NCBI GenBank assembly: GCA_944389265.1
Contig: CALXLS010000002.1
Span: 177,349-241,348 of the forward strand
DNA length: 64,000 nucleotides
DNA from: an uncultured Alphaproteobacteria bacterium
Lineage (GTDB): Bacteria; Pseudomonadota; Alphaproteobacteria; Rs-D84
Direction of reading: 5' to 3'
Shown here: one piece after another, positions 1-64,000 of the stretch
How the letters are laid out: each line of letters starts with the position of its first letter
How positions within the stretch are numbered: the first letter of the stretch is position 1
Position numbers and translations under genes: made by a program
The notes under the pieces: generated by a model
Database searches by the model: none
The model's input: the letters and a program-made list of their open reading frames with translations, nothing else
What the model was told of the DNA's origin: nothing

Positions 1-760
1 CTTCTTCAAAACTTTCTTTCAAAGCATTTCTAACTGCAGACTCCGCATTTGCCAGTTCAAGTTCTGCCGCTGCCCTTTTTTCTGCCAAAGTATTTTTAAA
101 ACCCAAGCAATCAGAAGTTATTTGTCTAGCATATAATTGACGTAAAAACTCTATATCCCCAGCACAAGAATCAGGGACTTGAGCATAACATAGTTCATGT
201 GCTGCATTATATAACTCTGCACCAGTTTTATCTGCTATTGTGCTAACAGCATCTTCAAACACATCTTCTTCTGTATATAATGTATTTTCAAATAATGCCA
301 ACAAACTGGCTCTTTCTTGTTCTTTTTTTTCTGCTTCTGTTAACTCATTGTCACTAATTATATTACCTTCAGAATCATATCTACGTTCACCGGTAAAAAT
401 AATATCAGCATCTGCACCTGCTTTTACACGTTCAACTTCCACAGTATTAATTCTATTAGCCTCTTCTAATATAGCCTGAATTTCTGCAAACTCTTTTTCG
501 TATTCAATACTATCATCACTGCACGTACAACTACCACCATTAGAATTATCTGTAATGCAGAATTGATCCATACATCCGAAATAAGCATCATAGCAGGCTT
601 GATCATACAAACCAGTAGCAGTAACACGAGTCCTAACCGTTGTACCCTTTTGTATCGCAGATTGCTTTGTGGCGGTCGTACTAGTTAAAGCATAGGCCCC
701 TGTTATCATACCACACGCAATCAACCCAGACATAAAACCAAAAAGATTTTTTACTTTCAT
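1..760 (-). CDS. Secreted cysteine-rich coiled-coil protein, paralog family member. N-terminal part only; the gene runs off the window start.
   Basis: ATG at 758-760 (minus) preceded by AGGAAA SD. Translation MKVKNLFGFMSGLIACGMITGAYA... has a signal peptide, then ACYDAYFGCMDQFCITDNSNGGSCTCSDDS followed by a coiled-coil (EIQAILEEANRI...). The same Cys motif occurs in the ORFs at 829-2982, 3480-6047 and 33042-35984. Confidence 0.7.
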   Translation of the reverse strand, partial: MKVKNLFGFMSGLIACGMITGAYALTSTTATKQSAIQKGTTVRTRVTATGLYDQACYDAYFGCMDQFCITDNSNGGSCTCSDDSIEYEKEFAEIQAILEEANRINTVEVERVKAGADADIIFTGERRYDSEGNIISDNELTEAEKKEQERASLLALFENTLYTEEDVFEDAVSTIADKTGAELYNAAHELCYAQVPDSCAGDIEFLRQLYARQITSDCLGFKNTLAEKRAAAELELANAESAVRNALKESFEE

Positions 761-828
761 CTTTTTTCCTTTCAAATCCGAACTTTAATTATTATTCGGA
801 TAAAATTACACATCTTTGGAACTAAGAA

Positions 829-2982
829 TTACATGTTTATATCTTCGCAACTCTCAATTTCCTGACAGAATTCTTGTTCACCACCTGCGCTACGACCTGC
901 AAAAAGCCCGCCAATAGCACCAACAACACCACCGATTGCAGTCCCCCAACCTGGCGAAACCATTGTTCCTGCCGCTGCACCAGCGGACAACCCGCCTGCC
1001 AATCCTTTTACCCCAGCAGTACCTTTACTTTCACCGCCAACTTCACAAACTTGTTGCATACGGCAAACATGACAATTACGTAAAGCGGGTTCAAAAGATA
1101 CACTACGTATATAACTATAGTTTTTGCTAGACTTATCTGGTGTTTCTACTTTATAAGTATTTAAACAGTTTTGTTCTGCCGCTTCTAAATCCTGCTCACG
1201 CGATAACTCAGCAATTTTGCTTTCTAGTTCACGCATAGCACGATTTTCCGCACTAATTTGTGCAACTAATTTAGCACTATTAAACACATTTTCACCTAAA
1301 CTTTTTTGTCCTGCAGGTTTTTGACTATCCTGACAAGCAGCAACTGTTTTATCTTTTTCAAACTGAACAAAGAAATCATCAACTGCCGCTTCTGTATTTG
1401 CTCTAACAGTTTCACGCAATTCAGCAAGCCCCTCTTCTGTATCTGGCACAGCAACCAAAGACGTAATTTTTGTATCAGTTGGCAAACAAGACATATCTGT
1501 TCCACAAACATTACCCAGTTGTTCACCGAAATAATTTAAACATCCCTGCAACATTTGATAGTCCATCTGCAACAAAGCTGCCTGAACAATTATATCAAAC
1601 TGAGTTTCATTTTTACAAGATGGGAACATAGATTGCGGACAAAGTTCAGCGATTTCAATTGCAGTTTTACCGACGCACTCTGGCGCAGTAAAGTTATCAC
1701 CACATCTATCACGCAAACACTGGTCAATATCATTTTGACAAAATTGAGTACGCAAATATCCTAATTTATCATTAACAACCGCTTTTATGCCGGGGATCAT
1801 GGATTCACACTCATCAATTACTGGGCAAACACCCGCCGCGACATTAACATCTGTCAAACACGCAGAATTAGTCTCTGTTGAACAACCGTCTTCCAAACAA
1901 ACCTGTATCCTAGCCAAACAAGTTGCTCTTGCATTTTTATCTGCATACTTCGCTGCTTCGACTAATATACTTTCTGCCTCCGCTTCCCAATCATCTAAAA
2001 CATATTCACGAACGGCCATACACTGGTCTAATACATTTTCACAAGCATTTGCACGTCTACCCAACAAATCGGCATCTAAACAATTTTCAAAGTTTACACC
2101 ACAACCACCCTTATCAGAAATACATGCCCGATAAGCCAACAAACATTCACCACGGTTATACTTATTTGTAGTATCTAGCATTTCTAAGCGAGCCTGACGC
2201 ACCGCTGCTTCTGCCGTACGTTTATTAGATTCAGCAATTGCTTTTTGGTCATTTAAATAAGATTCAAAAGATTTACAATCTTGAACAATTTGACGCGCAT
2301 ACAAAACTTCTTCCATTTCGGCACTGCTGCCACAAGCCGCTAATTTATCAGAACAAAATTGTGAAGCCATCGCATATAAAGAATCACCAATATCCGCATC
2401 AGTTCCAAGACTAACTTCTTCTTCGGTTCCGCTACTTATCCAATCTAAGAAATTTATCCCTGAAACAGCAGAACTTTTCTTTGCCTGTTCGCTTTCACCG
2501 AACACAAGTTTTGCCTGGGCACCCAACTGTTCTCTTTCAACGCCCTCTGTATACAGCAAATCCGCTTCTTCTTGAATTTCCTGAATTTCTTGTATTAAAG
2601 ATTTTGACTGATTAATATTAGACGAACAAGCACAACGATTTCCTTCTGACTCATCTAACAAACAGAACTCGTCCATACACGCACGATACGCATCTCGGCA
2701 AGATTGATTTCCTGTTTGTGAACTACCTTCATCATCAGATGTATTTACATTTTCATCCGTAGTAGAACTACTAGAATCAGAAGAGTTTGTAGTTCCTGCC
2801 GGTTTAGTTGACATCGTAGGATTAGTTGTATTTGTCGTAATATTTGCGGTCATATTAGGCACCCGCACACCAGCCATAGACATACGATTTACGCCAACTC
2901 TGACATTAGAATCTGCGCGTTCTGCGGCAAAAGCGAAACCTGGGAACGTTAATAAAACCGCCAAAATAAATCTTAATTTCAT
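829..2982 (-). CDS. Secreted cysteine-rich coiled-coil protein (paralog family) with a C-terminal Gly-zipper segment
   Basis: Start is taken at the internal Met of the 743-aa ORF. MKLRFILAVLLTFPGFAFA is a signal peptide and GGGTGGG lies upstream as a Shine-Dalgarno (SD) sequence. A Thr/Ser/Asn-rich linker is followed by the motif SCRDAYRACMDEFCLLDESEGNRCACSS and a coiled-coil. The C-terminal ~400 aa carry many Cys. Near the end is GLAGGLSAGAAAGTMVSPGWGTAIGGVVGAIGGLFAG. Confidence 0.75.
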   Translation of the reverse strand: MKLRFILAVLLTFPGFAFAAERADSNVRVGVNRMSMAGVRVPNMTANITTNTTNPTMSTKPAGTTNSSDSSSSTTDENVNTSDDEGSSQTGNQSCRDAYRACMDEFCLLDESEGNRCACSSNINQSKSLIQEIQEIQEEADLLYTEGVEREQLGAQAKLVFGESEQAKKSSAVSGINFLDWISSGTEEEVSLGTDADIGDSLYAMASQFCSDKLAACGSSAEMEEVLYARQIVQDCKSFESYLNDQKAIAESNKRTAEAAVRQARLEMLDTTNKYNRGECLLAYRACISDKGGCGVNFENCLDADLLGRRANACENVLDQCMAVREYVLDDWEAEAESILVEAAKYADKNARATCLARIQVCLEDGCSTETNSACLTDVNVAAGVCPVIDECESMIPGIKAVVNDKLGYLRTQFCQNDIDQCLRDRCGDNFTAPECVGKTAIEIAELCPQSMFPSCKNETQFDIIVQAALLQMDYQMLQGCLNYFGEQLGNVCGTDMSCLPTDTKITSLVAVPDTEEGLAELRETVRANTEAAVDDFFVQFEKDKTVAACQDSQKPAGQKSLGENVFNSAKLVAQISAENRAMRELESKIAELSREQDLEAAEQNCLNTYKVETPDKSSKNYSYIRSVSFEPALRNCHVCRMQQVCEVGGESKGTAGVKGLAGGLSAGAAAGTMVSPGWGTAIGGVVGAIGGLFAGRSAGGEQEFCQEIESCEDINM

Positions 2983-3120
2983 AAAACCCACCCTACATAA
3001 ATTATTATTGATTTTATCAAATGAAGAGTTTGTGTGCAAGCACATAAAAACAACTTGCAATATTTTATTAAAAATAATATTATAAGCACTGTAATTTTTA
3101 AGTAAATTCTGAGGATAATT

Positions 3121-3375
3121 ATGGCAAAAGATGATGTAATTGTTTTTAGCGGCACAGTGGAAGACAAACTTCCCAACACAATGTTTCGCGTAAAACTAGA
3201 AAACGGTCATGAAATTTTAGCAACCGTATGTGGCAAAATGCGCAAGGCTCGCATATGGGTAAACGTTGGCGAAAAAGTTCGTGTAGAAATGACGCCATAC
3301 GACTTAGACAAAGGCAGAATAACATTTGTTGAACGCAATCGCACAACAGGTGATTCAACCGGAAACGCAATATAA
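3121..3375 (+). CDS. infA: Translation initiation factor IF-1
   Basis: 84 aa, [42 protein letters not shown]...[12 protein letters not shown] is the canonical IF-1 S1-like sequence. GAGGATAATT SD sits before the ATG. Confidence 0.93.
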
Positions 3376-3379
3376 AATT

Positions 3380-3401
3380 CTGCCCAAAGGCAGGATTTTT
3401 T
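3380..3401 (+). terminator. Rho-independent terminator after infA
   Basis: CTGCC-caaa-GGCAG hairpin followed by a T6 tract. Confidence 0.6.
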
Positions 3402-3479
3402 CTTATTAAAAAAGCATATATTTTTTAAATATTCCTTTCCTTAAAAATATATTTTTGTTATCATACTTAAAAGATAAGG

Positions 3480-6047
3480 ATGAAAAAGTTTTTGCTTTTT
3501 GTACTAGCGTATAGCATAGGCATCGGCTGTGTCGATGCTGCTGTTCGTGGCACAGAAACTATAAACAGAAACCCAAAAGATTCAGGCGTTACTACAGTTA
3601 TTGCGCGTGCCGCGACAAACGCGTCTGCAACCACCCAAGGACAAAGCCAAACAAACAGAACGACAACGAATACAACTACACGTGATACAGGCAATACAAT
3701 TTCCAGAACAACAACTGCAAAAAACATTACTCAATCTAACGTTTCACGCAACGCAACCACAGCCCGCAGCACATCTAATACAGCGCAATCATCGACTTCG
3801 CGGAATGCAGCGAACAATTCTGTTGTAAGAACAACAGCAACACCTAGGAAAACAGTAACTCCCTCTGCGCGTTCTGCACTAACTCCTGGTCGCGCATCTA
3901 CGATATCGACATCATCAACGAATACATTTGGAACAAGTTATAATTCATGTCGCGATGCATATTTCACATGCATGGATCAGTTTTGTGCGAACGCAAATGA
4001 CTCTTATCGTCGCTGTGTTTGTTCTTCTCGTCTTTCCGAAATACAGGAAAAGGAACGTGCTTTATCCCAAAGCGCAAATCAAATCCAAGATTTCAAAGAT
4101 TTAAATCTAGAAGTAATACCTAAAACTGCCGAGGAAGTAAAAGCGATGCTTTCCGCAACAGAAGGTGAAAATGCTATAAAATCAGACAATTCTGCATCTG
4201 CCCAGAAATTAGCAGGTATAAGTGATGTATTATCATCAACAAAATCAAAATCCTTATCCACCCTAGGTACTCTGGACATCGCCGGTGATATAAATCAGAT
4301 ATGGGCAACAACGGATCTAGCATCAGGTGAAAACATCATAAATTTAACGGGTGAATCTCTTTACAATGCGGTTCATGCACAATGTGCAGAACTGGTATCT
4401 GGGAACTGTACATCAACAGCAACCTTTAATATGGTTGTATCAGCTTATGGTATGTACATTGAAAACGACTGCACAACATTGGCAAATGCGCTTGATAAAA
4501 GTTTAAACCAAGCAAACAGTACCATACGCGATACAGAACGTGAAATGAACATGGCACGTCTTGACAATTATAATGCACATAATTCTACTTCCATAAACGA
4601 TTGTATTGCTCAGGTTCGTAAAGACATAACAGCAGATAACGCATGTGGTGAAGATTACGTACACTGCCTGGATATAACAGGTCGATATTTAAATCGTGAA
4701 ACGGGTGAACCAATTTACACCCAAGATTTTTATCAATTAGAAGCGCAAACCTCTTTAAGTGGTGATATATTAACAAATCCGACAAACCGCATGCTTGTTG
4801 CAGAATTAAATCGGAAACGTAGTTTTGCAGAACGCGGTCTAGAAACATGTCGTGATATTGCCGATGAAGTATGGGATGAATTTATGCGTCAAGCAATTAC
4901 AGAAATCTATCAAGGTCAGCAAGAAAAAATCAGAAACGTAAAGAACGAATGTTTAGACGTTGTAAACGCATGCTATGACGAACAAAGTGAATCATTAAAA
5001 GACTTTACAAACATAAAAGAAGAATTGCTATTAGGTTCTCGTTTGGAACTATCAGAAGAACTATGCCAAGAAAAACTATATGCATGCAGCAACCTATACG
5101 GGGATCCAAATGGTAATGGTTTAGAATTACTAATAACCGCCATGCATAACATAACCGACCAAAAAATTGCCCAAGAATGCGCCACATTGTTAAAAGAATT
5201 TGCAATTGATATGTGCGCTGTACCAAGCAATGACAGTTTACATTCATATCCTTATGGTTGTCGTGTTTATGCTCCGGGTGATCAAATTTATGCGTCTAAT
5301 TGGTTCTGCAACCAATTACAATGGTCGTCTAACAATAATTCTGAATCAACGACACAACCTACAAATCCGCCTGTCACACCTACAAAAGGATATATATGTC
5401 CTTCATATAAGAAATATACATCTTGTAATATTGGTTATTACCTTGCGACAAAGAATACATCTGGGGAATGGGTGCACAATGCCAATCCAGTTCCGGGCAA
5501 TTCTTGTATAGCCTGTCCTGCCAACGCACAATGTCCTGGTGGAACAAAAGCCCCAATTGGTGAATCCTTCGACCAAGAAGGAATTGACTGTGGTACAGAC
5601 TATGCAGGAAGTTTGTACCAGAAGGTAGTAAAATATGCGACCCAGGTATGTATACGTCCTTCAGATTTAGAAGAAATTACTGCAGGTAAAAAAGATATAC
5701 CAACCACAGTTTTAGAAGACGTTAATGTTGTAATGGATTCAATTCGTGTAGAAATGGCAAAGGTATTATCTGCAGAATGCGAACGCCTTGGTGGTGTATG
5801 GGTTGATACGCAATGGATAGACACGAAGCATCCGAAAGACGCTGATTCTGACATAACGACACGTGCCCCAAGTGACTTAATAGAAGGCTCTGATAACATA
5901 CACGATATAACCGGACATATATTATACAAATATTTCTATGACGAAACTGGTGCTAATACAAAATGGGGATATTGCGCAGATAAAGAGCAAATGACAGCAA
6001 CAGAAGAAGATGAAAAAGAAGGAACTAATAACACCACAGGTGAATAA
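3480..6047 (+). CDS. Secreted cysteine-rich coiled-coil protein (paralog family), 855 aa
   Basis: Signal peptide MKKFLLFVLAYSIGIGCVDAA. A long Thr/Ser/Asn/Arg-rich low-complexity N-terminal region precedes the motif SCRDAYFTCMDQFCANANDSYRRCVCSSRLSEIQEKER, a coiled-coil, and a C-terminal region with >30 Cys. Confidence 0.8.
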   Translation: MKKFLLFVLAYSIGIGCVDAAVRGTETINRNPKDSGVTTVIARAATNASATTQGQSQTNRTTTNTTTRDTGNTISRTTTAKNITQSNVSRNATTARSTSNTAQSSTSRNAANNSVVRTTATPRKTVTPSARSALTPGRASTISTSSTNTFGTSYNSCRDAYFTCMDQFCANANDSYRRCVCSSRLSEIQEKERALSQSANQIQDFKDLNLEVIPKTAEEVKAMLSATEGENAIKSDNSASAQKLAGISDVLSSTKSKSLSTLGTLDIAGDINQIWATTDLASGENIINLTGESLYNAVHAQCAELVSGNCTSTATFNMVVSAYGMYIENDCTTLANALDKSLNQANSTIRDTEREMNMARLDNYNAHNSTSINDCIAQVRKDITADNACGEDYVHCLDITGRYLNRETGEPIYTQDFYQLEAQTSLSGDILTNPTNRMLVAELNRKRSFAERGLETCRDIADEVWDEFMRQAITEIYQGQQEKIRNVKNECLDVVNACYDEQSESLKDFTNIKEELLLGSRLELSEELCQEKLYACSNLYGDPNGNGLELLITAMHNITDQKIAQECATLLKEFAIDMCAVPSNDSLHSYPYGCRVYAPGDQIYASNWFCNQLQWSSNNNSESTTQPTNPPVTPTKGYICPSYKKYTSCNIGYYLATKNTSGEWVHNANPVPGNSCIACPANAQCPGGTKAPIGESFDQEGIDCGTDYAGSLYQKVVKYATQVCIRPSDLEEITAGKKDIPTTVLEDVNVVMDSIRVEMAKVLSAECERLGGVWVDTQWIDTKHPKDADSDITTRAPSDLIEGSDNIHDITGHILYKYFYDETGANTKWGYCADKEQMTATEEDEKEGTNNTTGE

Positions 6048-6105
6048 CAAAGTCATCTTGATAAAGGAATAAAAATTTGATAAAATAAAAGAACAAGAGA
6101 GAAAA

Positions 6106-6810
6106 ATGAAAAAAATATTTGCAGTTTCTTTGATAAGCATACTCGCATCAAACGGCGCAAATGCTGCAATCAATTGGTGGGAAAGACCGACAGTTTGTCG
6201 TTTAGATCCAACTGACTGCTATACCAGCATGGGTACAGGATACGACAGCGAAATGTGGGATGCAAACAGTGAATGTTGGGGTATGAAATTAATCTGCCCA
6301 GAAGCACTAAAACGCGAAGAATACCAACCTGTTCCTATGGGGAAAACAGAAATTGCAAAAGGTACAGAAATCAAACAAGATTTCAACACTGATATATTAA
6401 ATGGTGATTGTTTTGGTGTAAGAAAAACAACATCTAATGGAACCATGGCATCTGTTGATGGAGAATATGTAAAAGTTTGGTGTAACGGCATACTAGAAAA
6501 CCCAGATGAATTTTTAACTAACGGTGAAATAACTTATGGTACACAACCAACCTGTTCTGACTTAGCAGAATATGGTTACGTTGGTATTGTAAACAATCGC
6601 TGTTACGGGAAATATTACGACGCATCAGAATATTTTATTGAATGTGAAGGTGATGATTTATTACCAAGTCGCATAATCTTATTAAATGGTGCCGACTATA
6701 ATGCACCATCTGGTAATGCACCTGCAGACAAATCCGCAGCAGATAAAATATTCGATCAAATGGAATCTGTATCAGAAACGCAAAGACAAAAATATTTTGA
6801 CAAAGACTAA
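6106..6810 (+). CDS. Small secreted cysteine-rich protein (234 aa)
   Basis: Signal peptide MKKIFAVSLISILASNGANA. Twelve or more Cys are spaced through the protein. Terminator hairpins follow directly. Confidence 0.7.
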   Translation: MKKIFAVSLISILASNGANAAINWWERPTVCRLDPTDCYTSMGTGYDSEMWDANSECWGMKLICPEALKREEYQPVPMGKTEIAKGTEIKQDFNTDILNGDCFGVRKTTSNGTMASVDGEYVKVWCNGILENPDEFLTNGEITYGTQPTCSDLAEYGYVGIVNNRCYGKYYDASEYFIECEGDDLLPSRIILLNGADYNAPSGNAPADKSAADKIFDQMESVSETQRQKYFDKD

Positions 6811-6819
6811 AAATATTAC

Positions 6820-6848
6820 AGGAGGCAACAAAGCCTCCTTATTTTATT
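6820..6848 (+). terminator. Rho-independent terminator
   Basis: AGGAGGC-aacaaa-GCCTCCT hairpin followed by TATTTTATT. Confidence 0.6.
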
Positions 6849-6910
6849 CTGCCGTAACATCATACCGGATATTTTACCTCAATAAAAATAATTAACTAAT
6901 TTTTCATATA

Positions 6911-6940
6911 AAAATCCCCCAACTGGGGGATTTTATTTTG
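6911..6940. terminator. Bidirectional terminator between convergent genes
   Basis: AAAA-TCCCCC-aact-GGGGGA-TTTTATTTT. An A-tract and a T-tract flank a 6-bp GC stem. The element sits between the + gene ending at 6810 and the - gene ending at 6948. Confidence 0.65.
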
Positions 6941-6947
6941 GTTATTT

Positions 6948-9900
6948 TTAGAAATTATATCTGAACTTCAACATACCTGTCTGAGAAGTGTAATCTTCAT
7001 GCAAGTCTAAGTCATAGTTCAACGATACTTCTACACCCTTATAGTTTGCAGTCAAACCGATACCGAATTCACCACCCAAGCGAGACAGACGTTTACTGTC
7101 AACAATGTATGATGCGGCACCAGGCATTGTGACTGTTGCGATTGCTTCATCAGACAATACGTCATATGTAGCTGCCGCACGCAATTCTGGACGCAAACTT
7201 AAACCTTTTTCTGTATCGATATCAAAGACATACTTTACACCTGCGACACCTGTCAAGTAATCTGTATCGCCAACTTTGATATCTGCCAAGCCGTTATTAT
7301 AGTCGTCTTGAGAGATATGTAAGTAGCGAACACCTGCTTCTGGTGTCAAACCATTTGCAAAGTCATAACCACCCATGACCTGACCACCGAAAGATGTGAC
7401 ATCATATTCAGAGTTAACTTCAACACCGAATGCATTTGTCGTTTCTGTATAGTCCGCCATTGTGTAGTTCAATGCAGCATTTACATACCACTGTGCTGGT
7501 TTATACTGACCATATACGAATATGCTGTTGCTTTCAATATCTGTATCACGAGCATTTTCTGCGTGAACATCTGTTGAGTTATAAGCATAACCGATACCAA
7601 TTGTATAATCACCATCAATCAATGCATCTGCACCGACAGCGACTCCACGAGTATAACCATCGAATTGACCGTTCAGTTTAGATTTATTGAACAGCCCCTG
7701 CGCCCATACACCATAATCTGCATTTGCTAAATCACCACCACTACGTCCAACATTTGCATTACCGGACATACGACCAGAAGCCAAGGACAAGACCTGATTC
7801 TGAACTGATGTAGCGACAGAATGAGTAACAGGTTTATCATCTGCTTTCAACTTTGCAGATTCTGCTTCAACATATTCTGTATTACCTTCTGCCAAAGCCT
7901 GCTGAGCTACCAACGAAGCTATTCCCATTTCATAGCTATCGCTATTTGCTAATCCTGCCAATACACCTGCTGTATCTACTGCCAAGTTTGTTGCGGCTGC
8001 AATTTCTTCGACAGCTTTTGTTTCAACTACGATAGCACTGCCATCCATAGAAACATTATACAAAGCATCATTTGCATTGATTGTCAGATTAGCAATTTCA
8101 AGGTCTTCATCTACAAAGATGTTATAGACCCCAGTTGCACCTATATTCAATGTAAGTTCTGCGGAATCACCAACCGTCAAGTCACCGACCAATTTACCGT
8201 AAGACTGAGAGTTTACGATAGAAGCAGCAACATTACCATTGATGTTCATTGTACCCTGATTGATTGTGTTAGCACCGATATTCAGAGTAGCCCCTTCGTT
8301 CAAACTCAAAGAACCTGTACCTGTGATACCGCCACCAATGATGGTTGTGCCATCAGCAAAAGTCAAGGAACCTAAGTTGTGGATATCATTTGCGACACCT
8401 GCTGCAGTATTACCTGCGAAAACGTTATCACCTTGGAAAGTCAAATTGCCTTTTGTGTCGTTATAAACTGCACCACCGAATTCACCAGAAGTGTTATTCG
8501 TAAATGTTACATTTTTCAATGTTGCAGTCTGCCCTTCATAACCCACTGCAGAATTTATATTGGCAAACGCGCCACCTTTTTTACCGGCTTTATTTCCATC
8601 GAATAAAACACCGTCAATCATACCGATTTTACCAGCATTTGTAATAGCACCACCCTGTTGCACTACACCTGTCAAAGCAGTATTATTTATGAACGCCGCA
8701 TTTTCGATTTTTTCAACCGTATCTATCTGCCCAAGTGTACCGTTCCACAAAGCACCACCATTACCCCCCTGATTATATTCAAAGACAGTATCAGTAATAC
8801 TTGTTATAACACCCTGGTTTCTGATAGCGCCACCATTTGAAGCGATATTACCATAGAAATAAGAATCAGAAATAGAATTAATTGTTCCTTGTCCTAAATC
8901 AGGCAGATTAGCATTGTTTATTGCACCACCATTTGCAGAATAGTTATTCTGGAAACGCATGCCCTTTAATTCAGCAATATTACCAGAATTATACAATGCA
9001 CCACCTGCATTATCTGCACGGTTTGCATAGAACGTTGTATTTTCTGCTAATGTTAATTCGCCATCATTAAATATAGCACCACCAAAACCGCTTACATGGT
9101 CTTCTGATTGTGCCGCATTATTTACAAAGTGCCCTGTGATATTTGCAGTTCCTTTGTTATACAAAGCACCACCATAAACCTTTCCGGTATTAGAGAAAGC
9201 CAAGTTATTCTGGAAATTACCTTTTGCAGTAAATGTGCCTTCATTATAAACAGCACCACCTTGTGCGGTTGTCACATTTGTTGTAACGCTGTTTCCACCG
9301 AAATTACCTTCTACATCAACTGTTGCATTTTTACCACTTGCTTCTTTGATAGAAATAGCACCACCTGTAGAAGTTTTTGCTATATCTTTATTATCTGTCA
9401 CGGCAACAACTTTATTATTTATAAAGTCGCCTGTGATTTTATCAATAGAAACATCTGTGTTTGGTCCCGCTTTGATATAAATAGCACCACCATTCGCATA
9501 AGCATCACCAGTTGCACTATTATTTACAAAGTTACCATTAATGGAACCGATTTTTGTTGTATCACCAGTTGCCCATTTACCTTCGATATGAATCGCGCCA
9601 CCCCCAGCAGAAACTAACTTATCCTGAGAAACCATTTCATCAGAATAATCTTTGTCTTCACCGACAATTTCTGCGATTGCTGCGTTACCAACAAAATTAC
9701 CTGTGATACTTTCTATTGTACTTTGATACAAAGCCAACGCACCACCGTTTGCGGTTGCTTTACTTGCAGTTTCTGATTTAGTATGTGCAGTATTATTAGA
9801 AAAATCGCCTGTAACAGCACCAATTTCACCAAAATTATAAATAGCACCACCTTGTGCATAAACGTCATCGGTCAAAGAGGCTTTTGCATCTTTATAAGCT

Positions 9901-10781
9901 TCCGCTTTATTACCTTGGAACAAGACATTTGAAACATCAGCTATCTTACCAGTTTCATCATTAAATATAGCACCACCTGTCTTAGCAGAATTTCCTACAA
10001 ACTTAGTATTTTCTGCAATATTCAATGTGCCCTTATTATAAATAGCCCCACCTGCATTAGCTGAATTGCTTTCAAATAAAGAATTTGCACCGATATTTAC
10101 AGTATTATAAAAATCTGTTTTATCTTCTGCTTTATCATTATTTAAATTAGCAATCGCACCACCACGATTAGCAGCGGTATTTCCTTTGAACACAGATTGA
10201 CCAAGTGTTAAATTACTTCCAACAGTCACCCCATTTGATTTATCTGTCCAAATTGCGATTGCGCCACCATCTGCTTCTGTTGAATTTTTTTCAAACAGAG
10301 CGCCATCACCCATAACAAAATTTTCGGCGGCTTCAATTCCTAAAGCACCGCCTAACCATTTAGAAGAATTGCCTTTAAACACAGTATTCTTTCCGAAAGA
10401 AATATTTCTATCAGAATCTTCTGTTTCTGGAATCTTTACATATAAACCACCAGACATCTTATTAGATGTATTTCCTTCAAACGTCCAACCGTCACCTGCT
10501 GTAAACCCATTTAATGCCTTCATAGCACCACCAGAATTTACAGAAGAATTATTTTTAAAGGTTACATTATTAGCGCCATTCTTCGACAAAGAATCACCGT
10601 AACTTATGGTCAAAGCACCTGCCCTTTCATCAGCTACTTCATTCTTTTGATTTTCGAATACTTGACCTTCTTGAATATCAACAACCGCGGCCTTTGCAGA
10701 AGTCAGACCAACGGTAGAAATCATGCCACATACTGCAAAAACAGGCAGTACAGAGCATGCTTTAAGTAGTTTATTAGACAT
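6948..10781 (-). CDS. Pmp-like (polymorphic membrane protein-type) autotransporter/adhesin, 1277 aa
   Basis: Signal peptide MSNKLLKACSVLPVFAVCGMISTVGLTSAKA. More than 20 GGA[ILV] repeats (GGAIYN, GGALYN, GGAIFN...) are interleaved with FxxN motifs (FVGN, FQGN, FINN, FTNN). The C-terminal ~300 aa have beta-barrel character and end in ...MLKFRYNF. A strong AAGGAGAAAGT SD sits before the ATG. Confidence 0.85.
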   Translation of the reverse strand: MSNKLLKACSVLPVFAVCGMISTVGLTSAKAAVVDIQEGQVFENQKNEVADERAGALTISYGDSLSKNGANNVTFKNNSSVNSGGAMKALNGFTAGDGWTFEGNTSNKMSGGLYVKIPETEDSDRNISFGKNTVFKGNSSKWLGGALGIEAAENFVMGDGALFEKNSTEADGGAIAIWTDKSNGVTVGSNLTLGQSVFKGNTAANRGGAIANLNNDKAEDKTDFYNTVNIGANSLFESNSANAGGAIYNKGTLNIAENTKFVGNSAKTGGAIFNDETGKIADVSNVLFQGNKAEAYKDAKASLTDDVYAQGGAIYNFGEIGAVTGDFSNNTAHTKSETASKATANGGALALYQSTIESITGNFVGNAAIAEIVGEDKDYSDEMVSQDKLVSAGGGAIHIEGKWATGDTTKIGSINGNFVNNSATGDAYANGGAIYIKAGPNTDVSIDKITGDFINNKVVAVTDNKDIAKTSTGGAISIKEASGKNATVDVEGNFGGNSVTTNVTTAQGGAVYNEGTFTAKGNFQNNLAFSNTGKVYGGALYNKGTANITGHFVNNAAQSEDHVSGFGGAIFNDGELTLAENTTFYANRADNAGGALYNSGNIAELKGMRFQNNYSANGGAINNANLPDLGQGTINSISDSYFYGNIASNGGAIRNQGVITSITDTVFEYNQGGNGGALWNGTLGQIDTVEKIENAAFINNTALTGVVQQGGAITNAGKIGMIDGVLFDGNKAGKKGGAFANINSAVGYEGQTATLKNVTFTNNTSGEFGGAVYNDTKGNLTFQGDNVFAGNTAAGVANDIHNLGSLTFADGTTIIGGGITGTGSLSLNEGATLNIGANTINQGTMNINGNVAASIVNSQSYGKLVGDLTVGDSAELTLNIGATGVYNIFVDEDLEIANLTINANDALYNVSMDGSAIVVETKAVEEIAAATNLAVDTAGVLAGLANSDSYEMGIASLVAQQALAEGNTEYVEAESAKLKADDKPVTHSVATSVQNQVLSLASGRMSGNANVGRSGGDLANADYGVWAQGLFNKSKLNGQFDGYTRGVAVGADALIDGDYTIGIGYAYNSTDVHAENARDTDIESNSIFVYGQYKPAQWYVNAALNYTMADYTETTNAFGVEVNSEYDVTSFGGQVMGGYDFANGLTPEAGVRYLHISQDDYNNGLADIKVGDTDYLTGVAGVKYVFDIDTEKGLSLRPELRAAATYDVLSDEAIATVTMPGAASYIVDSKRLSRLGGEFGIGLTANYKGVEVSLNYDLDLHEDYTSQTGMLKFRYNF

Positions 10782-10881
10782 ACTTTCTCCTTTAGTAAAT
10801 TTTATTTTGGGCCTTCTGTACCAAAAAGCCTATCATACCTAGGACTATCGTCAACAAAAATATTTTTGATAATAATCCTAT

Positions 10882-11119
10882 AAAAAACCGCCAAGGAAAT
10901 GGCGGTCGGGGAGTTAAGAAAATCACCCAAAAGTATGACCCCGCCAGTTTTCGGGATACCCTATTTTATAACTGACGGCTCCCCGACCTGATACGGGGTT
11001 CAGAGACAATAAATGGCGCAAATCCGCGCCGTATATCATCCCTACATCTCAGCATAAAAAAACTTATGCTGCTTTTGGGTTGGCTTTCTTACGGCCCGAA
11101 ACCACATCCCTGTGGATTC
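10882..11119 (-). ncRNA. Structured ~235-nt leader/ncRNA, copy A; unclassified riboswitch- or attenuator-like element upstream of the Pmp-like autotransporter
   Basis: Its own promoter is TTGTCT-16-TATAAT (complement 11126-11153). Conserved blocks are shared with copy B at 15170-15405. The RNA ends in terminator ACCGCCA-uuuccu-UGGCGGU plus U6 at 10882-10906. Details are in the findings. Confidence 0.6.
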
Positions 11120-11125
11120 ATAAAA

Positions 11126-11153
11126 ATTATACGAAAAGCACATAAAAAGACAA
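11126..11153 (-). promoter_or_regulatory. Sigma70-like promoter for RNA copy A
   Basis: On the minus strand: TTGTCT, a 16-nt spacer, then TATAAT. The predicted TSS is ~11119, at the AUG that opens the conserved 5' hairpin. Confidence 0.5.
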
Positions 11154-11205
11154 GAAAATATTTTGATTGCAAATTTACGAAAATAATATATAATAAGGCG
11201 CGCAT

Positions 11206-11279
11206 TGGGGCATAGTTTAACGGTAGAACTCCGGACTCTGACTCCGTCAGTGTTGGTTCGAATCCAGCTGCCCCAACCA
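11206..11279 (+). tRNA. tRNA-Gln (anticodon CUG)
   Basis: Cloverleaf folded by hand. Acceptor stem TGGGGCA/TGCCCCA with a U1:A72 pair, typical of tRNA-Gln. D-arm GTTT/GAAC. Anticodon loop CTCTGAC. T-arm GTTGG-TTCGAAT-CCAGC. Encoded CCA. An upstream TTGATT...TATATA promoter-like sequence is present. Confidence 0.8.
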
Positions 11280-11307
11280 ATAATTCAACCCGCCTTGTGC
11301 GGGTTTA
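11277..11307 (+). repeat. 31-bp perfect direct repeat, copy 1. Begins at the CCA end of tRNA-Gln and includes a terminator hairpin.
   Basis: CCAATAATTCAACCCGCCTTGTGCGGGTTTA. Identical to 11458-11488. Confidence 0.9.
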
Positions 11308-11457
11308 ATTATTGGTCTGAGGCGATGGTTCAACAATGCAACAACCGTTGCTTTGGTTCGACAATGAGTAGATTTGATAAGCCTGCGAAATCAAATCGTC
11401 ACGAATGCCCCGCAGGACATATATTTATATATGCCCGAGGGAATCAGCTGCGACCCG

Positions 11458-11488
11458 CCAATAATTCAACCCGCCTTGTGCGGGTTTA
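11458..11488 (+). repeat. 31-bp perfect direct repeat, copy 2
   Basis: Identical to 11277-11307 and lies 181 bp downstream. Contains the hairpin CCCGC-cttgtg-GCGGG followed by TTT. Confidence 0.9.
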
Positions 11489-11548
11489 TTTCTTAAAAAT
11501 AATTTTATTCATTTTGTTTTTTATCCACTTATATTTATAATACTAACC

Positions 11549-11935
11549 ATGAAAGTAATAACAATTTGGCAACCTTATGCACAAGCAATCATAATTGGAC
11601 TTAAAAAATTTGAAACACGTTCTTGGCCTACAAAACACAGGGGCAAAATTGCTATTCATGCCTCAATTAAACCTTTATCAAAAGAACGCGAACTATTATC
11701 TGAAAAATATGGCATTAAAAACTTCTCTTTCGGTGAAATCGTAATTATCGCAGACTTAACCGATTGCATTTTAATGACAGAAGACTTTATAAAATCACAA
11801 ACCCAAACAGAAATAGATTTCGGAGATTGGCGACCTGGGCATTATGCATGGAAACTTGATAACATAAAAGTTCTTGAAAAACCGATAAAAGCAACAGGTA
11901 AACAAGGCTTATGGAATTTCGATTTAAAAGGTTAA
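11549..11935 (+). CDS. ASCH-domain protein (PUA-like fold), 128 aa
   Basis: N-terminus MKVITIWQPYAQAIIIGLKKFETRSWPTKHRGKIAIHAS matches the ASCH signature (IxxxQPWAxxIxxGxKxxExRxW...RGxxxIHA). Confidence 0.7.
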   Translation: MKVITIWQPYAQAIIIGLKKFETRSWPTKHRGKIAIHASIKPLSKERELLSEKYGIKNFSFGEIVIIADLTDCILMTEDFIKSQTQTEIDFGDWRPGHYAWKLDNIKVLEKPIKATGKQGLWNFDLKG

Positions 11936-11938
11936 TAA

Positions 11939-12628
11939 ATGAACAACAAAGAAAAATTCTATAACATGCTAAAAAATTTTCGCAAGGGGGAAAACGGTGG
12001 TAACCCCAATGCTAAATTATGGTTTTGCGGTATTGAAAACATGGCGTATGGCACCCCACAAAAAGAACATAATCTTAATTTACTAAACATACCAGAATAC
12101 ACAAAACTTTCTGGGCAAGACCTAACAGGTTCTTTTAACAAAAAGATAAAATACATACTTGAACATTTAGGACTTATTGATTCTAACATCTCTGCGGACG
12201 ATATGTATAAGTCTAATAATTTTTATTGTACTAATTTATTTCCTTTTGCATTTTATGACGCAAATGATTGTGATACAAAATACTTATATGAACTGACTGG
12301 CCTAAACACCAGACAAGAATACGAAGAAGCATGTCTATCCACCAAGACAAACAACAACGAATGGCAAGAATTTAAAAAGAATGCGAAAGTTATAATTTGT
12401 TTCGGGAAACAAAACTGGTCTCAATTTTTAGAAATCTTTTGCACCTCAAAATTTGATAAAGAAAAAAACAAACTATCATTACAATCATCTAAACACAATA
12501 AAGTTCTGATAAATCTAAATAACGGACAAACGATTATATTATGTTCTCACCCACGATACTGGAAAGACTGGTCTAATCAAGAAACAAATAAACTAATAAA
12601 AGAAATAAAAAAAATCTTAGCACTGTAA
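11939..12628 (+). CDS. Hypothetical protein (229 aa). Possibly a distant uracil-DNA-glycosylase-superfamily fold, speculative.
   Basis: Start codon lies 1 nt after the ASCH gene stop, so the two are operonic. The motif LWFCGIENMAYG and a C-terminal CSHPRYW are loosely reminiscent of UDG motifs (h-G-x-D/E...G and HPS). No firm match. Confidence 0.45.
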   Translation: MNNKEKFYNMLKNFRKGENGGNPNAKLWFCGIENMAYGTPQKEHNLNLLNIPEYTKLSGQDLTGSFNKKIKYILEHLGLIDSNISADDMYKSNNFYCTNLFPFAFYDANDCDTKYLYELTGLNTRQEYEEACLSTKTNNNEWQEFKKNAKVIICFGKQNWSQFLEIFCTSKFDKEKNKLSLQSSKHNKVLINLNNGQTIILCSHPRYWKDWSNQETNKLIKEIKKILAL

Positions 12629-12686
12629 AAAACTCAGCGATTTCATTCCTGTGGCTAAAAATCAAATTAAAACACATAATATAAAT

Positions 12687-13772
12687 ATGCAAAAGAAGAA
12701 CTTGATTTTTAGCCTGGCGGTCATCATGACATTGACCAGCGCAACAGTGGCCGATGCTTGTACAGGCATCACCCTGAAATCCAAAGACAATGGCGTTGTA
12801 GTTGCAAGAACAATTGAATGGGGTGAATCCGAAATGGAAAACCTTTATGTAATTGTTCCGCGCAATCATATTCAACAATCTATGCTACCTGACGGTGATT
12901 CTGGTGGTATGACATTTTCCAGCATGTATGGATACGTCGGCTTGGCCGTTGTCGAACCAGGTTGGGTTGTTGACGGTATGAACGAAGCGGGTCTGTCTGC
13001 CGCCCTATTCTATTTTCCAGGCTATGGTCAATATCCGAAATACAATCCTGCGAACAAGGGGAAAACAATATCAGACTTTCAGTTAGTATCTTGGATATTA
13101 TCAAGATTTTCAACCATAGACCAAGTAAAAGCCGCAATTCAAAATATTGATGTTGTGGGCATCTATCCAAACGCATCAACTGCACACTGGCGCGTAACAG
13201 ATTCTACCGGCCGACAAATAGTTATAGAAATTGTTGAGGGTAAACCACAAATCTACGAAAACGAATTGGGGGTTTTAACTAACTCGCCCAATTTCCCATG
13301 GCAAATTAAAAACCTAAACAATTATGTAAATCTTATGCCAGGAACAGCAGGTCCTGTAAAAATGGGTGGTATAACGCTTTCCGCATTCGGCGCAGGTAGT
13401 GGCATGCTTGGTCTTCCTGGTGATATGACCCCACCTTCCCGATTCGTTCGTGCTTCTTTCTTCCAGACATACTCTATCCAGCAAGACACTTCATACGATT
13501 CCGCAATGCTAGCATTTCATATACTAAATAACTTTGATGTTCCACTTGGCACAGAATTCCCTGTTGGCAAAGCACCTGTTGATATGCCTTCTGCGACCCA
13601 ATGGACAATTGCAACAGATATGAAAGACAGAGTTATATATTATCACACGATGTATAACAGGACGATTCGTTCTATTGATATGGACAAGATAGATTTTGCA
13701 AATGTACCATTTCAATCTGCACCGCTTGATGAAACGAAGCAAGAAACAATCATTCCGATACAAATTCGTTGA
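12687..13772 (+). CDS. Secreted Ntn-hydrolase of the choloylglycine hydrolase / penicillin V acylase (linear amide C-N hydrolase) family
   Basis: Signal peptide MQKKNLIFSLAVIMTLTSATVADA, immediately followed by Cys (CTGITLKSKDNGVVVARTIEWG...), the N-terminal nucleophile arrangement of this family. The ORF-track start at 12651 is a GTG. The ATG at 12687 is preferred. Confidence 0.7.
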   Translation: MQKKNLIFSLAVIMTLTSATVADACTGITLKSKDNGVVVARTIEWGESEMENLYVIVPRNHIQQSMLPDGDSGGMTFSSMYGYVGLAVVEPGWVVDGMNEAGLSAALFYFPGYGQYPKYNPANKGKTISDFQLVSWILSRFSTIDQVKAAIQNIDVVGIYPNASTAHWRVTDSTGRQIVIEIVEGKPQIYENELGVLTNSPNFPWQIKNLNNYVNLMPGTAGPVKMGGITLSAFGAGSGMLGLPGDMTPPSRFVRASFFQTYSIQQDTSYDSAMLAFHILNNFDVPLGTEFPVGKAPVDMPSATQWTIATDMKDRVIYYHTMYNRTIRSIDMDKIDFANVPFQSAPLDETKQETIIPIQIR

Positions 13773-13776
13773 ACAA

Positions 13777-13805
13777 ACGTCGCACAAAAGCGACGTTTTT
13801 ATTTA
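13777..13805 (+). terminator. Rho-independent terminator
   Basis: AACGTCGC-acaaaa-GCGACGTT followed by TTTTATTT. Confidence 0.7.
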
Positions 13806-13865
13806 TAAAGTTTGCTTTTTTAGTCTTTCAGACTATAATCTCTTTTACATAAAAGGAGAAATTCT

Positions 13866-15104
13866 ATGAAAATAAAACCTTTTGCAGGTGTACGTCCACC
13901 AAAAGAACTTGCAGCAGAAGTCGCATCCCGCCCTTACGATGTTTTGAACTCTGTAGAAGCCAAAGCCGAAGCTGGTGAAAAATCTTTATTGCATATTATT
14001 AAACCGGAAATAGACTTTGATCCGATTGCCGATGAACATAGTCAGCAAGTTTACGATAAGGCCGTAGAAAACTTTAAACTGTGGCAAGAACGTGGTTGGT
14101 TAGTTCAAGACTCCAAAGAAATGTATTATATATATGCGCAAACTATGGACGGACGCACTCAATATGGTCTAGTTGCAGCAGCAAATGTCGAAGACTATAT
14201 GACAGGGAAAATCAAAAAGCATGAATTAACCCGTAAAGATAAAGAAGAAGACAGAATGATTCATGTCAGAATTCAAAATGCAAACATAGAACCAGTTTTC
14301 TTCGCCTATCCTGATGTTGCAGAAATGAATGACATAGTAAAAAACTATGTAGAAAAACACGAACCAGAATATGACTTCGTTGCAGCAGATGGTTTTGGTC
14401 ATAAATTCTGGGCAATTACAGATGACGCTATAAACAATCGCATTACAGAAATCTTCAAAGAAATTCCTGCAATGTATGTTGCAGACGGTCACCACAGAAC
14501 TGCCGCTGCTGCGCTGGTAGGTGAAGAAAAGCGCAAAGCAAACCCAAATCATACAGGCAACGAAGAATATAATTATTTCTTGGCGGTTATTTTCCCAGAA
14601 AGCCAATTAAAAGTTATAGACTATAACCGCGTTGTAAAAGATTTGAATGGTTTAACATCCGCAGAATTTTTAGAAAAACTTTCAGAATCTTTTGAAGTTG
14701 AAGAAAAAGGCACAGAAATATACAAGCCTAACAAATTACATAACTTTGGGATGTATTTAGACGGGAAATGGTATTCACTAACCGCGAAACCAGGAACATA
14801 TAACGACAATGACCCTATCGGTGTTTTAGATGTGACAGTACTATCTAACTTAGTATTTGATAAAATACTGGACTTAGGTGACTTGCGCACCAGCAAAAGA
14901 ATTGACTTTGTGGGTGGCATTCGTGGTCTGGGTGAACTACAAAAGCGCGTAGATTCAGGCGAAATGGTTGCAGCATTTGCACTGTATCCTGTGACAATGC
15001 GTCAGATAATAGACATTGCAGATACGGGTAATATTATGCCACCAAAGACAACATGGTTTGAACCGAAATTACGTAGTGGTTTAGTAATACACAAACTATC
15101 ATAA
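13866..15104 (+). CDS. DUF1015-family protein (412 aa)
   Basis: MKIKPFAGVRPPKELAAEVASRPYDVLNSVEAKAEAG...YVADGHHRTAAA matches the conserved DUF1015 N-terminal signature and the ADGHHR motif. Length is typical. AAAGGAGAAATTCT SD. Confidence 0.75.
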   Translation: MKIKPFAGVRPPKELAAEVASRPYDVLNSVEAKAEAGEKSLLHIIKPEIDFDPIADEHSQQVYDKAVENFKLWQERGWLVQDSKEMYYIYAQTMDGRTQYGLVAAANVEDYMTGKIKKHELTRKDKEEDRMIHVRIQNANIEPVFFAYPDVAEMNDIVKNYVEKHEPEYDFVAADGFGHKFWAITDDAINNRITEIFKEIPAMYVADGHHRTAAAALVGEEKRKANPNHTGNEEYNYFLAVIFPESQLKVIDYNRVVKDLNGLTSAEFLEKLSESFEVEEKGTEIYKPNKLHNFGMYLDGKWYSLTAKPGTYNDNDPIGVLDVTVLSNLVFDKILDLGDLRTSKRIDFVGGIRGLGELQKRVDSGEMVAAFALYPVTMRQIIDIADTGNIMPPKTTWFEPKLRSGLVIHKLS

Positions 15105-15109
15105 CAAAC

Positions 15110-15132
15110 AGCCCCCTTACTGGGGGCTTTTT
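15110..15132 (+). terminator. Rho-independent terminator
   Basis: AGCCCCC-ttact-GGGGGCT followed by TTTT. Confidence 0.7.
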
Positions 15133-15134
15133 CA

Positions 15135-15163
15135 TTGACATAAAAAGCAAAAATAAATATAAT
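15135..15163 (+). promoter_or_regulatory. Consensus sigma70 promoter for RNA copy B
   Basis: TTGACA (15135-15140), a 17-nt spacer, then TATAAT (15158-15163). Predicted TSS ~15170. Confidence 0.6.
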
Positions 15164-15169
15164 TAAAAT

Positions 15170-15405
15170 AAATCAATGGGGACATTGGTTTGGGGCTGTA
15201 GCAAGCCTTTCTACAAGCGGTATTTTATACCGGATCCGCGTATATAAGCGGTGCACATATGCACCTTTTCTTGTATCCCCGTACTGCGAAAGGTCGGGGA
15301 GCCGCCTGCCATAAAACAGGGATTCCCCGAAAGCAGTGCGGAATCAATCTTGTAGATGATTTGCTAACTCCCCGACCGCCATCAAGTCCTTGTTGGCGTT
15401 TTTTA
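15170..15405 (+). ncRNA. Structured ~235-nt leader RNA, copy B. Unclassified riboswitch- or attenuator-like element fused to the 5' end of the cysteine-rich secreted protein gene at 15428.
   Basis: Homologous to copy A, with covarying helices. It ends in terminator CGCCAUCAAGUCCUUGUUGGCG plus U6 (15377-15404). The downstream start codon is only 22 nt beyond the U-tract, with no promoter in between, so gene expression requires read-through. Confidence 0.6.
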
Positions 15406-15427
15406 ACAATCCAGGAAGGCCGAAATC

Positions 15428-16378
15428 ATGAAAAAATTTATAACCTCTGTACTTTACACGACAATATGTATATTTGCATATTTCCCGGCGAACGCAGAAC
15501 TTTGTTGTATTGTAAATGACATGTTCGTTGGAAAATGCCCAACAGCAGAAGACCTTGATTGGGGTTCTGCCGCACCAGATCCAAAATGCATTTGCACAGC
15601 TGGGGTTCCACCTCTTTGCAAAATGACAGAAATTTTTAGTCGGTGTCCAGATGGGACCGTTGCGGGTCAATATATAAAAGACTGCACCTGTACAGAATGC
15701 CAAAGTGGTGGTGGCGGAACAGGTGGTGGCTCACTATTACCATGTACTGCATGTGATGAAGTTGGTTGGCAAAGTAACGGCACAGGCTATGAAATTAAAA
15801 AAACAGGCGGGACATGCAGCGGCAACACAAGTTCATATCACGGTACCTGCAAAGGTCAAACAATAGAATATCGGTGTGCACCTGGTTATTGTGGTACAAC
15901 AACTGACGGTAAAACAGGTTGCGTCAAAGCAGATTATGAAGATTTTTTGGTAAACTGTAGAGTTATAGACAAATTCGAAAACGAATGCCCTTCTGGTGTT
16001 ACTAATTGCATATGTACAAATACATACCCCAAAATATGCACCGTACTTGATATATTTGATACCCCGCCTTCCTGGGCACAAAATTACTTTTGTGGAACGA
16101 ATTATTGGGTTAGTACAGCAACAGGTCACGAACAGAACAAAATAGTAAATATCGAAGGAGAATCTTGCACATCCTTCTCTCAATCCTATAGATGCTCTGC
16201 CGGCTATTACGGTTCTACAACGAATGGAACTTCTGGTTGTTCAAAATGTCCTATACCTGGTACAAGTCTTGCCGGACAAAATTCCGCCATTGGTCAGTGT
16301 TATATTCCATCAAACACCCCTCAAACCGACACAACAGGGCAATATATATACAGCTTAAATTGTTATTATACGAACTAA
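15428..16378 (+). CDS. Secreted cysteine-rich protein (316 aa)
   Basis: Signal peptide MKKFITSVLYTTICIFAYFPANA. AGGAAGG SD. About 40 Cys, with CC and CxC doublets and a GGGGTGGG linker. Preceded by RNA copy B. Confidence 0.75.
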   Translation: MKKFITSVLYTTICIFAYFPANAELCCIVNDMFVGKCPTAEDLDWGSAAPDPKCICTAGVPPLCKMTEIFSRCPDGTVAGQYIKDCTCTECQSGGGGTGGGSLLPCTACDEVGWQSNGTGYEIKKTGGTCSGNTSSYHGTCKGQTIEYRCAPGYCGTTTDGKTGCVKADYEDFLVNCRVIDKFENECPSGVTNCICTNTYPKICTVLDIFDTPPSWAQNYFCGTNYWVSTATGHEQNKIVNIEGESCTSFSQSYRCSAGYYGSTTNGTSGCSKCPIPGTSLAGQNSAIGQCYIPSNTPQTDTTGQYIYSLNCYYTN

Positions 16379-16409
16379 AAATCCGCCGGTTGGCGGATTT
16401 TTATTTTGA
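16377..16409. terminator. Bidirectional terminator between 15428-16378 (+) and grpE (-)
   Basis: AAAA-ATCCGCC-ggt-TGGCGGAT-TTTTATTTT. Confidence 0.7.
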
Positions 16410-16949
16410 AACTACTACGATTGCTGTACGCAAAACAGTATCTCCGAACATATACCCCGGTTGCATTTCTTCAACTATCGTATTAGATATTAACTTTTTT
16501 CCGTTTTCTTCTGGCACTTCAACGACCTGGATAGCATTATGATATTGCGGGTTTAAAACCTTACCTAAAGATTCTATTTTAGTTATACCGATTTGAGTAA
16601 AAGCACTTTCCATCGCAAGAGCCATCGACTTAATACCCTCATCATCAGGATTTAATTTCAAAGCCGCTTCAACAGCATCCATTACAGGCAAAAACTTTTT
16701 AGCGACAGACATCGCCCTATTACGTGCACTAGATTCTGCATCCAAAGCCGCACGACGACGAGTATTTTCTAACTCTGCCGCCAGACGCAAATATTTATCA
16801 TTTAAATCAGAAAGTTTAGCAGTTAATTCAGCAACTTCTTTATCAGAATCTTTACTATTATCAATGGGTTCTGCTATTTTTTCTTCAGTTTCTTTATTTT
16901 CAGTATCAGAAATTGATACTTCGTCTACTTTTACTTCTTTTTCTTCCAT
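16401..16949 (-). CDS. grpE: Nucleotide exchange factor GrpE
   Basis: 182 aa. Acidic N-terminus, then LNDKYLRLAAELENTRRRAALDAE...FLPVMDAVEAAL and a C-terminal beta-domain ...MQPGYMFGDTVLRTAIVVVSK. Typical GrpE. Confidence 0.9.
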   Translation of the reverse strand: MEEKEVKVDEVSISDTENKETEEKIAEPIDNSKDSDKEVAELTAKLSDLNDKYLRLAAELENTRRRAALDAESSARNRAMSVAKKFLPVMDAVEAALKLNPDDEGIKSMALAMESAFTQIGITKIESLGKVLNPQYHNAIQVVEVPEENGKKLISNTIVEEMQPGYMFGDTVLRTAIVVVSK

Positions 16950-17012
16950 GCCAAAACCTATTTTAAATCAAATCGGGGGCGGCGGATTACACCCCCGAAA
17001 ACCACTATATAA

Positions 17013-17717
17013 TTATTTCACACTTGTTATTATAGGTATGAAGTCGTCAGGTTTCAAGGATGCCCCACCAACTAAAACCCCATCAACATTTGGAATAGAC
17101 ATAATTTCTGCTGCATTTGTAGCTTTTACGCTTGCCCCATACAAAACAGGTGTTCCATACAATCCCATATTATTTAAAGTATCTGCTATTAATTTATGTG
17201 CTTCTGCAATTTCTGCTTCTGTCGGTGTCAAACCAGCACCAATTGCCCAACGAGGTTCATAAGCAACTATAATATCTTGATTAACATCACTTGGTATAGA
17301 TTCACGAACTCCAGATTCTATAACCGCCATTGTCTTGCCCGCTTGTTTTTCTTCCATAGTTTCACCGACACAAATTATAGGTGTCAACCCTGCACTCAAC
17401 GCCAACTCTGCTTTCTGACGAACAATGTCATTTGTTTCTTCATGGTATTGACGGCGTTCACTATGTCCAACGATAACATATTTTGCACCAGTCTCCGCAA
17501 TCATTGCCGCAGAAATTTCACCCGTATAAGCACCTTTTTCGTGTGCGCTAACATCCTGTGCACCCAAAGAAACCTTGCCAGAATTAAGCCCCAACATTGT
17601 ATAAGGAACACATAAAATAACCTTATTCTCTGTATCTACATTTTGCAAAGCATCTACCATTTCTTTTAATGCGGTACGAGTTCCATTCATTTTCCAGTTT
17701 CCAGCAATAAATTTCAT
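17013..17717 (-). CDS. tpiA: Triosephosphate isomerase
   Basis: MKFIAGNWKMNGT...VILCVPYT...VIVGHSERR...AYEPRWAIGAG are TIM hallmarks. The start is placed at the internal ATG with AAGGGG SD. The 66-codon N-terminal extension in the ORF track is rejected. Confidence 0.9.
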   Translation of the reverse strand: MKFIAGNWKMNGTRTALKEMVDALQNVDTENKVILCVPYTMLGLNSGKVSLGAQDVSAHEKGAYTGEISAAMIAETGAKYVIVGHSERRQYHEETNDIVRQKAELALSAGLTPIICVGETMEEKQAGKTMAVIESGVRESIPSDVNQDIIVAYEPRWAIGAGLTPTEAEIAEAHKLIADTLNNMGLYGTPVLYGASVKATNAAEIMSIPNVDGVLVGGASLKPDDFIPIITSVK

Positions 17718-17785
17718 TGATTTTCCCCTTTTTTTCATTGATTTTTCTGATATCGTTTTGCTATGGTATCGCAAAAGGGGATTAA

Positions 17786-19198
17786 ATGCTAGAATATTTA
17801 CGTAATGCAGCAGATAAACCTGTTGCAAAAATTTTAATTGGAATTTTGGCTTTTTCGTTTGTTGGCTGGGGTGTTGCTGAATGGATTTTTGGTAGTGTTG
17901 CAGGAGATACAACACTTGTACGTGTTGGCAATGCAGAAATAACCATGCAACAATTCAACTTGGAAAAAGCACGCGAATTGTCAAATATGACCCGCGAACA
18001 GCAGCGCGCATTTTATTCAGACCCAGTTTCTGTCCAAGCTTTAAATGATAAGATTTTATCCAATCTTACAACACAAACCATGGCAGAAAATCGCGCAAAA
18101 GATTTAGGATTCTTTGTAACAGATTCAAAAATCGCCAATGAAATTCGTGAATTTCCGGAATTTCAATCAAACGGCGAATTTTCAACATACTTATTTGATA
18201 GCGTATTAGCCAACTCTGGTTATACAGAAGCAGATTTTGCAGATGTTTTACGTGGCCAAGTTTTGCGTTCTTATGTTCTTGGCGCGATGTCCTTACCAGT
18301 AAAAGTTCCAAATTTTGCTTTAACTGCCGCATATAATGCAAGATACAGTCAAAGACAAATAGATTATACAACAGTAAAATTCTCTGATTTCAAAGTAGGT
18401 GAACCTACAGAAGAACAATTAAAAGAGTTTTATGCGCAACATCCGCACGTAATTCCAGAACAAAGAACAGTATCATATGTATTAATTACTGCAGATATGG
18501 ATAAACCAGACAGTTATGATGAAGGTTATGAACAAGCGATTCGCGTAGAAGATGACATTATTGCTGGTGAATCAATGTCTGTCGCAGCAAACAAGAATAA
18601 AGCAAAATATATTTCTCTTGGGACATTCGGTGAAGGCAATCGTCCGGTTGATACCTTATTAACAGACCAGATGATGAACCGAATATTCTCAATGGATGAA
18701 GGGTTAGAGAGTGAAATTATCGAAACGAAAAAAGGTTTTGTAATTGTTCGCGTTGACAAGGTAATACCGTCACACAATGCAGAATTTTCATCTGTTAAAA
18801 AGAATATCACATCTGATTGGAAACGTGAAGAGCAACGTAAACAAGCATATCTTCGTGCGAATGAAATTTTGATAGACTTAAATCAAAACGGAAAACAAGA
18901 AGACAAAAAGACCGTTACCGTTTCCAGAACTTCTGGTGCTCCAACAGACGTCTTGGTTGCAACATTCAACTCAGAATTAAATACAAATTCAATTGTACCA
19001 GGTTCTGACGCATTTTACGTTTTGCACATAGAAAAAGAAATTGCACCAAAAACTGACACAAAAAAAATGGCAGATTTGCGCAAAGAATTGGAAAATATCT
19101 CTATGGAAGAAATTACAGATGACTACAATGCATTTCTGATTAGAGAATATCCAGTAAAAATAAATAAAAAAATATTTAACAGATTTTTCAATAAATAA
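17786..19198 (+). CDS. ppiD: Periplasmic chaperone / peptidyl-prolyl isomerase, PpiD-like (SurA-N-type)
   Basis: MLEYLRNAADKPVAKILIGILAFSFVGWGV has an N-terminal TM anchor like PpiD. Length is 470 aa. AAGGGG SD. Confidence 0.6.
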   Translation: MLEYLRNAADKPVAKILIGILAFSFVGWGVAEWIFGSVAGDTTLVRVGNAEITMQQFNLEKARELSNMTREQQRAFYSDPVSVQALNDKILSNLTTQTMAENRAKDLGFFVTDSKIANEIREFPEFQSNGEFSTYLFDSVLANSGYTEADFADVLRGQVLRSYVLGAMSLPVKVPNFALTAAYNARYSQRQIDYTTVKFSDFKVGEPTEEQLKEFYAQHPHVIPEQRTVSYVLITADMDKPDSYDEGYEQAIRVEDDIIAGESMSVAANKNKAKYISLGTFGEGNRPVDTLLTDQMMNRIFSMDEGLESEIIETKKGFVIVRVDKVIPSHNAEFSSVKKNITSDWKREEQRKQAYLRANEILIDLNQNGKQEDKKTVTVSRTSGAPTDVLVATFNSELNTNSIVPGSDAFYVLHIEKEIAPKTDTKKMADLRKELENISMEEITDDYNAFLIREYPVKINKKIFNRFFNK

Positions 19199-19228
19199 AA
19201 AAGAACCGCCAAAAGGCGGTTTTTTTTA
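19196..19228. terminator. Bidirectional terminator
   Basis: AAAAAAG-ACCGCC-aaaa-GGCGGT-TTTTTTT. Confidence 0.75.
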
Positions 19229-19642
19229 TTTAGATTTTTGTTTCATTTGTGTACGAATTTGTAATATACGATTTTTTATATCTTCACCATTGTAATAAAC
19301 AACCCTGATAGAGCGCACAAATTTTTTCTGATCCGGTTTATCAAAGAAATCTTTATTTAAAATTCTTAATACAGATTTAGGAGTATAAAAATATTTACTT
19401 TTATGAACATTTGCTTTCAACCCATTTCTTGCAAACAAAAATCTTGCGACATCTATATTTTCTTTTTCTTGCAAAGCATAATAAAAATAATTTTTACCAT
19501 CTTTAGCATTTAAAAAATACGTTTCTGAAGCCATACAAGATAATAAATAAATATCTTCCTCAGCAAAAGAGCTAAGTCCTTTTGACAATTTAGGTGCAGT
19601 TAAAAAGTTTTGTATATATTCAATTCCATTAAAAATATTCAT
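19226..19642 (-). CDS. Hypothetical protein (138 aa)
   Basis: Start placed at MNIFNGIEY with an AAGGG SD. The upstream ATG at 19684 has no SD. No recognizable domain. Confidence 0.5.
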   Translation of the reverse strand: MNIFNGIEYIQNFLTAPKLSKGLSSFAEEDIYLLSCMASETYFLNAKDGKNYFYYALQEKENIDVARFLFARNGLKANVHKSKYFYTPKSVLRILNKDFFDKPDQKKFVRSIRVVYYNGEDIKNRILQIRTQMKQKSK

Positions 19643-19784
19643 TTCATAACCCTTATTTATAATATTTATTATAAGCAGAGGCATATATTATATAAAAAAA
19701 ATAAATTATCAAGTATTCTAACAAACAAAACTTTCCCGCAGTCAAAAACTGACAGGAAAGTTTTGCCGGACAAATATGTAAATA

Positions 19785-22700
19785 TTAAATTCCTAGTCTA
19801 TGATTCAATTTCATCATAAATATAGATTCATTACCAAATTCACTCGTATTATTAGGATTTACACGATAAATAAAACCAATTGCACCATCTGTCCAAGGTC
19901 CAAAATTATGACGATAAGTTCCAACAAAACGTAATTCTTTTGCATCTGGGCTTAAATCAACATTTTCGATATGAGTATCATTTACAACTAAATCATACTT
20001 TCCACCCTCAACCTCAACTATTTCATAATCTGCATAAGCATATTGCAAACTACCTTTACTTACCGTAAGAGGCTGAGAAACACTAAAACTGAAATTACCT
20101 GCATCTACCCCGAAAGCGAACGCATTAGATTCGATATCTGATAAGCCAAGTATAATTTGTCCGCTTGCATCAGATTCAGTATGAGCAAAAGTAGAACGCA
20201 AAGTAAAATTCAATTTTTCATATGGGGAATAATGAATTTCAGAATCTACATAAGTAGTATTACCCTGCCCCATATTCAATAATCCACCACTTTGCGCACC
20301 CAATAAAGTATCTGTTTCATGCGCTGTACCAATAGATGTTGTAAAACCAAATTTTTCACCATTCCAAGAAACATCTGATTGCATACCTTGCATCAATCCT
20401 AGTCTTGCAGGATTATATTGTGAAGAAACAGTTGGGTCATTATCCAATAATTCTTCATCTGTTATTGCGCCAGAAAAAGCACGTGTACCAAAAGACCATT
20501 TACCCATATTATAAACAATATCAGAGGTTATCGCGTTTGAAGCCAACCCAAGCACAGGATTTGACATACCATCAAATCTGGAAGCACCGTCTGTAAAATA
20601 GCGTTGATATTCTGCGGCTAAATTCCAATTATCAACAGAATAGTCTAAACGCATATTATCCAATCCATTCAGATTATCTGCATAAGGTTTTTCAGATACA
20701 GCCATAGAAAAACCGAAATCTCCGAATTGAACTTTATTAGGTTCTGACTTACGTGTTTTAAAATCACCTAAAACATCACCCATATATAAACCGCGCTTAT
20801 CCTGTACCCCCAGCGCAAAATCATTCTTCCAAATACGAGGCAAAGACATATCGCCATCTACACTTTCCAAAAAGTCAAAGAAAGGCGCACTAATTCTTGC
20901 TGTACTGGGACTTAATGCCGCAGAAGGCCGGAAAATAGTATTACTTGCTGCACGCCAATAAGCATTTCCTGAATCAGATACAATTTCGTTTCCATTATAA
21001 TAATATATAGAATGCCCAGGTGTCATAGCTCTTTCCAAATTAATTAAACCATAACCATAAACCTCTGCAAAAGCATCCAGATAAGCCTGTCCTGTTAAAT
21101 TATCTGCATAATAATCAGGTGGCAAAGAGTACATAGATTTCAAATAAGCAACCAAAGTGTCTGTTGTGAAAGAAGTTCCTGCATCTGTCGTACCAAGATA
21201 AGGTCCGTCAGCTGTCAACGCCAACAAAGTAAATATCTGTTGGTTATTCATATAATTAAATGCGCCTTTTAATGCTGCAACTGCACCTGCTGCCGAAGCA
21301 GTTGCCATTTCTGCAGTGGGTCCTGCTGCTGAAAAGCACCATGGGTCAATACCATTTATTCCAAGTCCCGCCAAACCACATTTACGAGAAGAATAAACGA
21401 CATCGTCATCAGTAGTATCTGTACCTTTATTATCCTGCCACATAGAAAGATAAATTGGACCATATGCACTTCCTGTACCGTTTCCATAATCTTCTATACT
21501 ATCTGCACCAGAAGTACCTTTAGAATGCTGTACCGCAACAACCGTCATAAATAAATGTTCTAAATTATCGTCATATAATGCAGGTGCATAATTTTCGAAA
21601 GTTGCGTCCAAAACAGTTAAAGATTTGCCATCTCCAACGCCATATTCAAATTCACCGGCAGGCATAACTAAAATAGGCAAACTAGAATTATATCCGTTAA
21701 ATAGAGTATTGGCATAGCCCCCCTGTGTAGTAGTTCCGGAATCATCATTATCGTAATATGAATTTATCTGATTCATAAAAACAGTTTTCGTATCCAAACC
21801 ACTATTCAATGCAAACAGCGAAGCCATTTCCCCAGTTGTTAAATAAGAAGTGCTGCGAGATTCAGGGTTCAAAACTGCATTTGCAATTGCCGCAGAACCA
21901 CTATTACGCGCGTTATACATAGCCTGGAAATTCATAACATCAATTTCCTGCCACTCTTTTTGAACATATATATTGTTGTTATTTACTACATAAACTGCAT
22001 CAATAGTATTTTTTCCCGAAGTATTTACATAATAATAACCATCTGTTCCGACATATATTGCAATATCTGTTTCATCATCACCACAACCACTAGTACAAGT
22101 ACCTATCATCATAGAACTTTCTGAAGCAAGGTTATATGTAGTTCCATTAATTTCTATTGTCGGATTTGTGACCCCTGCCCCAGTTGTTGCCGCAGCAATG
22201 GTATAAGTTTTTCCATTTAATGTTATTGTATCCCCTGCTTCGATAGTATTAGCCGTTCCACCTGATGCAGAATCCGTCAAAGTACCAACCACAGACCCCT
22301 GCGTTGGATTTTGTACATCAACAAAGCCGTATCCGTTTCCAGTTCTATACACAGCCAATTGACCATTAGGAATAAAACCATACAAATCCCCATACGCACG
22401 CCCACCTGCTTCCCAACCTGCAACTATTTTGGCCAGCGCATTTTCATTTGCCGTAGCGAAAGGATTCATAGCAGTACCACTTCCCGACAAATCGTATCCG
22501 ACAAGTTCAGCGCCGCAAGTTTCACCTTCCACACAAGGAGCAGAATAGTTCGCATACTTATCAACAGTATACGTATTTGAATTTGCACTTGCACTATCAG
22601 AATAAGTGATTCCATATCCACGCCCTGCCGAGCCTGTTGGATTTACACCATTAGCAGTAATCAAAGAAACAAGCATAGGTTTTCCACCACCTGCTTGATT

Positions 22701-23507
22701 TAAAATCTTTACAGGATTATTTGATTCATCACGGAATGTGGCCTGTCCCATATACCCATTTGCAAAAGCGGAATAACCGTGCATCATTAACAAATAATTT
22801 TGCATAGGAACCGAAATCCCGCCAGTCACATAGTTATTAGAGGTTTGAACAGACGGTCTAAAATAATTAAAATCGGCTTCACGAATACCACCTGCACTAG
22901 GGTCCCAATTTTGCAAATTAGATAAATAAGCCGCCTGACTATAAGAAATCTCGCCTGTTGTAGTAAAATAAGCAGGTCCCACAGGTATTTTACCACTTGC
23001 AGTAGCGCCACTATCTCCACCGTCACCACCGCCACCAGGTCTTGTTCCATCTGAAGACGAACCTACATTTTCATTACCTGGGTCAAGTACATCTGTCAAT
23101 AGAAACAGTCCACCTACAACAACGGCGGCTCCCGCCGCCGCTAGTGCCATACCTTGGGCGGAAGACAACCCGCTAAATAATCCACCACTACTCTTCGGTT
23201 TATTCTTAGAATTATATTGTTTTATTTGTTGATCACACTTTGATGCATCCGCACCATACATTTGTAAAATCTGTGCTGCACGAATATCGTTATTCATCAA
23301 CGCAGTACAAACGATAGATAACCCTGTACTATCAACATAATTAACATTTGCACCATTATTTATTAAAATTTGTACCTGCTGAATATCTGCATTTTTAGCA
23401 GCAGACAATAACTGAGCAGCAATAGTAAAATCATTAGTTGCAGCAAATAACGCACTTGGTGCTAAAAACAATGAAAAAAGTAAAATTCTGATATATTTCA
23501 TTAACAA
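19785..23507 (-). CDS. Large secreted protein (1240 aa) with N-terminal ankyrin repeat(s). Has degenerate subtilase-like stretches and a C-terminal beta-rich, possibly outer-membrane domain.
   Basis: Signal peptide MLMKYIRILLFSLFLAPSALFA. An ankyrin-like segment NGANVNYVDSTGLSIVCTALMNNDIRAAQILQMYGAD. GPTAEMATASAAGAVAALKGAF and GYGLINLERAM resemble the subtilase Ser-motif and C-terminal regions, but no clear catalytic Asp/His/Ser triad is visible. The C-terminal ~350 aa show an alternating beta pattern. Confidence 0.6.
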   Translation of the reverse strand: MLMKYIRILLFSLFLAPSALFAATNDFTIAAQLLSAAKNADIQQVQILINNGANVNYVDSTGLSIVCTALMNNDIRAAQILQMYGADASKCDQQIKQYNSKNKPKSSGGLFSGLSSAQGMALAAAGAAVVVGGLFLLTDVLDPGNENVGSSSDGTRPGGGGDGGDSGATASGKIPVGPAYFTTTGEISYSQAAYLSNLQNWDPSAGGIREADFNYFRPSVQTSNNYVTGGISVPMQNYLLMMHGYSAFANGYMGQATFRDESNNPVKILNQAGGGKPMLVSLITANGVNPTGSAGRGYGITYSDSASANSNTYTVDKYANYSAPCVEGETCGAELVGYDLSGSGTAMNPFATANENALAKIVAGWEAGGRAYGDLYGFIPNGQLAVYRTGNGYGFVDVQNPTQGSVVGTLTDSASGGTANTIEAGDTITLNGKTYTIAAATTGAGVTNPTIEINGTTYNLASESSMMIGTCTSGCGDDETDIAIYVGTDGYYYVNTSGKNTIDAVYVVNNNNIYVQKEWQEIDVMNFQAMYNARNSGSAAIANAVLNPESRSTSYLTTGEMASLFALNSGLDTKTVFMNQINSYYDNDDSGTTTQGGYANTLFNGYNSSLPILVMPAGEFEYGVGDGKSLTVLDATFENYAPALYDDNLEHLFMTVVAVQHSKGTSGADSIEDYGNGTGSAYGPIYLSMWQDNKGTDTTDDDVVYSSRKCGLAGLGINGIDPWCFSAAGPTAEMATASAAGAVAALKGAFNYMNNQQIFTLLALTADGPYLGTTDAGTSFTTDTLVAYLKSMYSLPPDYYADNLTGQAYLDAFAEVYGYGLINLERAMTPGHSIYYYNGNEIVSDSGNAYWRAASNTIFRPSAALSPSTARISAPFFDFLESVDGDMSLPRIWKNDFALGVQDKRGLYMGDVLGDFKTRKSEPNKVQFGDFGFSMAVSEKPYADNLNGLDNMRLDYSVDNWNLAAEYQRYFTDGASRFDGMSNPVLGLASNAITSDIVYNMGKWSFGTRAFSGAITDEELLDNDPTVSSQYNPARLGLMQGMQSDVSWNGEKFGFTTSIGTAHETDTLLGAQSGGLLNMGQGNTTYVDSEIHYSPYEKLNFTLRSTFAHTESDASGQIILGLSDIESNAFAFGVDAGNFSFSVSQPLTVSKGSLQYAYADYEIVEVEGGKYDLVVNDTHIENVDLSPDAKELRFVGTYRHNFGPWTDGAIGFIYRVNPNNTSEFGNESIFMMKLNHRLGI

Positions 23508-23571
23508 TTCTCTCTATACAAAATATTTTAACACACAACAGAATTATATGTCTAGGAAAAACTTTTTTCAC

Positions 23572-23597
23572 AAAAAAACACCCGCCTTACAGGCGGG
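23572..23597 (-). terminator. Rho-independent terminator for the gene at 23624-24373
   Basis: Minus strand: GCCCGCC-tgtaa-GGCGGGTG followed by U7. Confidence 0.7.
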
Positions 23598-23623
23598 CAT
23601 AAAATTTAAAGAAAAATCATTAC

Positions 23624-24373
23624 TTAACGAACACGTTGAATAACTCTTGTTCTTTTTACAATAACTACACCACTAGCCGCAGCATATTTTTTTACTGCTT
23701 GTTTCACAGTATCTGCTTTTTCATTCTGGTAATAGTTATTAATAACACCACCATTATTAATAGTAATAGTACCTTCATTTACAGCACCCTTTCCCAAAAT
23801 AACAGTTGAGTTATTAGGAACCTGATTACCGTTTACAATTGTAATATCACCATTATTTCTTGCATTTTCATCAAGTTTTACATTAGCGCCAACAACACCA
23901 TTAACATTATTATTTATGTTATTATTTATAACATTATTAATAACGGGTTGTTCTTTTTTCTGTTCTTGTTTTGGTTTTACAATTACAGGCTTTTTAGTTT
24001 TCTTTACCGGCGCTACTGGCTTTTTGCTATTTCTGCAATCTTCCAAGTCACCTTTTACAATAGTCAACGAATCGTTCAAGACCACAATAGAATCATTTAA
24101 GACACCAATAGAATCATTCAGAACAATAATAGAATCAGCCTGCACATCATTTGCATAGGATAAATCTGAGATTTTAGAGTTTGCCTCTTTCAACGCATCT
24201 GCTGCATTTGATAATTGAGTATTAGCATTTTTAAGTTGTTCGATATTTTGCTTATTGATATCACGTTCATCTTGTTTTTCAGAACATTGATGAACCCCGA
24301 ACAACAACAATAATACCGCCGCAACACCTGCACCAGTATGAATTAAAACTTTTTTATTAAGATTTAAAGCCAT
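23624..24373 (-). CDS. Membrane-anchored coiled-coil protein with tandem LNDSIxV repeats and Lys-rich and Asn-rich regions (249 aa)
   Basis: N-terminal TM helix GAGVAAVLLLLFGV. Coiled-coil. DSIIVLNDSIGVLNDSIVVLNDSLTIV is encoded by tandem 21-24-bp DNA repeats. A KPK-rich linker and a C-terminal N/G/I/T-rich beta-like region follow. Confidence 0.65.
   Translation of the reverse strand: MALNLNKKVLIHTGAGVAAVLLLLFGVHQCSEKQDERDINKQNIEQLKNANTQLSNAADALKEANSKISDLSYANDVQADSIIVLNDSIGVLNDSIVVLNDSLTIVKGDLEDCRNSKKPVAPVKKTKKPVIVKPKQEQKKEQPVINNVINNNINNNVNGVVGANVKLDENARNNGDITIVNGNQVPNNSTVILGKGAVNEGTITINNGGVINNYYQNEKADTVKQAVKKYAAASGVVIVKRTRVIQRVR
24057..24140 (-). repeat. Four tandem 21-24-bp repeats inside the CDS
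   Basis: AATAGAATCATT(T/C)A(A/G)GAC variants, repeated four times. They encode the (V)LNDSI(x)V peptide repeats. Confidence 0.8.
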
Positions 24374-24505
24374 TTTGCTTTCCTTTTTTTATTCTACACT
24401 TATAATTTAGTACAAAACAATACTTTTGTCAACTATTAAAATAAAAAATCTTTTTTCTCTTTCACAGCATAGTATTTTTTGATATAATTTTACCCAAAGA
24501 GAGAA

Positions 24506-25372
24506 ATGAAGAAAAAAGCCTTATTTTTTGTGCTTGGGTTGTATTTTATGCCAGCGATTTCCGTTGCTGCAACCTGCTCACAAGCAAATTTAACTCGTTG
24601 TCTTGATTCCGCATGTGCAATAAATGTATCTTCAAACCCTGCGGCACGCTGCCAATATTGTGGTACATCAAGTGCTGGTACACCATCAAATTCTAATACT
24701 ATGCGCAGTTTAACATTGGGGCAATCTACTAAATACATACTAACAGAAGATGAATTAGAAGACGCGCCAACAGCCCCCGGCAAACGATATGCATGGGCAA
24801 CTGCAGAATGTATAAAGAAAATAGAAGGTTGTACTGCGGACGATGTTTCTGATGTATACGACAGTTTAATTGAACAATCTTGTAAAGCGGCTGGTATCAG
24901 CGCAAAAATGACAGAACTTCGTGCCGCTGCTGCGAAACCGGTCAGTGCTACAACTTGCAGCACAGACATTCGTGCATGCATGATAGACACAAAAAAATGT
25001 GGTCCTGATTTCAGTTCATGCGAAACAGATGCAGAATTCAACAACTTTTTTGCTGCATGCAGTGTAGAAGCCACCGGTTGTGATGATTACATATCAAGTA
25101 TTCGTGACACACTTATATCTGACCGCGATACAGCAATTGCAAATGCAGACAAATTATTATCCAACATAGTCACTGCATACCAGACAGCACGCGACAAAAA
25201 ATTATCTGATGCAAAGACCGCATGTACAGACAATACGGCTCGTGAAACATGTATAAAAAGTGTTTGTGAACGCAGTATGCCAAACAAATGCGCAGTTGGT
25301 TATGAATCAGAAAAATCAGCGGCAACACAATTATGTAAATTTTACGATTTGGCCTGTGACCTATTAAAATAA
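24506..25372 (+). CDS. Secreted cysteine-rich protein (288 aa)
   Basis: Signal peptide MKKKALFFVLGLYFMPAISVAA. ATCSQANLTRCLDSACAINV...ARCQYCG. About 26 Cys. The opposite-strand ORF at 24490-25074 is treated as a shadow. Confidence 0.7.
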   Translation: MKKKALFFVLGLYFMPAISVAATCSQANLTRCLDSACAINVSSNPAARCQYCGTSSAGTPSNSNTMRSLTLGQSTKYILTEDELEDAPTAPGKRYAWATAECIKKIEGCTADDVSDVYDSLIEQSCKAAGISAKMTELRAAAAKPVSATTCSTDIRACMIDTKKCGPDFSSCETDAEFNNFFAACSVEATGCDDYISSIRDTLISDRDTAIANADKLLSNIVTAYQTARDKKLSDAKTACTDNTARETCIKSVCERSMPNKCAVGYESEKSAATQLCKFYDLACDLLK

Positions 25373-25383
25373 ATAAAAAGATA

Positions 25384-26886
25384 ATGAAGAGTATGATAAA
25401 AAATTTTAATTACATATCACAATCGCATACTATGCGAATACTAAGTCATGCGATATGCATAACTGTAATTGCACTTTTTGCCACCTCTTCTAACGGCGCA
25501 GTTGTTCAACGCGGCACGACAACTTCTGCCACATCCAGACCAACTGTTGCGACAAGAACAAATATTACTTCTCGGATGCCTACAATGAGCATTTCTCCAA
25601 GTCAAAGTACATCGACCACAGAAACAGAAGACGATGAAGAAGGAACCGTAGAAGAAGACGCAGAAGTAGAAGAAGAAATCGTAATTGAAAATAAATCTTC
25701 ACAATTTGACGAAGTTTTAGGTTCGACCAGCACATCTGCGACAGATTCTTCCAGCACAGAACTAGCAGAAATGATACAACGCCAGCGCGCCGCATTAGAT
25801 GCACAAGACGCGACCAATACAGCAACACAAACTATGCAAACCGCCCTTGCAAGTGGTCAAAACGCATGTGATATTGGTTTAAGGAAATGCATGCAAGGCA
25901 AATGCGGCAATGACTTTTCTAAGTGCAGCGGTGATACAGATACTAGCTGGGGTAACAAAATGGATTCTTGCCGTCGTGAAACAGAATGTAGCGGTGAAGA
26001 ATACAGAATGTTTGCATCTGAAATAAAGGCAGACCGCGACATGAATGCACGTCTTGCTTCATACAACGCTGTGATAGATTGCGGAAACAGATACAACGAC
26101 TGCATAATGACTCAATGTGGCGTAACATTTAGCAAGTGTTTGGGCAAAGCCGCAGGCGATGCGGCGATTGCTGCATGTGAAACAATTGCAAAAAACTGTA
26201 CCCAACAAGACAATGGTCTTACGAATCGTACAATGCAAGTATTTGCGACTTTGCGTCAAGACGCAGAAAAGCAGGTACAAAAAGACGAAGAACGTCTATA
26301 TGATTTACGCGACCAGATGGCGGAACAATGTCGCATGCTGGGTGCTATGTTTGACGAACGTAGTTTAGATTGTGTTTATACTGTTGAATTTTATGCAGGT
26401 GATGATTCTACACTTTATGCATCTAAAAAAGCGTACGCAGGAAACACATTTGATTGTACACCTAATTGGTTTGGTATAGATGTCACAACATTTATGGAAA
26501 ATGCATACAGACTGACCAGAACACAGACATCTGCGACATCAAGTTTGCTGGGTTCCGGTCTTGGCGTTGCTGCAGGCGCATTAACATCTGGTGCAATTAG
26601 TCGTGCAATAGACACACAAAAAGCAGAAAGTGCGTTAAAAGACGCAAAAAAAGAATATCAAGAAAACTATGGTAATAACCCCACATCTTCTAATACCGCA
26701 CAATCTAAAGGAAATGATTCTGATGCTGCAAAAAAAGAAGGTGAAACACCTGCAACAACAAATTCAACATCTGAACAAAAAACAGCACAAGCATCAGGTA
26801 ATGAAGCAAAAACTACGACAACAGGCGCAAGTTCTTCTGCAGGTTCAGAATCAAAAGAAACAAAAAGTGTAGTACAACGAAAATAA
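25384..26886 (+). CDS. Secreted cysteine-rich protein with Thr/Ser-rich and acidic N-terminal region (~500 aa)
   Basis: Possible signal MRILSHAICITVIALFATSSNGA; the alternative start is Met17, so the start is uncertain. CDIGLRKCMQGKCGNDFSKCSGD and further Cys motifs. Gly-zipper SSLLGSGLGVAAGALTSGAIS. A K/T-rich C-tail. The start codon lies 12 nt after the previous gene. Confidence 0.65.
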   Translation: MKSMIKNFNYISQSHTMRILSHAICITVIALFATSSNGAVVQRGTTTSATSRPTVATRTNITSRMPTMSISPSQSTSTTETEDDEEGTVEEDAEVEEEIVIENKSSQFDEVLGSTSTSATDSSSTELAEMIQRQRAALDAQDATNTATQTMQTALASGQNACDIGLRKCMQGKCGNDFSKCSGDTDTSWGNKMDSCRRETECSGEEYRMFASEIKADRDMNARLASYNAVIDCGNRYNDCIMTQCGVTFSKCLGKAAGDAAIAACETIAKNCTQQDNGLTNRTMQVFATLRQDAEKQVQKDEERLYDLRDQMAEQCRMLGAMFDERSLDCVYTVEFYAGDDSTLYASKKAYAGNTFDCTPNWFGIDVTTFMENAYRLTRTQTSATSSLLGSGLGVAAGALTSGAISRAIDTQKAESALKDAKKEYQENYGNNPTSSNTAQSKGNDSDAAKKEGETPATTNSTSEQKTAQASGNEAKTTTTGASSSAGSESKETKSVVQRK

Positions 26887-26897
26887 CGATATAAAAA

Positions 26898-29357
26898 ATG
26901 AAAAAAATATTTTGCACATTCTTTTCCACATTAATCGTAATACCTGCACTTGCAGAACCGATAACTGTATCAGGAACAATTCTTGACGAAATGGGGGAAC
27001 CGTTACCAGGTGCAAATATTTCTGCGTCTTCTACACCAAACACAGGTACAACATCTGATATAAACGGAAATTTTACAATAACAAACTTTCCAAGTGAAGA
27101 CGACTTAAAAATATCCTTTGTCGGTTTTAAAACAGAAACTTTATCACCTGGTCAAAATCTGCGAGTCACTTTGAAAGAAGAAAGTTTCAAAATAAATGAT
27201 GTAACAGTTGTAGCGACATGGGAAAGCAAACCATGTTCAACAGATCAGCTTACAGCAATAAACGCGAAATCTGGCATGACCGCCAGGAACCCGGATGGAA
27301 ACGGTGTTTATTGTGTTCCTGACGCCTGTGTTTTTGGATACAAACTAAATAAAAAAGCAGAAAAATGCGAAAAGATTGAATGCGTTGGTCCACGTTATGT
27401 TTTAAATGAAGACGGTGACGATTGCAAAGATATGGTTGGCGAAAGATGCACATTAAACGACCCTCATGAAAAAGAAGCAAAATATAAATGGGAAAACAAC
27501 CAACTAATTTGCGAGATAAAAAAATGTAATGACCATTATATTCCGAACGATGATGGCAGCGCATGTATACCTAGTGATGGTCCCTGCTCTGCGGAACAAT
27601 TAGCAAAGATAGAACATGCAACAGCAGGAGAATTAAAGAATGGTATTTGTCATGCCACAGAATGTGAAGCAGGATATGAAGTAAATAAAGGTATTTGCAC
27701 CGCAATTTCTGGCGATTGCAAGCCTATGCCAAAAAATGCAATTGCTGCCCATCGTGAATACAATGCAGAAGCCGGAAAAGAAATCTGTATAATTGACCAG
27801 TGTAAAGATGGTTACACACCATCTCAAGACAAACTTTCCTGCATAACACCGATACTTTCAGAAGAAGATGCAAAAAAAGAAATTGAAGAACTGCAGGAAA
27901 ACGCAGATGAAATGAAGGCGAAAGAACAATCTACTGCAAATAAATTATTAGGTGCAGCCAGCATTGGTGCTATGGGTATAGGCGGCATGCAGGCTTTATC
28001 TGCCCTTTCTGAACAACGCGCAGATACCGCCGCAGAACAAGACATGGCCGCATACCTTGCAACATTTCGTTGTGACTATGGTCAAGGCAAAAACATACAA
28101 GGAGGCGAAACAGGAATTGAACTACCTGGTGGCAACCAACTATTTTCACTATACAATGAGTATGTTCAATTAGCCGCAGATTTAAAAATCCGTAAGGAAG
28201 CGCTAGGCTTAACACCCGGCATAGAATCAGAAACAATTCTGGATAAAGCAGAAACAGGACTATATGATGATGTCGGTTTGGGTAAAACAAACGGTGCATA
28301 TACATCTTTGGCTGCTGCATTATCAGACCCGAATAGTGCCGCCGCTGCCGCATGGGCAGAACAGAAAGCGGATACCGCACAAAAATTAGAAACAGGATTA
28401 ATAACCGCAGGAATCGGTGCAGCGGTTGGTATTGCTGGTAATTTAGCTATAAATGAAAACAAAAAAGCAGACAAAGAAGATTCCAAGGCTATATTAGCAA
28501 AGTATGAACCTTTGAAAAAACTAGAAAACAATGTAAGCGCCTTGCCAAATCAAGAAGCGAATGCAAAATGCCCGACAGACTCAACAGGAACATACCCAGA
28601 TTGCACATGCAATGAACAAAAAAAATCATACAACAATAATACCAACACTTGCGAAAGTTGCCCAGGTGATAAAATGGGCAATGGTTCAGAATGCGTATGT
28701 CCTGACGGCACAGTTCCAGGAGATAATGATACCTGTCAAAAAATAACAACAAACATTACACCAAAATGTGACGCGACAGATACAAACATAAAAGTAGATC
28801 CAAATACAGGTGAATGCACTTGTGTAAATGGATACATAAAAACAGCAGACGGTCAAAACTGCGAATGCCCAAGTACAAGCCACGAAATAAATAACGGTTT
28901 ATGCATAAAAAAATCAGAACCTGTTGTGGCGCCTACTCCGGTCACACAAACTGTAGTTCCAGAAAAGACAGTTTTACCTGCTAAAAATTTATTTGCATTA
29001 GGTTCTTATGAACTTACAAATCAAGCAATGTTAACTATTGGGGAATTTGCAGGTAGCGTAAAGACTCAAATGGGCACAGATACAAATTATTGCATAACAG
29101 TTGTCGGTCATACAGATGAAACAGGAACAAACGCTATAAACGAACCGTTATCTCAGAACCGTGCAAATGCAGTTAAGAAAGCTTTAACAAGTGCGGGGCT
29201 TTCAGAAGCCAACTTAAAAACATATGGTCTTGCCTCTACTGAATGCACATCTGAATTTCGTAAAAATGCAGAAGGATGCACCGCAGATAACAAAAACTGT
29301 GAAGCATGCCGTAAAGTCGAAATAAGTTTCTCAACCACAAGTTGCAGTAATAGTTAA
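26898..29357 (+). CDS. Cell-envelope protein. N-terminal CarboxypepD_reg-like domain, Cys-rich EGF-like central region, Gly-zipper segments, C-terminal OmpA-family peptidoglycan-binding domain (819 aa).
   Basis: Signal MKKIFCTFFSTLIVIPALA. ITVSGTILDEMGEPLPGANISAS...SDINGNFTITNFPSEDDLKISFVGFKTETL matches CarboxypepD_reg-like. Many CxxxxC pairs. The C-terminus NYCITVVGHTDETGTNAINEPLSQNRANAVKKALTSAGL...ACRKVEISF matches the OmpA C-terminal domain. Confidence 0.75.
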   Translation: MKKIFCTFFSTLIVIPALAEPITVSGTILDEMGEPLPGANISASSTPNTGTTSDINGNFTITNFPSEDDLKISFVGFKTETLSPGQNLRVTLKEESFKINDVTVVATWESKPCSTDQLTAINAKSGMTARNPDGNGVYCVPDACVFGYKLNKKAEKCEKIECVGPRYVLNEDGDDCKDMVGERCTLNDPHEKEAKYKWENNQLICEIKKCNDHYIPNDDGSACIPSDGPCSAEQLAKIEHATAGELKNGICHATECEAGYEVNKGICTAISGDCKPMPKNAIAAHREYNAEAGKEICIIDQCKDGYTPSQDKLSCITPILSEEDAKKEIEELQENADEMKAKEQSTANKLLGAASIGAMGIGGMQALSALSEQRADTAAEQDMAAYLATFRCDYGQGKNIQGGETGIELPGGNQLFSLYNEYVQLAADLKIRKEALGLTPGIESETILDKAETGLYDDVGLGKTNGAYTSLAAALSDPNSAAAAAWAEQKADTAQKLETGLITAGIGAAVGIAGNLAINENKKADKEDSKAILAKYEPLKKLENNVSALPNQEANAKCPTDSTGTYPDCTCNEQKKSYNNNTNTCESCPGDKMGNGSECVCPDGTVPGDNDTCQKITTNITPKCDATDTNIKVDPNTGECTCVNGYIKTADGQNCECPSTSHEINNGLCIKKSEPVVAPTPVTQTVVPEKTVLPAKNLFALGSYELTNQAMLTIGEFAGSVKTQMGTDTNYCITVVGHTDETGTNAINEPLSQNRANAVKKALTSAGLSEANLKTYGLASTECTSEFRKNAEGCTADNKNCEACRKVEISFSTTSCSNS

Positions 29358-29370
29358 ATAAATAAAAAAG

Positions 29371-29396
29371 TCCCGCATACAGCGGGATTTTTTTTA
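29371..29396 (+). terminator. Rho-independent terminator
   Basis: TCCCGC-ataca-GCGGGA followed by T9. Confidence 0.75.
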
Positions 29397-29733
29397 TTTG
29401 ATATAATAATCTTTACATATTCGTCCTTAAATATTTTATTAAAAATAATATTAATCACAAAAAGGTATAAATATATTTTATAAATAAGATTTATTTCATT
29501 ACGCATTATAAAGCCATATAAGACAAACTAAATGCATATAAAGAACTATCCAAGCATCCTATATGTAATTTTAATCCCTATATGCGTTTTACCAAAAGAC
29601 AAATTAAAATATATAATGCGATAAATGTTAATAAAAGAATTTACAAATTCGGTACACACCTGTTAAAAAATATTCATGCCGCATATATCATCAATCTATA
29701 TAAATTAAATTTCTTAGGATAAGAATAAATCAT

Positions 29734-29757
29734 AAAAAACCCGCTATTAAAAGCGGG
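29734..29757 (-). terminator. Rho-independent terminator for 29786-31861
   Basis: Minus strand: CCCGC-ttttaata-GCGGG followed by UUUUUU. Confidence 0.6.
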
Positions 29758-29785
29758 CTTTAATAGATATTTATACCTATCTAGA

Positions 29786-31861
29786 TTATTCACATGCACC
29801 ATAAGACTTAGCAACTGGATAATTTTCTATACACGCACTTCCAGATACTGTACACGCAGTTGGAACAAGCGTAGTTGTTGCCGCACCTTCTGGTTTATAA
29901 TTTACCTGTGCCGCTTTACATTGATTTAAGTCTGTCAATGTGGCGCAAGCACGTTTCCAAGATTCACAATCATCAACTGTTGCAGTTGGAGATATTGTAT
30001 CTGGCAAACGAAGATTCCACTTTACATAGAAATCTTTTAATGACCCTATAGAATATGACTTACCAAAGCCTACTTGAGCCAAACCGTCACCAACACGGCA
30101 ATTAATGTTGCTACGTTCTACGAATGCGGTTATCGCAGTAGCCAAACCACCTGCACCTGCGCCGATACCTGCACCAATACCAACGCTTTTCCACATATTA
30201 GATTCTTCGCCATTTTGCAGCAAATCCGATATGTTATAAGTAAATACTTTATCCAAGCGTTCCATATCAACCTGTATTTCTACAGGGCTCTTGCAAGACA
30301 TATCTGTTGTACTAGAACAATAAATACTTGTTCCTTTAGCACGCGCCAAGTTCAAAGGCTCGAAAGAACACAATGCATCTGAATCTCCTGAAACAGAAGC
30401 ATCCGCACCTGCGACAGCCTGCTGATTTAAGAAATCAACACATTGTTGAACATCTGTAAAGCCCTTTCCGACACAAGATTTTGTAATATCTAAAGCATCA
30501 AAACAATCATCTAAAACCTCAAACCCGGAACAATTAATCGCACTGGTAGAAATAATTTCTACATCTTCAGAAATAGTTTCTACAGTATCGCACAATTTCA
30601 ATGCAGTTTTTAACTGATTATATTTATCATACAATTCAACAACTTCTGCACACTGACCCTCATCCATAACATCTACATTTGGCGATATTCTTGTTTCCAG
30701 ATATTCGCTTATTGTACCGAAATTACCATCTGTACGTAATTCTTCGGTCAACATTTCACGATGACTTTTTATACTGCAATCAAATGGACGTGCCCCATGC
30801 CCAACGATAGCACCGACACCAGCACCAACCAAAGTTCCACCACCAATACCAACAACGGCTGCCGTACTTGTATTATTCATCAACGAAAAACCGAACAAAT
30901 CTTTATTACAAGTAAATGTATCTCCTGCTTGTTTCCATACTTCTGCAGGTTGATCATCACCTGCGGCACCAAACAGCCAACTATTTTTAATGTGAGTATC
31001 TTTATTATATGCAGCGACACGCAACCAACATTCAGCGGTTGTCGGATCCCAACGAGCATAATGTCCACGCTGACCATCAACCCCCGGATTATTATCGTTT
31101 ACCTGAACACCTTGTGGTTGAGTTTTTATTAAAATATTACCGTTTTGATTGTTATAAGCACCGACAAAGTTGTTATATTCGGATGTGACAGTACCACTAT
31201 TTGAAACAGCATTAAACGCAGAACCGTAAGTATTTTTATCCAACAACCAGCAAGTATTTTCTGCCTGATGTGGTGTCAAACCTGTCTTACGCAACACAAA
31301 ATTATAGTATTCTGGTTGAACCTTACGTGCATTGAAATCAATCCAAACGTCTGCAGAAGAGCGATAAATATTTTTACAATCTCTACGAACTTCTGTAATA
31401 CATCTTTCGACTTGCGCGTTACATAGTCCCATTCCATTAACGATTGCATTACGCAAATCTTCATTAAACAAATCGTTTAAACCGCCAGGCAAAGCGCCAT
31501 TATTAACACAAGACAAAATATCTGTCATACAATTATCAATTGTATAATCAGAATTTTTTGCACCACCATCTGGGCATTCTGGTTCGTCCGGAATATCTGG
31601 TTCATCTGGTTCATCAGGAACGCTACTAGAAGTACCACCCGTTGGCAAGTTAGGAGATAAATTTCCAACTGAATTTCCCGGTAAAATCGGCATAGTTGGC
31701 ATACGCTGTGATGCAGTTGCCTGCGTAGCACCAGTACGATTAATCCCCCTTACGTTATAGGAAGCACGCCCTAAATTATCTGCTGAATAACCGGCATCAA
31801 CAAAAGCAAACAAACCAATTACAGCAATTGATGTACCAAAAAACTTACGCAAGTTCCGCAT
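29786..31861 (-). CDS. Secreted cysteine-rich protein (691 aa) with Gly-zipper segments
   Basis: Signal MRNLRKFFGTSIAVIGLFAFVDA. About 40 Cys. VVGIGGGTLVGAGVGAIVGHG and GIGAGIGAGAGGLATAI segments. Confidence 0.75.
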   Translation of the reverse strand: MRNLRKFFGTSIAVIGLFAFVDAGYSADNLGRASYNVRGINRTGATQATASQRMPTMPILPGNSVGNLSPNLPTGGTSSSVPDEPDEPDIPDEPECPDGGAKNSDYTIDNCMTDILSCVNNGALPGGLNDLFNEDLRNAIVNGMGLCNAQVERCITEVRRDCKNIYRSSADVWIDFNARKVQPEYYNFVLRKTGLTPHQAENTCWLLDKNTYGSAFNAVSNSGTVTSEYNNFVGAYNNQNGNILIKTQPQGVQVNDNNPGVDGQRGHYARWDPTTAECWLRVAAYNKDTHIKNSWLFGAAGDDQPAEVWKQAGDTFTCNKDLFGFSLMNNTSTAAVVGIGGGTLVGAGVGAIVGHGARPFDCSIKSHREMLTEELRTDGNFGTISEYLETRISPNVDVMDEGQCAEVVELYDKYNQLKTALKLCDTVETISEDVEIISTSAINCSGFEVLDDCFDALDITKSCVGKGFTDVQQCVDFLNQQAVAGADASVSGDSDALCSFEPLNLARAKGTSIYCSSTTDMSCKSPVEIQVDMERLDKVFTYNISDLLQNGEESNMWKSVGIGAGIGAGAGGLATAITAFVERSNINCRVGDGLAQVGFGKSYSIGSLKDFYVKWNLRLPDTISPTATVDDCESWKRACATLTDLNQCKAAQVNYKPEGAATTTLVPTACTVSGSACIENYPVAKSYGACE

Positions 31862-31997
31862 AAAAACTCCCCCTTTTTATCTTTATAATTATACCCTAAA
31901 AGAACATTAAAAAAAAGTATTTTTTAGATTAAAAACTTTACCAGATTGATCGCAATAAATATTGACAAATACGTATTATTGTCTATAATATTAATAA

Positions 31998-33011
31998 ATG
32001 AATAAATTCTTAGATTTTTTAAAAACGAACAAATACGCCATAATATGGACCGCATGCTACATAACATTGATGTGGGTTATTTTGCTTGGGCTATTCAACT
32101 TTGATATTTTTTCAAAAGCGCAATGGATAAGACTTATGCATGCCGAATTACGCGGTTTCCCAGGTTTTGTATTCGGATTATTAATGTTGGCAGCACTACC
32201 TTTATATGCGGCAACAACTGCTATTATAATCAGGACCAAAAAACCTTTATTTACAATACCATTACCAAAATTCTTACAACCTGTTGCAGAAGAAAAAAAG
32301 GAACCGGAAGCAGAACCCGAAAAAAAAGAAGAACAAGAAGAAGAAAAAGATACATTTCCCCAAGGGCTACCTGCGGAATTACGCGCACCGTTTTTGCGCG
32401 CGCGTAGTACCATCAATCGTAGTTTTATAAAATCAAATTTTGATATAAGTAATGTCACAGAATTGCAACATAAAAGCGAAGAACCAGTAAAAGAAACAAT
32501 TCCTGCAACACAAGCAGCAGGCGAATTACCATTACCGACAGATTTTAATTTTGAAAGCGAAAATCTTTCAGAAGAAGATTTTTCAGAAGGGAACTTTTCT
32601 GTTCCGAATTTTACACCTGTATTTCAAGATATCGACTTTGACGAGGGAGCCCCCGAAAAAGAAAGCGCAGTAAAAACTGACAAAGAAACTCAGGATAAAC
32701 TTATCAATATTTTAATAAAACAAGGTCAGGAAGTAAGCATTGACGATGATTTGATAATAACTCAAAATATAGTTATAGCCATACATAACGACAATGACTT
32801 CTGGATTGCAGACAACGAAAATTGGTTTGCGGCAGGGAAAAGGAAAGTATCTCCTATAAAAAAATTATTAGAAAGAACATCCACCAACAAACAAGTTCCT
32901 ATTTTATATCTAGCGGAAACAAACATAATGGATTTAGAAAGCCGTTGCACAGAATGGGAATCCCAAGGAATAAAAATTATAAAAAATATAAGTGATTTAG
33001 AAACGATATAA
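31998..33011 (+). CDS. Hypothetical membrane protein (337 aa) with two N-terminal TM helices and an E/K-rich region
   Basis: YAIIWTACYITLMWVILLGLF and FVFGLLMLAALPLYAATTAIII are predicted TM helices. EEKKEPEAEPEKKEEQEEEKD is low complexity. No SD found. Confidence 0.5.
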   Translation: MNKFLDFLKTNKYAIIWTACYITLMWVILLGLFNFDIFSKAQWIRLMHAELRGFPGFVFGLLMLAALPLYAATTAIIIRTKKPLFTIPLPKFLQPVAEEKKEPEAEPEKKEEQEEEKDTFPQGLPAELRAPFLRARSTINRSFIKSNFDISNVTELQHKSEEPVKETIPATQAAGELPLPTDFNFESENLSEEDFSEGNFSVPNFTPVFQDIDFDEGAPEKESAVKTDKETQDKLINILIKQGQEVSIDDDLIITQNIVIAIHNDNDFWIADNENWFAAGKRKVSPIKKLLERTSTNKQVPILYLAETNIMDLESRCTEWESQGIKIIKNISDLETI

Positions 33012-33036
33012 AAAACCGCCTTTTGGCGGTTTTTTA
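33010..33036. terminator. Bidirectional terminator
   Basis: AAAAA-ACCGCC-tttt-GGCGGT-TTTTT. Confidence 0.75.
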
Positions 33037-33041
33037 TATAA

Positions 33042-35984
33042 TTAGAACTGGGTATCATTGCAAGTTTCTACTGGATCTGCCCAACTCTTGCAGTACTTAC
33101 TACCGAACAACGGATTCTTAGTCTTACTGCACTGCTGACTTCTTACACACTTATGGCAGACCAGAGTATCCCATTCGAATGTCGCTGTAATAGTTTCCTT
33201 ATAGTTCCACTGGTTAAGCGACTTTGAACCAATCAACTCTCGTTGCAGTGAAGAGTCCGCACCATTTGCCCCACCAGAGCCCGCATTTCCGAGCAATCCG
33301 ATTGCAGCAGTTCCTGTCAAACCTGCTCCGATTGCGATGGTTGCAGTTAAACTTAAACCGCCGGTAAAAGGTGCCGCAACAGCTGCTCCAACGAAAGCCA
33401 AAGCTCCAAGCACTTTACCAAAAGCACTTTTAGGTGGATTTGGTGACTTCGGCAATATAGAAGCATCTGCAAAATTTATACATGCTACACGTGCAATTTC
33501 ACGGCGCGCATCCAGTGCATTTTCACCTTCTATTTCTGCCATTCTTTCACCGATGGTGACATAATCTTGCATCATTTTTTCACTTAATTCATCATACTTT
33601 TTATAGTAATTGTCTTTTGCTGATTTCAAAGCAGATGTAGCAATCATCAAACGCATCTGTTTTGTAAGTTCTGGGAATCTGCCTTCATTTGCGCCATTAC
33701 GACCTATAACTTGTCTTGTATCACTTTGTGATGTACGCATACCCTGAACTTCACGTCCTGTCATACAATATTGAACTGTCGGGTCTGCTTCTATTGCAGA
33801 AATAGCCGCATTTATATTTGATTGCAAAACCGCAAGTTCTGATGATATTTTTTCTTTCTGCTGTTCTGTAACACCTTCTGAACCAACGGCAGCAAGATAT
33901 TCATCAACACTCATCAATTTTCCATCTTCATCAAAATCGACGCTTTCCCAATAAATAGTACCGTCAATAACTCCTGCGAAAGGTGTTACCGGACCTAAAC
34001 CAGCACCCATTGCTCCCTGAACACGCCCCAATTCAGAATCCATAATTTGTGACACATCTGTTCTACATTTTGCATAATCAATATCAAGACTATCATCACT
34101 ATTGGTATATTCACAAATCTTATATTCCAAAGAACGTGCTCCGATATTCTCATCAACTGTCAAATTATCACAGTTTTCAGAACTACCGCATACTTTTATC
34201 ATGGCTTCATTAGCAGCATTCTGACATTCTGTTAACATACTATTATCAATATTTAACATAATGCCCTGAACCATATTTGCCAATTCGTCATAAACAGCAT
34301 CACCGCGAATTTCATCTTCACCATATACCATTTGGCAACCAACCAAAGAATCATAAGGACACATACGAACAATTGTATCCGTATCCAAACCGACACACTG
34401 TGTATAATCTGAACCGCAACGGTCTTCTGATTGCAAGCATTCTTTAACTTGTGTTGTACAAGAATCGACACGCATAGAAGCTAATCTAGCAACAACGAAA
34501 TCCCAAATCTGAGATTGAGAGGCTTTCTCTGCAGAGGAAGCATCAATTCCACAAGCATTTAAAGGAATCTTACATACATTCAACATCGTTTCAGGACGAG
34601 TCAAACACATATCATAAGAACCATCTGGATCGTTTGGATCGATGTTATCTTTACAAGCCTTTTGGAAACAATCAGAAATAGAACCTATACAATTCTGACG
34701 AGCATTATTTTCTGCAATTAACTCAGCAGACTTAATTTGTGGTGCAGCCTCTTTCAAGAAGGTATCCCAAACTTGATCTGCGACAGCAACGCAAGATTTT
34801 GTAACAGATTCACACAAAGGCTTTTTAGCGACCAAAGTATCATATGTAGACGCAGAAATTTCAATACTTGTCACAGCACCCTGAATTTTATAACTTTTAG
34901 CCTTCTTTGAAGTGCTTTGTGTAATATTTGTATTATCAGATGCTGCGACAGAAGCGCAATTTGCAAAATCTTCCCCACACCCACCAGTTGTAATCATGCA
35001 ATTTTTAAATTCGACTGTACATTGCCCCAAATCATATTTATTCGCCGATTGATATTGTTCCAGCGCAGCATCACGCAAAGCCTTTTCTGCGGCCGCCAAT
35101 TTTTGTGCACTAGCATTTTTCTGCTGTTTAAGACTATTTTCATAAGCGGTACAATCAGATTTTATTTGCTGAGAATACATCAACTGCAACATAGACAATT
35201 CATTTGAGCACTCAGGTATTTGAGCCACACATATATCAGATGCCGCACGATATAAACTGTCCCCTTCTTTACCTTCTATAGCACTTTGTAAAGAATCCGC
35301 TTCTGCAAAAATATCCTCATCATCGAAATTAATTGTTGTATCCCACAAAGATAAATCTAATTTTCTTTCTTCTTTTTCATCAACCGCATTCAAAATAGCA
35401 TCTGCAACAGCATTGGCATTTGCTATTGCAGCATCCGCCGCGTCGCCCATTTCTATTCTTTCAACACCCACAGTTGCCATTTGATAACTTTGCTGATCAA
35501 GTTTTTCAATTTCTGCCAAAACACTATCTAATTCAGCATTTCTATCACTACAGATACAGCGTCCTCCAGTATCATTATCCAGCATACAGAAAGAATCCAT
35601 ACATCCCATATATTTCTGACGACATTCTTCACTAACAACTATATTTTCTGTAGCAGTTGCAACCTTTGTCCCCGACCCAATAACACTTTTTGTTGTTGCG
35701 GCACGCGCAGTTACACCAGGCGTAGAAGAAGTAGAGGTTGAAGAAGTCCTACTAACCGTTGTACGTCCAGTCGTTGCAGCACGTGCAGAAACAGCCGGTG
35801 TTGCTGTCTGTGTCGCACTACGTGCAGTAGTCGCACTTCTTGCAGTAACAGCACTTGAACGCGCTGAAGAAGTAGTTGCCGCCGTTTGCGCACTAGCGGA
35901 ACCACGTCTTTGTTGCGGAACTGCTGCATCTACATTAAAACCCACACCTGCTAATAATACAGAAAACAATAACCACTTTTTCAT
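33042..35984 (-). CDS. Secreted cysteine-rich coiled-coil protein (paralog family), 980 aa
   Basis: Signal MKKWLLFSVLLAGVGFNVDAA. An Ala/Thr/Ser/Arg-rich low-complexity region. Motif ECRQKYMGCMDSFCMLDNDTGGRCICSDRNAELDSVLAEIEKL followed by a coiled-coil. Cys-rich C-terminal half. Gly-zipper GALAFVGAAVAAPFTGGLSLTATIAIGAGLTGTAAIGLLG near the C-terminus. Confidence 0.8.
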   Translation of the reverse strand: MKKWLLFSVLLAGVGFNVDAAVPQQRRGSASAQTAATTSSARSSAVTARSATTARSATQTATPAVSARAATTGRTTVSRTSSTSTSSTPGVTARAATTKSVIGSGTKVATATENIVVSEECRQKYMGCMDSFCMLDNDTGGRCICSDRNAELDSVLAEIEKLDQQSYQMATVGVERIEMGDAADAAIANANAVADAILNAVDEKEERKLDLSLWDTTINFDDEDIFAEADSLQSAIEGKEGDSLYRAASDICVAQIPECSNELSMLQLMYSQQIKSDCTAYENSLKQQKNASAQKLAAAEKALRDAALEQYQSANKYDLGQCTVEFKNCMITTGGCGEDFANCASVAASDNTNITQSTSKKAKSYKIQGAVTSIEISASTYDTLVAKKPLCESVTKSCVAVADQVWDTFLKEAAPQIKSAELIAENNARQNCIGSISDCFQKACKDNIDPNDPDGSYDMCLTRPETMLNVCKIPLNACGIDASSAEKASQSQIWDFVVARLASMRVDSCTTQVKECLQSEDRCGSDYTQCVGLDTDTIVRMCPYDSLVGCQMVYGEDEIRGDAVYDELANMVQGIMLNIDNSMLTECQNAANEAMIKVCGSSENCDNLTVDENIGARSLEYKICEYTNSDDSLDIDYAKCRTDVSQIMDSELGRVQGAMGAGLGPVTPFAGVIDGTIYWESVDFDEDGKLMSVDEYLAAVGSEGVTEQQKEKISSELAVLQSNINAAISAIEADPTVQYCMTGREVQGMRTSQSDTRQVIGRNGANEGRFPELTKQMRLMIATSALKSAKDNYYKKYDELSEKMMQDYVTIGERMAEIEGENALDARREIARVACINFADASILPKSPNPPKSAFGKVLGALAFVGAAVAAPFTGGLSLTATIAIGAGLTGTAAIGLLGNAGSGGANGADSSLQRELIGSKSLNQWNYKETITATFEWDTLVCHKCVRSQQCSKTKNPLFGSKYCKSWADPVETCNDTQF

Positions 35985-36145
35985 TCAAAATCCCTTCAAC
36001 ATTTATTTAATTTTACCACATATTAAGATTTTATTAAAAGCCTTTTTTCATATTTTTATCCATAAAGATAAAATTTTATCGCAACATATTGACATATTTT
36101 ATTTTTGTATTATATTTAATTGGGTAAAAGAACAAAAGGCTCAAG

Positions 36146-37006
36146 ATGAAAATCAACATACCAAAAATGAATATTGAAAGCGCACATAGCGATTATATCG
36201 CAATGAAAGACGGTTCAAAAACATACAACGAATTCAAAGCATTTTCATATTATTCCCCAGCGTACGTTGTCACGAACGAAGATATCAGATGGGTATCAGA
36301 ACTAACATCTACAGAAGCAAAAAAAGTCTTAACCGTAATGGGCAGCGGTGAACAGCCTATGTTTTACAGCCTAAACGGCGCGACAGAAATAGATACATTT
36401 GATATATCTTTCTGCGCAAAAGCAATTTCTGACATAAAAACAGTTGCTATACATAAGTTAAGTCGCAAAGATTATACACACTTATTAACCGATTTACATT
36501 TTAGTCGCAACATTTCATCAATTCCAAATATAAAACAAATATTGTCAGAAATTCCTAAAAACAGTCAAACTTTTATTCAACAAATGAATGACTGTAATAT
36601 TTTCAGTAACGGTCTAAGCCCACAAAACTATATAGACTATCTTCCTACGAATGAAGAATTTGAAACTATGCAGAAAAAGATATCCCAACCATTTAAATTT
36701 ATTTGGACAGACATAAAATCATTACATTCACGTTTAATAAAAGAATATGACGTCATTAATTTATCTAATATTCTAGAATACATGAAAAAAGAGCAGATTC
36801 ATTCTATTTTAGCAAGTTTACGAAACTATGTTCGCCCAGAAGGTTATATAATTGCCCAAACAGGCAACTGGGGAATATACAAAAACAGACAAGCCTTTTA
36901 TGAAGCTTCAAAAAAATTCAAAAGATGGGCAAAAATTGGTTATATTCAAAAAGATAAGACCAACGCAAATTCTGAAATGATAGCCGTCTTACAAAGAACA
37001 AGATAA
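36146..37006 (+). CDS. Hypothetical protein (286 aa). Possibly a class-I SAM-dependent methyltransferase-like fold.
   Basis: VLTVMGSGEQ resembles motif I, and EIDTFDIS and DVINLSNILEY resemble post-I and II motifs. AAAAGG SD. Assignment is tentative. Confidence 0.5.
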   Translation: MKINIPKMNIESAHSDYIAMKDGSKTYNEFKAFSYYSPAYVVTNEDIRWVSELTSTEAKKVLTVMGSGEQPMFYSLNGATEIDTFDISFCAKAISDIKTVAIHKLSRKDYTHLLTDLHFSRNISSIPNIKQILSEIPKNSQTFIQQMNDCNIFSNGLSPQNYIDYLPTNEEFETMQKKISQPFKFIWTDIKSLHSRLIKEYDVINLSNILEYMKKEQIHSILASLRNYVRPEGYIIAQTGNWGIYKNRQAFYEASKKFKRWAKIGYIQKDKTNANSEMIAVLQRTR

Positions 37007-37030
37007 AGTCTGAAACAAAATAAAAAAAAT

Positions 37031-37059
37031 AAAAAAATGCCCCAGATGGGGCATTTTTA
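37031..37059. terminator. Bidirectional terminator between 36146-37006 (+) and rplQ (-)
   Basis: AAAAAAA-TGCCCCA-ga-TGGGGCA-TTTTT. Confidence 0.7.
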
Positions 37060-37072
37060 CAAACCATACACA

Positions 37073-37585
37073 TTACTTTTTAGAAGCAGTGCGACGTTTA
37101 GTTGTTTCTTTTTTTGTTTCTGCTGTTTTTTCTTCTTTTGCAGTTTCCTTTTCAGCCTGTTCCGCTGCTGTTTTTTCTGCAGATTCTTCAGCAACCTTTT
37201 TTACAACCTTTTTCGCATTAACATCACGGTCGACCAATTCAATGATAGCCATAGGTGCAGCATCGCCATAACGAAAGCCTGCTTTCAAAACGCGAGTATA
37301 ACCACCAGGGCGTTTTGCATAACGAGGTCCCAAAACAGTAAATAATTTTTTTACTGTTGCTGCAGAATCATTACCTAATTCACTTGCAGTCAAACGACGA
37401 TTAGCAACTGTATCGACCTTTGCGCGAGTAATCAATTTTTCAACTACGCTACGCAAATCTTTTGCTTTTGGCAAAGTCGTTTTAATTTGTTCTTTTTCAA
37501 TTAAGTTTTTCGCCAGACCAATAAACAAAGCCTTGCGAGCATTTGTATCGCGATTAAAAGTGCGACCTGCTTTCATATGTCTCAT
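37073..37585 (-). CDS. rplQ: 50S ribosomal protein L17 (with K/E/A-rich C-terminal extension)
   Basis: [45 protein letters not shown]...YTRVLK is the L17 signature. AAAGGAGTAATCG SD. Confidence 0.93.
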
Positions 37586-37789
37586 CGATTACTCCTTTAT
37601 TTTGTTCTGCCCCAGTTTTCACCGGGGATTTCTGAGACTTCCCTAGCCTAAAACATAAATTTCAGAACCAGGAATTTATTTTTGTTTTGAATATTCTCCA
37701 AAAAAGACCATCCGCAAAATTTGAGCAAAAACATTTTCACTTTGCAAAAATTTTTCTTTTTTGTTTTTATTCTGTTTCACTATCAATCC

Positions 37790-38818
37790 TTATTTATATG
37801 GATCTTCATATTTTTTTGCCAATTCAGCAATATTTTCTGGTGGCCAACCTGGTACATCCATACCCAAACTTAAACCCATTGCTTCCAATTGAACTTTAAT
37901 TTCGTTCAAAGACTTACGGCCAAAGTTAGGTGTCTTTAACATATCTGCTTCTGTCTTCTGTACCAATTCACCCAACCAGTTAATCTTATCGTTCTTCAAG
38001 CAGTTATTTGCACGAACAGATAATTCAAGTTCATCAACATGCTTCAACAATTTTGGATCGAATGGCAAAGCATCTTTTGCTTTTTCTTCTTCTGTAGGCG
38101 CATTAATCTGTGCTGGGTCTTCAAAGTTGATGAATACAACCAATTGATCTGTCAAGATACGTGCTGCGAAAGCGATTGCATCTTCTGGAGAAACAGAACC
38201 GTTTGTCTTAACAGTTAATTCCAATTTATCAAAGTCTGTTGACTGTCCAACACGAGTTTCTGAAACTGCAGAAGCAACATTCAAAATCGGCGAGAAGATA
38301 GAATCAACAGGAATAACCCCCAATGGCAAACCTTCTGCGTGTGCACTTGCAGGCACATAACCACGACCGGTTGCCAAAGTGATTTCCATATCCAAACTTG
38401 CGCCTTTATCCAAAGTGCAAATTTCGACATCTTTATTCATAACTTCAACATTACCAGTTGTTTCAATCATACCTGCTGTAACAACTGCTGGACCTTTTAC
38501 TTTCAAATAAGCTTTATGCTGTCCTTCTGTCAAAGCCTTGAAATAAACACCTTTCAAATTCAAAATAATATCTGTGACATCTTCACGAACACCAGATATA
38601 CTGGAAAATTCATGTTGAACCCCATCAATTTTAATATAAATCGGTGCACACCCCTGCAAGGAAGATAACAATACACGACGCAGTGCGGTACCTAATGTTA
38701 AACCAAATCCCTTTTCTAGTGGTTCTGCTACCAAAGTTGCTAAATTAGGATTATGCTCATCTACCTTGATATTAAGTTTTTTAGGCTTAATCAAAGTCAT
38801 CCAGTTTTTTTCAATCAT
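37790..38818 (-). CDS. rpoA: DNA-directed RNA polymerase subunit alpha
   Basis: 342 aa. The N-terminal domain ...[27 protein letters not shown] and the C-terminal domain ...[46 protein letters not shown] are canonical. Confidence 0.95.
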
Positions 38819-38984
38819 GAATATTTCCTTTAGGCTTAGTTTATTATTTTCACCATTCGGTTGCCCACATAACCTTATGTGCGCTCGCGAATTTTATATC
38901 AGAAATATATAAAAGTCAAACATTTATTAAGAAAAAAACGCTTAATTAACCCGCAAAAACAAAGTAGAAAAAACGCACAAAATG

Positions 38985-39013
38985 TTGACAACTAAAATTT
39001 ATTGTCCTAAGAT
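38985..39013 (+). promoter_or_regulatory. Sigma70-like promoter for the small secreted protein gene
   Basis: TTGACA, a 17-nt spacer, then TAAGAT. Sits ~27 nt upstream of the ATG at 39040. Confidence 0.45.
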
Positions 39014-39039
39014 AACAATAATCTTACAAAAGGACAAAT

Positions 39040-39384
39040 ATGAAAAAATTATTTTTAGGTTTTATTTTTGCAGGTGCTTTGTGTTCTAATGCATTTGCTT
39101 ATCAAGAAACAGAAACTTATACAGTTCGTGAAAAATTAACTATTGATACCGTTTCATACACAAATCGCGCATATGTTGCGCCTAAAAAAGCAAATTACAA
39201 AAACGATTGCCGTCGCGTGGCATCTTCTATTGAAGTTCCTCGTAATTACTGCGGTTGCCAAATGGCTGCAAAACCAGTTAAGGTAAAAACATACACAGAA
39301 GTAATTGACCATTACCAAGTATATAAACCTGTGACAAAATATGTTCCTGCTGGTACATTTTCAACTCGTAGAATTGTAAAATAA
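39040..39384 (+). CDS. Small secreted protein (114 aa), inserted antisense between rpsK and rpoA
   Basis: Signal peptide MKKLFLGFIFAGALCSNAFA. AAAAGGACAAAT SD. Four Cys. Followed by a strong bidirectional terminator. Confidence 0.7.
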   Translation: MKKLFLGFIFAGALCSNAFAYQETETYTVREKLTIDTVSYTNRAYVAPKKANYKNDCRRVASSIEVPRNYCGCQMAAKPVKVKTYTEVIDHYQVYKPVTKYVPAGTFSTRRIVK

Positions 39385-39401
39385 AAAAAATAAAACCAAA
39401 A

Positions 39402-39430
39402 TAAAAATCCCGCGAATGCGGGATTTTTTA
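39402..39430. terminator. Bidirectional terminator between the small secreted gene (+) and rpsK (-)
   Basis: AAAAA-TCCCGC-gaat-GCGGGA-TTTTTT. Confidence 0.75.
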
Positions 39431-39450
39431 TTATCAATAATTCATCATAA

Positions 39451-39834
39451 TTATACACGACGAACTTTCTTTGGACGGCATCCGTTGTGTGGGATACGTG
39501 TAGTATCTGTAATAGACTGAACAATCAATCCTGCATTCGCCAAACCACGTACAGCAGATTCACGACCTTGACCAATACCACGCATCAAAACATCAACTGT
39601 TTTCATGCCCATTTCAGCAACTTTCTTACCGACTGCGTCTGCAACAACAGTTGCTGCATATGGTGTAGATTTTTTAGCGCCTTTAAAATTATTTGCACCA
39701 GCCGTTGCCCAAGTTAAAACTGCACCAGACTGATCTGTGATTGTGATACGAGTATTGTTATTAGTCGCGACAACATGGGCGATACCATGAGATACTTTTT
39801 TTACGACTTTCTTTTTAGCTTTTGTAACTGCCAT
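39451..39834 (-). CDS. rpsK: 30S ribosomal protein S11
   Basis: GIAHVVATNNNTRITITDQSGAVLTWATAG...RIPHNGCRPKKVRRV is canonical S11. Confidence 0.95.
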   Translation of the reverse strand: MAVTKAKKKVVKKVSHGIAHVVATNNNTRITITDQSGAVLTWATAGANNFKGAKKSTPYAATVVADAVGKKVAEMGMKTVDVLMRGIGQGRESAVRGLANAGLIVQSITDTTRIPHNGCRPKKVRRV

Positions 39835-39895
39835 TTTATAATTACCTTTTTAGATGTCTTCAATTAACTATCGTGTTAATCTCTACCTGTTAATA

Positions 39896-40273
39896 TTATT
39901 TACCCTTTACTGCGGAACCAGCAACTACAACGCGCTTACCCTTACGAGTACGAGCATTTGTCTGAGTACGCTGACCGCGAACCGGTAAACGGTTACGATG
40001 ACGAATACCGCGATATGTTTTCAAATCTTGCAAACGTTTAATATTCATTGCAACTTCACGGCGAACATCACCTTCTACTTTAAAGTTTTCTTCTATATAT
40101 TTAGAAATTTTAACAACTTCCTCATCAGTCAAGTCTTTCGCGCGCAGACCATCTTTCAATTTCAAAGCCCTGCAAATCTGAGCAGACTTTGCAGGTCCAA
40201 TACCATGAATGTATTGCAACGCGATTTCAATGCGCTTTTCTGTAGGAATGTTAACACCTGCTATACGTGCCAT
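39896..40273 (-). CDS. rpsM: 30S ribosomal protein S13
   Basis: [34 protein letters not shown]...[25 protein letters not shown] is canonical S13. Confidence 0.95.
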
Positions 40274-40449
40274 TTTTCATTTTCCTTTTTATTTATTGCG
40301 GAACATAATTTTATAAGTTCCGATACCAAACTCTTAAAAAACTGCCGTCAGATTTTCAAGAGTATTTTATTTTGCTGCATTATTTTATACAAAATGCTGC
40401 AAAAGTCAAATTTTGTTTTGCTTCTCATCAAGACACATAAAGACAATCT

Positions 40450-41766
40450 TTAACGGAAGCGACCTTTTTTCTGTGCGCTATTAATAACGCTTTTATATTG
40501 CTTTGCGACCAAATAAGACTGAACTTGATTCATAGTATCCAAGACAACACCAGCAACGATTAAAACGCTGGTACCCCCGATTGTCAAAGGCATTCCCATA
40601 TGAGCATTCAGAATTATTGGTACAACGCAGACAACGACTAAGTATAAAACACCTATTGCCGTTGTCCGAGAAACAACTGCATCTAAATAATGCATAGTCT
40701 GTTCACCTGGGCGAACACCTGGTATATAACCACCTGCATTTTTCAGATTATTACTTGTTTCTTCTGAATTAAATATAACCGCAGTCTGGAAATATGCAAA
40801 GAACGCGATTAAAATTGTATATGTTATGATATAAGACCATGCACCATAAGTAAAGAAAGCCATAATATTTTGTACAATTACATTTTCGCTTTGCGCGAAA
40901 CGCTGTATAAACGCCGGCAACATCATAATACTTGCTGCAAAAACAGGTCCCATAACACCAGACATATTAACTTTGATAGGCAGATAAGAAGCATTTGTAT
41001 TCATGACACCGTTCGCCATAACCTGACGAGGGTATAAAATTTGAATACGACGTTGTGCCTGTTCAAAAAACGCAATCAAAGCTATGATACCGATAACGAA
41101 TGCTATTACCAGCGCAATCATCGCAGGTGAAATTTGTCCGACAGACCCCAAAGATAACAACTGAGCAATACCTCCTGGGACTTCTGCTATAATACCTGCA
41201 AAGATTAACAATGATGCACCCTGCCCTATACCACGTGCTGTAATTTGTTCTGCCAACCACATAACAAATACGGTACCACCGACCAGAGCAATTATAGCGG
41301 ACAATTCGAAAGCAAATCCTGGGTTAACAACCGCGGCAACCCCATTTACTGGTGCCATTGATTCCAAACCACGAACTACTGCCCAACCTTGAACTACGGC
41401 CAAGAAAACTGCTAAATAACGAGTATACTGGTTGATTTTGATACGCCCTGATTCACCTTCTTTGCGCAATTCGTTTAAAGATTTGCTTGTAGCCGTTAAT
41501 AATTGCAGAACGATTGACGCAGAGATATAAGGGAAGATGTTCAATGCCAAAACAGACATACGCGACAAGGAACCACCCGAAAACATATCAAACATTCCCA
41601 TCATACCACTGCCTTCACCACTAAACAAGTGAAGTACCGCAGAAGCATTAACACCTGGCAGAGGAATAAAAGAACCTATACGATACACAATTAACGCACC
41701 CAGTGTAAACAGTATGCGTTTTTGTAAATCAGATAAGTTTCCAAAAAAGTTTCTTAAAAATTTCAT
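40450..41766 (-). CDS. secY: Preprotein translocase subunit SecY
   Basis: 438 aa, ten TM segments. The N-terminus ...LQKRILFTLGALIVYRIGSFIPLPGVN is typical of SecY. Confidence 0.95.
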   Translation of the reverse strand: MKFLRNFFGNLSDLQKRILFTLGALIVYRIGSFIPLPGVNASAVLHLFSGEGSGMMGMFDMFSGGSLSRMSVLALNIFPYISASIVLQLLTATSKSLNELRKEGESGRIKINQYTRYLAVFLAVVQGWAVVRGLESMAPVNGVAAVVNPGFAFELSAIIALVGGTVFVMWLAEQITARGIGQGASLLIFAGIIAEVPGGIAQLLSLGSVGQISPAMIALVIAFVIGIIALIAFFEQAQRRIQILYPRQVMANGVMNTNASYLPIKVNMSGVMGPVFAASIMMLPAFIQRFAQSENVIVQNIMAFFTYGAWSYIITYTILIAFFAYFQTAVIFNSEETSNNLKNAGGYIPGVRPGEQTMHYLDAVVSRTTAIGVLYLVVVCVVPIILNAHMGMPLTIGGTSVLIVAGVVLDTMNQVQSYLVAKQYKSVINSAQKKGRFR

Positions 41767-41825
41767 GCGAACGAACTTTTATTGTTAGTTTGCATCTGGC
41801 ATACCAGATGCAAACATTATAAAGA

Positions 41826-42284
41826 TTACTTATTTTTTATTGAACCGCCAGCTTTAACGATTGCTTTTTCAGCTGCCTTTGACCATTTATCAGCGATAAT
41901 ATTAACAGATGTTTTTATTTCGCCTTTGGCCAAAACCTTCAAGCCTGACAATTTACGATTAACGATTTTGGCATTTAACAAAGAATCAATTGAAATCGGT
42001 GATTTTGCATCAATTTTACCAGATGCGATAAATTTTTCGATATCACCTAAATTGATAGTAACATATTCTTTAGCGAAAGGATTGTTAAAACCAAATTTTG
42101 GGAAACGACGCAAAATTGGCATCTGTCCACCTTGGAAAGTAGCCTGTTTACGAGAACCGCTACGAGCTTTCTGACCTTTATTACCACGACCAGAAGTTTT
42201 ACCCATACCAGAACCGATACCACGACCAACACGCTTAACATTTGCACGAGCACCGAAATTATCCATCAAAGCATTAAGTTTCAT
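41826..42284 (-). CDS. rplO: 50S ribosomal protein L15
   Basis: MKLNALMDNFGARANVKRVGRGIGSGMGKTSGRGNKGQKARSG is canonical L15. Confidence 0.95.
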   Translation of the reverse strand: MKLNALMDNFGARANVKRVGRGIGSGMGKTSGRGNKGQKARSGSRKQATFQGGQMPILRRFPKFGFNNPFAKEYVTINLGDIEKFIASGKIDAKSPISIDSLLNAKIVNRKLSGLKVLAKGEIKTSVNIIADKWSKAAEKAIVKAGGSIKNK

Positions 42285-42372
42285 TTTTATTTTCCTTTTT
42301 CCTGCGGTCTACTAAAAAAGTAGTCCTTTTTCGCACACAAACAAGTGTACTCGGTTTATTTATTATTTTTCT

Positions 42373-42552
42373 ACTATTTCAACCAGATGAGAAACTTTTG
42401 CAACCATACCGCGAACAGCAGGTGTATCACCAAGTTCTTTTGTTTTACCTACTCGACCTAAACCCAACGCAGCAACAACTTTGCGTTGATCTTCTGGGCG
42501 ACCGATAACGCTTTTAATTTGCTTAACAATTATCTTAGCCATAATTCACTAC
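42373..42552 (-). CDS. rpmD: 50S ribosomal protein L30
   Basis: Not in the ORF track because it is under 60 aa. Hand translation of the minus strand gives [59 protein letters not shown] (59 aa), the L30 pattern. It lies between rplO and rpsE. Confidence 0.85.
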
Positions 42553-42572
42553 TCCGTTTTTAGATGCGTTGA

Positions 42573-43133
42573 TTATTTATCTTCTGCAGTTGCTGCAGGT
42601 TCTAATTTTTTACCGTCACGACCAGCGATAATTTCCGCAACACTTTTACCGCGACGCGCTGCAACTGTTTTAGGTGAATTCATTTTTGCAAAAGCCAAGA
42701 ACGCTGCACGAATCATATTATTAGGATTATTAGACCCCTGAGATTTTACAACAACGTCTTGAACGCCCAAGCATTCGAATACCGCACGCAATGCACCACC
42801 TGCAATAATACCAGTACCAGGAACAGCACTACGAACAACCAACTTACTTGCACCGTATTTTGCTGCGCTATCATGATGCAAAGTACGACCTTCTTTCAGA
42901 GGTACGCGAATCATTTTTGCTTTCGCTGCTTTTGTTGCTTTTTGAACTGCCGCTTGAACTTCCAAAGCTTTACCTTTGCCGAATCCAACTCTACCAGCTT
43001 TATCCCCGACCACAACCAAGGCCGAGAAAGACATATTACGTCCACCTTTTACAGTCTTAGATACACGATTGATAGAAACTAATTTGTCTACCAAGTTATC
43101 CGTCTGCAATTTTTTATCATCAAAACGTGCCAT
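42573..43133 (-). CDS. rpsE: 30S ribosomal protein S5
   Basis: ...[38 protein letters not shown]... is canonical S5. Confidence 0.95.
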
Positions 43134-43163
43134 TATAAACTCCGTATATTCAGAAACACATTA

Positions 43164-43520
43164 TTAAATTCTAACACCACCTGCACGGATTGCTTCGCAC
43201 AGAGCCTTTACACGACCGTGATAACGATAACCACCACGATCAAAATAACAATTATCAGCAATATTTGCTTTAACTGCACGTTCTGCGAACGCTTTACCGA
43301 CTAACTCAGCACCGGCGATATTCCAACCTTTGCCTTTAAAGTCTTTTTCTTTTGAAGATGCAGCACAAATTGTATGACCCTTAACATCATCAATAGCCTG
43401 AATTTCAATATGACGCCCAGAACGAAAAACCGACAAACGGATTTTACCTGGATTTTTTCTTTTTAACGCCGCGCGATTTGCTAACGTACGTCTTTCTTCT
43501 GTAGACAAATGTTTTAACAT
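43164..43520 (-). CDS. rplR: 50S ribosomal protein L18
   Basis: [11 protein letters not shown]...[18 protein letters not shown]...[23 protein letters not shown]. The start is placed at the internal ATG with an AGGAAAAAAGGAAAC SD. The 14-codon extension in the ORF track is rejected. Confidence 0.9.
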
Positions 43521-43540
43521 TTTGTTTCCTTTTTTCCTAA

Positions 43541-43558
43541 TCCCCGTAACAGCGGGAA
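43541..43558 (-). repeat. 18-nt palindromic hairpin element, copy 1, in the rplF-rplR intergenic region
   Basis: TCCCCGTAACAGCGGGAA, identical to 45503-45520. Stem CCCGC/GCGGG. Confidence 0.8.
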
Positions 43559-43572
43559 TCAAACCTTATTTA

Positions 43573-44124
43573 TTATTTCTTCTTACCTTCTTTACGACGG
43601 ATTCTTTCGCCCTTGTAGAAGATACCTTTACCCTTATAAGGATCAGCTTTACGAACCTTATGAACTTTATCTGCAAAAAGTCCGACCAAGCATTTATCAA
43701 TACCTTTAATAGCAAATTCTGTTGGTGTTTCACCCATCTGAACTGTCAAACCTGCTGGAATTTCCATGATAACATCATGAGAATAACCTGCAACCAAAAC
43801 CAACTTGTTACCATTAACGGATGCTTTATAACCGACACCCTTCATATACATTTCTTTAGTAAAACCGTTTGAAACGCCTTCAACCGCAGAACGAATATTA
43901 CGAGTCATTGTACCCCACATAGCACGAGAAGCCTTATCTTCTGCATCTTTTGGTGTAACAACGATATTATCTGCTTCAATAACAACGTCAACCAAACCGG
44001 CATGCTTTGTATCCAAAGCCAAGTTCATTTCGCCTTTTGGACCTTTAACTGTTAAGACATTCCCAGCAATTGCCGCAGATACGCCTTCTTTCAGTTTAAC
44101 TGGATATTTTCCTGCACGAGACAT
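43573..44124 (-). CDS. rplF: 50S ribosomal protein L6
   Basis: MSRAGKYPVKLKEGVSAAIAGNVLTVKGPKG... is canonical L6. Confidence 0.95.
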   Translation of the reverse strand: MSRAGKYPVKLKEGVSAAIAGNVLTVKGPKGEMNLALDTKHAGLVDVVIEADNIVVTPKDAEDKASRAMWGTMTRNIRSAVEGVSNGFTKEMYMKGVGYKASVNGNKLVLVAGYSHDVIMEIPAGLTVQMGETPTEFAIKGIDKCLVGLFADKVHKVRKADPYKGKGIFYKGERIRRKEGKKK

Positions 44125-44144
44125 AACTTAAACCTCACTTCTAA

Positions 44145-44543
44145 TTAGATAACCTTGCACAATACTTCGCCACCGACATTCATCAAGCGCGCCTTGTGAT
44201 CGGTCATAACGCCGTTTGGTGTAGAAACAATCGCGATACCCAAGCCGTTTAAAACTTTTGGCATTTTTGCACTACCAGAATATACACGACGACCTGGTTT
44301 TGAAATTACAGAAATTTCTTGGATAGCACCATTTCCGCCAACATATTTCAATTCAATGACCAAATTAGAACGATGTTCGTCTATTTGTTCTTTGCGGAAA
44401 TCAGTAATAAAACCTTCATCTTTCAAAACAGCCAAAACTGCTGCACGCAATTTGCTGTTTGGAACAGTTACAAATTCTTTACCGGCATTCTGACCGTTAC
44501 GAATACGAGTCAGCATATCTCCGATTGGGTGTGATAATGACAT
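44145..44543 (-). CDS. rpsH: 30S ribosomal protein S8
   Basis: MSLSHPIGDMLTRIRNGQNAGKEFVTVPNSKL...GGEVLCKVI is canonical S8. Confidence 0.95.
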   Translation of the reverse strand: MSLSHPIGDMLTRIRNGQNAGKEFVTVPNSKLRAAVLAVLKDEGFITDFRKEQIDEHRSNLVIELKYVGGNGAIQEISVISKPGRRVYSGSAKMPKVLNGLGIAIVSTPNGVMTDHKARLMNVGGEVLCKVI

Positions 44544-44616
44544 CTTTTACTCCTTGTTATGAACGAGTTCTCTCGTTCTGCTGCCCAGTTGCATTGTCCA
44601 CAACTGAGGTTAAAAA

Positions 44617-44919
44617 TTACCAACTTGACTTACGAACGCCCGGTAGTTTACCTTCAGACGCCATAGTACGAACCTGTTGACGGCACAAACCGAACAAGCG
44701 AGAGAAACCGCGTGAACGACCTGTAACAGAACAACGATTACGCAAACGCGTAGGATTCGCATTACGTGGCAATTTTGCTAATTTCTTCATTGCATCCATA
44801 CGTTCTTCTGGCGTTGCATTTACAGACATTTTTGCCTTGATTGCTTCGCGCTTTTTAGCGTACTGAGCAACTAATTTTTCACGTCTTTTTTGTTTGTTTA
44901 TTAACGCTAATTTAGCCAT
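44617..44919 (-). CDS. rpsN: 30S ribosomal protein S14
   Basis: [24 protein letters not shown]...[41 protein letters not shown] is the long-form S14. Confidence 0.95.
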
Positions 44920-44934
44920 TTTTATACCTTTTAA

Positions 44935-45480
44935 TTATTTCAAAACCAATGGCAAGCCGATTTTTGTCAGCAATGCACGTGCTTCATCATCAGTTTTTGC
45001 GGTTGTTGCAATAACGATATCCATTCCACGAATCGCATCAATTTTATCAACAGAAATTTCTGGGAATATCAAATGTTCTTTGATACCAAAAGCATAATTT
45101 CCACGACCGTCAAATTTAGATTTTGATAAACCACGAAAATCCTTTACACGTGGCAACGCAACAACAATCAATTTATCCAAGAAATCATACATTCTTTTGC
45201 CACGCAATGTAACTTTAGTACCGATAGGTTGACCTTCACGCAAACGATATGTAGCGATAGATTTCTTTGCACGTGTAATTACAGACTTTTGTGCTGCAAT
45301 AGCAGTCAAATCTGCAGCGGCAGAATCCAATTTCTTTTTATCAGAAATTGCTTCACCAACGCCCATATTCAAAACAATTTTAGACAGTTTTGGAACCGCC
45401 AATTTATTTTTATACCCAAATTCTTTAATTAATTCAGGTACAACTTCTTTTTCATAAATTTCACGCAATCTGCTTTGCAT
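44935..45480 (-). CDS. rplE: 50S ribosomal protein L5
   Basis: [44 protein letters not shown]... is canonical L5. Confidence 0.95.
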
Positions 45481-45502
45481 TTTTTTATTCCTTAACGTTT
45501 TG

Positions 45503-45520
45503 TCCCCGTAACAGCGGGAA
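45503..45520 (-). repeat. 18-nt palindromic hairpin element, copy 2, in the rplX-rplE intergenic region
   Basis: TCCCCGTAACAGCGGGAA. On the mRNA it lies just upstream of the rplE SD. Confidence 0.8.
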
Positions 45521-45530
45521 CCGGTTTTTT

Positions 45531-45833
45531 TTACAATTCTACGCCAGACTTTTTTGCAACGCGAACTTTTTTACCACCTTCAACTTTGTATCCTACGCGA
45601 GTTGCTTTTTTAGTTTTTGGATCAACCAAAGCAACGTTAGATACATGAACAGGCGCTTCGCGATCAACAATATGACCAGCTTGTTCTTGCGTTGGTTTTA
45701 CGTGCCATTTGTGACGATTAACACCTTCAACTACAACGCGTGATTCAGACGGGCGCGCTTCCAGAACTTTACCTTTTACGCCTTTATATTTTCCCGAAAT
45801 AACTACGACTTCGTCGCCTTTCTTAATTTTCAT
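45531..45833 (-). CDS. rplX: 50S ribosomal protein L24
   Basis: [27 protein letters not shown]... is canonical L24 (KOW motif). Confidence 0.95.
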
Positions 45834-45884
45834 TTTGTAACCTTTTCTCTAACTTCTGGACCAAACTTTTATTTTAACCCATTG

Positions 45885-46259
45885 TTATATTACTTCTGGT
45901 GCCAAAGACACGATTTTCTGAACGTCATATTTACGACGAACTTCACGTGCGATAGGTCCAAAAATACGTGTACCAATTGGTTCGAAATTATTTTTGTTTA
46001 TCAGAACAACTGCATTGTCATCGAAACGAATGATTGAACCATCTGGACGTTTTACAGGGAACTTTGTACGAACGATAATAGCACGTTGAACTGTACCCTT
46101 TTGAACTTTACCGCGTGGAATCGCTTCTTTAATAGCGACGACGATTTTATCGCCAACTGTTGCATAACGACGATGAGAACCGCCCAAAACTTTGATGCAC
46201 ATTGCTTTACGCGCACCAGAGTTATCTGCAACTGTCATAACTGTTTCATTTTGTATCAT
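45885..46259 (-). CDS. rplN: 50S ribosomal protein L14
   Basis: [28 protein letters not shown]...FGPIAREVR. The start is placed at the internal ATG with an AAGGTGA SD. The 10-codon extension in the ORF track is rejected. Confidence 0.93.
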
Positions 46260-46367
46260 ATTTTCACCTTTTACCTGCATGCAGGGCAATCCCCTGCTGC
46301 TTTGTTATAGGTTCCGACTGCCCTGGTCTGAAAACCCTCACAAGACCTCAAAGAACCTGTTGTGATT

Positions 46368-46637
46368 TTAGTCCACTACTTCTACTGAACCGTCTTTAGA
46401 GACACCAACGCGCCCCTTTACAACCCAAGATTTTGTCTTAGAGATTGGACGATGTTCTTCGATGGCAACGATGTCACCAACTTTATATTCGTTGTTTTCA
46501 TCGTGAGCCTTATACTTTTTATTCTGCTTAACGAACTTACCGTACAAAGGATGACGGAAACGACGTTCAACTTCTACAACGACTGTTTTGTCATTTGCTG
46601 TACTTTTAACTGTTCCTTGCAGTATACGTCTTGGCAT
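46368..46637 (-). CDS. rpsQ: 30S ribosomal protein S17
   Basis: [47 protein letters not shown]... is canonical S17. Confidence 0.95.
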
Positions 46638-46779
46638 AACTATAGTCCCTTACATTTTTCTATCTCAAACTCTATAAAAGCACAATGCAAGAATAGAATT
46701 TGAAGCCCATTTTTATACCCGATTTCGGCATATGATAACTAATTTTTTAGAAATCTCAACAAAAATCGGCAATTTGTTA

Positions 46780-46974
46780 TTATTTTTTTGCAGCGTTCAA
46801 CTGAGTTTTTACGCGTGCAATTTCGCGACGGGTTTGACGCATAACGTGTGTTTTCGGCATCTGACCCGCAGCATGCTGAAAGCGCTGTTCCATTTGATCT
46901 TTCTTCAAATTTTCCAGTTTGCCGTGCAATGCTTCCAACGTCAAAGATTCTTTTTCAACTTTCTTTTCTGCCAT
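46780..46974 (-). CDS. rpmC: 50S ribosomal protein L29
   Basis: 64 aa, MAEKKVEKESLTLEALHGKLENLKKDQMEQRFQHAAGQM... is the L29 helical pattern. Confidence 0.9.
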   Translation of the reverse strand: MAEKKVEKESLTLEALHGKLENLKKDQMEQRFQHAAGQMPKTHVMRQTRREIARVKTQLNAAKK

Positions 46975-47021
46975 TTTTTAACCTTTTTGCCCATGCCTCT
47001 TTTCGAGTGCGCAATTATAAA

Positions 47022-47435
47022 TTAGTTAACCTTACGTTCAACGACTTTTGTTTTTACCGGCAGTTTTGCTGCAGCCAAAGCAAATGCTTCATATGCAACT
47101 TCCGGTTTAACACCGTCTAATTCGAACAAGATACGACCTGGTTTTACGCGGCAAATCCAGTATTCAACTGCACCCTTACCTTTACCCATACGAACTTCTG
47201 CAGGTTTCTTAGTAACTGGTACATCTGGAAATACGCGAATCCACAATTTACCCATACGTCTCATATGACGAGTAATTGCACGACGCGCTGCTTCAATCTG
47301 GCGCGCTGTTACACGTTCTGGTGTCAGTGCTTTCAAACCGAAAGAACCGAACGCCAATTCGCTACCACCCTTAGCCACACCATGAATGCGACCTTTGTGC
47401 TGTTTGCGAAACTTTGTTTTATTTGGCATTAACAT
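47022..47435 (-). CDS. rplP: 50S ribosomal protein L16
   Basis: [37 protein letters not shown]...[24 protein letters not shown] is canonical L16. Confidence 0.95.
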
Positions 47436-47504
47436 AACAATAACCTTTTAATTTCTTTATTTAATTTTTGATTTTACCTGCACCATATAGATGACAGTCA
47501 AAAA

Positions 47505-48206
47505 TTATTTGCTCTTCTTTTCGCTGCTACCAGCATATTCTGTTGGACGAGCCATTTCAGATGCTAGTTTTTCTTTATTTACGACATCACCTGTGTAAAT
47601 CCAAACTTTCACACCGATAACACCGTAAGTTGTTTTTGCTTGAATTGATGCATAATCAATATCAGCACGTAATGTATGCAAAGGAATACGTCCTTCACGT
47701 ATCTGTTCGCTACGAGCAATTTCCGCACCATTAAGACGACCAGAACACATAACTTTAATACCTTGTGCACCTGCCTTAACTGCGTTTTGAACAGCTTTTT
47801 TCATTGCACGTTTAAAAGAAACACGACCTTCAATTTGTTGTGCAATATTCTGAGCAACTAATTGAGCATTCAAATCAGGACGACGAACTTCATAAATATT
47901 TACAACAACTTGGTCATTTTTAACCAACTTTTTGATGTCGTTACGTAGTGTTTCAATATCTGCACCATTTTTACCGATAATCATACCAGGGCGAGATGTA
48001 TGAATTGTTACAACTACTTTCTTAGCAAAACGTTCAATAACAACTTTTGCCAAGCCTGCTTTTTTCAGTTTCTTTTCGATAAACTTACGAATTTTGATGT
48101 CTTCTGCCAACAAATTCGCATAGTCTTTTTTATTTGCAATCCAACGTGAATCAGTAATTTTATTAATAAATTCACGTAATGAGATTGGTGATACTTTCTG
48201 TCCCAT
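47505..48206 (-). CDS. rpsC: 30S ribosomal protein S3
   Basis: [43 protein letters not shown]... contains the KH and S3-C domains. Confidence 0.95.
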
Positions 48207-48299
48207 TTTATTACTTCCTTAATTTTATGGCAAATGTTCTTGAAACCGTATAGGTTTTATTCAGGGTGCCTTGCATCCATACCACTTGCCATGTATACC

Positions 48300-48725
48300 T
48301 TATTTAGCCTTTTCCTTTTTGGCGGCTGTTGTTTCTTTTTTTACAGTTTTCTTTTTTGGTGCAGCCCCAGATTCCAAAACGATTGTCAAATTAGAAAAAG
48401 GTTTCAAAATCGGACGAGCACTACCGCGAGGACCGGCCATAATACGCTTCATTGTCAAAGCCTTGCCGCACCAAATTTCTTTGACGAACAGGCTATCTGC
48501 AGGCAGATTTTTATTATTTTCTGCATTTGCAACCGCAGACAACAAAGTCTTTAAAACTTCACCAGCAACGCGTTTTTTAGAAAATTTCAAGACATCGATA
48601 GCACGTTCTACTGGTAAACCACGAACAGTATCGCAAACCAGATTCAATTTCTGGTGGCTAACGCGGATTAATTTATTAAATGCGCGCGCTTGATTATCTT
48701 TAATTCCATATCTTGTCGTTGTCAT
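48300..48725 (-). CDS. rplV: 50S ribosomal protein L22 (with K/A-rich C-terminal tail)
   Basis: ...ARAFNKLIRVSHQKLNLVCDTVRGLPVERAIDVLKFSKKRVAGEVLKTLLSAVANAENN... is canonical L22. Confidence 0.93.
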   Translation of the reverse strand: MTTTRYGIKDNQARAFNKLIRVSHQKLNLVCDTVRGLPVERAIDVLKFSKKRVAGEVLKTLLSAVANAENNKNLPADSLFVKEIWCGKALTMKRIMAGPRGSARPILKPFSNLTIVLESGAAPKKKTVKKETTAAKKEKAK

Positions 48726-48741
48726 AACTATTTACCCTATT

Positions 48742-49029
48742 TTATTTTTTGGCTGCTGCAGCCTTTTTATTAGCCGCATGACCCTTAAATGTACGAGTTG
48801 GTGCAAATTCACCCAATTTATGTCCAATCATATCTTCTACGATAGAAACAGGAATGAATTTATTACCATTGTGAACTTCAAAAGTCAAACCAACCATTGG
48901 TGGTACAATCGTGCTGCCACGAGACCATGTTTTAATTGGTTTATGGTCATTTTTTTCGTTCGCCGCTGCTGCTTTTTTCAAAACAGATGGGTGAACATAA
49001 GGACCTTTCCATACTGAACGAGACATCAA
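48742..49029 (-). CDS. rpsS: 30S ribosomal protein S19
   Basis: [18 protein letters not shown]...[33 protein letters not shown] is canonical S19. Confidence 0.95.
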
Positions 49030-49079
49030 TTACTCCGTTTTTATTTTTCTCTGGTACCATATAGATACCAGACTACTTA

Positions 49080-49913
49080 TTATTTTTTCTTTGCCAAATG
49101 TCTGCTGCGAATAATCATCTTTGCAGTACGTTTATTGCTACGGGTACGATATCCCTTGGCTGGAATACCTGTACGTGATACTGGTTCGTGGCCCTTAGAG
49201 TGACCATTACCACCACCCATTGGGTGATCAACTGGGTTCATAGCCATACCACGAACTGATGGACGAATACCTAACCAGCGTGCACGACCTGCTTTACCCA
49301 AGTTTACATTACGTTGGTCAGGGTTAGAAACGCTACCAACTGTTGCTAAGCAATCGGAATGAACTTTACGCAACTCACCGCTGTTCATTTTAATCTGTGC
49401 ATAAACGCCATCTTTACCCATTAACTGAGCATAGCAACCCGCACTACGAGCCAACTGACCACCAGCACCAGGTTTCAATTCAACGTTATGTACGATTGTA
49501 CCGATTGGCATATTCTTTAACGGCATTGCATTACCTGGTTTAATATCTTCACGTTCACCAGATATAACAATATCACCTGCTTTCAAGTCACGTGGTGCCA
49601 AGATATAAGAACGTGCACCATCTTTATATTCAATCAATGCGATAAAAGCCGTACGATTTGGGTCATATTCTAAACGAATAACAGTTGCAGGAACACCCTT
49701 TTTCTTACGAGCAAAATCAATCAAACGATATTTACGTTTATGTCCGCCACCCTGATGCATAACTGTGACGTGACCGAAATTATTACGTCCACCTTTGGAC
49801 TTCAAACCAACAGTCAAAGACTTTTCTGGTGCGCCACGATGCAATTCACTGCGATCAACCTGAGTCAACCCACGTGTACCAGCAGTTGTTGGCTTATAAT
49901 GTTTCAATGCCAT
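49080..49913 (-). CDS. rplB: 50S ribosomal protein L2
   Basis: 277 aa. ...[26 protein letters not shown]...[17 protein letters not shown] is canonical L2. Confidence 0.95.
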
Positions 49914-49983
49914 TTTTTCTTACCTTTATTTATGTTTTGACACTAGCGTCCTTTAAAATGGGATTTCTCTGCCAAAACCGTTT

Positions 49984-50316
49984 TTATATATTTGCCGACA
50001 AATCCAATTTTGCATCTTCCGGCAAAGATACATATGCTTTTTTAACCAAGCGTTGTGTGCCTGTACCACGACCACGGAAGGATTTTACCTTACCTTTTAT
50101 AACTACAATGTTAACCTTAGTCGGTTTTACATTATAGATAGCCTGAACAGCACGAGCAACATCTTCTTTAGTAGCATTCGCTGCAACTTCAAAAGCAACA
50201 CCATTGCTTTCGGACAGCTTTGCCGCCTTTTCTGAGATTATCGGACGACGCAGTATATCATAAATACCAGCAGTCGCAACGATTTTTTTCTCTGAACTAA
50301 CTTTCTTTTCTGCCAT
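49984..50316 (-). CDS. rplW: 50S ribosomal protein L23
   Basis: ...YDILRRPIISEKAAKLSESNGVAFEVAANATKEDVARAVQAIYNVKPTKVNIV is canonical L23. Confidence 0.93.
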   Translation of the reverse strand: MAEKKVSSEKKIVATAGIYDILRRPIISEKAAKLSESNGVAFEVAANATKEDVARAVQAIYNVKPTKVNIVVIKGKVKSFRGRGTGTQRLVKKAYVSLPEDAKLDLSANI

Positions 50317-50352
50317 TTTTTTACCTTTTCGTCATCACTTAACAAACATTAA

Positions 50353-50982
50353 TTATGCCAAGCGCGCTTCTACTGCTTTGACTGCATCTGCGGTCAAAAC
50401 CAATTTTTCGTGTTTCAAAATATCCAAAACGTTCAAACCAATTGTTGGTAATACATCAACGTTTGCGATATTTGCAGCTGATTTCTTAAAGTTTTCATCT
50501 ATATCTGTTGCCCCAACGAACAAAGCAGAAGAAATACCTAATTTTTTCAACTGTTTTGCAAAAGCATTTGTTTTTGCTGCAGACAACTTTTCAGAATCAA
50601 TAACAACTAAACTGCCGTCTTTAACTTTTGAAGACAACGCCATTTTCAAACCTAATGCGCGAACTTTCTTTGGCAAATCAATAGAGTGATCACGAACAAC
50701 AGGTCCATGAACTACGCCACCACCACGCATATGAACATTGTATCTTTCACCCTGACGAGCATTACCTGTTTTCTTTTGTTTGAAAGCTTTTTTACCGCTG
50801 CCTTCTACATCAGAAACGGTTTTAACAGCATGTGTCCCAGCGCGAGATTTTGCACGTTGCCAAGTAACAACGCGATGCAAAATATCTGCACGAGGGTCCA
50901 AGCCGAAAATCTGGTCAGACAATTCTACTTTACCGACCGCTTTACCATCAAAATTAATAATATCTACTTGCATATCTTTCAC
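50353..50982 (-). CDS. rplD: 50S ribosomal protein L4
   Basis: 209 aa. ...RVVTWQRAKSRAGTHAVKTVSDVEGSGKKAFKQKKTGNARQG is canonical L4. Confidence 0.95.
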   Translation of the reverse strand: MKDMQVDIINFDGKAVGKVELSDQIFGLDPRADILHRVVTWQRAKSRAGTHAVKTVSDVEGSGKKAFKQKKTGNARQGERYNVHMRGGGVVHGPVVRDHSIDLPKKVRALGLKMALSSKVKDGSLVVIDSEKLSAAKTNAFAKQLKKLGISSALFVGATDIDENFKKSAANIANVDVLPTIGLNVLDILKHEKLVLTADAVKAVEARLA

Positions 50983-51007
50983 CTTACTCTTCTGTCGCCC
51001 TACTTAA

Positions 51008-51745
51008 TTATTCCGCAACAGTTTCTGTTTCGGTTGCTTCTGTTACTTGTTCCGTACCAGATTCAACTGCGGCTGCCGCTGCTTTTGTTGGAACTGGTAA
51101 ATCTTTCTGTTCTTTTTTAACTGCGTCAACGACCAATACGAATGTGCCGTTTGCACCTGGTACTGCACCTTCTACGAAAATCAAGTTTTCTGCTTCATCA
51201 GTACCAAATACTTTCAAGTTCTGAACAGTGACTGTTTCATTACCCATCTGACCAGCCATTTTTTTACCTTTCAGAACGCGACCTGGCCATTCACGCATAC
51301 CTGTACCACCGATAGAACGATGCGCTTTTAAAACACCGTGAGAAGCTTCCTTACCACCGAAGTTATGACGTTTCATAGCCCCTTGGAAGCCTTTACCTTT
51401 ACTTGTCGCTTGAACATCGACGAATTGACCGGCAACGAAATGAGACGCTGATAATGCAGTCCCTGCTGGGATAACGCAATCATCAGATACGCGGAATTCA
51501 ACAACCTTACGATACGGTTTAACCCCTGCTTTTTCAGCAGCAACCGCCTGCGGTTTTGCCACGTGTTTTGCTTTTGCTTCGCGCATACCCAAGATATTCG
51601 CGACATAACCATTTTTTTCCTGCGTGCGATTTCCAATGACAGTGCAATCACCAACAGACAAAACTGTTACTGGATGAGCAACACCGCCATCATCATACAG
51701 ACGCGTCATTCCTATTTTTGTTGTAATTAATCCGCTACGTTTCAT
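51008..51745 (-). CDS. rplC: 50S ribosomal protein L3 (with acidic C-terminal extension)
   Basis: MKRSGLITTKIGMTRLYDDGGVAHPVTVLSVGDCTVIGNRTQEKNGY...FKGKGFQGAMKRHNFGG is canonical L3. Confidence 0.95.
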   Translation of the reverse strand: MKRSGLITTKIGMTRLYDDGGVAHPVTVLSVGDCTVIGNRTQEKNGYVANILGMREAKAKHVAKPQAVAAEKAGVKPYRKVVEFRVSDDCVIPAGTALSASHFVAGQFVDVQATSKGKGFQGAMKRHNFGGKEASHGVLKAHRSIGGTGMREWPGRVLKGKKMAGQMGNETVTVQNLKVFGTDEAENLIFVEGAVPGANGTFVLVVDAVKKEQKDLPVPTKAAAAAVESGTEQVTEATETETVAE

Positions 51746-51819
51746 TTTTTTATGCCTTTTTCCTTTGTTAGTAGGTTAGTGCCTGTACACACACTTTTTA
51801 GAGACACTAACTCAAACAA

Positions 51820-52131
51820 TTACAATTTAATTTTCACATCAACACCGGACGCCAAATCCAACTTCATCAAGGCATCTACTGTCTGAGGGGTTGGGTTAAC
51901 AATATCTACGACCGCTTTATGATTACGGATTTCGAATTGTTCACGTGATTTTTTATCAACGTGAGGTGAACGGTTTACAGTAAATTTCTTAATCAATGTC
52001 GGCAAGCGAACGGGACCGACTACATCAGCGCCAGTGCGCTTTGCAGTTTTAACAATTTCTTCCACTGATTCCATCAAGACTCTATGGTCAAACGCTGTCA
52101 ATTTGATGCGAATTTTAGATGCTGGTACCAT
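51820..52131 (-). CDS. rpsJ: 30S ribosomal protein S10
   Basis: [45 protein letters not shown]... (103 aa). The start is placed at the internal ATG with an AAGGAAAACGAACAA SD. The 13-codon extension is rejected. Confidence 0.93.
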
Positions 52132-52209
52132 TTGTTCGTTTTCCTTATTGTTATCCGGGCCGGTAATCACTGGCGTTTCATCCAGTTACACCGACCCGCT
52201 ATCATTTTA

Positions 52210-53397
52210 TTATTTAATTATCTTGGATACAACTCCTGCGCCAACTGTGCGTCCGCCTTCACGGATAGCAAAGCGACGACCTTCGTCCATAGCAATAGGT
52301 GCAATCAACTGCACTGTGATACGAACGTTATCGCCTGGCAAGACCATTTCTTTGTCTGCTGGCAAAGTAATTGTACCTGTTACGTCTGTTGTGCTGAAAT
52401 AGAACTGTGGACGATAGTTAGAGAAGAATGCTGTATGACGGCCACCTTCTTCTTTCGTCAAGATATAAACTTCAGCTTCAAATTCTGTGTGTGGTGTGAT
52501 GGAACCTGGTTTGCAGATAATCTGACCACGTTCTACATCTTCTTTCTTTGTACCACGCAACAACAAACCTACGTTATCACCGGCTTCACCCTGATCCAAC
52601 AATTTACGGAACATTTCAACGCCTGTAACTGTTGTTTTCTGAGTTGGGCGTAAACCAACGATTTCGCATTCGTCACCAACTTTAACTGTACCAGATTCGA
52701 TACGACCTGTTACTACTGTACCACGACCTGTGATAGAGAACACGTCTTCAATTGGCATCAAGAATGGTTTATCAACTGGACGTTCTGGTAATGGGATATA
52801 TTCGTCACATGCTTTCAACAAAGCATCGATAGATTCTTTACCCAACCCGTCGTTTTTGCCTTCCAAAGCAGAAACAGCAGAACCACGAATAATTGGAGCA
52901 TTGTCACCGTCGAATTCATTTGCAGACAACAATTCACGGATTTCCATTTCAACCAATTCCAACAATTCTGGGTCATTAGCCAAATCACATTTGTTCAAGT
53001 AAACAACGATTTTTGGAATACCTACCTGACGAGCCAACAAGATGTGTTCACGTGTCTGTGGCATAGGACCATCAGTTGCAGCAACAACCAAGATAGCACC
53101 ATCCATCTGCGCAGCACCTGTAATCATGTTTTTAACATAGTCAGCGTGTCCTGGGCAGTCAACGTGAGCATAGTGACGGCTTTCTGTTTCATATTCAACG
53201 TGAGCAGTATTAATTGTTATACCACGTGCACGTTCTTCTGGTGCGTTATCGATTTGATCAACACCTTTGCCTTGGTCTGCACCAACGCCATAGTAATGAA
53301 CGATAGCAGCTGTCAATGTTGTCTTACCGTGGTCAACGTGACCAATAGTACCGATATTAACATGCGGCTTAGATCTTACATATTTTTCTTTTGCCAT
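52210..53397 (-). CDS. tuf: Elongation factor Tu
   Basis: 395 aa. [26 protein letters not shown] and SAL G-motifs. A full-length canonical EF-Tu. Confidence 0.97.
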
Positions 53398-53509
53398 AGT
53401 TTTCTCCTTAGGCTTTGCTTGTTAATTTGATTTCTGATATCTGGTTTCCGATTCATACTTTCTGCATTCAATCATAAACCAGAAATCAAAAATCACAATC
53501 TTTTTTTAT

Positions 53510-55591
53510 TTATTTTGTTAACTTCTTTATTACTTCATCTGCAACGTTCTGAGGTACTTCGTCATAGTGCGACAATTCCATATAAGGATTTGCACGCCCC
53601 TGAGACAAAGAACGCAACGTTTTTACATAACCGAACAGATTAGCCAATGGGACATAAGCAGAAATCAACTGATTACCAAACTGAGTTTCAATTCCGTTAA
53701 TCTGTCCACGACGACTGTTCAAGTCCCCGATGATGTCACCGACGTATTCTTCCGGTGTATTAACCGAAAGTTTCATAATCGGTTCCAGCAATTTTGGCGA
53801 TGCCTTCTTCATTGCTTCACGGAAGCAAGCACGCGCCGCAATTTCAAAGCACAATACATTAGAGTCAACTTCGTGATATTTACCATCTACCAATGTTGCT
53901 TTGAAATCCACTGTTGGATAGCCAATCAGAACACCTGTCTGCTGTGCTATCTTCAAACCTTTTTCTACGCCGGGGATATATTCTTTTGGAATAGCACCAC
54001 CAACAATCTTGTTTTCAAATTCATAGCCCTTACCAGGTTCCAAAGGTTCGAATTCAATCTTTACCTGAGCGTACTGACCTGAACCACCAGACTGTTTTTT
54101 ATGCGTATATTCTTCTGTGACCGGTTTGCGGAAAGTTTCACGATATGCAATACGTGGTTCACCAACGTTTACATCTACTTTAAATTCGCGCAATAAACGA
54201 TCAACCAAAATTTCCAAATGCAATTCACCAACACCAGCCAAAATAGTCTGACCAGATTCTTCATCAACAGATACACGGAAAGAAGGGTCTTCTTTTGCCA
54301 AAGCTTGTAAACCCAAAGACATCTTTTCAATATCTGCTTTTGTTTTTGGTTCAACTGCGATACTCATAACCGGTTCTGGAACATGGATGTTTTCCAAGAT
54401 AATTGGATTTGCTTCATCACACAAAGTATCACCAGTAATTGTTTCCTTCATACCAACCAAAGTAACAATATCACCAGCAGATGCTTCTTTGATTTCTTCA
54501 CGTTGATTAGAATGCATTAACAACATACGACCAACGCGTTCACGTTTATCACGGTTAGAGTTATAAATATAAGAACCAGATACCAATTTACCTGAATAAA
54601 TACGGATGAACATCAAGTTACCAACGAATGGATCATTTGCAACTTTAAACGCTAATGCAGCGAAAGGTTCTTTTGCATCAGGTTTACGTTCTGCAACTGT
54701 TTCACCGTCCATTTTTGTCCCTTTAATCGCAGGAACATCCAATGGTGATGGCAAGTAATCAACAATTGCATCCAATAATGGTTGAACACCCTTATTCTTA
54801 AATGCAGTACCACACAAAACAGGATTAAAGTTTTGATTGATAGTACCTTTACGGATTAATTGTTTGATAGTTGCAACATCTGGTTTTTTACCTTCCATAT
54901 AAGCTTCCATAATATCATCGTCTAATGTGACAACTTCTTCGATAAGCTTATTATGCAATTCTTCTGCTTTTTCTTTTAAATCTTCTGGTATTTCTATGAT
55001 ATGAGGATCTTTACCCAAATCATCTTCCCAAACGATACCGCGCATTTCGACGACATCGACAACACCACGGAAGTCAGATTCTGCACCGATAGGGAAATTA
55101 ACGACTAATGGATTTGCCCCCAAACGTTCACGAATCATATCAACACAGCGGAAGAAATTTCCACCGATACGATCCATCTTATTTACAAAACAAATACGAG
55201 GAACATTATAACGATCAGCCTGACGCCATACAGTTTCTGTCTGAGGTTGTACACCAGACACAGATTCAAAAACAGCAACAGCACCGTCCAAAACACGCAA
55301 AGAACGTTCTACTTCCATAGTAAAGTCAACGTGTCCCGGTGTATCAATCAAGTTAATACGATGATCACGCCAGAAGCATGTTGTTGCAGCGGAAGTAATT
55401 GTAATACCACGTTCTTGTTCTTGTTCCATCCAGTCCATAGTGGCGCCACCGTCGTGAACTTCGCCAATTTTATATGTTTTACCGGTATAGAAAAGAATAC
55501 GTTCCGATGTAGTTGTTTTACCTGCGTCAATATGGGCCATAATACCTATATTGCGATACATATTTAAAGGTGCGGTTTTTCCGACTGACAT
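53510..55591 (-). CDS. fusA: Elongation factor G
   Basis: 693 aa. [28 protein letters not shown]. Domain III-V motifs are present. Confidence 0.97.
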
Positions 55592-55655
55592 GTTATTCTT
55601 TCCTTATTTTCTTTTATTGTTTGCCTACTTTGGTTTAATTATTTTCATAAAAAGA

Positions 55656-56129
55656 TTACCAACGGAAATGAGCAAATGCTTTATTCGCTTCCGCCATTTT
55701 ATGAGTATCAATCTTTTTCTTGAATGCGCCACCCTGACCATTCAAAGCATCACGCAATTCACCAAACAATCTATCTTCCATAGAACGTTCACCACGTTTA
55801 CGAGCGAACATAATCAACCAACGCAAAGCCAATGTCTGCTGACGAGCAGGTCTTACTTCGACCGGAACCTGATAAGTAGCACCGCCAACACGACGACCTT
55901 TTACTTCAACAGAAGGTTTTAATGCATCAACTGCTTCCAAAAACGCAGCCAATTCATCACCGTCTTTTGCTATCTTTTTCAGTTTATCCAATGCACCATA
56001 AACGATATTTTCGGCAACTTCTTTTTTGCCATCCCACATAACAACATTAATACATTTTGCAACAACCAGATTATTATATTTGGAATCTGGTAATATTTCA
56101 CGTTTTGCTGCACTTTTACGTCTTGACAT
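55656..56129 (-). CDS. rpsG: 30S ribosomal protein S7
   Basis: [47 protein letters not shown]... is canonical S7. Confidence 0.95.
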
Positions 56130-56202
56130 TTTATTTCCTTTTTTATTTCTTCATCTGGGTTACCCCAAATTACTCACACAGCACTGCTGCGTGCACAATT
56201 AA

Positions 56203-56574
56203 TTATTTTCCAGCCTTTGCACCATACAAAGAACGCCCCTGCTTTCTGCTTTCAACGCCCTTAGTATCCAAGACACCGCGAATAATATGATATTTAACAC
56301 CCGGCAAGTCCTTTACACGACCACCACGAATCATAACAACGCTATGTTCCTGCAGGTTATGACCTTCACCTGGAATATAAGCCGTAACTTCACGACCGTT
56401 AGCTAATTTAACACGAGCAACCTTACGTTGCGCTGAGTTAGGTTTCTTAGGCGTGGTTGTGTACACACGAGTGCAAACCCCACGTTTCTGCGGACATTCC
56501 ACCATATCAGGTGCCGTACTTTTTACAGCAACTTTTTTACGTGGTTTCCGAATCAGTTGATTTACTGTTGGCAT
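56203..56574 (-). CDS. rpsL: 30S ribosomal protein S12
   Basis: [57 protein letters not shown]... is canonical S12. Confidence 0.97.
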
Positions 56575-56723
56575 TCAAAATCTCTTTGTTTTTTGCTACT
56601 TTTTTATCTGCACAAAAACTGCCTATCAGACTTATTTCAACGGGATACCCGCGATTATAAATCTGTCAGAATATGCAGATTTCTGTGTTTTTTTCTTTCC
56701 TTATTTACACGGAAAGCGAACAT

Positions 56724-56752
56724 ACTATAACCATGAAGCCCAACATTGTCAA
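56724..56752 (-). promoter_or_regulatory. Sigma70 promoter for the str operon (rpsL). Implies a ~140-nt 5' leader.
   Basis: Minus strand: TTGACA, a 17-nt spacer, then TATAGT. Predicted TSS ~56717. rpsL ATG at 56574. Confidence 0.5.
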
Positions 56753-56875
56753 GAAAAAACTAGGATTTTCAATCAAATTTCAAGACAAAAATCCCCTAAA
56801 AACTGGGAATTCTATCACAAGCACAGATGACAACTTTTTTATTTGTGCTAATAATATGCTAGACAAATAAAAAAA

Positions 56876-57643
56876 TTAAAATACAACTGAAAATTCCACG
56901 CCTAATTTCCAATCATCATCTGGCAATATTTCGCTATGTTCACTATTCTTAGTTTTAAAGTGATATTTTATATAAGGGTGGACAGAAGCGTTATCGGACA
57001 TATTATAAACAATTCCTGCTTTTATAGACCTATCATACAAAGTCACAGGCGCTTCTATTTCCTTAAATTTAAAATTAAATTCTGTCTTTAATGCCAGCAC
57101 ATCAGAAAAATAATACATACCTTCAAGAGTTATACCAAGATTCCAAAAATTTTGGGGCTCTGCAAAAACAAATTGCCCAGTCACTTTTGCAGCCCATTGG
57201 AAAGCATCACCAGCAATACCATGAATACGAATACCTGCATCAACATTATTATACCCTATTCTCTCGTCTGTTTTAGCATTTTTCGTCCAAGCAATTCCAT
57301 AATCTGCAGACAGGTCTAATTTAAACCCATCGTAAGTTAAAACCTTATAACTAAACCCAACTTGAGAATCTGCGTAATCATTTCCTGTACTGAAAGACAC
57401 AGTCCAGTCATCTAAGAATGTATAATCAATCTCTACTCCCAACTCGTCTATTGTACCAGCAGAAATATCATCATGACCCGTACCAGACTTATTAGCCCCA
57501 GTTTTAAATTCTGCACCAAACGAAGCAGAAAACTCTTTATCTTCCGTAAGTCTACTAACATCAGAAATACCCTTTGCATTTGAAAAACATGGATAAAGAA
57601 ACAATAAAGAAAAACTAATTATAAAAATTTTTTTATTCAGCAT
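56876..57643 (-). CDS. Outer-membrane beta-barrel protein (OMP_b-brl / surface-antigen-like porin family), 255 aa
   Basis: Signal MLNKKIFIISFSLLFLYPCFSNA. Alternating hydrophobic beta-strand pattern. C-terminal ...KLGVEFSVVF ends with a terminal Phe. Confidence 0.7.
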   Translation of the reverse strand: MLNKKIFIISFSLLFLYPCFSNAKGISDVSRLTEDKEFSASFGAEFKTGANKSGTGHDDISAGTIDELGVEIDYTFLDDWTVSFSTGNDYADSQVGFSYKVLTYDGFKLDLSADYGIAWTKNAKTDERIGYNNVDAGIRIHGIAGDAFQWAAKVTGQFVFAEPQNFWNLGITLEGMYYFSDVLALKTEFNFKFKEIEAPVTLYDRSIKAGIVYNMSDNASVHPYIKYHFKTKNSEHSEILPDDDWKLGVEFSVVF

Positions 57644-57787
57644 GACTTACACCATAAGTTTTCAAATAAAATGTTGCCATACCTACTTATAAAAATTCCA
57701 CAGGAAGCAAAACCTAAAATATAATGTATGAATAAATAAAAAAATAACCCGACCCCCAAAGGTCGGGTTAATCTTTATACAAACAAT

Positions 57788-58555
57788 TTAGAACTGGATA
57801 CCAAATTTAGCACCAAAACCGAAACCATCTGCGATAGTCCACTGACCTGCACCTGTATGCGCCATAAATTTAGAAACATAAGCACCAATGAACTTATTAT
57901 CGTCGATATTGTAGTTAGCACCTAACTTACCTTCCCAAGTTCCTGCATTTTCTACTCTATCATCGATAATTCCTGTATATTCAGCACCAACCAACAAAGA
58001 CCAACTATCGTTCAACGCAAAGAACGCATCTAAGCCCATGCTAAGAGAATGCCATCCATCGTCGCCCCAATTAAACGATTCTGAATTAGAATAATCAAAT
58101 TCAAAGTGTCCTGCGACGGTCCAAGCGCCCGTCATATAACCTGCGCGAACGCCGACATTCCAATTGTACCAAGTCAGGTCTTCATCCATAAAACTTGCGC
58201 CATAATCCCAAACAGGGTTAACGCCATAACTACCATAAACATCTGCTTTCCAATTAGCCATATCTAACAGACGATAATTTACACCAATTCCCAATGTACC
58301 CCATTGAGATTGATCAAACCAATTATTCTCTGCCATAGACATTGCAACACCAACAGCCAGTCTATCAGTAATACCATAACCAAATTCTTCGTCCAAATTA
58401 ACAGATGTTGTAGAATTTGTATTAGAACCTACTTCTGTCATGCTGTAGAACTTTCCTGCATCTGGACGATACAATGGATTATCATTAATAACAGCAGCAT
58501 TTGCGCCCGACACAGCAAAAACAGCTAACAATGATGTTAAAACTAATTTTTTCAT
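57788..58555 (-). CDS. Outer-membrane beta-barrel protein, paralog of 56876-57643 (255 aa)
   Basis: Signal MKKLVLTSLLAVFAVSGANA. Rich in W, Y, G and N. C-terminal GFGFGAKFGIQF. Same length as its tandem neighbour. Confidence 0.7.
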   Translation of the reverse strand: MKKLVLTSLLAVFAVSGANAAVINDNPLYRPDAGKFYSMTEVGSNTNSTTSVNLDEEFGYGITDRLAVGVAMSMAENNWFDQSQWGTLGIGVNYRLLDMANWKADVYGSYGVNPVWDYGASFMDEDLTWYNWNVGVRAGYMTGAWTVAGHFEFDYSNSESFNWGDDGWHSLSMGLDAFFALNDSWSLLVGAEYTGIIDDRVENAGTWEGKLGANYNIDDNKFIGAYVSKFMAHTGAGQWTIADGFGFGAKFGIQF

Positions 58556-58799
58556 ACTCTATCCTTTCAGTTGAGTTATTCAAACTAGAAAATATTTATC
58601 TAGCTAGGAATATTTTAGACCGCAACCTAAACCATTTTCAAGTTAAAAGATTTTTGCAAAAAGCCCAGAAATATGCTATAATCAGACGGATTTACGATTC
58701 GGAAATCATTCTTATTGACACAACCAAACACACACATTTCAAGGCTTTCAAAACATTAAACAAACATAATTATTAAAAAACATAATAAACAAAAGTTAC

Positions 58800-59810
58800 T
58801 TATTTATTTTTTATTTTTTTTATTTCACGCCAATCGGCATGATTTTTCATATGTTCTTCATAAGATTTTGCAAATTTATGTCCACCGTTTCCGTCTGCGA
58901 CAAAGAATAAATAATTTGTATCCGCTGGTTGCAGAACCGCTTTTATAGCATCCATCCCGACATTTGCGATTGGTGCTGGTGGCAAACCGTAACGTACATA
59001 AGTATTATAAGGACTTTCTACTTTCAGATGCCCACGCAATAAAGGCGTCCCCTGCATATCCCCCACCCCATTAGTAATAGCATAAACGACAGTCGGGTCT
59101 GCTTGCAAACGCATGCCCCTTTCAAGTCTATTCAAATAAACGCTTGCGACGATAGGCATCTCAGATGCTTTTGGTGTTTCTTTTTGAACGATAGAAGCCA
59201 AAGTAATAATATCATTCCAATTTTTAAGTTGCTTTGGCATCATTCGACCAGTTTTTTCCCAAACAGCTTTTATATTCTCCATTTTCTTACGCATCAAATC
59301 CAAGAAAGCCAATCTTGAGGTACCTCTTGCGACCCGGTAAGTATCAGGGAACAGATCACCGTCATGCAAATCACAAACTGGTAAATCAGTACCTGCCCCA
59401 CATTCTACGCTTCCAGTAAGACTAGGAGTTTCTAGCAACAATTTTTTTATTTGTTTGACGGTCAAACCTTCCGGGACAACAACTGTTATTGTAGCGACAT
59501 CACCTTTTGCGAACATACTAGCGATACGCCACACACTTGTACCTGCAGGTATATCATATTTTCCAGTTTGAATCTGTCCACCATTTCCACGAACAGCCAT
59601 TTTAAACAGAAGAATCGAATCGATAAAGCCATAATCTTGTAATTGCGTTGCGATAGCAGAAACACTTGCTCCTTTTGCAACTTCAAAAACAGAATCAGTT
59701 TTTACAGTAGATTTTAAACCCAAGAAATAAAATAGAACTACTAAAATCAGCCCAGCAAAAACCCCAACTGATTTAAAAACATTATTTTTCGAAATTTTTC
59801 TTTTTTTCAT
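58800..59810 (-). CDS. mltG: Endolytic murein transglycosylase MltG (YceG family)
   Basis: N-terminal TM anchor (MKKRKISKNNVFKSVGVFAGLILVVLFYF). GDLFPDTY...IITLASIVQKE...YLNRLERGMRLQADPTVVYA...YNTYVRYGLPPAPIANVG are YceG-like motifs. The start is placed at MKKRK; the longer ORF begins at 59840. Confidence 0.8.
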   Translation of the reverse strand: MKKRKISKNNVFKSVGVFAGLILVVLFYFLGLKSTVKTDSVFEVAKGASVSAIATQLQDYGFIDSILLFKMAVRGNGGQIQTGKYDIPAGTSVWRIASMFAKGDVATITVVVPEGLTVKQIKKLLLETPSLTGSVECGAGTDLPVCDLHDGDLFPDTYRVARGTSRLAFLDLMRKKMENIKAVWEKTGRMMPKQLKNWNDIITLASIVQKETPKASEMPIVASVYLNRLERGMRLQADPTVVYAITNGVGDMQGTPLLRGHLKVESPYNTYVRYGLPPAPIANVGMDAIKAVLQPADTNYLFFVADGNGGHKFAKSYEEHMKNHADWREIKKIKNK

Positions 59811-59977
59811 GACCGACAAATTATTACAAATAAAAACCAAATTGCAAAAGTAAAATTTATTTTTAAAACATTTGAAATAATATTTATATTAATTTCCATA
59901 ATACACAATTAATAAACAACATTTGCTTTTTATAAAAATATTATGGTATAAATAAACATCATTGGAAGGAATATTTT

Positions 59978-62900
59978 ATGATCACAAAAGATAATTTAGA
60001 AAAATATCTATATTTTATGGGATTTACAAAAAATGGAAATATTGCAACCTCTCCTGATAATATAGGAATTACTATAGATTTTGAATCAAAAAAAATAAAT
60101 TATCCAGAAAATCTAGTTATTATAGGTAATCAAACAACAAATTTTGATAAAAAAGAAAACTTTGTTGTTCTAGATTGCGTTATAAGATTGTTAAGAATGG
60201 GCTATTTAGCCTCAAACATCATTTTAGAACAAAAATGGCAACTTGGACATGGTGCTAGCGGAGGAAGAGCAGACATTCAAATAAAAGACAATAACGATAA
60301 ATCCGTTATTATTATAGAATGTAAAACAAGCGGTAGAGAATTCATATCAGAATGGAATTCTATGAAAGAAGACGGAGGACAATTATTCTCTTATCTACAA
60401 CAAGAAAAGGATACAGAATTTATATGTCTATATACTGCGGACTTTGTTGATGATATAGCAACAAATGATTATTATTTAATTAAAGTTCAAGATGAACCAA
60501 ACTTAAAATTACCGACAGATAAAAAGGGATATTCGTCCGCAAAAAAGGTTCATGACTTATTTAATGTTTGGAAGAATACTTATGGTTTTGACTACAAAAC
60601 AAAGGGTTTTCTAGAACCAAACATAAAACCATACCAAATCGGCAAAAGCACAATCAATCTTGACAATTTACAAGAAGTTGATTCTGCAATTGTTCAGAAA
60701 AAATATAATGAATACGCAACTATTTTGAGGAAACACAACGTAAGTGGTAAAGAAAACGCATTTGACAAACTTGTAAATTTATTTTTAGCAAAGCTTATAG
60801 ATGAAATACAAAATACAGAAAAAAAAGAAAAAGGACAGCCACAAGATTTAAAATTTTATTGGAAAGGCTCATCTTATGATAATCCTTATGATTTACAAGA
60901 TAGATTACAAAAACTTTATAAAGACGGTATGGAAAAATTCCTAGAAGAAGATGTTGTTTATATAGAAAATTCACAAATAAACAACGCATTCAAACTATTC
61001 AAAAAAGATCCAGACGCAACAAAAAAAACAATATTAGACTATTTTCACAAATTGAAATTCTATTCAAACAATGATTTTTCATTTATAGATGTACATAATG
61101 AAGATTTATTTAATAAAAATTCTGCTATACTTTTAGACACGATACGTATGATTCAAGATATAAAACTAAAAAATGACGCAGAACAAACTTTTTTGGGGGA
61201 TTTATTCGAAGGATTTTTAAATCAAGGAATAAAACAAAGCGAAGGTCAATTTTTTACTCCATTACCTATAGTTAAGTTCATAATTTCTTCACTTCCTCTA
61301 GAAAGGATGATAAATCAAGCAAACTGTCCACTACAGGTTATAGACTACGCGTGTGGAGCTGGTCATTTTCTAAACGAATACGGACGTCAAATAAAAAATT
61401 TTGTAAAAGAACCGAAAGCATACTACCAAGCAATAACAGGAATCGAAAAAGAATATAGACTATCAAAGGTAGCAAAAGTTTCGGCTTTTATGTACGGACA
61501 GGACGGTATAGACATTATATATGGTGATGGTTTAACAAATGAATTTCACAAAAATAAAAACAAAATAAAAAAAATTGAAAATGAAACTTTTGACTTAGTA
61601 GTAGCAAATCCTCCTTATTCTGTAGACGGATTTCTTGAAACTTTATCAGAAGAAGATAGAAATAAATTTGAGATTTTCTCAAGTGTTAGTAACACAGAAA
61701 ATTGTAATGCAATTCAATTATTTTTCATAGAAAGAACCAAACAACTATTAAAAGACAATGGAATAGCCGCTCTTATATTACCGGATACAACTCTTACAAA
61801 GAATGAAAAAATATACAATGAAGCTCAGAAAATTATATTGAAATATTTTGATATTATTGCAATTTGTTCTATGAGCAAAGGAACATTTTGGAAAACCAAA
61901 ACCGGAACATACATACTGTTTCTAAGAAAAAAATCATCTATACCATCTCTAACGGAACATTACAAAAACCGTATAAACACTTGGTTTAACAACGATTTTT
62001 CAAAAGATATAATTTTTAATGATACAAGTTTGTTAGAAGATTATTGCCATCAAAAAAGCACAACATTAGACAAATACAAAGAATTTATAAAAAAAGCAGA
62101 CAAAGTGTCAAAAGAAATAGAAAAAGAGAAATTATATTATTATTTATTAGCAAGAAACAATCCTCAAAAAATACTTGTCTTACAAACTCCAATAGACACA
62201 AAAGAAGCCAAAAGATTTTTAGGGTATTTTTGGAGTGATCGCAAAGGTCAAGAGGGGCTACATTATAATAATGAAAAAAACAATGCGGAAAAAGGCATTG
62301 ATATAAAAGGAATAAATCAAATAAAAACCCCATTATTTGATCCCCAAAATTTATTTGATGACCAAAATAAAATCAACTCACTTATAAGGAATAAATTTTC
62401 TGGTCATCCTATAATTATTCCATCTACATTATTAAGTTATGTTAAAGAGTTAAATCTAGTAGACATGCTTGATTTTACAAAAGAAAAATTTAGTCCAAAT
62501 CTAAATCTAAATGCAGATGTCAAAATAGACATAAAAAGCAAATTTAAATACGAAAATCTCGGAGACTTGATTATCGAGAATAAAAAATCAACAATACAAG
62601 TAACCGAAGCTCAAAATACTCCAAATGGTAAATACCCATTTTTTACCAGCGGAGAAAAAATCTTAAAAACAGATAAAAAACTTGTATCCGATAAAAATCT
62701 TTATATGTCCACGGGCGGCCTAGCATACATAAATTATTATGATGGTGATGCGGCATACTCTACAGATACATATTCCTTTAAAACAAACAAAGATATTGAA
62801 ATTGAATATATTTTTGAAATTATCAACTCTATAATACCACAAATAAATCAATTATATTTTAAAGGGTCTGGATTAAAACACCTACAGAAACCAGAATTTA

Positions 62901-63610
62901 AAAAGATAAAAATTCCAGTTCCTAATTTATCAACCCAAAAAAATATCATAAAAGAATGTAAAGAACAAAATGATATTGCTAAAAGAGCCCAGGAAAAAAT
63001 AAACGACAACAATAAACGTATTTTATCTCTGATAAACAAGTCTATTTCTAATAATAAACTAACAACATATAAACTAAACGATAGACGTTACTTTAATTTG
63101 TTTATTGGCAAAAGAGTAGAAGAAAGAAACACAAGTCAAACAGGTCAATATCCTGTTTATTCAGCAAATGTTAACACATTATTTGGGGAAGGCTATACAG
63201 ACAGAAATCCATATGAAGACATCCAAAGTATAAAAGAAACCGGCTTCAATTCGGATAGCATCTTATGGGGAATAGATGGGGATTGGATGACCGGATGGCA
63301 AGATAAAAACAATGAATTTTATCCAACAGATCACTGTGGGGTTTTGAGAATAAAAGATGAATCTGTAATTAATCCTTATTTTTTTAAATTCGCATTTGAC
63401 ATTTTAGGAAAAACTTATAAATTTGACAGAAGCAAAAGAGCCAACATAGAAGCCATTTCTTCTTTATCTATAGAAATACCAGATATATCCATACAAAATG
63501 ATATAGTTAAACTAATAAAGAATCTCGAGAAAGAAAACGCCCTTTCACACCAAGAAATAATAGTATCAGAACAAGAAAAAAAAGCCATTATTGAAAAATA
63601 TCTAAATTAA
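59978..63610 (+). CDS. Single-chain restriction-modification enzyme, Type IIB-like (AloI/CjeI/PpiI/TstI-type). N-terminal PD-ExK endonuclease, then gamma-class N6-adenine DNA methyltransferase, then two HsdS-like target-recognition domains. 1210 aa.
   Basis: N-terminus: ...RADIQIKDNNDKSVIIIECKT (D...ExK). Methyltransferase: GQFFTP, DYACGAGHFL (motif I), VVANPPYS (motif IV, NPPY). C-terminal ~450 aa: two TRD-like segments separated by a helical spacer (PNGKYPFFTSGEKILKT... and GQYPVYSANVNTLFGEGYTD...). Confidence 0.7.
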   Translation: MITKDNLEKYLYFMGFTKNGNIATSPDNIGITIDFESKKINYPENLVIIGNQTTNFDKKENFVVLDCVIRLLRMGYLASNIILEQKWQLGHGASGGRADIQIKDNNDKSVIIIECKTSGREFISEWNSMKEDGGQLFSYLQQEKDTEFICLYTADFVDDIATNDYYLIKVQDEPNLKLPTDKKGYSSAKKVHDLFNVWKNTYGFDYKTKGFLEPNIKPYQIGKSTINLDNLQEVDSAIVQKKYNEYATILRKHNVSGKENAFDKLVNLFLAKLIDEIQNTEKKEKGQPQDLKFYWKGSSYDNPYDLQDRLQKLYKDGMEKFLEEDVVYIENSQINNAFKLFKKDPDATKKTILDYFHKLKFYSNNDFSFIDVHNEDLFNKNSAILLDTIRMIQDIKLKNDAEQTFLGDLFEGFLNQGIKQSEGQFFTPLPIVKFIISSLPLERMINQANCPLQVIDYACGAGHFLNEYGRQIKNFVKEPKAYYQAITGIEKEYRLSKVAKVSAFMYGQDGIDIIYGDGLTNEFHKNKNKIKKIENETFDLVVANPPYSVDGFLETLSEEDRNKFEIFSSVSNTENCNAIQLFFIERTKQLLKDNGIAALILPDTTLTKNEKIYNEAQKIILKYFDIIAICSMSKGTFWKTKTGTYILFLRKKSSIPSLTEHYKNRINTWFNNDFSKDIIFNDTSLLEDYCHQKSTTLDKYKEFIKKADKVSKEIEKEKLYYYLLARNNPQKILVLQTPIDTKEAKRFLGYFWSDRKGQEGLHYNNEKNNAEKGIDIKGINQIKTPLFDPQNLFDDQNKINSLIRNKFSGHPIIIPSTLLSYVKELNLVDMLDFTKEKFSPNLNLNADVKIDIKSKFKYENLGDLIIENKKSTIQVTEAQNTPNGKYPFFTSGEKILKTDKKLVSDKNLYMSTGGLAYINYYDGDAAYSTDTYSFKTNKDIEIEYIFEIINSIIPQINQLYFKGSGLKHLQKPEFKKIKIPVPNLSTQKNIIKECKEQNDIAKRAQEKINDNNKRILSLINKSISNNKLTTYKLNDRRYFNLFIGKRVEERNTSQTGQYPVYSANVNTLFGEGYTDRNPYEDIQSIKETGFNSDSILWGIDGDWMTGWQDKNNEFYPTDHCGVLRIKDESVINPYFFKFAFDILGKTYKFDRSKRANIEAISSLSIEIPDISIQNDIVKLIKNLEKENALSHQEIIVSEQEKKAIIEKYLN

Positions 63611-63652
63611 AATCATAATTCTAAAAATAAATATATACAGAATAACAATTTT

Positions 63653-63729
<77 letters not shown>

Positions 63730-63867
63730 CCAATCTTAAGTAGCCGGATTATGCTACTAGACGCCAAAAAAATCAACTCTTTTTATATGTTATTTTTCTT
63801 TCACTTGTGAAAAATATCTGCAATACTCTATTCTACAAGGTGAAACAGGTATAAAGGATATAATAAT

Positions 63868-64000
63868 ATGTTTGCACTTAAATTTTTAAAGAAAAATAAA
63901 TTTGATGATTATAAAGATTATATAGAAAATGGTGCGCCGCAAATTCCTAGCAACTTTAATTTTTCTTACGACGTAATTGATGCACTTGCAAATGAAGAAC
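63868..64000 (+). CDS. Partial CDS (N-terminal 44 aa), possibly an AMP-dependent acyl-CoA synthetase/ligase. Continues beyond the window.
   Basis: AAAGGATATAATAAT SD. MFALKFLKKNKFDDYKDYIENGAPQIPSNFNFSYDVIDALANEE. The PxNFNFxxDVxD pattern resembles the N-termini of medium-chain acyl-CoA synthetases. Low certainty. Confidence 0.4.
   Translation, partial: MFALKFLKKNKFDDYKDYIENGAPQIPSNFNFSYDVIDALANEE

Follow-up and report, generated by a model that had tools for sequence, protein, structure and literature searches.

Conserved Cysteine-Rich Exported Proteins of Candidatus Enterousia and Relatives: a Previously Undescribed Family with a Predicted All-Alpha Fold

The closest described parallels to the proteins analysed here are the cysteine-rich envelope proteins OmcB and OmcA of chlamydiae, the disulfide-rich surface proteins of parasites, and the glycine-zipper proteins of the SlyB, YfgH, and Rickettsia 17-kDa antigen type. 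OmcB is a beta-rich protein with a basic, heparin-binding N-terminus, and the Giardia VSPs form disulfide-rich surface coats that protect gut organisms from proteases. Glycine-zipper hairpins composed of two transmembrane segments anchor outer-membrane proteins, e.g., SlyB and YfgH (bioRxiv 10.64898/2025.12.22.696046, 10.64898/2026.06.08.730324). Here we describe a cysteine-rich family from Candidatus Enterousia, an uncultured gut alphaproteobacterium of the order Rs-D84 with a genome of ~0.9 Mb. Candidatus Enterousia and Rs-D84 occur widely in the guts of humans, livestock, and termites and remain uncultured; their genomes are smaller than 1 Mb and are devoid of standard transporters, a dependence on partner cells has been proposed, and Candidatus Enterousia lacks a respiratory chain while retaining peptidoglycan and rod-shape genes (PMC12306168). 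In the 64-kb stretch of DNA analysed, hereafter the window, the family and its relatives occupy ~10 kb, or ~13 kb including conserved neighbours, and cysteine makes up at least 3.2% of the residues in 10 of the roughly 16 exported proteins. Because it has no homologue in curated families or solved structures, the family offers a concrete entry point to the envelope biology and lifestyle of the Rs-D84 lineage; it also adds an all-alpha, disulfide-rich fold, new and predicted with confidence, as a target for structural work, and could supply specific markers or antigens with which to detect and enrich these bacteria.

All four open reading frames (ORFs) listed by the earlier note exist, and on the evidence of their sequences they are true paralogs, designated A to D (Table 1). 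Pairwise BLASTP aligns B with D over ~600 aa (E 5e-48), A with D (E 2e-36), C with D (E 5e-24), and B with C, in the last case restricted to the N-terminal ~250 aa (E 3e-15), and a six-frame regular-expression search finds the shared motif, C-x6-C-M-D-x-F-C...C-x-C, at exactly four places in the window, one in each paralog. The common architecture that had been proposed holds for the N-terminal parts, where A-D each have a signal peptide followed by a disordered spacer rich in A/T/S/R and then the motif, but not for the C-terminal half of C, which is a different domain, only the N-terminal half of this protein being common to the family. At 717-980 aa the proteins are large rather than "giant", and the genes at the window start do not alternate in strand, since A and B are co-oriented with a 68-nt gap, and C alone is divergent, 497 nt away. 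The start of B is placed at the ATG at 2982 and not at the TTG at 3060, because the orthologs begin MKL...; a full-length ortholog of A, 835 aa long, is found at L001:7953-10460.

Table 1. Family genes, their sequence features, and neighbouring genes in the window
Feature	Position (nt)	Strand	Description
Paralog A	<1-760	-	N-terminal 253 aa only; gene cut by window edge
A, N-motif	521-595	-	Regular-expression match
A, spacer	596-688	-	Short
Paralog B	829-2982	-	717 aa, 36 Cys
B, C-terminal three-stranded sheet	835-1119	-	Preceded by predicted all-alpha core; protein ends ...CEDINM
B, Gly-zipper loop	883-1035	-	Interrupts C-terminal sheet
B, N-motif	2626-2700	-	Regular-expression match
B, spacer	2704-2925	-	Conserved R-VGVN-R-xSxAG-R-PNM sub-motif
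Paralog C	3480-6047	+	855 aa, 30 Cys
C, spacer	3540-3944	+	Long, polycationic; 16 K+R vs 3 D+E
C, N-motif	3948-4022	+	Regular-expression match
Exported Cys-containing protein	6106-6810	+	234 aa; 58 nt downstream of C, same strand
Pmp autotransporter	6948-10781		Chlam_PMP repeats and Autotransporter domain (Pfam)
Exported protein	24506-25372	+	288 aa, 20 Cys; first of three-gene operon-like run
Exported protein	25384-26886	+	500 aa, 16 Cys; two copies of four-Cys module
CarboxypepD_reg and OmpA-domain protein	26898-29357		40 Cys; 11 nt after preceding ORF
Exported Cys-rich protein	29786-31861	-	691 aa, 26 Cys; two Gly-zipper-like segments
Membrane protein	31998-33011	+	337 aa; acidic low-complexity region; no Pfam match
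Paralog D	33042-35984	-	980 aa, 38 Cys
D, C-terminal Cys mini-domain	33045-33209	-	WNYKE...CHKC...C...C...C.D.QF
D, two-helix hairpin	33288-33425	-	Hydrophobic, Gly/Ala-rich
D, N-motif	35550-35624	-	Regular-expression match
D, spacer	35628-35921	-	Polycationic

The N-termini of A-D resemble Sec signal peptides, with K/R followed by a hydrophobic stretch and then a small-x-small site, and since a signal-like N-terminus is also present in 110 of 125 full-length family representatives, the signal peptides first noticed in the window are well borne out. The sites are of the A-x-A type rather than a conserved lipobox Cys; candidate lipoboxes in A (LIAC) and C (GIGC) were dismissed, as they are not kept in orthologs. 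The low-complexity spacer is likewise real, measuring 31-135 aa in the window paralogs with an S/T/A/N/G content of 55-68%, and in C it is built of periodic (T/S)x(A/V)R(T/S) units. Given that its net charge is positive in 96% of family members, the spacer is more aptly called a disordered, polycationic tail than the O-glycosylated or mucin-like stalk suggested earlier.

Rather than being confined to the C-terminal region, as had been claimed, the Cys of B are spread over residues 95-712, mostly in repeated C-x6-C-x4-6-C-x6-9-C modules, the N-terminal motif representing the first copy of this internally repeated four-Cys module, which occurs 3-4 times per protein, a number reached in 0 of 2000 shuffles. 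Among 71 sequences of 22-65% identity, 30 of the 36 Cys are 100% conserved (non-gap) and 34 are conserved at 94% or more, and the variable Cys are lost strictly pairwise, namely C640-C712 (35/35), C646-C706 (6/6), and C493-C499 (4/4). The sums 640+712 and 646+706 are equal, in keeping with the antiparallel register predicted for the strands that flank the Gly-zipper loop, and this match between paired loss and strand register indicates that the Cys concerned are disulfide partners; such cross-loop pairs would in turn place both ends of the hairpin on the same, oxidizing side. From the paired loss we infer that the pairing is intramolecular, and disulfides may involve all Cys (~18 per protein). 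AlphaFold models B (mean pLDDT 79, core mostly >90) as all-alpha with a C-terminal sheet, the spacer and the Gly-zipper loop being disordered, and the pTM of only 0.49 makes the domain arrangement uncertain; the monomer models contain long helices of 52-55 aa inside the all-alpha domain, which do not establish the long coiled-coil described in the earlier note. D is predicted to have a helical ectodomain after the motif, and C to be helical to about aa 612, followed by beta repeats that are small and Cys-rich and by a C-terminal domain that is again helical, without the C-terminal mini-domain. The C-type repeats are TNFR/furin-like small Cys repeats of the CxxGY type, with up to 70 Cys per protein and weak TNFR-like Foldseek matches.

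The Gly-zipper hydrophobic segment, previously ascribed to every member, occurs among the window paralogs in B and D only; it is poorly developed in the full-length A ortholog and lacking in C. Because a clearly hydrophobic segment (KD at least 1.6) is found in only a minority of the family (18 of 135 members), membrane anchoring is not expected to be family-wide. For B alone, Pfam gives matches below threshold to Gly-zipper_Omp (E 0.082, 13.3 bits vs a cut-off of 25) and Gly-zipper_YMGG (E 0.12), and PHROG "tape measure" matches to this protein (E 5e-5), which fall on the Gly-rich loop, were set aside as compositional. Two further candidate signals were rejected: the juxtamembrane LPxSxxPPK of D-type proteins is no PEP-CTERM or sortase signal, the hydrophobic region being followed by a conserved domain of ~55 to >100 aa, and the C-terminal ...I-x-F/M ending is no OMP beta-signal, the strands being polar and disulfide-bonded rather than membrane strands.

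Neither A-D nor the full-length A ortholog gave any match above the curated threshold in Pfam-A, NCBIfam, or PHROGs, the sole matches to curated families being sub-threshold ones of low-complexity or Gly-rich character, and no common family emerged among 39 diverse members. No significant sequence or fold match to any PDB entry, no relative among 2.9 million viral contigs of IMG/VR, and no description in the literature searched was found. The family is real, conserved, and previously undescribed, and the earlier note was right both in not recognizing a described domain family and in regarding it as lineage-specific: the named members all derive from MAGs of uncultured Alphaproteobacteria or "Rickettsiales", and the loci are those of Candidatus Enterousia and its relatives. 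The notion of an "expanding" family is not supported by comparison, as the four paralogs correspond to old 1:1 ortholog groups, all of which have representatives in distant termite-gut MAGs and, judging by these sequences, predate the radiation; 76 of 80 species-level genomes keep the A-B-C trio in synteny, and D alone is tandemly expanded, with four copies in one relative. The D type is also the most diversified (98 of 150 representatives). Median identity across the genus is 71% for B and 69% for A vs 58% for the fragment of the adjacent Pmp autotransporter, and this slower evolution fits a structural envelope role better than fast-evolving host interaction.

Some neighbours have travelled with the family, as the pairings of C and of D with adjacent genes are kept in distant relatives. 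The 234-aa ORF lies beside C in 72 of 79 Enterousia loci and shares 43% identity (E 1e-65) with the ORF that directly follows a C-type gene in a termite-gut relative, and the conserved neighbours of D-type genes, the 337-aa and 691-aa ORFs, have homologues in a relative (L086) that are 36% and 43% identical, respectively. The 691-aa protein was rejected as a family homologue (hhalign probability with the family profile 0.7%) and is a syntenic neighbour only. Distant relatives of the family are probably encoded by the 288-aa ORF, which contains a four-Cys module of the form C-x6-C-x6-CG-x-DF-x2-C (hhalign probability 84%, E 8e-6), and by the 500-aa ORF (87%, E 4e-6), both being co-operonic with the Cys-rich OmpA-domain (peptidoglycan-binding) protein. 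A methyltransferase gene near family genes at several loci was discounted, as the copy in the window shows no homology to those of L081 and L083, and a D-type gene beside a VirD4-like gene was seen at one locus and in none of the other contexts examined. A promoter and terminator scan of positions 1-7000 gave nothing above shuffled expectation except hairpins after the 234-aa ORF.

Our reading, which is tentative, is that these are Sec-exported, disulfide-stapled, all-alpha scaffold proteins of the envelope of a diderm gut alphaproteobacterium and not variable adhesins, the absence of a known surface-export signal pointing to the envelope as their location. Cleavage of the signal peptide would expose a disordered, mostly polycationic A/T/S/R-rich tail at the start of the protein, and a rigid helical ectodomain of ~500-600 residues, containing the repeated four-Cys modules, would be locked by ~18 disulfides. 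The A, B, and D types would carry a small disulfide-bonded three-stranded sheet at the C-terminus, and the B and D types may be membrane-anchored by a hydrophobic, Gly/Ala-rich hairpin of two helices, placed within this sheet or immediately ahead of it, whose flanks would both face the oxidizing (periplasmic or outer) side. The four ancient, non-redundant, syntenic types would together give the envelope a structural scaffold or lattice that resists proteases, with the products of the 234-aa, 691-aa, and 337-aa ORFs probably among their partners. Observations that count against such a scaffold are the lack of a respiratory chain with which an anaerobe could re-oxidize DsbA (PMC12306168), the weak likeness of the C-type repeats to TNFR/furin-like repeats, which are typical of extracellular proteins, and the polycationic tails, which would be equally suited to binding anionic host or partner surfaces. 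A bolder proposal, which we consider unlikely, is a lineage-wide, disulfide-locked proteinaceous envelope layer in Rs-D84, a lattice or intercellular attachment structure of novel fold, in which the four paralogs and their partners would assemble and be tethered to the membrane and cell wall by polycationic tails and glycine-zipper hairpins; if true, it would be an independently evolved parallel to the chlamydial outer membrane complex or a parasite coat and would underlie the partner-dependent lifestyle of these <1 Mb genomes.

The earlier note favoured a surface-protein family of adhesin or host-interaction candidates. In the corresponding rival reading, which we regard as less likely than the scaffold, the Cys-rich helical domains would be displayed outside the outer membrane, with the polycationic tails and C-type repeats attaching to anionic mucins of the host or to the exterior of a partner microbe on which this metabolically reduced bacterium would depend. 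The positive spacers, the expanded C-type repeats, the diversification and four-fold tandem of the D type, and the location of the cluster next to the Pmp-type autotransporter would suit such a role, and disulfide-rich coats do shield other gut organisms from proteases; so would the reduced genomes with few transporters and proposed partner dependence (PMC12306168). However, A-D contain no autotransporter beta-barrel (Pfam), no conserved lipobox, and no known C-terminal sorting domain, A and B are more conserved than the Pmp fragment, and with 1:1 orthology, near-invariant Cys, and most of the core invariant, no hypervariable domain is seen, so that the adhesin claim is not supported. That the Cys instead ligate Zn, Fe, or Fe-S, or buffer thiols, in metal-binding or redox-active periplasmic proteins is very unlikely: pairwise co-loss in cross-strand register is the signature of disulfides and not of a four-ligand metal site, the mature Cys counts of A, B, and D are even (36, 36, and 38), a DsbA gene directly adjoins family genes in one distant relative, and there is neither a conserved His/Asp co-ligand pattern nor a heme CxxCH motif, although C-H-x-C and C-x-C spacings are present and the habitat is anaerobic, with no respiratory chain to drive DsbB (PMC12306168). 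The least probable reading is that of secreted toxins or effectors, such as glycine-zipper pore-formers aimed at competitors or host cells, which is prompted by a weak, below-cut-off resemblance of the B loop to class IIc bacteriocins (Pfam E 0.0016) and by the VirD4-like T4SS coupling protein gene next to a D-type gene; this adjacency was seen once only, a Sec signal peptide does not suit T4SS delivery, neither an immunity-gene pattern nor a toxin domain is present, the hydrophobic segment is missing from most members, and the genes are core and syntenic among the housekeeping genes infA, secG, rpoA, and rplQ.

Among known systems, chlamydial OmcB and OmcA resemble the family in being envelope proteins that are exported, unusually rich in Cys, and encoded by a small bacterial genome, in their presumed disulfide bonding, in co-occurring with Pmp-type autotransporters, and, for OmcB, in the basic N-terminal region. 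The two differ in that there is no sequence similarity or Pfam match, the OmcB (Chlam_OMP6/DUF11-type) and OmcA families included, in the all-alpha rather than beta-rich prediction, and in the peptidoglycan and rod-shape genes that Enterousia keeps (PMC12306168); moreover, the beta-barrel OMPs and Pmp autotransporter of the window are Cys-poor, which argues against a general disulfide-linked outer-membrane complex such as the cross-linked chlamydial one. With the SlyB, YfgH, and Rickettsia 17-kDa antigen type, B and D share a Gly/Ala-rich two-helix hairpin with predicted same-side ends, whereas the family has no conserved lipobox and scores 13 bits vs 25 in Pfam, the hairpin is missing from most members, and where present it forms a minor insertion within a 700-980-aa protein whose large ectodomain is unrelated. 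In contrast to the antigenically varying parasite arrays, the family is bacterial and consists of conserved 1:1 orthologs, with no PDB structural match and neither the CXXC-rich repeats nor the C-terminal tail of Giardia VSPs. What it has in common with the Giardia VSPs and Plasmodium DBL are dense, conserved Cys in exported proteins, with Enterousia also being gut-dwelling, the small CxxGY-type Cys repeats of the C type recalling VSPs and parasite coats, and a main domain predicted to be helical and disulfide-stabilized, as in parasite adhesin domains such as DBL.

The four open reading frames (ORFs) that the earlier note had described as sharing one architecture, referred to here as A to D, were all found, and the pattern C-x3-Y-x2-C-M-D-x-F-C...C-x-C, searched as a six-frame regular expression, has exactly four matches in the window, one in each of them. 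Sequence comparison identifies the four as true paralogs: B aligns with D over ~600 residues (E 5e-48), A and C also match D (E 2e-36 and E 5e-24, respectively), and B matches C in the N-terminal half only (E 3e-15). A and B lie in tandem, separated by 68 nt, and C alone is on the opposite strand, divergent from B across a gap of 497 nt, so the alternating strands ascribed to this trio have to be corrected. From a 98%-identical locus of the same species, full-length A is 835 aa.

Features of the window and neighbouring genes, with identity of orthologs to the reference species (medians across 79 loci)
Feature	Position	Strand	Description	Identity
A	<1-760	-	Paralog, cut off at window edge	69%
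B	829-2982	-	Paralog	71%
C	3480-6047	+	Paralog	56%
ORF 6106-6810	6106-6810	+	234 aa, exported, Cys-containing	57%
Pmp autotransporter	6948-10781	-	1277 aa, polymorphic-membrane-protein type, directly beside the preceding cluster; Chlam_PMP repeats (E 7e-28), Autotransporter beta-domain (E 5.5e-33); 2 Cys only	58% (fragment)
MotB/OmpA-like neighbour				80%
MotA/ExbB-like neighbour				76%
Choloylglycine hydrolase family	12651-13772	+	CBAH, E 5.6e-67; signal-like N-terminus	
Cys-repeat protein	15428-16378	+	316 aa, exported, 30 Cys (9.5%); repeated YRC..GY.G....G..GC units; no Pfam match; weakly similar to Cys-repeat region of C (E 0.008)	
1240-aa protein	19785-23507	-	Signal-like N-terminus; marginal Ank_4 ankyrin-repeat match (E 1.5e-4, just below cut-off), otherwise no family assigned	
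Probable distant relative	24506-25372		Four-Cys module	
Probable distant relative	25384-26886		Four-Cys module	
OmpA-domain protein	26898-29357	+	819 aa, exported, 40 Cys; last gene of operon-like run with both distant relatives; N-terminal CarboxypepD_reg-like domain, many C..C..GY-type repeats, C-terminal OmpA peptidoglycan-binding domain	
D	33042-35984	-	Paralog	
LPxSxxPPK motif of D	33426-33450	-	Just ahead of hydrophobic hairpin	
Alpha_RBS (Rfam)	40241-40350	-	Alpha-operon ribosome-binding-site leader, 43.2 bits (gathering score 38); just downstream of secY, ahead of alpha-operon genes	
Fused restriction-modification protein	59978-63610	+	1210 aa; Eco57I methylase and two type I S-subunit specificity domains	
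tRNA-Pro	63653-63729	-	Adjoins block with 59978-63610	

Sec-type N-termini in 110 of 125 full-length family representatives (122 of which have a small-x-small site) uphold the proposed signal peptides. The low-complexity spacer ahead of the N-motif (median 87 aa) is rich in A, T, S, V, G and R, nearly devoid of D and E, predicted by AlphaFold to be disordered, and positively charged in 96% of members (median net charge +8); B orthologs keep the sub-motif R-VGVN-R-xSxAG-R-PNM, and C-ortholog spacers carry periodic (T/S)x(A/V)R(T/S) units. AlphaFold, run for B on 71 diverse sequences, predicts an all-alpha ectodomain with helices of up to 55 residues (mean pLDDT 79; residues 91-650 mostly >90). 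The N-motif is the first copy of an internal module, C-x6-C-x4-6-C(G)-x6-9-C, that occurs three or four times (in B, CRDAYRACMDEFC...C, CLLAYRACISDKGGCGVNFENC, CLARIQVCLEDGCSTETNSAC and CQNDIDQCLRDRCGDNFTAPEC), a count equalled by none of 2000 shuffles. At the C-terminus of B the model places a three-stranded antiparallel sheet (622-631, 636-649 and 703-716), with the Gly-zipper loop (650-700, low pLDDT) splitting strands 2 and 3; D-type proteins have a hydrophobic Gly/Ala/Val-rich region of 50-110 residues directly before a C-terminal mini-domain common to both types (D-type pattern WNYKE..F..C.KC..C..C..C.D.QF/M). D-type members of many lineages also carry a juxtamembrane LPxSxxPPK motif before this region.

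Cys totals are even in the mature forms of A (36), B (36) and D (38). Of the 36 cysteines of B, 30 are 100% conserved (gaps excluded) and 34 reach ≥94% in an alignment of 71 sequences (22-65% identity to B), and the variable ones are lost only in pairs: C640 with C712 (35/35 cases), C646 with C706 (6/6) and C493 with C499 (4/4), a pattern that marks them as probable disulfide partners. Since 640+712 equals 646+706, just as the antiparallel register between predicted strands 2 and 3 requires, the paired losses independently support the model and point to C640-C712 and C646-C706 as cross-strand disulfides, which would leave the Gly-zipper hairpin with its two ends in one shared, oxidising compartment. 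About 16 window ORFs have signal-like N-termini, ten of them with 3.2-9.5% Cys, the level in cytoplasmic proteins, beta-barrel OMPs and the Pmp autotransporter being 0-1.3%. The assignment of ORFs 24506-25372 and 25384-26886 as distant relatives has an hhalign probability of 84-87% (E ~1e-5 to 1e-6).

A scan of bacteria with one genome per species gave 228 related stretches, the best 80 of which all come from Candidatus Enterousia or gut Alphaproteobacteria/'Rickettsiales' MAGs, including a closed genome of 958,618 bp. Enterousia, a member of the uncultured order Rs-D84, has genomes mostly <1 Mbp, without TCA cycle, respiratory chain or standard transporters, and it has been proposed to depend on partners (PMC12306168). 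When 1.84 billion representative proteins were searched exhaustively with a profile, 942 clusters (50% identity) scored E≤1e-3, 440 of them E≤1e-30; D alone retrieved >1000 homologues, none of them annotated with a precomputed Pfam domain. The named members looked up, many from termite guts, are all 'hypothetical protein' of Alphaproteobacteria or 'Rickettsiales' MAGs, in line with the lineage specificity suggested earlier, and no member occurs in the viral contigs searched.

The 150 best representatives fall cleanly into four groups (D 98, C 25, B 15, A 12), each with termite-gut members, so the four paralogs are older than the lineage radiation. The trio C(-)B(+)A(+), with three motif matches, recurs in 76 of 80 species-level loci, and ORF 6106-6810 is kept as a partner downstream of C-type genes, a termite-gut MAG included (43% identity, E 1e-65). 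Another relative retains the order rpoA-rplQ-D-ORF31998-ORF29786, with D as four tandem copies; several paralogs sit together with infA, secG, dsbA, an M23 peptidase and an OmpA-family gene in distant relatives, and one termite-gut relative has a DsbA gene as the immediate downstream neighbour of a family gene. In the termite-gut relative GCA_009782725.1 (locus L085) a D-type gene (8001-11075, +) follows, by 80 nt, a VirD4/TraG-like type IV secretion coupling protein gene (5663-7921, +), an adjacency that is absent in five other contexts and therefore probably incidental.

Elsewhere in the window, the choloylglycine hydrolase family match identifies an enzyme of bile-salt-hydrolase type, in keeping with life in the gut, and the 1240-aa protein is possibly eukaryote-like or involved in host interaction. 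The restriction-modification block, with its markedly lower G+C (0.29 vs ~0.38) and adjoining tRNA gene, probably represents a defence island gained by horizontal transfer. The Alpha_RBS leader lies in an ordinary ribosomal protein/secY/rpoA cluster (~37-56 kb).

Taken together, the data support well the description of A to D as all-alpha proteins that are exported and stapled by disulfides, and that form part of an undescribed family, ancient and core in Rs-D84. As to role, we favour a structural, protease-resistant envelope scaffold, because no surface-export device was recognised in A to D, orthology is 1:1 with relatively slow evolution, the four types are non-redundant and have conserved partner genes, and genes for OmpA-domain proteins and DsbA accompany the family. 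Such a scaffold would be partially anchored by the glycine-zipper hairpin, and its polycationic tails may contact anionic envelope polymers. A serious, if less likely, rival is that the proteins are adhesins displayed on the surface to bind mucus of the host or a partner cell, a reading in keeping with the reduced lifestyle as well as with the cationic tails, with the Cys repeats of extracellular type in C and with the way D has diversified; metal or redox roles are unlikely for these proteins, as are toxin roles.

The earlier impression that the family is unrecognised is borne out, in that the window proteins have no above-threshold match in Pfam, NCBIfam or PHROGs, 39 diverse members have none in curated families, and PDB sequences gave no match. 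We regard the family itself as new, and the general kind to which it would belong as known: bacterial envelope proteins that are rich in Cys, bonded by disulfides and anchored by a glycine zipper.

Follow-up and report, generated by a model that had tools for sequence, protein, structure and literature searches.

A family of doubly pseudoknotted leader RNAs with a predicted terminator switch upstream of surface-protein genes in gut Alphaproteobacteria

Two homologous structured RNAs with their own promoters and terminators

The window, by which we mean the whole 64-kb stretch of DNA that was analysed, carries two homologous, strongly structured RNAs, copy A at 10882-11119 on the minus strand and copy B at 15170-15404 on the plus strand. 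The main features of the two loci are as follows.

6948..10781, minus strand: gene 3' of copy A, encoding a 1277-aa autotransporter with Chlam_PMP repeats (Pfam)
10882..10907, minus strand: intrinsic terminator of copy A, GACCGCC-AUUUCCUU-GGCGGUU followed by a U-run (terminator scan, 10907-10886)
10882..11119, minus strand: whole leader RNA of copy A, ~238 nt, with the first hairpin at one end and the U-run at the other (nhmmer, MFE z-score)
11126..11153, minus strand: promoter of copy A, -35 TTGTCT, 16-nt spacer, -10 TATAAT (promoter scan, 10/12)
15135..15163, plus strand: promoter of copy B, TTGACA, 17-nt spacer, TATAAT (promoter scan, 12/12)
15170..15404, plus strand: whole leader RNA of copy B, ~235 nt (nhmmer, MFE z-score)
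15428..16378, plus strand: gene 3' of copy B, encoding a 316-aa Cys-rich protein with a signal peptide (Pfam, no match)

A profile search of the window (nhmmer) recovered copy A at 11119-10881 on the minus strand (E 1.5e-41) and copy B at 15171-15404 on the plus strand (E 6.5e-39), and it found no third copy in the 64 kb. The two copies align with 79% column identity. Of the blocks that they share, GGTCGGGGAGCCG would be expected 0.11 times in the window by chance and AACTCCCCGACCGCCAT 0.03 times, and each is present exactly twice. These results agree with an earlier note on this DNA, which had placed homologous copies at these two sites. The note had also taken them for conserved structured RNA rather than coding sequence, and this is borne out by the MFE z-scores against shuffled sequences (-6.77 for copy A, -6.57 for copy B), by the covariation described below and by leader ORFs that lack a conserved start. 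No start column is common to more than 19% of 143 family copies, and the stems of the leader covary at all codon positions. Ribosome-mediated attenuation through a leader peptide was rejected because there is no conserved ORF among these 143 copies.

Each copy has its own sigma-70-type promoter, as previously proposed: the scan scores are matched by conservation across the family alignment, in which TTG..TAtAAT is kept 4-7 nt 5' of the first hairpin. Transcription of copy A is predicted to start at about G11119, and the copy B promoter lies directly 3' of the terminator (15110-15128; terminator scan) that ends the upstream DUF1015 gene. At its 3' end the RNA has the G+C-rich stem followed by a U-run that characterizes an intrinsic terminator. 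The earlier assignment of a terminator is upheld by the scan match, by covariation of stem pair 323:355 (GC 80, AU 12) and by the U-run, which in 84% of copies has at least 6 U among the 9 nt that follow the stem.

A multi-copy family upstream of surface and secreted-protein genes

Homologs were searched for and aligned by nhmmer and column-preserving MAFFT. A first pattern scan yielded at least 117 loci, corresponding to ~103 non-identical copies that conserve the RNA over its full length as well as the promoter, and a second scan, in which P1 was left free, added 49 distinct full-length copies. Both alignments derive from pattern scans, and some of their conserved columns are imposed by the patterns; several metagenome patterns with expected chance matches in the hundreds were dropped. 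The family comprises ~150 distinct copies with a mean column identity of 45%, almost all of them from metagenome-assembled genomes (MAGs) of gut Alphaproteobacteria (order Rs-D84, Ca. Enterousia and relatives). Rs-D84 MAGs hold several copies per genome, perhaps ten or more. Some copies adjoin tRNA genes, and two lie on contigs classed as viral. Rs-D84 and Ca. Enterousia bacteria, whose genomes are smaller than 1 Mb (PMC12306168), are uncultured and are common gut inhabitants of ruminants, horses, chickens, humans, mice and termites.

The gene behind copy A matches the Pfam families Autotransporter (5.5e-33) and Chlam_PMP (7.1e-28). Its start codon lies ~100 nt beyond the U-run, and orthologous loci keep the leader with a gap of 102-114 nt. 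There is possibly a second promoter between copy A, or its orthologs, and the gene. The start codon behind copy B is only 28 nt from the terminator stem and therefore leaves no space for a separate promoter. Family-wide, a Shine-Dalgarno sequence and an ORF follow on the same strand in 97 of 106 copies, and at 83 of the 106 loci the distance from the terminator stem to a ribosome-binding site and start codon on the same strand is no more than 40 nt (median 29). The downstream products are diverse, and include secreted proteins without known function, glycosyltransferases, DNA methylases, autotransporters and Ank proteins; as a set they are coherent in terms of the cell surface and host interaction, and point to no metabolite. 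The siting 5' of surface or secreted-protein genes that had been remarked on for copies A and B is thus true of both and of the family, and the idea of looking in relatives for further copies with this bias was rewarded by the ~150 distinct copies.

Two pseudoknots join the 5' and 3' halves of the RNA

The helices outside the switch region are placed as follows; column numbers in the text refer to the family alignment.

11099..11119, minus strand: copy A, 5'-terminal hairpin P0, GAAUCCACA-GGGA-UGUGGUUU, capped by a GNRA tetraloop (covariation)
11081..11097, minus strand: copy A, small stem S1 (GGGC/GCCA), the loop of which, UAAGAAA, is the P5 5' strand (covariation)
11072..11080, minus strand: copy A, P6 5' strand ACCCAAAAG, pairing with CUUUUGGGU at 10925-10933
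11002..11070, minus strand: copy A, hairpins P3 (11051-11070) and P4 (11002-11050) (covariation)
10941..10978, minus strand: copy A, P2, the internal loop of which (UAUAAAAUA / GAAA) is conserved, and hairpin P2a (GGGUAUCCC) (covariation)
10915..10933, minus strand: copy A, 3' strands of P6 (10925-10933) and P5 (10915-10921) with a conserved GAU between them (covariation)
within 15349..15404, plus strand: copy B, P6 3' strand (15349-15357), GAU and P5 3' strand (15361-15366)

We evaluated a model of 60 pairs in 12 helices. In the alignment 91.8% of cells are paired, compared with 78.3% after shuffling and 36-48% when the partner strand is slid, and 45 of the 60 pairs show changes on both sides; none of 500 shuffles reaches any of these measures, and the model also holds on an independent sequence set. 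Both sides change in all 9 pairs of P0, the loop variants of which (GGGA, GAGA, GGAA) are all GNRA. Covariation is also seen in S1 (pairs 43:55 and 44:54), in P3 and in the inner stem of P4; P3 and P4 form a module that is variable in length and is missing from a short variant class. Double changes are seen in 6 of 7 P2 pairs and in all 3 P2a pairs.

The strongest covariation in the whole RNA (columns 48-50:307-309 and 61-69:289-296) belongs to P5 and P6, long-range pseudoknotted helices that join the 5' and 3' halves. The P5 pairs 50:307, 48:309 and 49:308 have the highest mutual information in the alignment, and they use all four Watson-Crick types while being 98% paired. P5 is also compensatory between the two copies in the window (UAGCAA/UUGCUA in B, UAAGAAA/UUUCUUA in A), and P6 likewise carries compensatory differences between them. 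All 7 pairs of P6 show double changes, and in the independent set P6 is 72% paired, compared with 47% after shuffling. P5 and P6 could represent alternative states instead of simultaneous structures.

The earlier reading therefore stands in part. Its structured RNA, promoters, terminators and surface genes are all upheld, and the helices that it listed (the 5' GGGA hairpin, the 10-bp P1, an internal helix that is our P2, a GGG/CCC hairpin that is our P2a, and the terminator) are supported by covariation in ~100-150 homologs. Its fold was incomplete, in that pseudoknots P5 and P6 and hairpins P3 and P4 were left out.

Three other pairings or motifs were considered and rejected. Pairing of the 5' UCGGGG with the CCCCGA of segment 1 ('mid') as the main structure is contradicted by independent covariation of S1 (GGUGC/GCAC in L083, GGUGU/ACACC in L109) and by the use of the UUC in P0. 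A kissing interaction between the GGGA loop and the mid UCCC shows no covariation: UCCC is retained where the loop is GAGA, and a UCUC mid can accompany a GGGA loop. The idea of a tRNA-like GCCA terminus behind P1 fails because its A is only ~70% conserved.

The same data bear on whether the element acts as DNA, as a mobile promoter cassette, a MITE-like repeat or a recombination site, its conservation then being due to recent spread. Multiple copies in a small genome would fit such an element, as would the positions beside tRNA genes and on the two viral-classed contigs. Recent spread is nevertheless hard to reconcile with copies that are so highly diverged (45% mean column identity) yet show compensation at 45 of the 60 model pairs. 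The copies keep a strict orientation towards the gene that follows, and inspection by eye of the flanks that were read gave no terminal inverted repeats or target duplications. We regard this explanation as extremely improbable.

Four complementary segments form a predicted attenuator

The RNA contains four consecutive segments that can pair in mutually exclusive ways, the fourth being the 3' arm of the terminator.

10992..11001, minus strand: copy A segment 1 ('mid', GAACCCCGUA), which can pair alternatively with the 5' strand of P1 (anti-P1; duplex energy, co-variation)
10979..10988, minus strand: copy A segment 2, P1 5' strand GGUCGGGGAG, pairing with 10904-10913
10904..10913, minus strand: copy A segment 3, P1 3' strand CUCCCCGACC, the last three nt of which (ACC) are also the base of the terminator
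15276..15301, plus strand: copy B segment 1 UCCCCGUAC (15276-15284), spacer and segment 2 GGUCGGGGAG (15292-15301)
within 15349..15404, plus strand: copy B segment 3 CUCCCCGACC (15368-15377), terminator ACCGCC...GGCGUU (15375-15400) and U-run

The consensus is UCCCCGAY for segment 1, GGUCGGGGRGC for segment 2, CUCCCCGACC running into GCC for segment 3, and GGCGGU with the U-run for segment 4. P1 is 99% paired in sequences gathered without a P1 constraint, and its pairs 200:321 and 201:320 are 100% paired in that set. The terminator and P1 share 2-3 nt: columns 320-322 also pair with 356-358, such that terminator pairs 320:358 and 321:357 reuse nucleotides of P1 pairs 201:320 and 200:321. The mean energy of the segment 1:2 duplex is -14.0 kcal/mol, compared with -8.1 kcal/mol for shuffled sequences; P1 averages -20.7 kcal/mol, and the terminator -11.3 kcal/mol with the ACC and -5.5 kcal/mol without it. 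From these means the totals of the two states come to about -25.3 and -26.2 kcal/mol, and are thus nearly iso-energetic.

The earlier note had suggested that CCCCG could pair instead with the CGGGG strand of P1, and in variant copies this segment indeed changes together with both P1 strands. L167 has a triple compensatory change (UCGGGAA / UUCCCGA / mid UUCCCGA), and in L164/L199 and L021/L061 the changes U201C and A320G are accompanied by A to G in the mid. The short class has lost one G:C from all three segments, and L020 has GUG:CAC in place of GGU:ACC. The rule is broken by a CCCCA mid with C202 in L035 and L079, and by C201 with A177/A320 in L026, L044, L075 and L105. The P1 core barely varies even in the unconstrained set, where changes are mostly wobble, so the case for P1 pairing rests on one covarying pair and a few variant copies. 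Computationally, the shared columns 320-322, the energies and the co-change of anti-P1 amount to a mutually exclusive terminator/antiterminator platform, and in our model the architecture is a 1:2 / 2:3 / 3:4 attenuator with two nearly iso-energetic states.

The 3' region resembles sRNA-Xcc1

Rfam 15 gave no match at the elements at gathering thresholds, either in the window or in 18 family loci. Below threshold, RF02221 (sRNA-Xcc1) matched over model positions 1-87 with 42.5 bits in copy A and 30.9 bits in copy B, against a cut-off of 53. Four other members score 34-46 bits, and canonical copies 69-73 bits. The match covers P1 and P2/P2a, that is, the 3' ~90 nt or ~40% of the RNA. Because of this distant resemblance the family is not wholly without known relatives. 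The earlier note, which could match the RNA to no riboswitch consensus, was right about riboswitches and missed the sub-threshold likeness to sRNA-Xcc1; a known family that explains all the conserved blocks was not found by the covariance-model scan.

sRNA-Xcc1, an RNA of ~87 nt with a three-way junction, is carried by integron cassettes, plasmids and prophages of Proteobacteria. It shares with our family the type of P1 (GGNCGGGG / CCCCGNCC), a P2 that has an AUA(A/C)AA internal loop opposite GAA and is topped by a small G/C hairpin, a U-rich linker leading into the P1 3' strand, and placement in the 5' leader of a same-strand gene. Canonical copies lie ~45-55 nt upstream of such genes. The gene behind the RNA encodes an ORF6N protein in APSE phage and a BRO-family or hypothetical protein on plasmids; in Xanthomonas cassettes the RNA lies upstream of symE (bioRxiv 10.1101/2025.06.18.660453). 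sRNA-Xcc1 is described as a trans-acting sRNA in the title of Chen et al. (2011), and Xylella homologs have been seen as discrete transcripts (PMC12189769).

The leaders might accordingly be plain RF02221 members with lineage-specific extra 5' sequence, given the full-length model matches of 30.9-46 bits, the shared P1 and P2 with its AUAMAA loop, GAA strand and small hairpin, and the similar placement upstream of same-strand genes. We consider this very unlikely. No copy reaches 53 bits, and the family sequence profile does not detect canonical Xcc1 significantly (E 3.8). The strand that in the Rfam model forms a third, local hairpin pairs here with the 5' domain through P5 and P6, with the best covariation in the RNA. 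The sole local stem that RNAalifold proposed there (AUCA/UGAU) was rejected: it has no double changes, only A to G on one side, and clashes with the covarying P6. Unlike the 87-nt sRNA-Xcc1, the family has ~230 nt, a third arm built with the 5' domain by two pseudoknotted helices, and the additional elements P0, S1, P3, P4, the anti-P1 segment and the overlapping terminator; it is also chromosomal, multi-copy and restricted to Rs-D84 gut Alphaproteobacteria. With two pseudoknots and a predicted terminator switch, these ~230-nt leader RNAs form a family that had not been catalogued before.

Comparison with known regulatory RNAs

That the RNAs fit no known riboswitch class, as had been concluded by comparison with known consensus sequences, is confirmed by the Rfam 15 covariance models: c-di-GMP-I/II, ydaO, ZTP, glycine, fluoride, guanidine, T-box and others give no match on either copy even at E <= 10. 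The other Rfam matches that touch copies A and B, such as Phe_leader, ncS54 and CncR1, are weak, far under their cut-offs and to unrelated families. The GEMM RNAs (c-di-GMP-I/II) offer a functional analogy only, as they too occur in many copies per genome before diverse surface, adhesion and secreted-protein genes; they have an unrelated fold.

In architecture the family resembles trp-type attenuators and ON riboswitches of the adenine pbuE type, which have four consecutive segments with mutually exclusive pairings. As in attenuators and riboswitch platforms, the 3' strand of the helix that closes the sensor overlaps the 5' arm of the terminator, and an intrinsic terminator with a U-run lies just before the regulated gene. 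In contrast to the classical examples, there is no leader peptide and no known ligand, the overlap is only 2-3 nt, and the sensor is far larger and doubly pseudoknotted.

A CsrA sponge of the CsrB/RsmY type, which ACAGGGAUGU in the first hairpin of copy A had brought to mind, was rejected because GGA occurs only in the P0 loop. This loop is GAGA (or GGAA, GAAA) in at least 11 copies, so it is the GNRA shape and not GGA that is conserved. The GGCGGU was likewise rejected as an RfaH ops element, as the likeness ends after the first 6 nt of ops and is accounted for by pairing with ACCGCC.

A model for read-through control

The 83 of 106 genes that start within 40 nt of the terminator stem leave no space for an intervening promoter and must be transcribed through the element, which makes the RNA most likely a cis-acting read-through switch. 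Were the RNAs instead multi-copy trans-acting sRNAs, the terminator would always work and the ~235-nt product would act on mRNAs or sequester a protein. Their own promoter, 5'-terminal hairpin and terminator with U-run are the anatomy of a stable sRNA, and such a role would suit the trans-acting title description of their nearest Rfam relative and the discrete Xylella transcripts. Proximity to genes would then be incidental or a by-product of read-through, a situation compatible with the cis model. Besides the spacing of the 83 genes, two observations weigh against a trans-acting role: the three-way complementarity and the P1/terminator overlap would serve no purpose in a plain sRNA, and there is no conserved single-stranded seed, the conserved nucleotides being mostly in helices or junctions. 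We judge it improbable.

A cis-acting leader could also be constitutive. put of phage HK022, EAR of Bacillus subtilis, which contains a pseudoknot, and the RfaH/ops (JUMPstart) element are promoter-proximal elements before surface polysaccharide, adhesin and accessory genes, and RfaH/JUMPstart and UpxY-type proteins govern antitermination regulons. Our family shares this conserved promoter-proximal position before genes of the same kinds. It might thus be a structured leader that senses nothing, and acts either as a put/EAR-like antiterminator that modifies polymerase or as a module that stabilizes mRNA or tunes translation before horizontally acquired surface genes. The regulon (adhesins, autotransporters, polysaccharide glycosyltransferases, accessory genes) would by analogy suit such a role, as would the constant spacing between the promoter and the large pseudoknotted fold and the near-invariant P1, which resembles a site recognized by a macromolecule. 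However, put, EAR and ops show no sequence or model match to the family and lack the competition between anti-P1, P1 and terminator; the selected complementarity of segments 1 and 2 and the near-equal fold energies are hallmarks of a switch. Many downstream units moreover appear to be single short genes, which would gain little from processive antitermination. A constitutive leader is on balance a poor prospect.

We consider it fairly probable that each copy is a cis-acting leader RNA that works as a transcription-attenuation switch. In this model, transcription would begin at the leader's own sigma-70-type promoter, and a large sensor domain would fold, comprising the GNRA-capped P0, S1 with its loop engaged in P5, P6, P3, P4, P1, and P2/P2a with its conserved A-rich internal loop. 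If segment 1 paired with segment 2, segment 3 would be free to form the full terminator with segment 4 and the ~235-nt RNA would be released. If segment 2 paired with segment 3 as P1, locked by P5, P6 and P2, the terminator would lack its basal ACC pairs and RNA polymerase would read on into the gene ~30 nt downstream. From this scheme we infer conditional termination, a switch direction in which formed P1 means ON, and the existence of an effector.

The effector may be a small-molecule or ion ligand, which would make the RNA a true riboswitch and is a tentative proposal; an RNA-binding protein or other macromolecule seems less likely, and purely kinetic or constitutive partial read-through less likely still. 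A structured domain in a 5' leader that is supported by covariation, as riboswitches generally have, is present here. The name riboswitch could hypothetically apply, and the family looks to be a good orphan candidate for it.

Implications for Rs-D84 bacteria

We propose that the regulon consists of the cell-surface and host-interaction genes of genome-reduced gut bacteria. Genomes this small are assumed to encode few protein regulators, and the leader is probably the main regulatory device of Rs-D84 for meeting host or partner cells. A bolder reading, which we hold to be somewhat unlikely, is that the family is a new riboswitch class in which the aptamer, ~230 nt long and doubly pseudoknotted, would recognize either a signalling molecule or a cue from the host or the gut and serve as the master ON/OFF control of a host-interaction regulon, with sRNA-Xcc1 as the minimal cis-acting version. 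If so, adhesins, secreted proteins, surface glycosylation and DNA methylases would be under common control in regulator-poor gut Alphaproteobacteria with sub-1-Mb genomes, and sRNA-Xcc1, which is widespread on mobile elements, would act in cis on the gene behind it and not in trans.

For RNA biology, the family provides a new and well-supported fold in which two pseudoknots are combined with a GNRA cap and a P1 of unusually constrained sequence, together with what appears to be a clean three-partner switch whose orphan effector is there to be found. The family would also allow sRNA-Xcc1, a little-understood motif that has been annotated in many pathogens, plasmids and phages, to be reinterpreted in a testable way as a cis-acting leader.

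Two homologous RNAs with their own promoters

Copy A (10882-11119, minus strand, upstream of an autotransporter gene) and copy B (15170-15404, plus strand, upstream of a gene for a Cys-rich protein) are homologous, with 79% column identity in a pairwise alignment, and a profile search of the window found copies A and B only. The coordinates and sequence blocks that the earlier note gave for them are correct. The two longest blocks shared by the copies each occur exactly twice in the 64 kb, against 0.11 and 0.03 occurrences expected by chance. Both RNAs fold far more stably than dinucleotide shuffles (z = -6.77 for copy A and -6.57 for copy B). The promoter and terminator claimed for each copy were also found, the former by a promoter scan and the latter as a stem and adjoining U-run at both 3' ends.

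Promoters of the window copies (promoter scan)
11153-11126, minus strand: copy A promoter, TTGTCT-16-TATAAT, sigma-70-type
15135-15163, plus strand: copy B promoter, TTGACA-17-TATAAT, sigma-70-type

A tRNA-Gln(CTG) gene (11206-11279, plus strand) is divergent from copy A and lies 87 nt from its start. The hairpin AACCCGCCTTGTGCGGGTT that follows this tRNA (11287-11305, plus strand) recurs 181 nt downstream (11468-11486, plus strand), with TGGTTCGA-like T-arm fragments between the two hairpins, and these repeats may be an integration scar at the tRNA. Genes for tRNAs also adjoin the leader in two other family loci (L089 and L021; L-numbers are handles of fetched loci).

The leader RNA family

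The search for further copies proposed in the earlier note was fruitful. A first scan, covering one genome per species with a pattern based on the leader's 3' domain, gave at least 117 loci across species-level genomes, with about 103 non-identical true copies among the matches listed. The hosts are nearly all metagenome-assembled genomes (MAGs) labelled Alphaproteobacteria, 'Rickettsiales bacterium' or Candidatus Enterousia, a member of Rs-D84, an uncultured order in which most genomes are <1 Mb (PMC12306168). They were sampled from the rumen, colon and faeces of deer, sheep, goat, yak, buffalo, horse, chicken, mouse and human, and from termite gut. Several assemblies contributed 2-3 loci apiece despite the strict pattern. 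The number of copies per genome can be estimated only roughly, at about 10 extra per Mb of flanking sequence, with 2 in the 64-kb window. Genes of the window are also present on metagenome contigs, and the core and 3' flank of copy A are identical in an 'uncultured proteobacterium' MAG (L087).

Conservation covers the entire ~230-nt RNA, beyond the 3' domain specified by the pattern, and extends to a family-wide promoter (TTG..17..TAtAAT) ending 4-7 nt upstream of the first hairpin. Because CGGGGNGC, ATAAAA and CCCCGNCCNCC were imposed by the first pattern, their columns cannot be called conserved from that set. We therefore scanned metagenomes with a second pattern lacking P1 and restricted to P2, the J-region and the first part of the P5 3' strand, which gave 93 loci and from these 49 new distinct full-length copies. 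Both sets are pattern-sampled and the sole element imposed in both is the AUAAAA loop; pattern-free copies show AUACAA and AUAUAA as the P2 loop.

Full-length copies also occur on two contigs classed as viral in IMG/VR (L008, IMGVR_UViG_3300024272_005796; L009, IMGVR_UViG_3300029904_000303), the second with the P2 loop AUACAA, as in sRNA-Xcc1; these may be Rs-D84 prophages or misclassified contigs. True copies in bins of non-alphaproteobacterial taxa (L055, Endomicrobiia bacterium MS502-22; L063, a Muribaculaceae MAG) reflect either mis-binning or horizontal transfer.

A doubly pseudoknotted fold

Consensus folding of 97 sequences with RNAalifold gave 42 pairs, with compensatory changes in 27, and missed the most informative part of the structure. 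Over all column pairs of the family alignment, mutual information is highest for 50:307, 48:309 and 49:308, each with all four Watson-Crick types represented and 98-99% pairing, followed by 67-69:289-291 and 61-64:293-296. Two long-range helices follow from these pairs: P5, in which the loop of a small stem, S1, pairs with the U-rich strand immediately 5' of the P1 3' strand, and P6, which adjoins it. Since S1 itself covaries (43:55, 44:54), S1 and P5 constitute an H-type pseudoknot; P1 is also crossed by P5 and P6, so the fold is doubly pseudoknotted. The window copies themselves differ by compensatory changes in P5 (UAAGAAA/UUUCUUA in A, UAGCAA/UUGCUA in B) and in P6 (ACCCAAAAG/CUUUUGGGU in A, UCUACAAG/CUUGUAGA in B).

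A model of 60 pairs in 12 helices has 91.8% of cells paired; column shuffles reach 78.3%, and sliding the partners by 1-3 columns leaves 36-48%. Both sides change in 45 of the 60 pairs, and none of 500 shuffles reached any of five measures. The model was upheld on the 49 independent metagenome copies (paired versus shuffled: P5, 96% and 73%; P6, 72% and 47%; P2a, 94% and 74%). Alignments were made with MAFFT and are not covariance-model-based, and P4 aligned poorly. A repeated DNA element, one of the main rival explanations, would account for multiple copies; this covariation weighs against it.

The 5'-terminal hairpin P0 (9 bp) has the loop GGGA, GAGA or GGAA. Because all of these are GNRA tetraloops, the cap suggests a role in tertiary docking and not a site for GGA-binding protein. 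Hairpins P3 and P4 vary in length and are missing from a short variant class of ~165 nt that keeps S1/P5, P6, P1, P2 and the terminator, and that delimits the minimal core of the leader RNA. The short class begins with a different 5' hairpin, is preceded by a promoter of its own, and shares MAGs with the long form.

Short variants (family locus comparison)
L069:2983-3150, minus strand: short variant
L038:6158-6330, minus strand: short variant
L020:5767-5940, minus strand: short variant

The dinucleotide after P2 is AA (GGAAUCA) or GG (GGGGUCA), and it covaries, in a way compatible with Watson-Crick pairing, with U/C at two distant positions; this could stem from a tertiary contact or simply mark a subfamily. 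Copies of the GG type contain CGGGGU, which might also pair with the C-rich segments and does so in the minimum free energy fold of copy A.

Covarying distant positions (mutual information)
Copy A ~11093, 11026 and 10939-10940, minus strand: columns 45, 134 and 280-281 of alignment A2

Relationship to sRNA-Xcc1

The Rfam search that the earlier note had proposed for both copies was run against Rfam 15 and extended to 18 family loci; no family reached threshold on any of these RNAs. When hits were reported by E-value instead, sRNA-Xcc1 (RF02221) aligned end to end with the 3' ~93 nt of both copies, at 42.5 bits for copy A (E = 3e-6 in a ~500-nt search) and 30.9 bits for copy B (E = 1.6e-3 in a ~450-nt search) against a cut-off of 53. 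Four other family members score 34-46 bits, and canonical Xcc1 from plasmid records 69-73 bits.

Canonical Xcc1 (70-73 bits)
L128:1482-1572: Nitratidesulfovibrio vulgaris plasmid
L129:1498-1580: Pseudomonas aeruginosa plasmid

Xcc1 and the leader share P1, P2 with its AUAMAA/GAA loop and the apical hairpin. However, the third arm is a local hairpin in Xcc1, whereas in the leader that strand is paired with the 5' domain. Plain membership of RF02221, another main rival, would explain the end-to-end alignments; we did not class the leader as a member, because the third arm differs, the scores fall under 53 and a sequence profile of the leader family does not detect canonical Xcc1 (E = 3.8). We regard Xcc1 instead as the leader's nearest known relative, and possibly a minimal version of it.

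Like the leader, the fetched plasmid copies of Xcc1 each precede a gene on the same strand by ~45-55 nt; one of these genes encodes a hypothetical protein and the other a BRO-family protein. The motif has also been placed upstream of symE (bioRxiv 10.1101/2025.06.18.660453) or an ORF6N protein. Given these placements, Xcc1 may itself be a cis-acting leader rather than, or besides, a trans-acting sRNA.

Elsewhere in the window, the Alpha operon ribosome-binding-site leader (RF00140) matches 40241-40350 (minus strand; 43.2 bits, cut-off 38), between an ORF spanning 40450-41766 and the next minus-strand ORF downstream (39896-40273), in what looks like a ribosomal-protein cluster. RF00140 was described from E. 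coli, so its occurrence in an alphaproteobacterium deserves attention.

A proposed four-segment switch

The leader contains four consecutive segments with overlapping complementarity: segment 1, or 'mid' (UCCCCGAY); segment 2, the P1 5' strand (GGUCGGGGRGC); segment 3, the P1 3' strand (CUCCCCGACC), which continues directly into the terminator 5' arm (ACCGCC); and segment 4 (GGCGGU and the U-run). The P1 pairs 200:321 and 201:320, 100% paired in the P1-unconstrained set, have nucleotides in common with the terminator pairs 320:358 and 321:357.

Pairing energies (means over 94 copies)
1:2 duplex: -14.0 kcal/mol; with segment 1 shuffled, -8.1
2:3 (P1): -20.7 kcal/mol
Terminator with ACC: -11.3 kcal/mol
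Terminator without ACC: -5.5 kcal/mol

The 1:2 duplex with a full terminator (about -25.3 kcal/mol) and P1 with a crippled terminator (about -26.2 kcal/mol) are therefore nearly iso-energetic. This balance counts against a third main rival, a constitutive antitermination or stabilising leader, as does the behaviour of segment 1. Judged by sequence comparison, the complementarity of segment 1 is beyond chance, as it changes jointly with both P1 strands. In one locus (L167) P1 is UCGGGAA/UUCCCGA and mid UUCCCGA; in L164/L199 and L021/L061, U201C is accompanied by A-to-G in both mid and segment 3; the short class has lost one G:C from all three segments; and L020 has GUG:CAC as its outer P1 pairs in place of GGU:ACC, with the terminator arm rebuilt around them. 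Counter-examples in six loci (mid CCCCA with C202 in L035 and L079; C201 with A177/A320 in L026, L044, L075 and L105) make the rule strong but not absolute, and it is with this reservation that the alternative pairing of CCCCG with the CGGGG of P1, proposed in the earlier note, holds. Without pattern constraint the P1 core is nearly invariant (GGUCGGGGRGC in 27 of 49 copies, with mostly wobble changes), which fits a sequence that has three or more partners, or one under direct recognition.

Downstream genes and a model for the leader

Among the 106 copies with enough downstream sequence, 97 are followed by a same-strand Shine-Dalgarno (SD) sequence and an ORF of ≥50 aa, and in 83 the start codon lies within 40 nt of the terminator 3' arm (median 29 nt). 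Such gaps leave no space for another promoter, so those genes must be transcribed through the leader. Copy B is typical, at 28 nt from stem to start codon; copy A and its orthologs are exceptional, with a gap of ~100 nt and a possible second promoter. This placement counts against the remaining main rival, a trans-acting sRNA family, which can coexist with action in cis.

The 88 distinct downstream proteins are mutually unrelated, and at least 46 have a signal peptide by a crude rule, with visibly more. Most of the 76 examined with Pfam had no match; the families matched were GT2 (four times), GT8, Stealth, LicD, N6_N4 DNA methylase (three times), autotransporter/Chlam_PMP, YadA anchor, OmpA, ankyrin repeats, trypsin and HTH. 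Signal peptides and surface-type families bear out the suspected bias towards surface and secretion genes. No conserved leader peptide was found in the family.

In the -20 to -1 region of leader-associated start codons (in the window, for example, 15408-15427), GGGG occurs in 51% and GGGA in 44%, compared with 20% and 19% for the 242 other genes of those loci. Both runs complement the C-rich segments of the leader (UCCCC in mid and the P1 3' strand), so whichever segment stays unpaired could also mask the SD sequence, a possible additional, translational layer of control.

The best-supported reading is that the leader is a cis-acting transcription-attenuation switch. Segment 1, being transcribed earlier and separated by a short spacer (median 9 nt), would capture segment 2 first. 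If this pairing persists, segments 3 and 4 would form the terminator; if P5, P6, P2 and the junctions assemble and P1 displaces segment 1, the terminator would lose its base and the gene would be transcribed. The fold, segment competition, energies and gene context are observed, and we infer from them that termination is conditional, that the switch runs in this direction and that an effector exists. The downstream genes are a cell-surface, secretion and host-interaction set, resembling the 'contingency gene' repertoire of host-adapted pathogens.

Follow-up and report, generated by a model that had tools for sequence, protein, structure and literature searches.

The RNA called copy B, which precedes a gene for a Cys-rich protein in the window (the whole 64-kb stretch of DNA that was analysed), probably attenuates transcription in cis by means of an antiterminator that is long-range and built into the RNA itself, as suggested by predicted folds and energies. 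Judged by nhmmer and covariance model (CM) matches, copy B is a member of a large, previously undescribed family of leader RNAs, and from its sequence and predicted junction this family is a distant, extended relative of sRNA-Xcc1. The fusion of promoter, RNA, terminator, SD and ATG is a family-wide trait.

Copy B and its target gene

The features of copy B and of a second copy in the window, copy A, are collected in Table 1. The first-pass annotation had claimed that a TTGACA-17-TATAAT promoter at 15135-15163 drives the leader, and this was confirmed by the promoter scan, in which the copy B promoter was the sole perfect (12/12) match in 13000-18000. The DUF1015 gene upstream of copy B (13866-15104) is closed by its own terminator at 15110-15128; therefore, the copy B promoter opens a new transcription unit. 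The leader was predicted to fold with -99.2 kcal/mol (z = -5.2 relative to shuffled sequences).

Table 1. Positions of copy B, copy A and their target genes in the window.
Feature	Position	Strand	Remarks
Copy B sigma-70 promoter	15135..15163	+	TTGACA 15135-15140, 17-nt spacer, TATAAT 15158-15163; 12/12 match
Copy B leader RNA, ~235 nt	15170..15404	+	Inferred TSS to U-tract end; nhmmer and CM matches to paralogs
H1, 5' hairpin UCAAUG-GGGA-CAUUGG	15173..15188	+	GNRA tetraloop; attenuator segments 1 and 2
Rod 5' strands	15190..15217	+	G1 15190-15195, LR1a 15199-15205, LR2a 15210-15217
Local hairpin H2	15194-15207	+	LR1a doubles as its loop
Variable inner hairpins	15218..15275	+	Predicted in MFE; length and sequence differ among paralogs
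C1 (15276-15281) and G2 (15292-15301)	15276..15301	+	C1:G2 in fold X; G2:C2 in fold Y
Fold Y, sRNA-Xcc1-like three-way junction	15292..15385	+	P1 = G2:C2; P2 15302-15341; P3 15341-15362
Conserved P2 loop AUAAAACA	15311-15318	+	
Rod 3' strands	15349..15377	+	LR2b 15349-15356, LR1b 15360-15366, C2 15368-15377
Predicted intrinsic terminator	15377..15404	+	Segments 3 and 4; stem-loop 15377-15398, U6 15399-15404
SD AGGAAGG and target ORF	15413..16378	+	SD 15413-15419, ORF 15428-16378
Copy A promoter	11126..11153	-	TTGTCT-16-TATAAT; 10/12 match
Copy A leader RNA	10882..11120 (about)	-	104 bits with family CM; RF02221 42.5 bits
Copy A H1	11102-11115	-	
Copy A rod 5' strands	11072-11099	-	
Copy A G2 and C2	10979-10988; 10904-10913	-	
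Copy A terminator and U-tract	10886-10907; 10882-10887	-	Picked up by terminator scanner
Copy A target, 1277-aa autotransporter	6948..10781	-	Chlamydia-Pmp repeats; ATG at 10781

The putative terminator hairpin of copy B has the sequence CGCCAUCAAG-UCC-UUGUUGGCG, with one U-U mismatch and a predicted energy of -8.3 kcal/mol. Its G+C-rich stem is directly followed by six U, as predicted for an intrinsic (Rho-independent) terminator, and the earlier description of a leader of ~235 nt with a U-tract ending at 15404 was found to be right. A simple terminator scanner overlooked this hairpin, probably because of the U-U mismatch. The distance from the end of the U-tract to the ATG at 15428 was 23 nt, not 22 nt as had been annotated; the SD AGGAAGG alone lies in between, as claimed. 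It had also been stated that no promoter fits between the terminator and the gene, and in 15164-15427 on the + strand the promoter scan gave no further match of at least 9/12.

The target ORF encodes 316 aa and has, in agreement with its annotation as a Cys-rich secreted protein, many Cys residues and a signal-peptide-like N-terminus; no Pfam match was found for this protein. Considering that its orthologues in L006 and L007 lack the leader RNA, it could be concluded that the module is optional for the Cys-rich gene.

A family of leader RNAs in Rs-D84 bacteria

At least 95 copies of the RNA were found in Candidatus Enterousia-like (order Rs-D84) gut alphaproteobacteria. Rs-D84/Enterousia bacteria are uncultured, and their genomes of about 0.75-1.0 Mb encode many unexplained surface proteins (PMC12306168). 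The family is not in Rfam 15, and the literature searched gave no account of an RNA of this kind in Rs-D84 or Enterousia. In contigs with orthologues of the Cys-rich gene, the synteny was shared and the RNA recurred together with its promoter and terminator, and some of these contigs also carried strongly diverged paralogs of the RNA ahead of other genes. Fifteen distinct copies were detected by nhmmer in related contigs. Two size types were distinguished, a long one of ~235-285 nt and a short one of ~185-215 nt.

A CM was built on the 3' domain of the RNA. With this model, the 15 copies scored 58-105 bits and everything else at most 22 bits. Metagenomic copies were retrieved with a degenerate 26-nt pattern of which the terminator was not part. 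At least 120 metagenomic stretches matched the pattern, and among the matches listed, all 80 of 80 loci had a complete 3' domain including the terminator (56-104 bits). Taken together, 82 pattern-selected metagenomic and viral loci and the 15 contig copies scored 56-105 bits, compared with 22 bits for the best background match. The module was present in two viral contigs. The window contains exactly two copies in 64 kb, and a search with nhmmer and the CM gave no third one; one relative carries four copies in 13 kb. No copy was found by the same two methods in 68 Bacteroidales control loci.

When the whole window was scanned with Rfam at gathering thresholds, nothing was detected at the locus, and the hits were limited to tRNAs and Alpha_RBS. 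Permissive local Rfam scans (E up to 10) gave no match to a riboswitch model, and sRNA-Xcc1 alone fell below E = 0.01; the other families of Rfam 15 (GEMM-I/II, T-box, 6S etc.) had no match at the gathering score or at E < 0.01.

Genes downstream of the RNA

A terminator was seen in every copy examined and a promoter in nearly all of them. About 90% of the copies are followed by a same-strand ORF that starts ~20 nt past the terminator. Flanking sequence was sufficient in 73 metagenomic copies. In these, the distance from the end of the model match, which falls a few nucleotides into the U-tract, to the next same-strand start codon had a median of ~21 nt and was 4-31 nt in 59 copies. Seven copies were 87-131 nt away from the start codon, and the one examined among these, L129, precedes a close homologue of the copy A autotransporter gene. 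A promoter match of at least 8/12 was present in 56 of 59 metagenomic copies at a fixed distance from the 5' end of the RNA, the -10 box ending 2-4 nt ahead of the trimmed RNA start and a few nucleotides upstream of H1. Five or more U were counted in the post-stem window (up to 10 nt) of 62 of the 67 RNAs compared; the few weak cases include L122 with its poor U-tract, GUCAACAUU. One copy, L008b, has kept its promoter, fold and terminator and has no downstream ORF.

According to a crude test, ~70% of the downstream proteins have signal-peptide- or TM-like N-termini; the function of these proteins is not known. The downstream genes encode secreted proteins, lipoproteins and autotransporters; among the remaining ~30% are a family-2 glycosyltransferase (Glycos_transf_2), a protein like RgpF, a C5 DNA methylase and a restriction enzyme of the GmrSD type. 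In one of the viral contigs the targets are moron-like lipoproteins, adjoining a terminase-like gene. No coherent set of genes that would indicate a ligand was found downstream. Given this mixture of targets, the regulon consists of accessory, surface and defence genes and does not follow one pathway.

Conserved helices and two core folds

The paralogs form the same helices despite great divergence in sequence. For helix statistics, 67 non-redundant RNAs of the long type were aligned by sequence only, and shuffled partners served as the control. H1 was canonical in 93% of cases versus 69% after shuffling, with 60 double-change cells, and LR1 in 94.6% versus 72.7%, with 112 double-change cells. 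For P2a and the terminator stem, the values were 98.5% versus 87.9% and 93.7% versus 84.1%, respectively. The loop of H1 was of the GNRA type in 57 of 75 copies. The LR2 and P2b columns were only about 51-53% canonical and were not registered by MAFFT. Because LR2 was too variable for alignment, it was tested sequence by sequence with chimeric controls. This helix has a mean length of 9 bp and 63 distinct 5' strands in the 67 RNAs; true partners scored 20.5 versus 9.8 for chimeras, and 2.8% of the chimeras were as good. In all, H1, LR1, LR2, P2 and the terminator are backed by chimera tests together with alignment statistics. The variation of helices by compensatory changes is a pattern at the level of RNA.

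Two alternative folds were recognized in the core. In fold X, G1:C2, LR1 and LR2 form a long-range rod of ~22 bp that unites both ends of the RNA. Fold Y is the three-way junction of P1, P2 and P3. P1 and P2 covary in the unbiased MAFFT alignment, with double changes at 13 of 19 pairs; P3 is invariant within the long type, and its covariation is seen only between long and short types. Each fold has covariation of its own. In 14 RNAs a C of C2 is replaced by U, and in 12 of these 14 a G of G1 is replaced by A and G2 stays G, a pattern specific to fold X. The innermost pair of P1 is changed from A-U to U-A in six RNAs, a pattern specific to fold Y. In predicted energy, fold X is favoured over fold Y by 7-9 kcal/mol, and fold Y was absent from all MFE predictions. 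The 5' leader thus holds a conserved structured domain backed by covariation, a property expected of riboswitches.

Pairing between the terminator and the 5' end

The rod is flanked directly by H1 on its 5' side and by the terminator on its 3' side. The loops of the two hairpins covary: GGGA in H1 goes with UCC in the terminator (24:7) and GAGA with UCU (12:1), with a Fisher p of 2.5e-5, which, like the Wilcoxon p-value given below, overstates independence because the sequences are phylogenetically related. The 5' strand and loop of H1 can pair with the loop and 3' arm of the terminator over at least 7 bp in 23 of the 67 RNAs; in copy B, L001 and L005a the pairing reaches 10 bp. It belongs to the global MFE structure of copy B, which therefore lacks the terminator hairpin and corresponds to the antiterminated form.

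The balance between the two arrangements was calculated with the rod enforced, comparing state T (H1 and terminator) with state E (extended 5'/3' duplex). For the 67 long-type RNAs the mean ddG(E-T) was -0.4 +/- 4.3 kcal/mol, a nearest-neighbour prediction without pseudoknots, tertiary contacts or kinetics, as are the other energies given here. For the 55 RNAs whose helices were assigned cleanly, the median ddG(E-T) was +0.9 kcal/mol for native combinations and +4.2 kcal/mol when the terminator module was swapped between paralogs. The native value was lower than the swapped one in 48 of the 55 (Wilcoxon p = 6e-9, related sequences). Each terminator therefore seems, in sequence and in predicted energy, to be matched to the 5' end of its own RNA at about equal stability, as regulated read-through requires.

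The order of folding was followed by MFE prediction for the growing chain of the same 55 RNAs. Before the 5' arm of the terminator had emerged, H1 was closed in 48 and the rod formed in 43. Once the 5' arm and loop of the terminator were out, H1 was closed in 10, and a mean of 7.7 nt of this arm and loop paired with the H1 region. In 47 of the full-length RNAs, both H1 and the terminator were formed. At the decision point H1 was open in 82% of native RNAs versus 63% of those with swapped terminators. Chimeras gave modestly lower scores for the pairing of H1 with the terminator (12.8 for native versus 10.9 for chimeric combinations). Part of this complementarity resides in conserved CCAA/UUGG-like motifs and not in covariation. 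The computed structures point to a platform in which terminator and antiterminator are mutually exclusive.

Several other ideas were considered and rejected. A local antiterminator was suggested by the P2 arms of copy A (CCGUCA/UGGCGG), which by eye resemble its terminator (CCGCCA/UGGCGG); the resemblance is not conserved, e.g., in L005c. An overlap between P1 and the base of the terminator was considered as a switch. It measures 3-4 nt in most copies and 1 nt in copy B, and for this reason it cannot be the main mechanism in copy B. A separate promoter of the gene between terminator and ATG was found in neither copy B nor copy A. A structure at the level of DNA, such as an attC-like site or a cruciform, was rejected in view of the strand-specific G-U pairs and of the constant co-orientation with promoter, U-tract and gene.

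Copy A

The first-pass annotation had placed copy A ~100 nt before the start of an autotransporter gene, and the distance from terminator to ATG was indeed 100 nt. The promoter scan gave no sigma-70 match in this spacer. A TTGACG-N11-TATGAT element conserved in spacers of the A type was considered as a promoter and discarded, its spacing being wrong for sigma-70. Because the spacer lacks a sigma-70 match, copy A probably works like copy B; of the two options offered earlier, similar action or a role as a stand-alone sRNA, the former is thus the probable one.

Comparison with known RNAs

The closest known RNA is sRNA-Xcc1 (RF02221). Like sRNA-Xcc1, the family shows a three-way junction in which P1 is G/C-rich, P2 contains an internal loop of the AUACAAUA...GAA type and P3 is a hairpin. 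The P1, P2 and P3 helices and the AUACAAUA-type loop were all recognized, and the model alignments span positions 1-87; the AUAMMAYA motif is conserved in the family. As in sRNA-Xcc1, the 3' strand of P1 leads directly into a CC(A/G)CC... hairpin. The RF02221 scores were 30.9 bits (E = 0.0024) for copy B, 42.5 bits for copy A and 38.4-48.8 bits for nine relatives, all below the gathering score of 53, so that no copy qualifies as a member of sRNA-Xcc1.

The genomic setting is also similar. On mobile DNA, sRNA-Xcc1 immediately precedes an accessory gene (symE, ORF6N) of the same orientation: in integron cassettes of Xanthomonas it was reported ahead of symE (bioRxiv 10.1101/2025.06.18.660453), and in an APSE phage it is found upstream of an ORF6N gene. 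The occurrence of the present family on viral contigs parallels this mobility.

In other respects the two RNAs differ. Northern blot and RACE revealed sRNA-Xcc1 as a discrete RNA of 88 nt (PMC2996969), whereas the junction makes up only the 3' half of an RNA of ~235 nt in the present family, which consequently does not share the 88-nt size. Nor do the loci appear to encode a discrete RNA of ~88 nt starting at P1: the conserved promoter lies ~125 nt upstream of P1, and the stretch in between is a conserved 5' domain that covaries with the 3' domain. This additional domain of ~120 nt (H1, G1, LR1a, LR2a, the inner hairpins and C1) has no counterpart in sRNA-Xcc1. It pairs with the P3 loop, the strand joining P3 to P1, and C2, and in this way creates a competing fold, unlike in sRNA-Xcc1. 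The host lineage (here Rs-D84) and the targets differ as well, and sRNA-Xcc1 is annotated as a trans-acting sRNA.

Classical attenuators, such as trp-type leaders and riboswitch platforms, resemble the present RNAs in having four segments that pair as 1:2 and 3:4 or as 2:3, in a leader ending just before the gene. Unlike in those systems, segments 2 and 3 are here ~190 nt apart and meet by means of the rod, 1:4 and loop:loop pairing lengthen the antiterminator, and neither a leader peptide nor a known effector was apparent. The terminated state, with the rod and with H1 and the terminator carrying complementary loops, recalls the tuning fork of purine riboswitches with their P1, P2 and P3 and L2-L3 contact. 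However, there is no similarity in sequence or model, one of the prongs is a terminator, and the RNA is three times larger. Second-messenger riboswitches, e.g., those of the c-di-GMP-I (GEMM-I) class, are likewise leaders with a terminator, located in multiple copies per genome ahead of unrelated genes for adhesins, surface proteins and secreted proteins. The present family differs from them in that no match to their Rfam models was obtained at the thresholds used and in that its targets include restriction-modification and glycosyltransferase genes.

Proposed mechanism and alternative explanations

The architecture of the module, its helices, the loop:loop pairing and the match of the terminator to its own 5' end emerge from the sequences and their covariation and suggest how copy B may work. 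Transcription would begin at its own sigma-70 promoter, and the ends of the RNA would be united by the rod of ~22 bp, which closes a multi-helix core. Two hairpins would then stand at the open end of the rod: H1, made of segments 1 (5' strand) and 2 (3' strand), and the terminator, made of segments 3 (5' arm) and 4 (3' arm). With 1:2 and 3:4 formed, the polymerase would halt at 15404, and the only product would be the RNA of ~235 nt. Re-pairing as 2:3 and 1:4 together with loop:loop contact would extend the rod as one duplex and abolish the terminator; with the rod zipped through 2:3, the polymerase would enter the SD and the Cys-rich gene. Since ~190 nt separate segments 2 and 3, which are brought together only by closure of the rod, the antiterminator would be a continuation of the rod.

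Formation of fold Y (G2:C2) would disrupt the G1:C2 end of the rod, part segments 2 and 3 and favour termination. Because fold Y would separate these segments, the level of read-through could be set by an effector that influences the core or H1; candidates are a ligand, a protein, the speed of the polymerase or the NTP level. This role of fold Y is conjectural. That termination and read-through both occur, which of the states is ON, how fold Y is coupled to the terminator and that there is an effector are points which we infer. The first-pass annotation had held that expression of the gene depends on regulated read-through. This claim is supported by the promoterless gene, the family-wide fusion and the matched alternative pairing, all of which are computational findings.

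Two alternatives would dispense with attenuation. With its own promoter and terminator, copy B could be a stand-alone sRNA of ~235 nt that acts in trans by base pairing or protein binding, the gene being expressed by incidental leak-through, or it could combine both functions. We consider this quite unlikely. It would accommodate the orphan copy L008b without a downstream ORF, the structures at full length with H1 and terminator in 47 of 55 RNAs, whose closed 5'/3' form suits a stable RNA, and the detection of the nearest Rfam family, sRNA-Xcc1, as a discrete RNA (PMC2996969). However, in ~90% of copies a same-strand, promoterless ORF with its SD lies no more than ~60 nt past the terminator at tight spacing, which an RNA acting purely in trans would not require, and sRNA-Xcc1 itself is directly upstream of, and co-oriented with, a symE or ORF6N gene. 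Moreover, the 3' half of the terminator is matched to the RNA's own 5' end in competition with the terminator, and LR1 and LR2, where variation is greatest, find their partners in cis and do not form a conserved seed. The other alternative, which we regard as very improbable, is a constitutive structured 5' UTR that stabilises or insulates the mRNA, in which the 3' hairpin serves as a kissing-loop partner of H1 and nothing is regulated. Complementary loops could indeed hold the two prongs of a tuning fork together as a static tertiary contact, U-tracts are poor in some copies, and the very mixed targets would fit a generic expression cassette. Against this, a GC-rich stem that runs straight into a U-rich tract, the signature of an intrinsic terminator, is present in most copies. 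A constitutive UTR would also leave unexplained the match between the H1 stem and the 3' arm of the terminator beyond the loops, the balance found in native combinations only, and the existence of two exclusive conserved folds of the core.

A small-molecule riboswitch would be a special case of an attenuator, in which the Xcc1-like junction core with its AUAMAAYA...GAAA internal loop is the aptamer and the ligand selects the fold. The large conserved fold with two GNRA loops, a sequence-conserved internal loop and covariation, and the two exclusive conserved folds combined with a terminator/antiterminator platform, would agree with such a switch. So would the many surface and secreted targets, which are typical of second-messenger riboswitch regulons, e.g., that of c-di-GMP. 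Nevertheless, no common pathway links the downstream genes (secreted proteins, lipoproteins, autotransporters, glycosyltransferase, RgpF, methylase, GmrSD and phage morons), and such a mixture argues against a pathway-specific metabolite riboswitch; no Rfam riboswitch model matched at E up to 10, and a single type of expression platform was seen. We judge this explanation unlikely, and the mixed targets speak to some degree against a riboswitch sensu stricto, a label that is not applied here because the regulon is not coherent. The first-pass annotation had spoken of a textbook riboswitch, a term that implies a small-molecule ligand; none is indicated here. The arrangement of a leader attenuator that this implies was found, but the mixed targets are unlike a metabolite regulon, and the antiterminator is long-range and not local.

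Attenuation through a long-range antiterminator, the explanation preferred for copy B, may extend further, and we put forward the following only tentatively. The family might represent a new class, hypervariable-rod 'zipper' attenuators, in which closure of the rod unites the 5' hairpin with the terminator. Such attenuators might be the main regulatory device for the accessory genes (surface proteins, glycan enzymes, defence) of reduced-genome Rs-D84 gut bacteria and their phages, with a single global signal as the trigger, for example a second messenger, contact with a host or partner, or an RNA-binding protein. In that case, sRNA-Xcc1 might be the minimal version of such a device and likewise work in cis, on symE or ORF6N, and not as a trans-acting sRNA.

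Significance

An antiterminator that is supplied by the transcript's own 5' end, and that can form only after ~200 nt have folded into a rod, would be an unusual coupling of global folding to termination. For sRNA-Xcc1, which is common on integrons, transposons and phages, the finding offers a reinterpretation that can be tested. One RNA module, set before a wide range of unrelated accessory genes, would amount to a compact regulatory system that spares protein, and it would define a ready-made regulon for the Rs-D84 lineage.

Additional copies of the leader RNA and their downstream genes

Further copies of the RNA family were found in contigs outside the window. In the related contig L005, four copies, two of the long type and two of the short type, lay within about 5 kb (2952-7770), and each was followed by a small secreted-protein gene, a different one in each case. 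An orphan copy with no ORF after it was found in a second related contig, L008; this RNA continues into the terminator of the convergently oriented Cys-rich gene. Its syntenic counterpart in L005 is followed by a gene (Table).

The family was also present on two predicted viral contigs from IMG/VR, L209 and L210. A terminase-like ORF was found near the L209 copy. After the terminator of this copy, an 82-aa ORF and two lipoprotein-like genes were located on the same strand, and a large GHKL-ATPase-like ORF was located on the opposite strand.

Table. Features of the window and of related loci
Feature	Location	Strand	Remarks
Cys-rich secreted protein gene	window 15428-16378	+
DUF1015 protein gene	window 13866-15104	+
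DUF1015 gene terminator	window 15110-15128		perfect bidirectional hairpin AGCCCCC-UUACU-GGGGGCU
tRNA gene	window 11206-11276	+	divergent from copy A promoter, ~50 nt away
Copy A terminator-to-SD spacer	window 10782-10881	-
Rfam Alpha_RBS (RF00140) match	window 40241-40350	-	43.2 bits, gathering score 38
Spacer of A-type copy	L018 about 3429-3530
Orphan RNA copy	L008 3070-3242	-	promoter, full fold, terminator intact
Syntenic counterpart of orphan copy	L005 7545-7765	-	192-aa gene follows
RNA copy, IMG/VR viral contig	L209 5257-5363	-	69.7 bits
RNA copy, IMG/VR viral contig	L210 4993-5105	+	76 bits

Surroundings of the two leader RNAs in the window

The family of the Cys-rich secreted protein encoded after copy B is very small: it comprises 26 relatives, almost all of them known from metagenome-derived assemblies only, and Pfam domains appeared among them only in a few weak partial matches. 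The protein appears to consist of two similar halves.

Upstream of copy B, the DUF1015 terminator hairpin ends only 6 nt short of the promoter's -35 box, so that the two transcription units adjoin with almost no gap. The DUF1015 protein was 86-93% identical to its homologues in other Enterousia-like genomes and 73-83% identical to those in Bacteroidales MAGs. The latter values are unusually high across phyla and suggest recent horizontal transfer of this gene within the gut community.

Alpha_RBS is the leader of the ribosomal-protein alpha operon, and its Rfam family was defined in gammaproteobacteria. Despite this definition, the match in the window looks ordinary.

Beside copy A lies a tRNA gene. 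Among the matches listed, tRNA genes also shared short contigs with many metagenomic RNA copies (L112, L127, L133, L142, L147, L150 and L165), which fits the insertion of accessory genes at tRNA loci.

The spacer of approximately 100 nt between the terminator and the SD sequence was kept in the A-type copies. By-eye comparison of this spacer in copy A and L018 revealed no sigma-70 match and a common small hairpin-like motif (CCUAGGUAUGAUAGG in copy A), possibly a further regulatory element peculiar to the autotransporter leaders.
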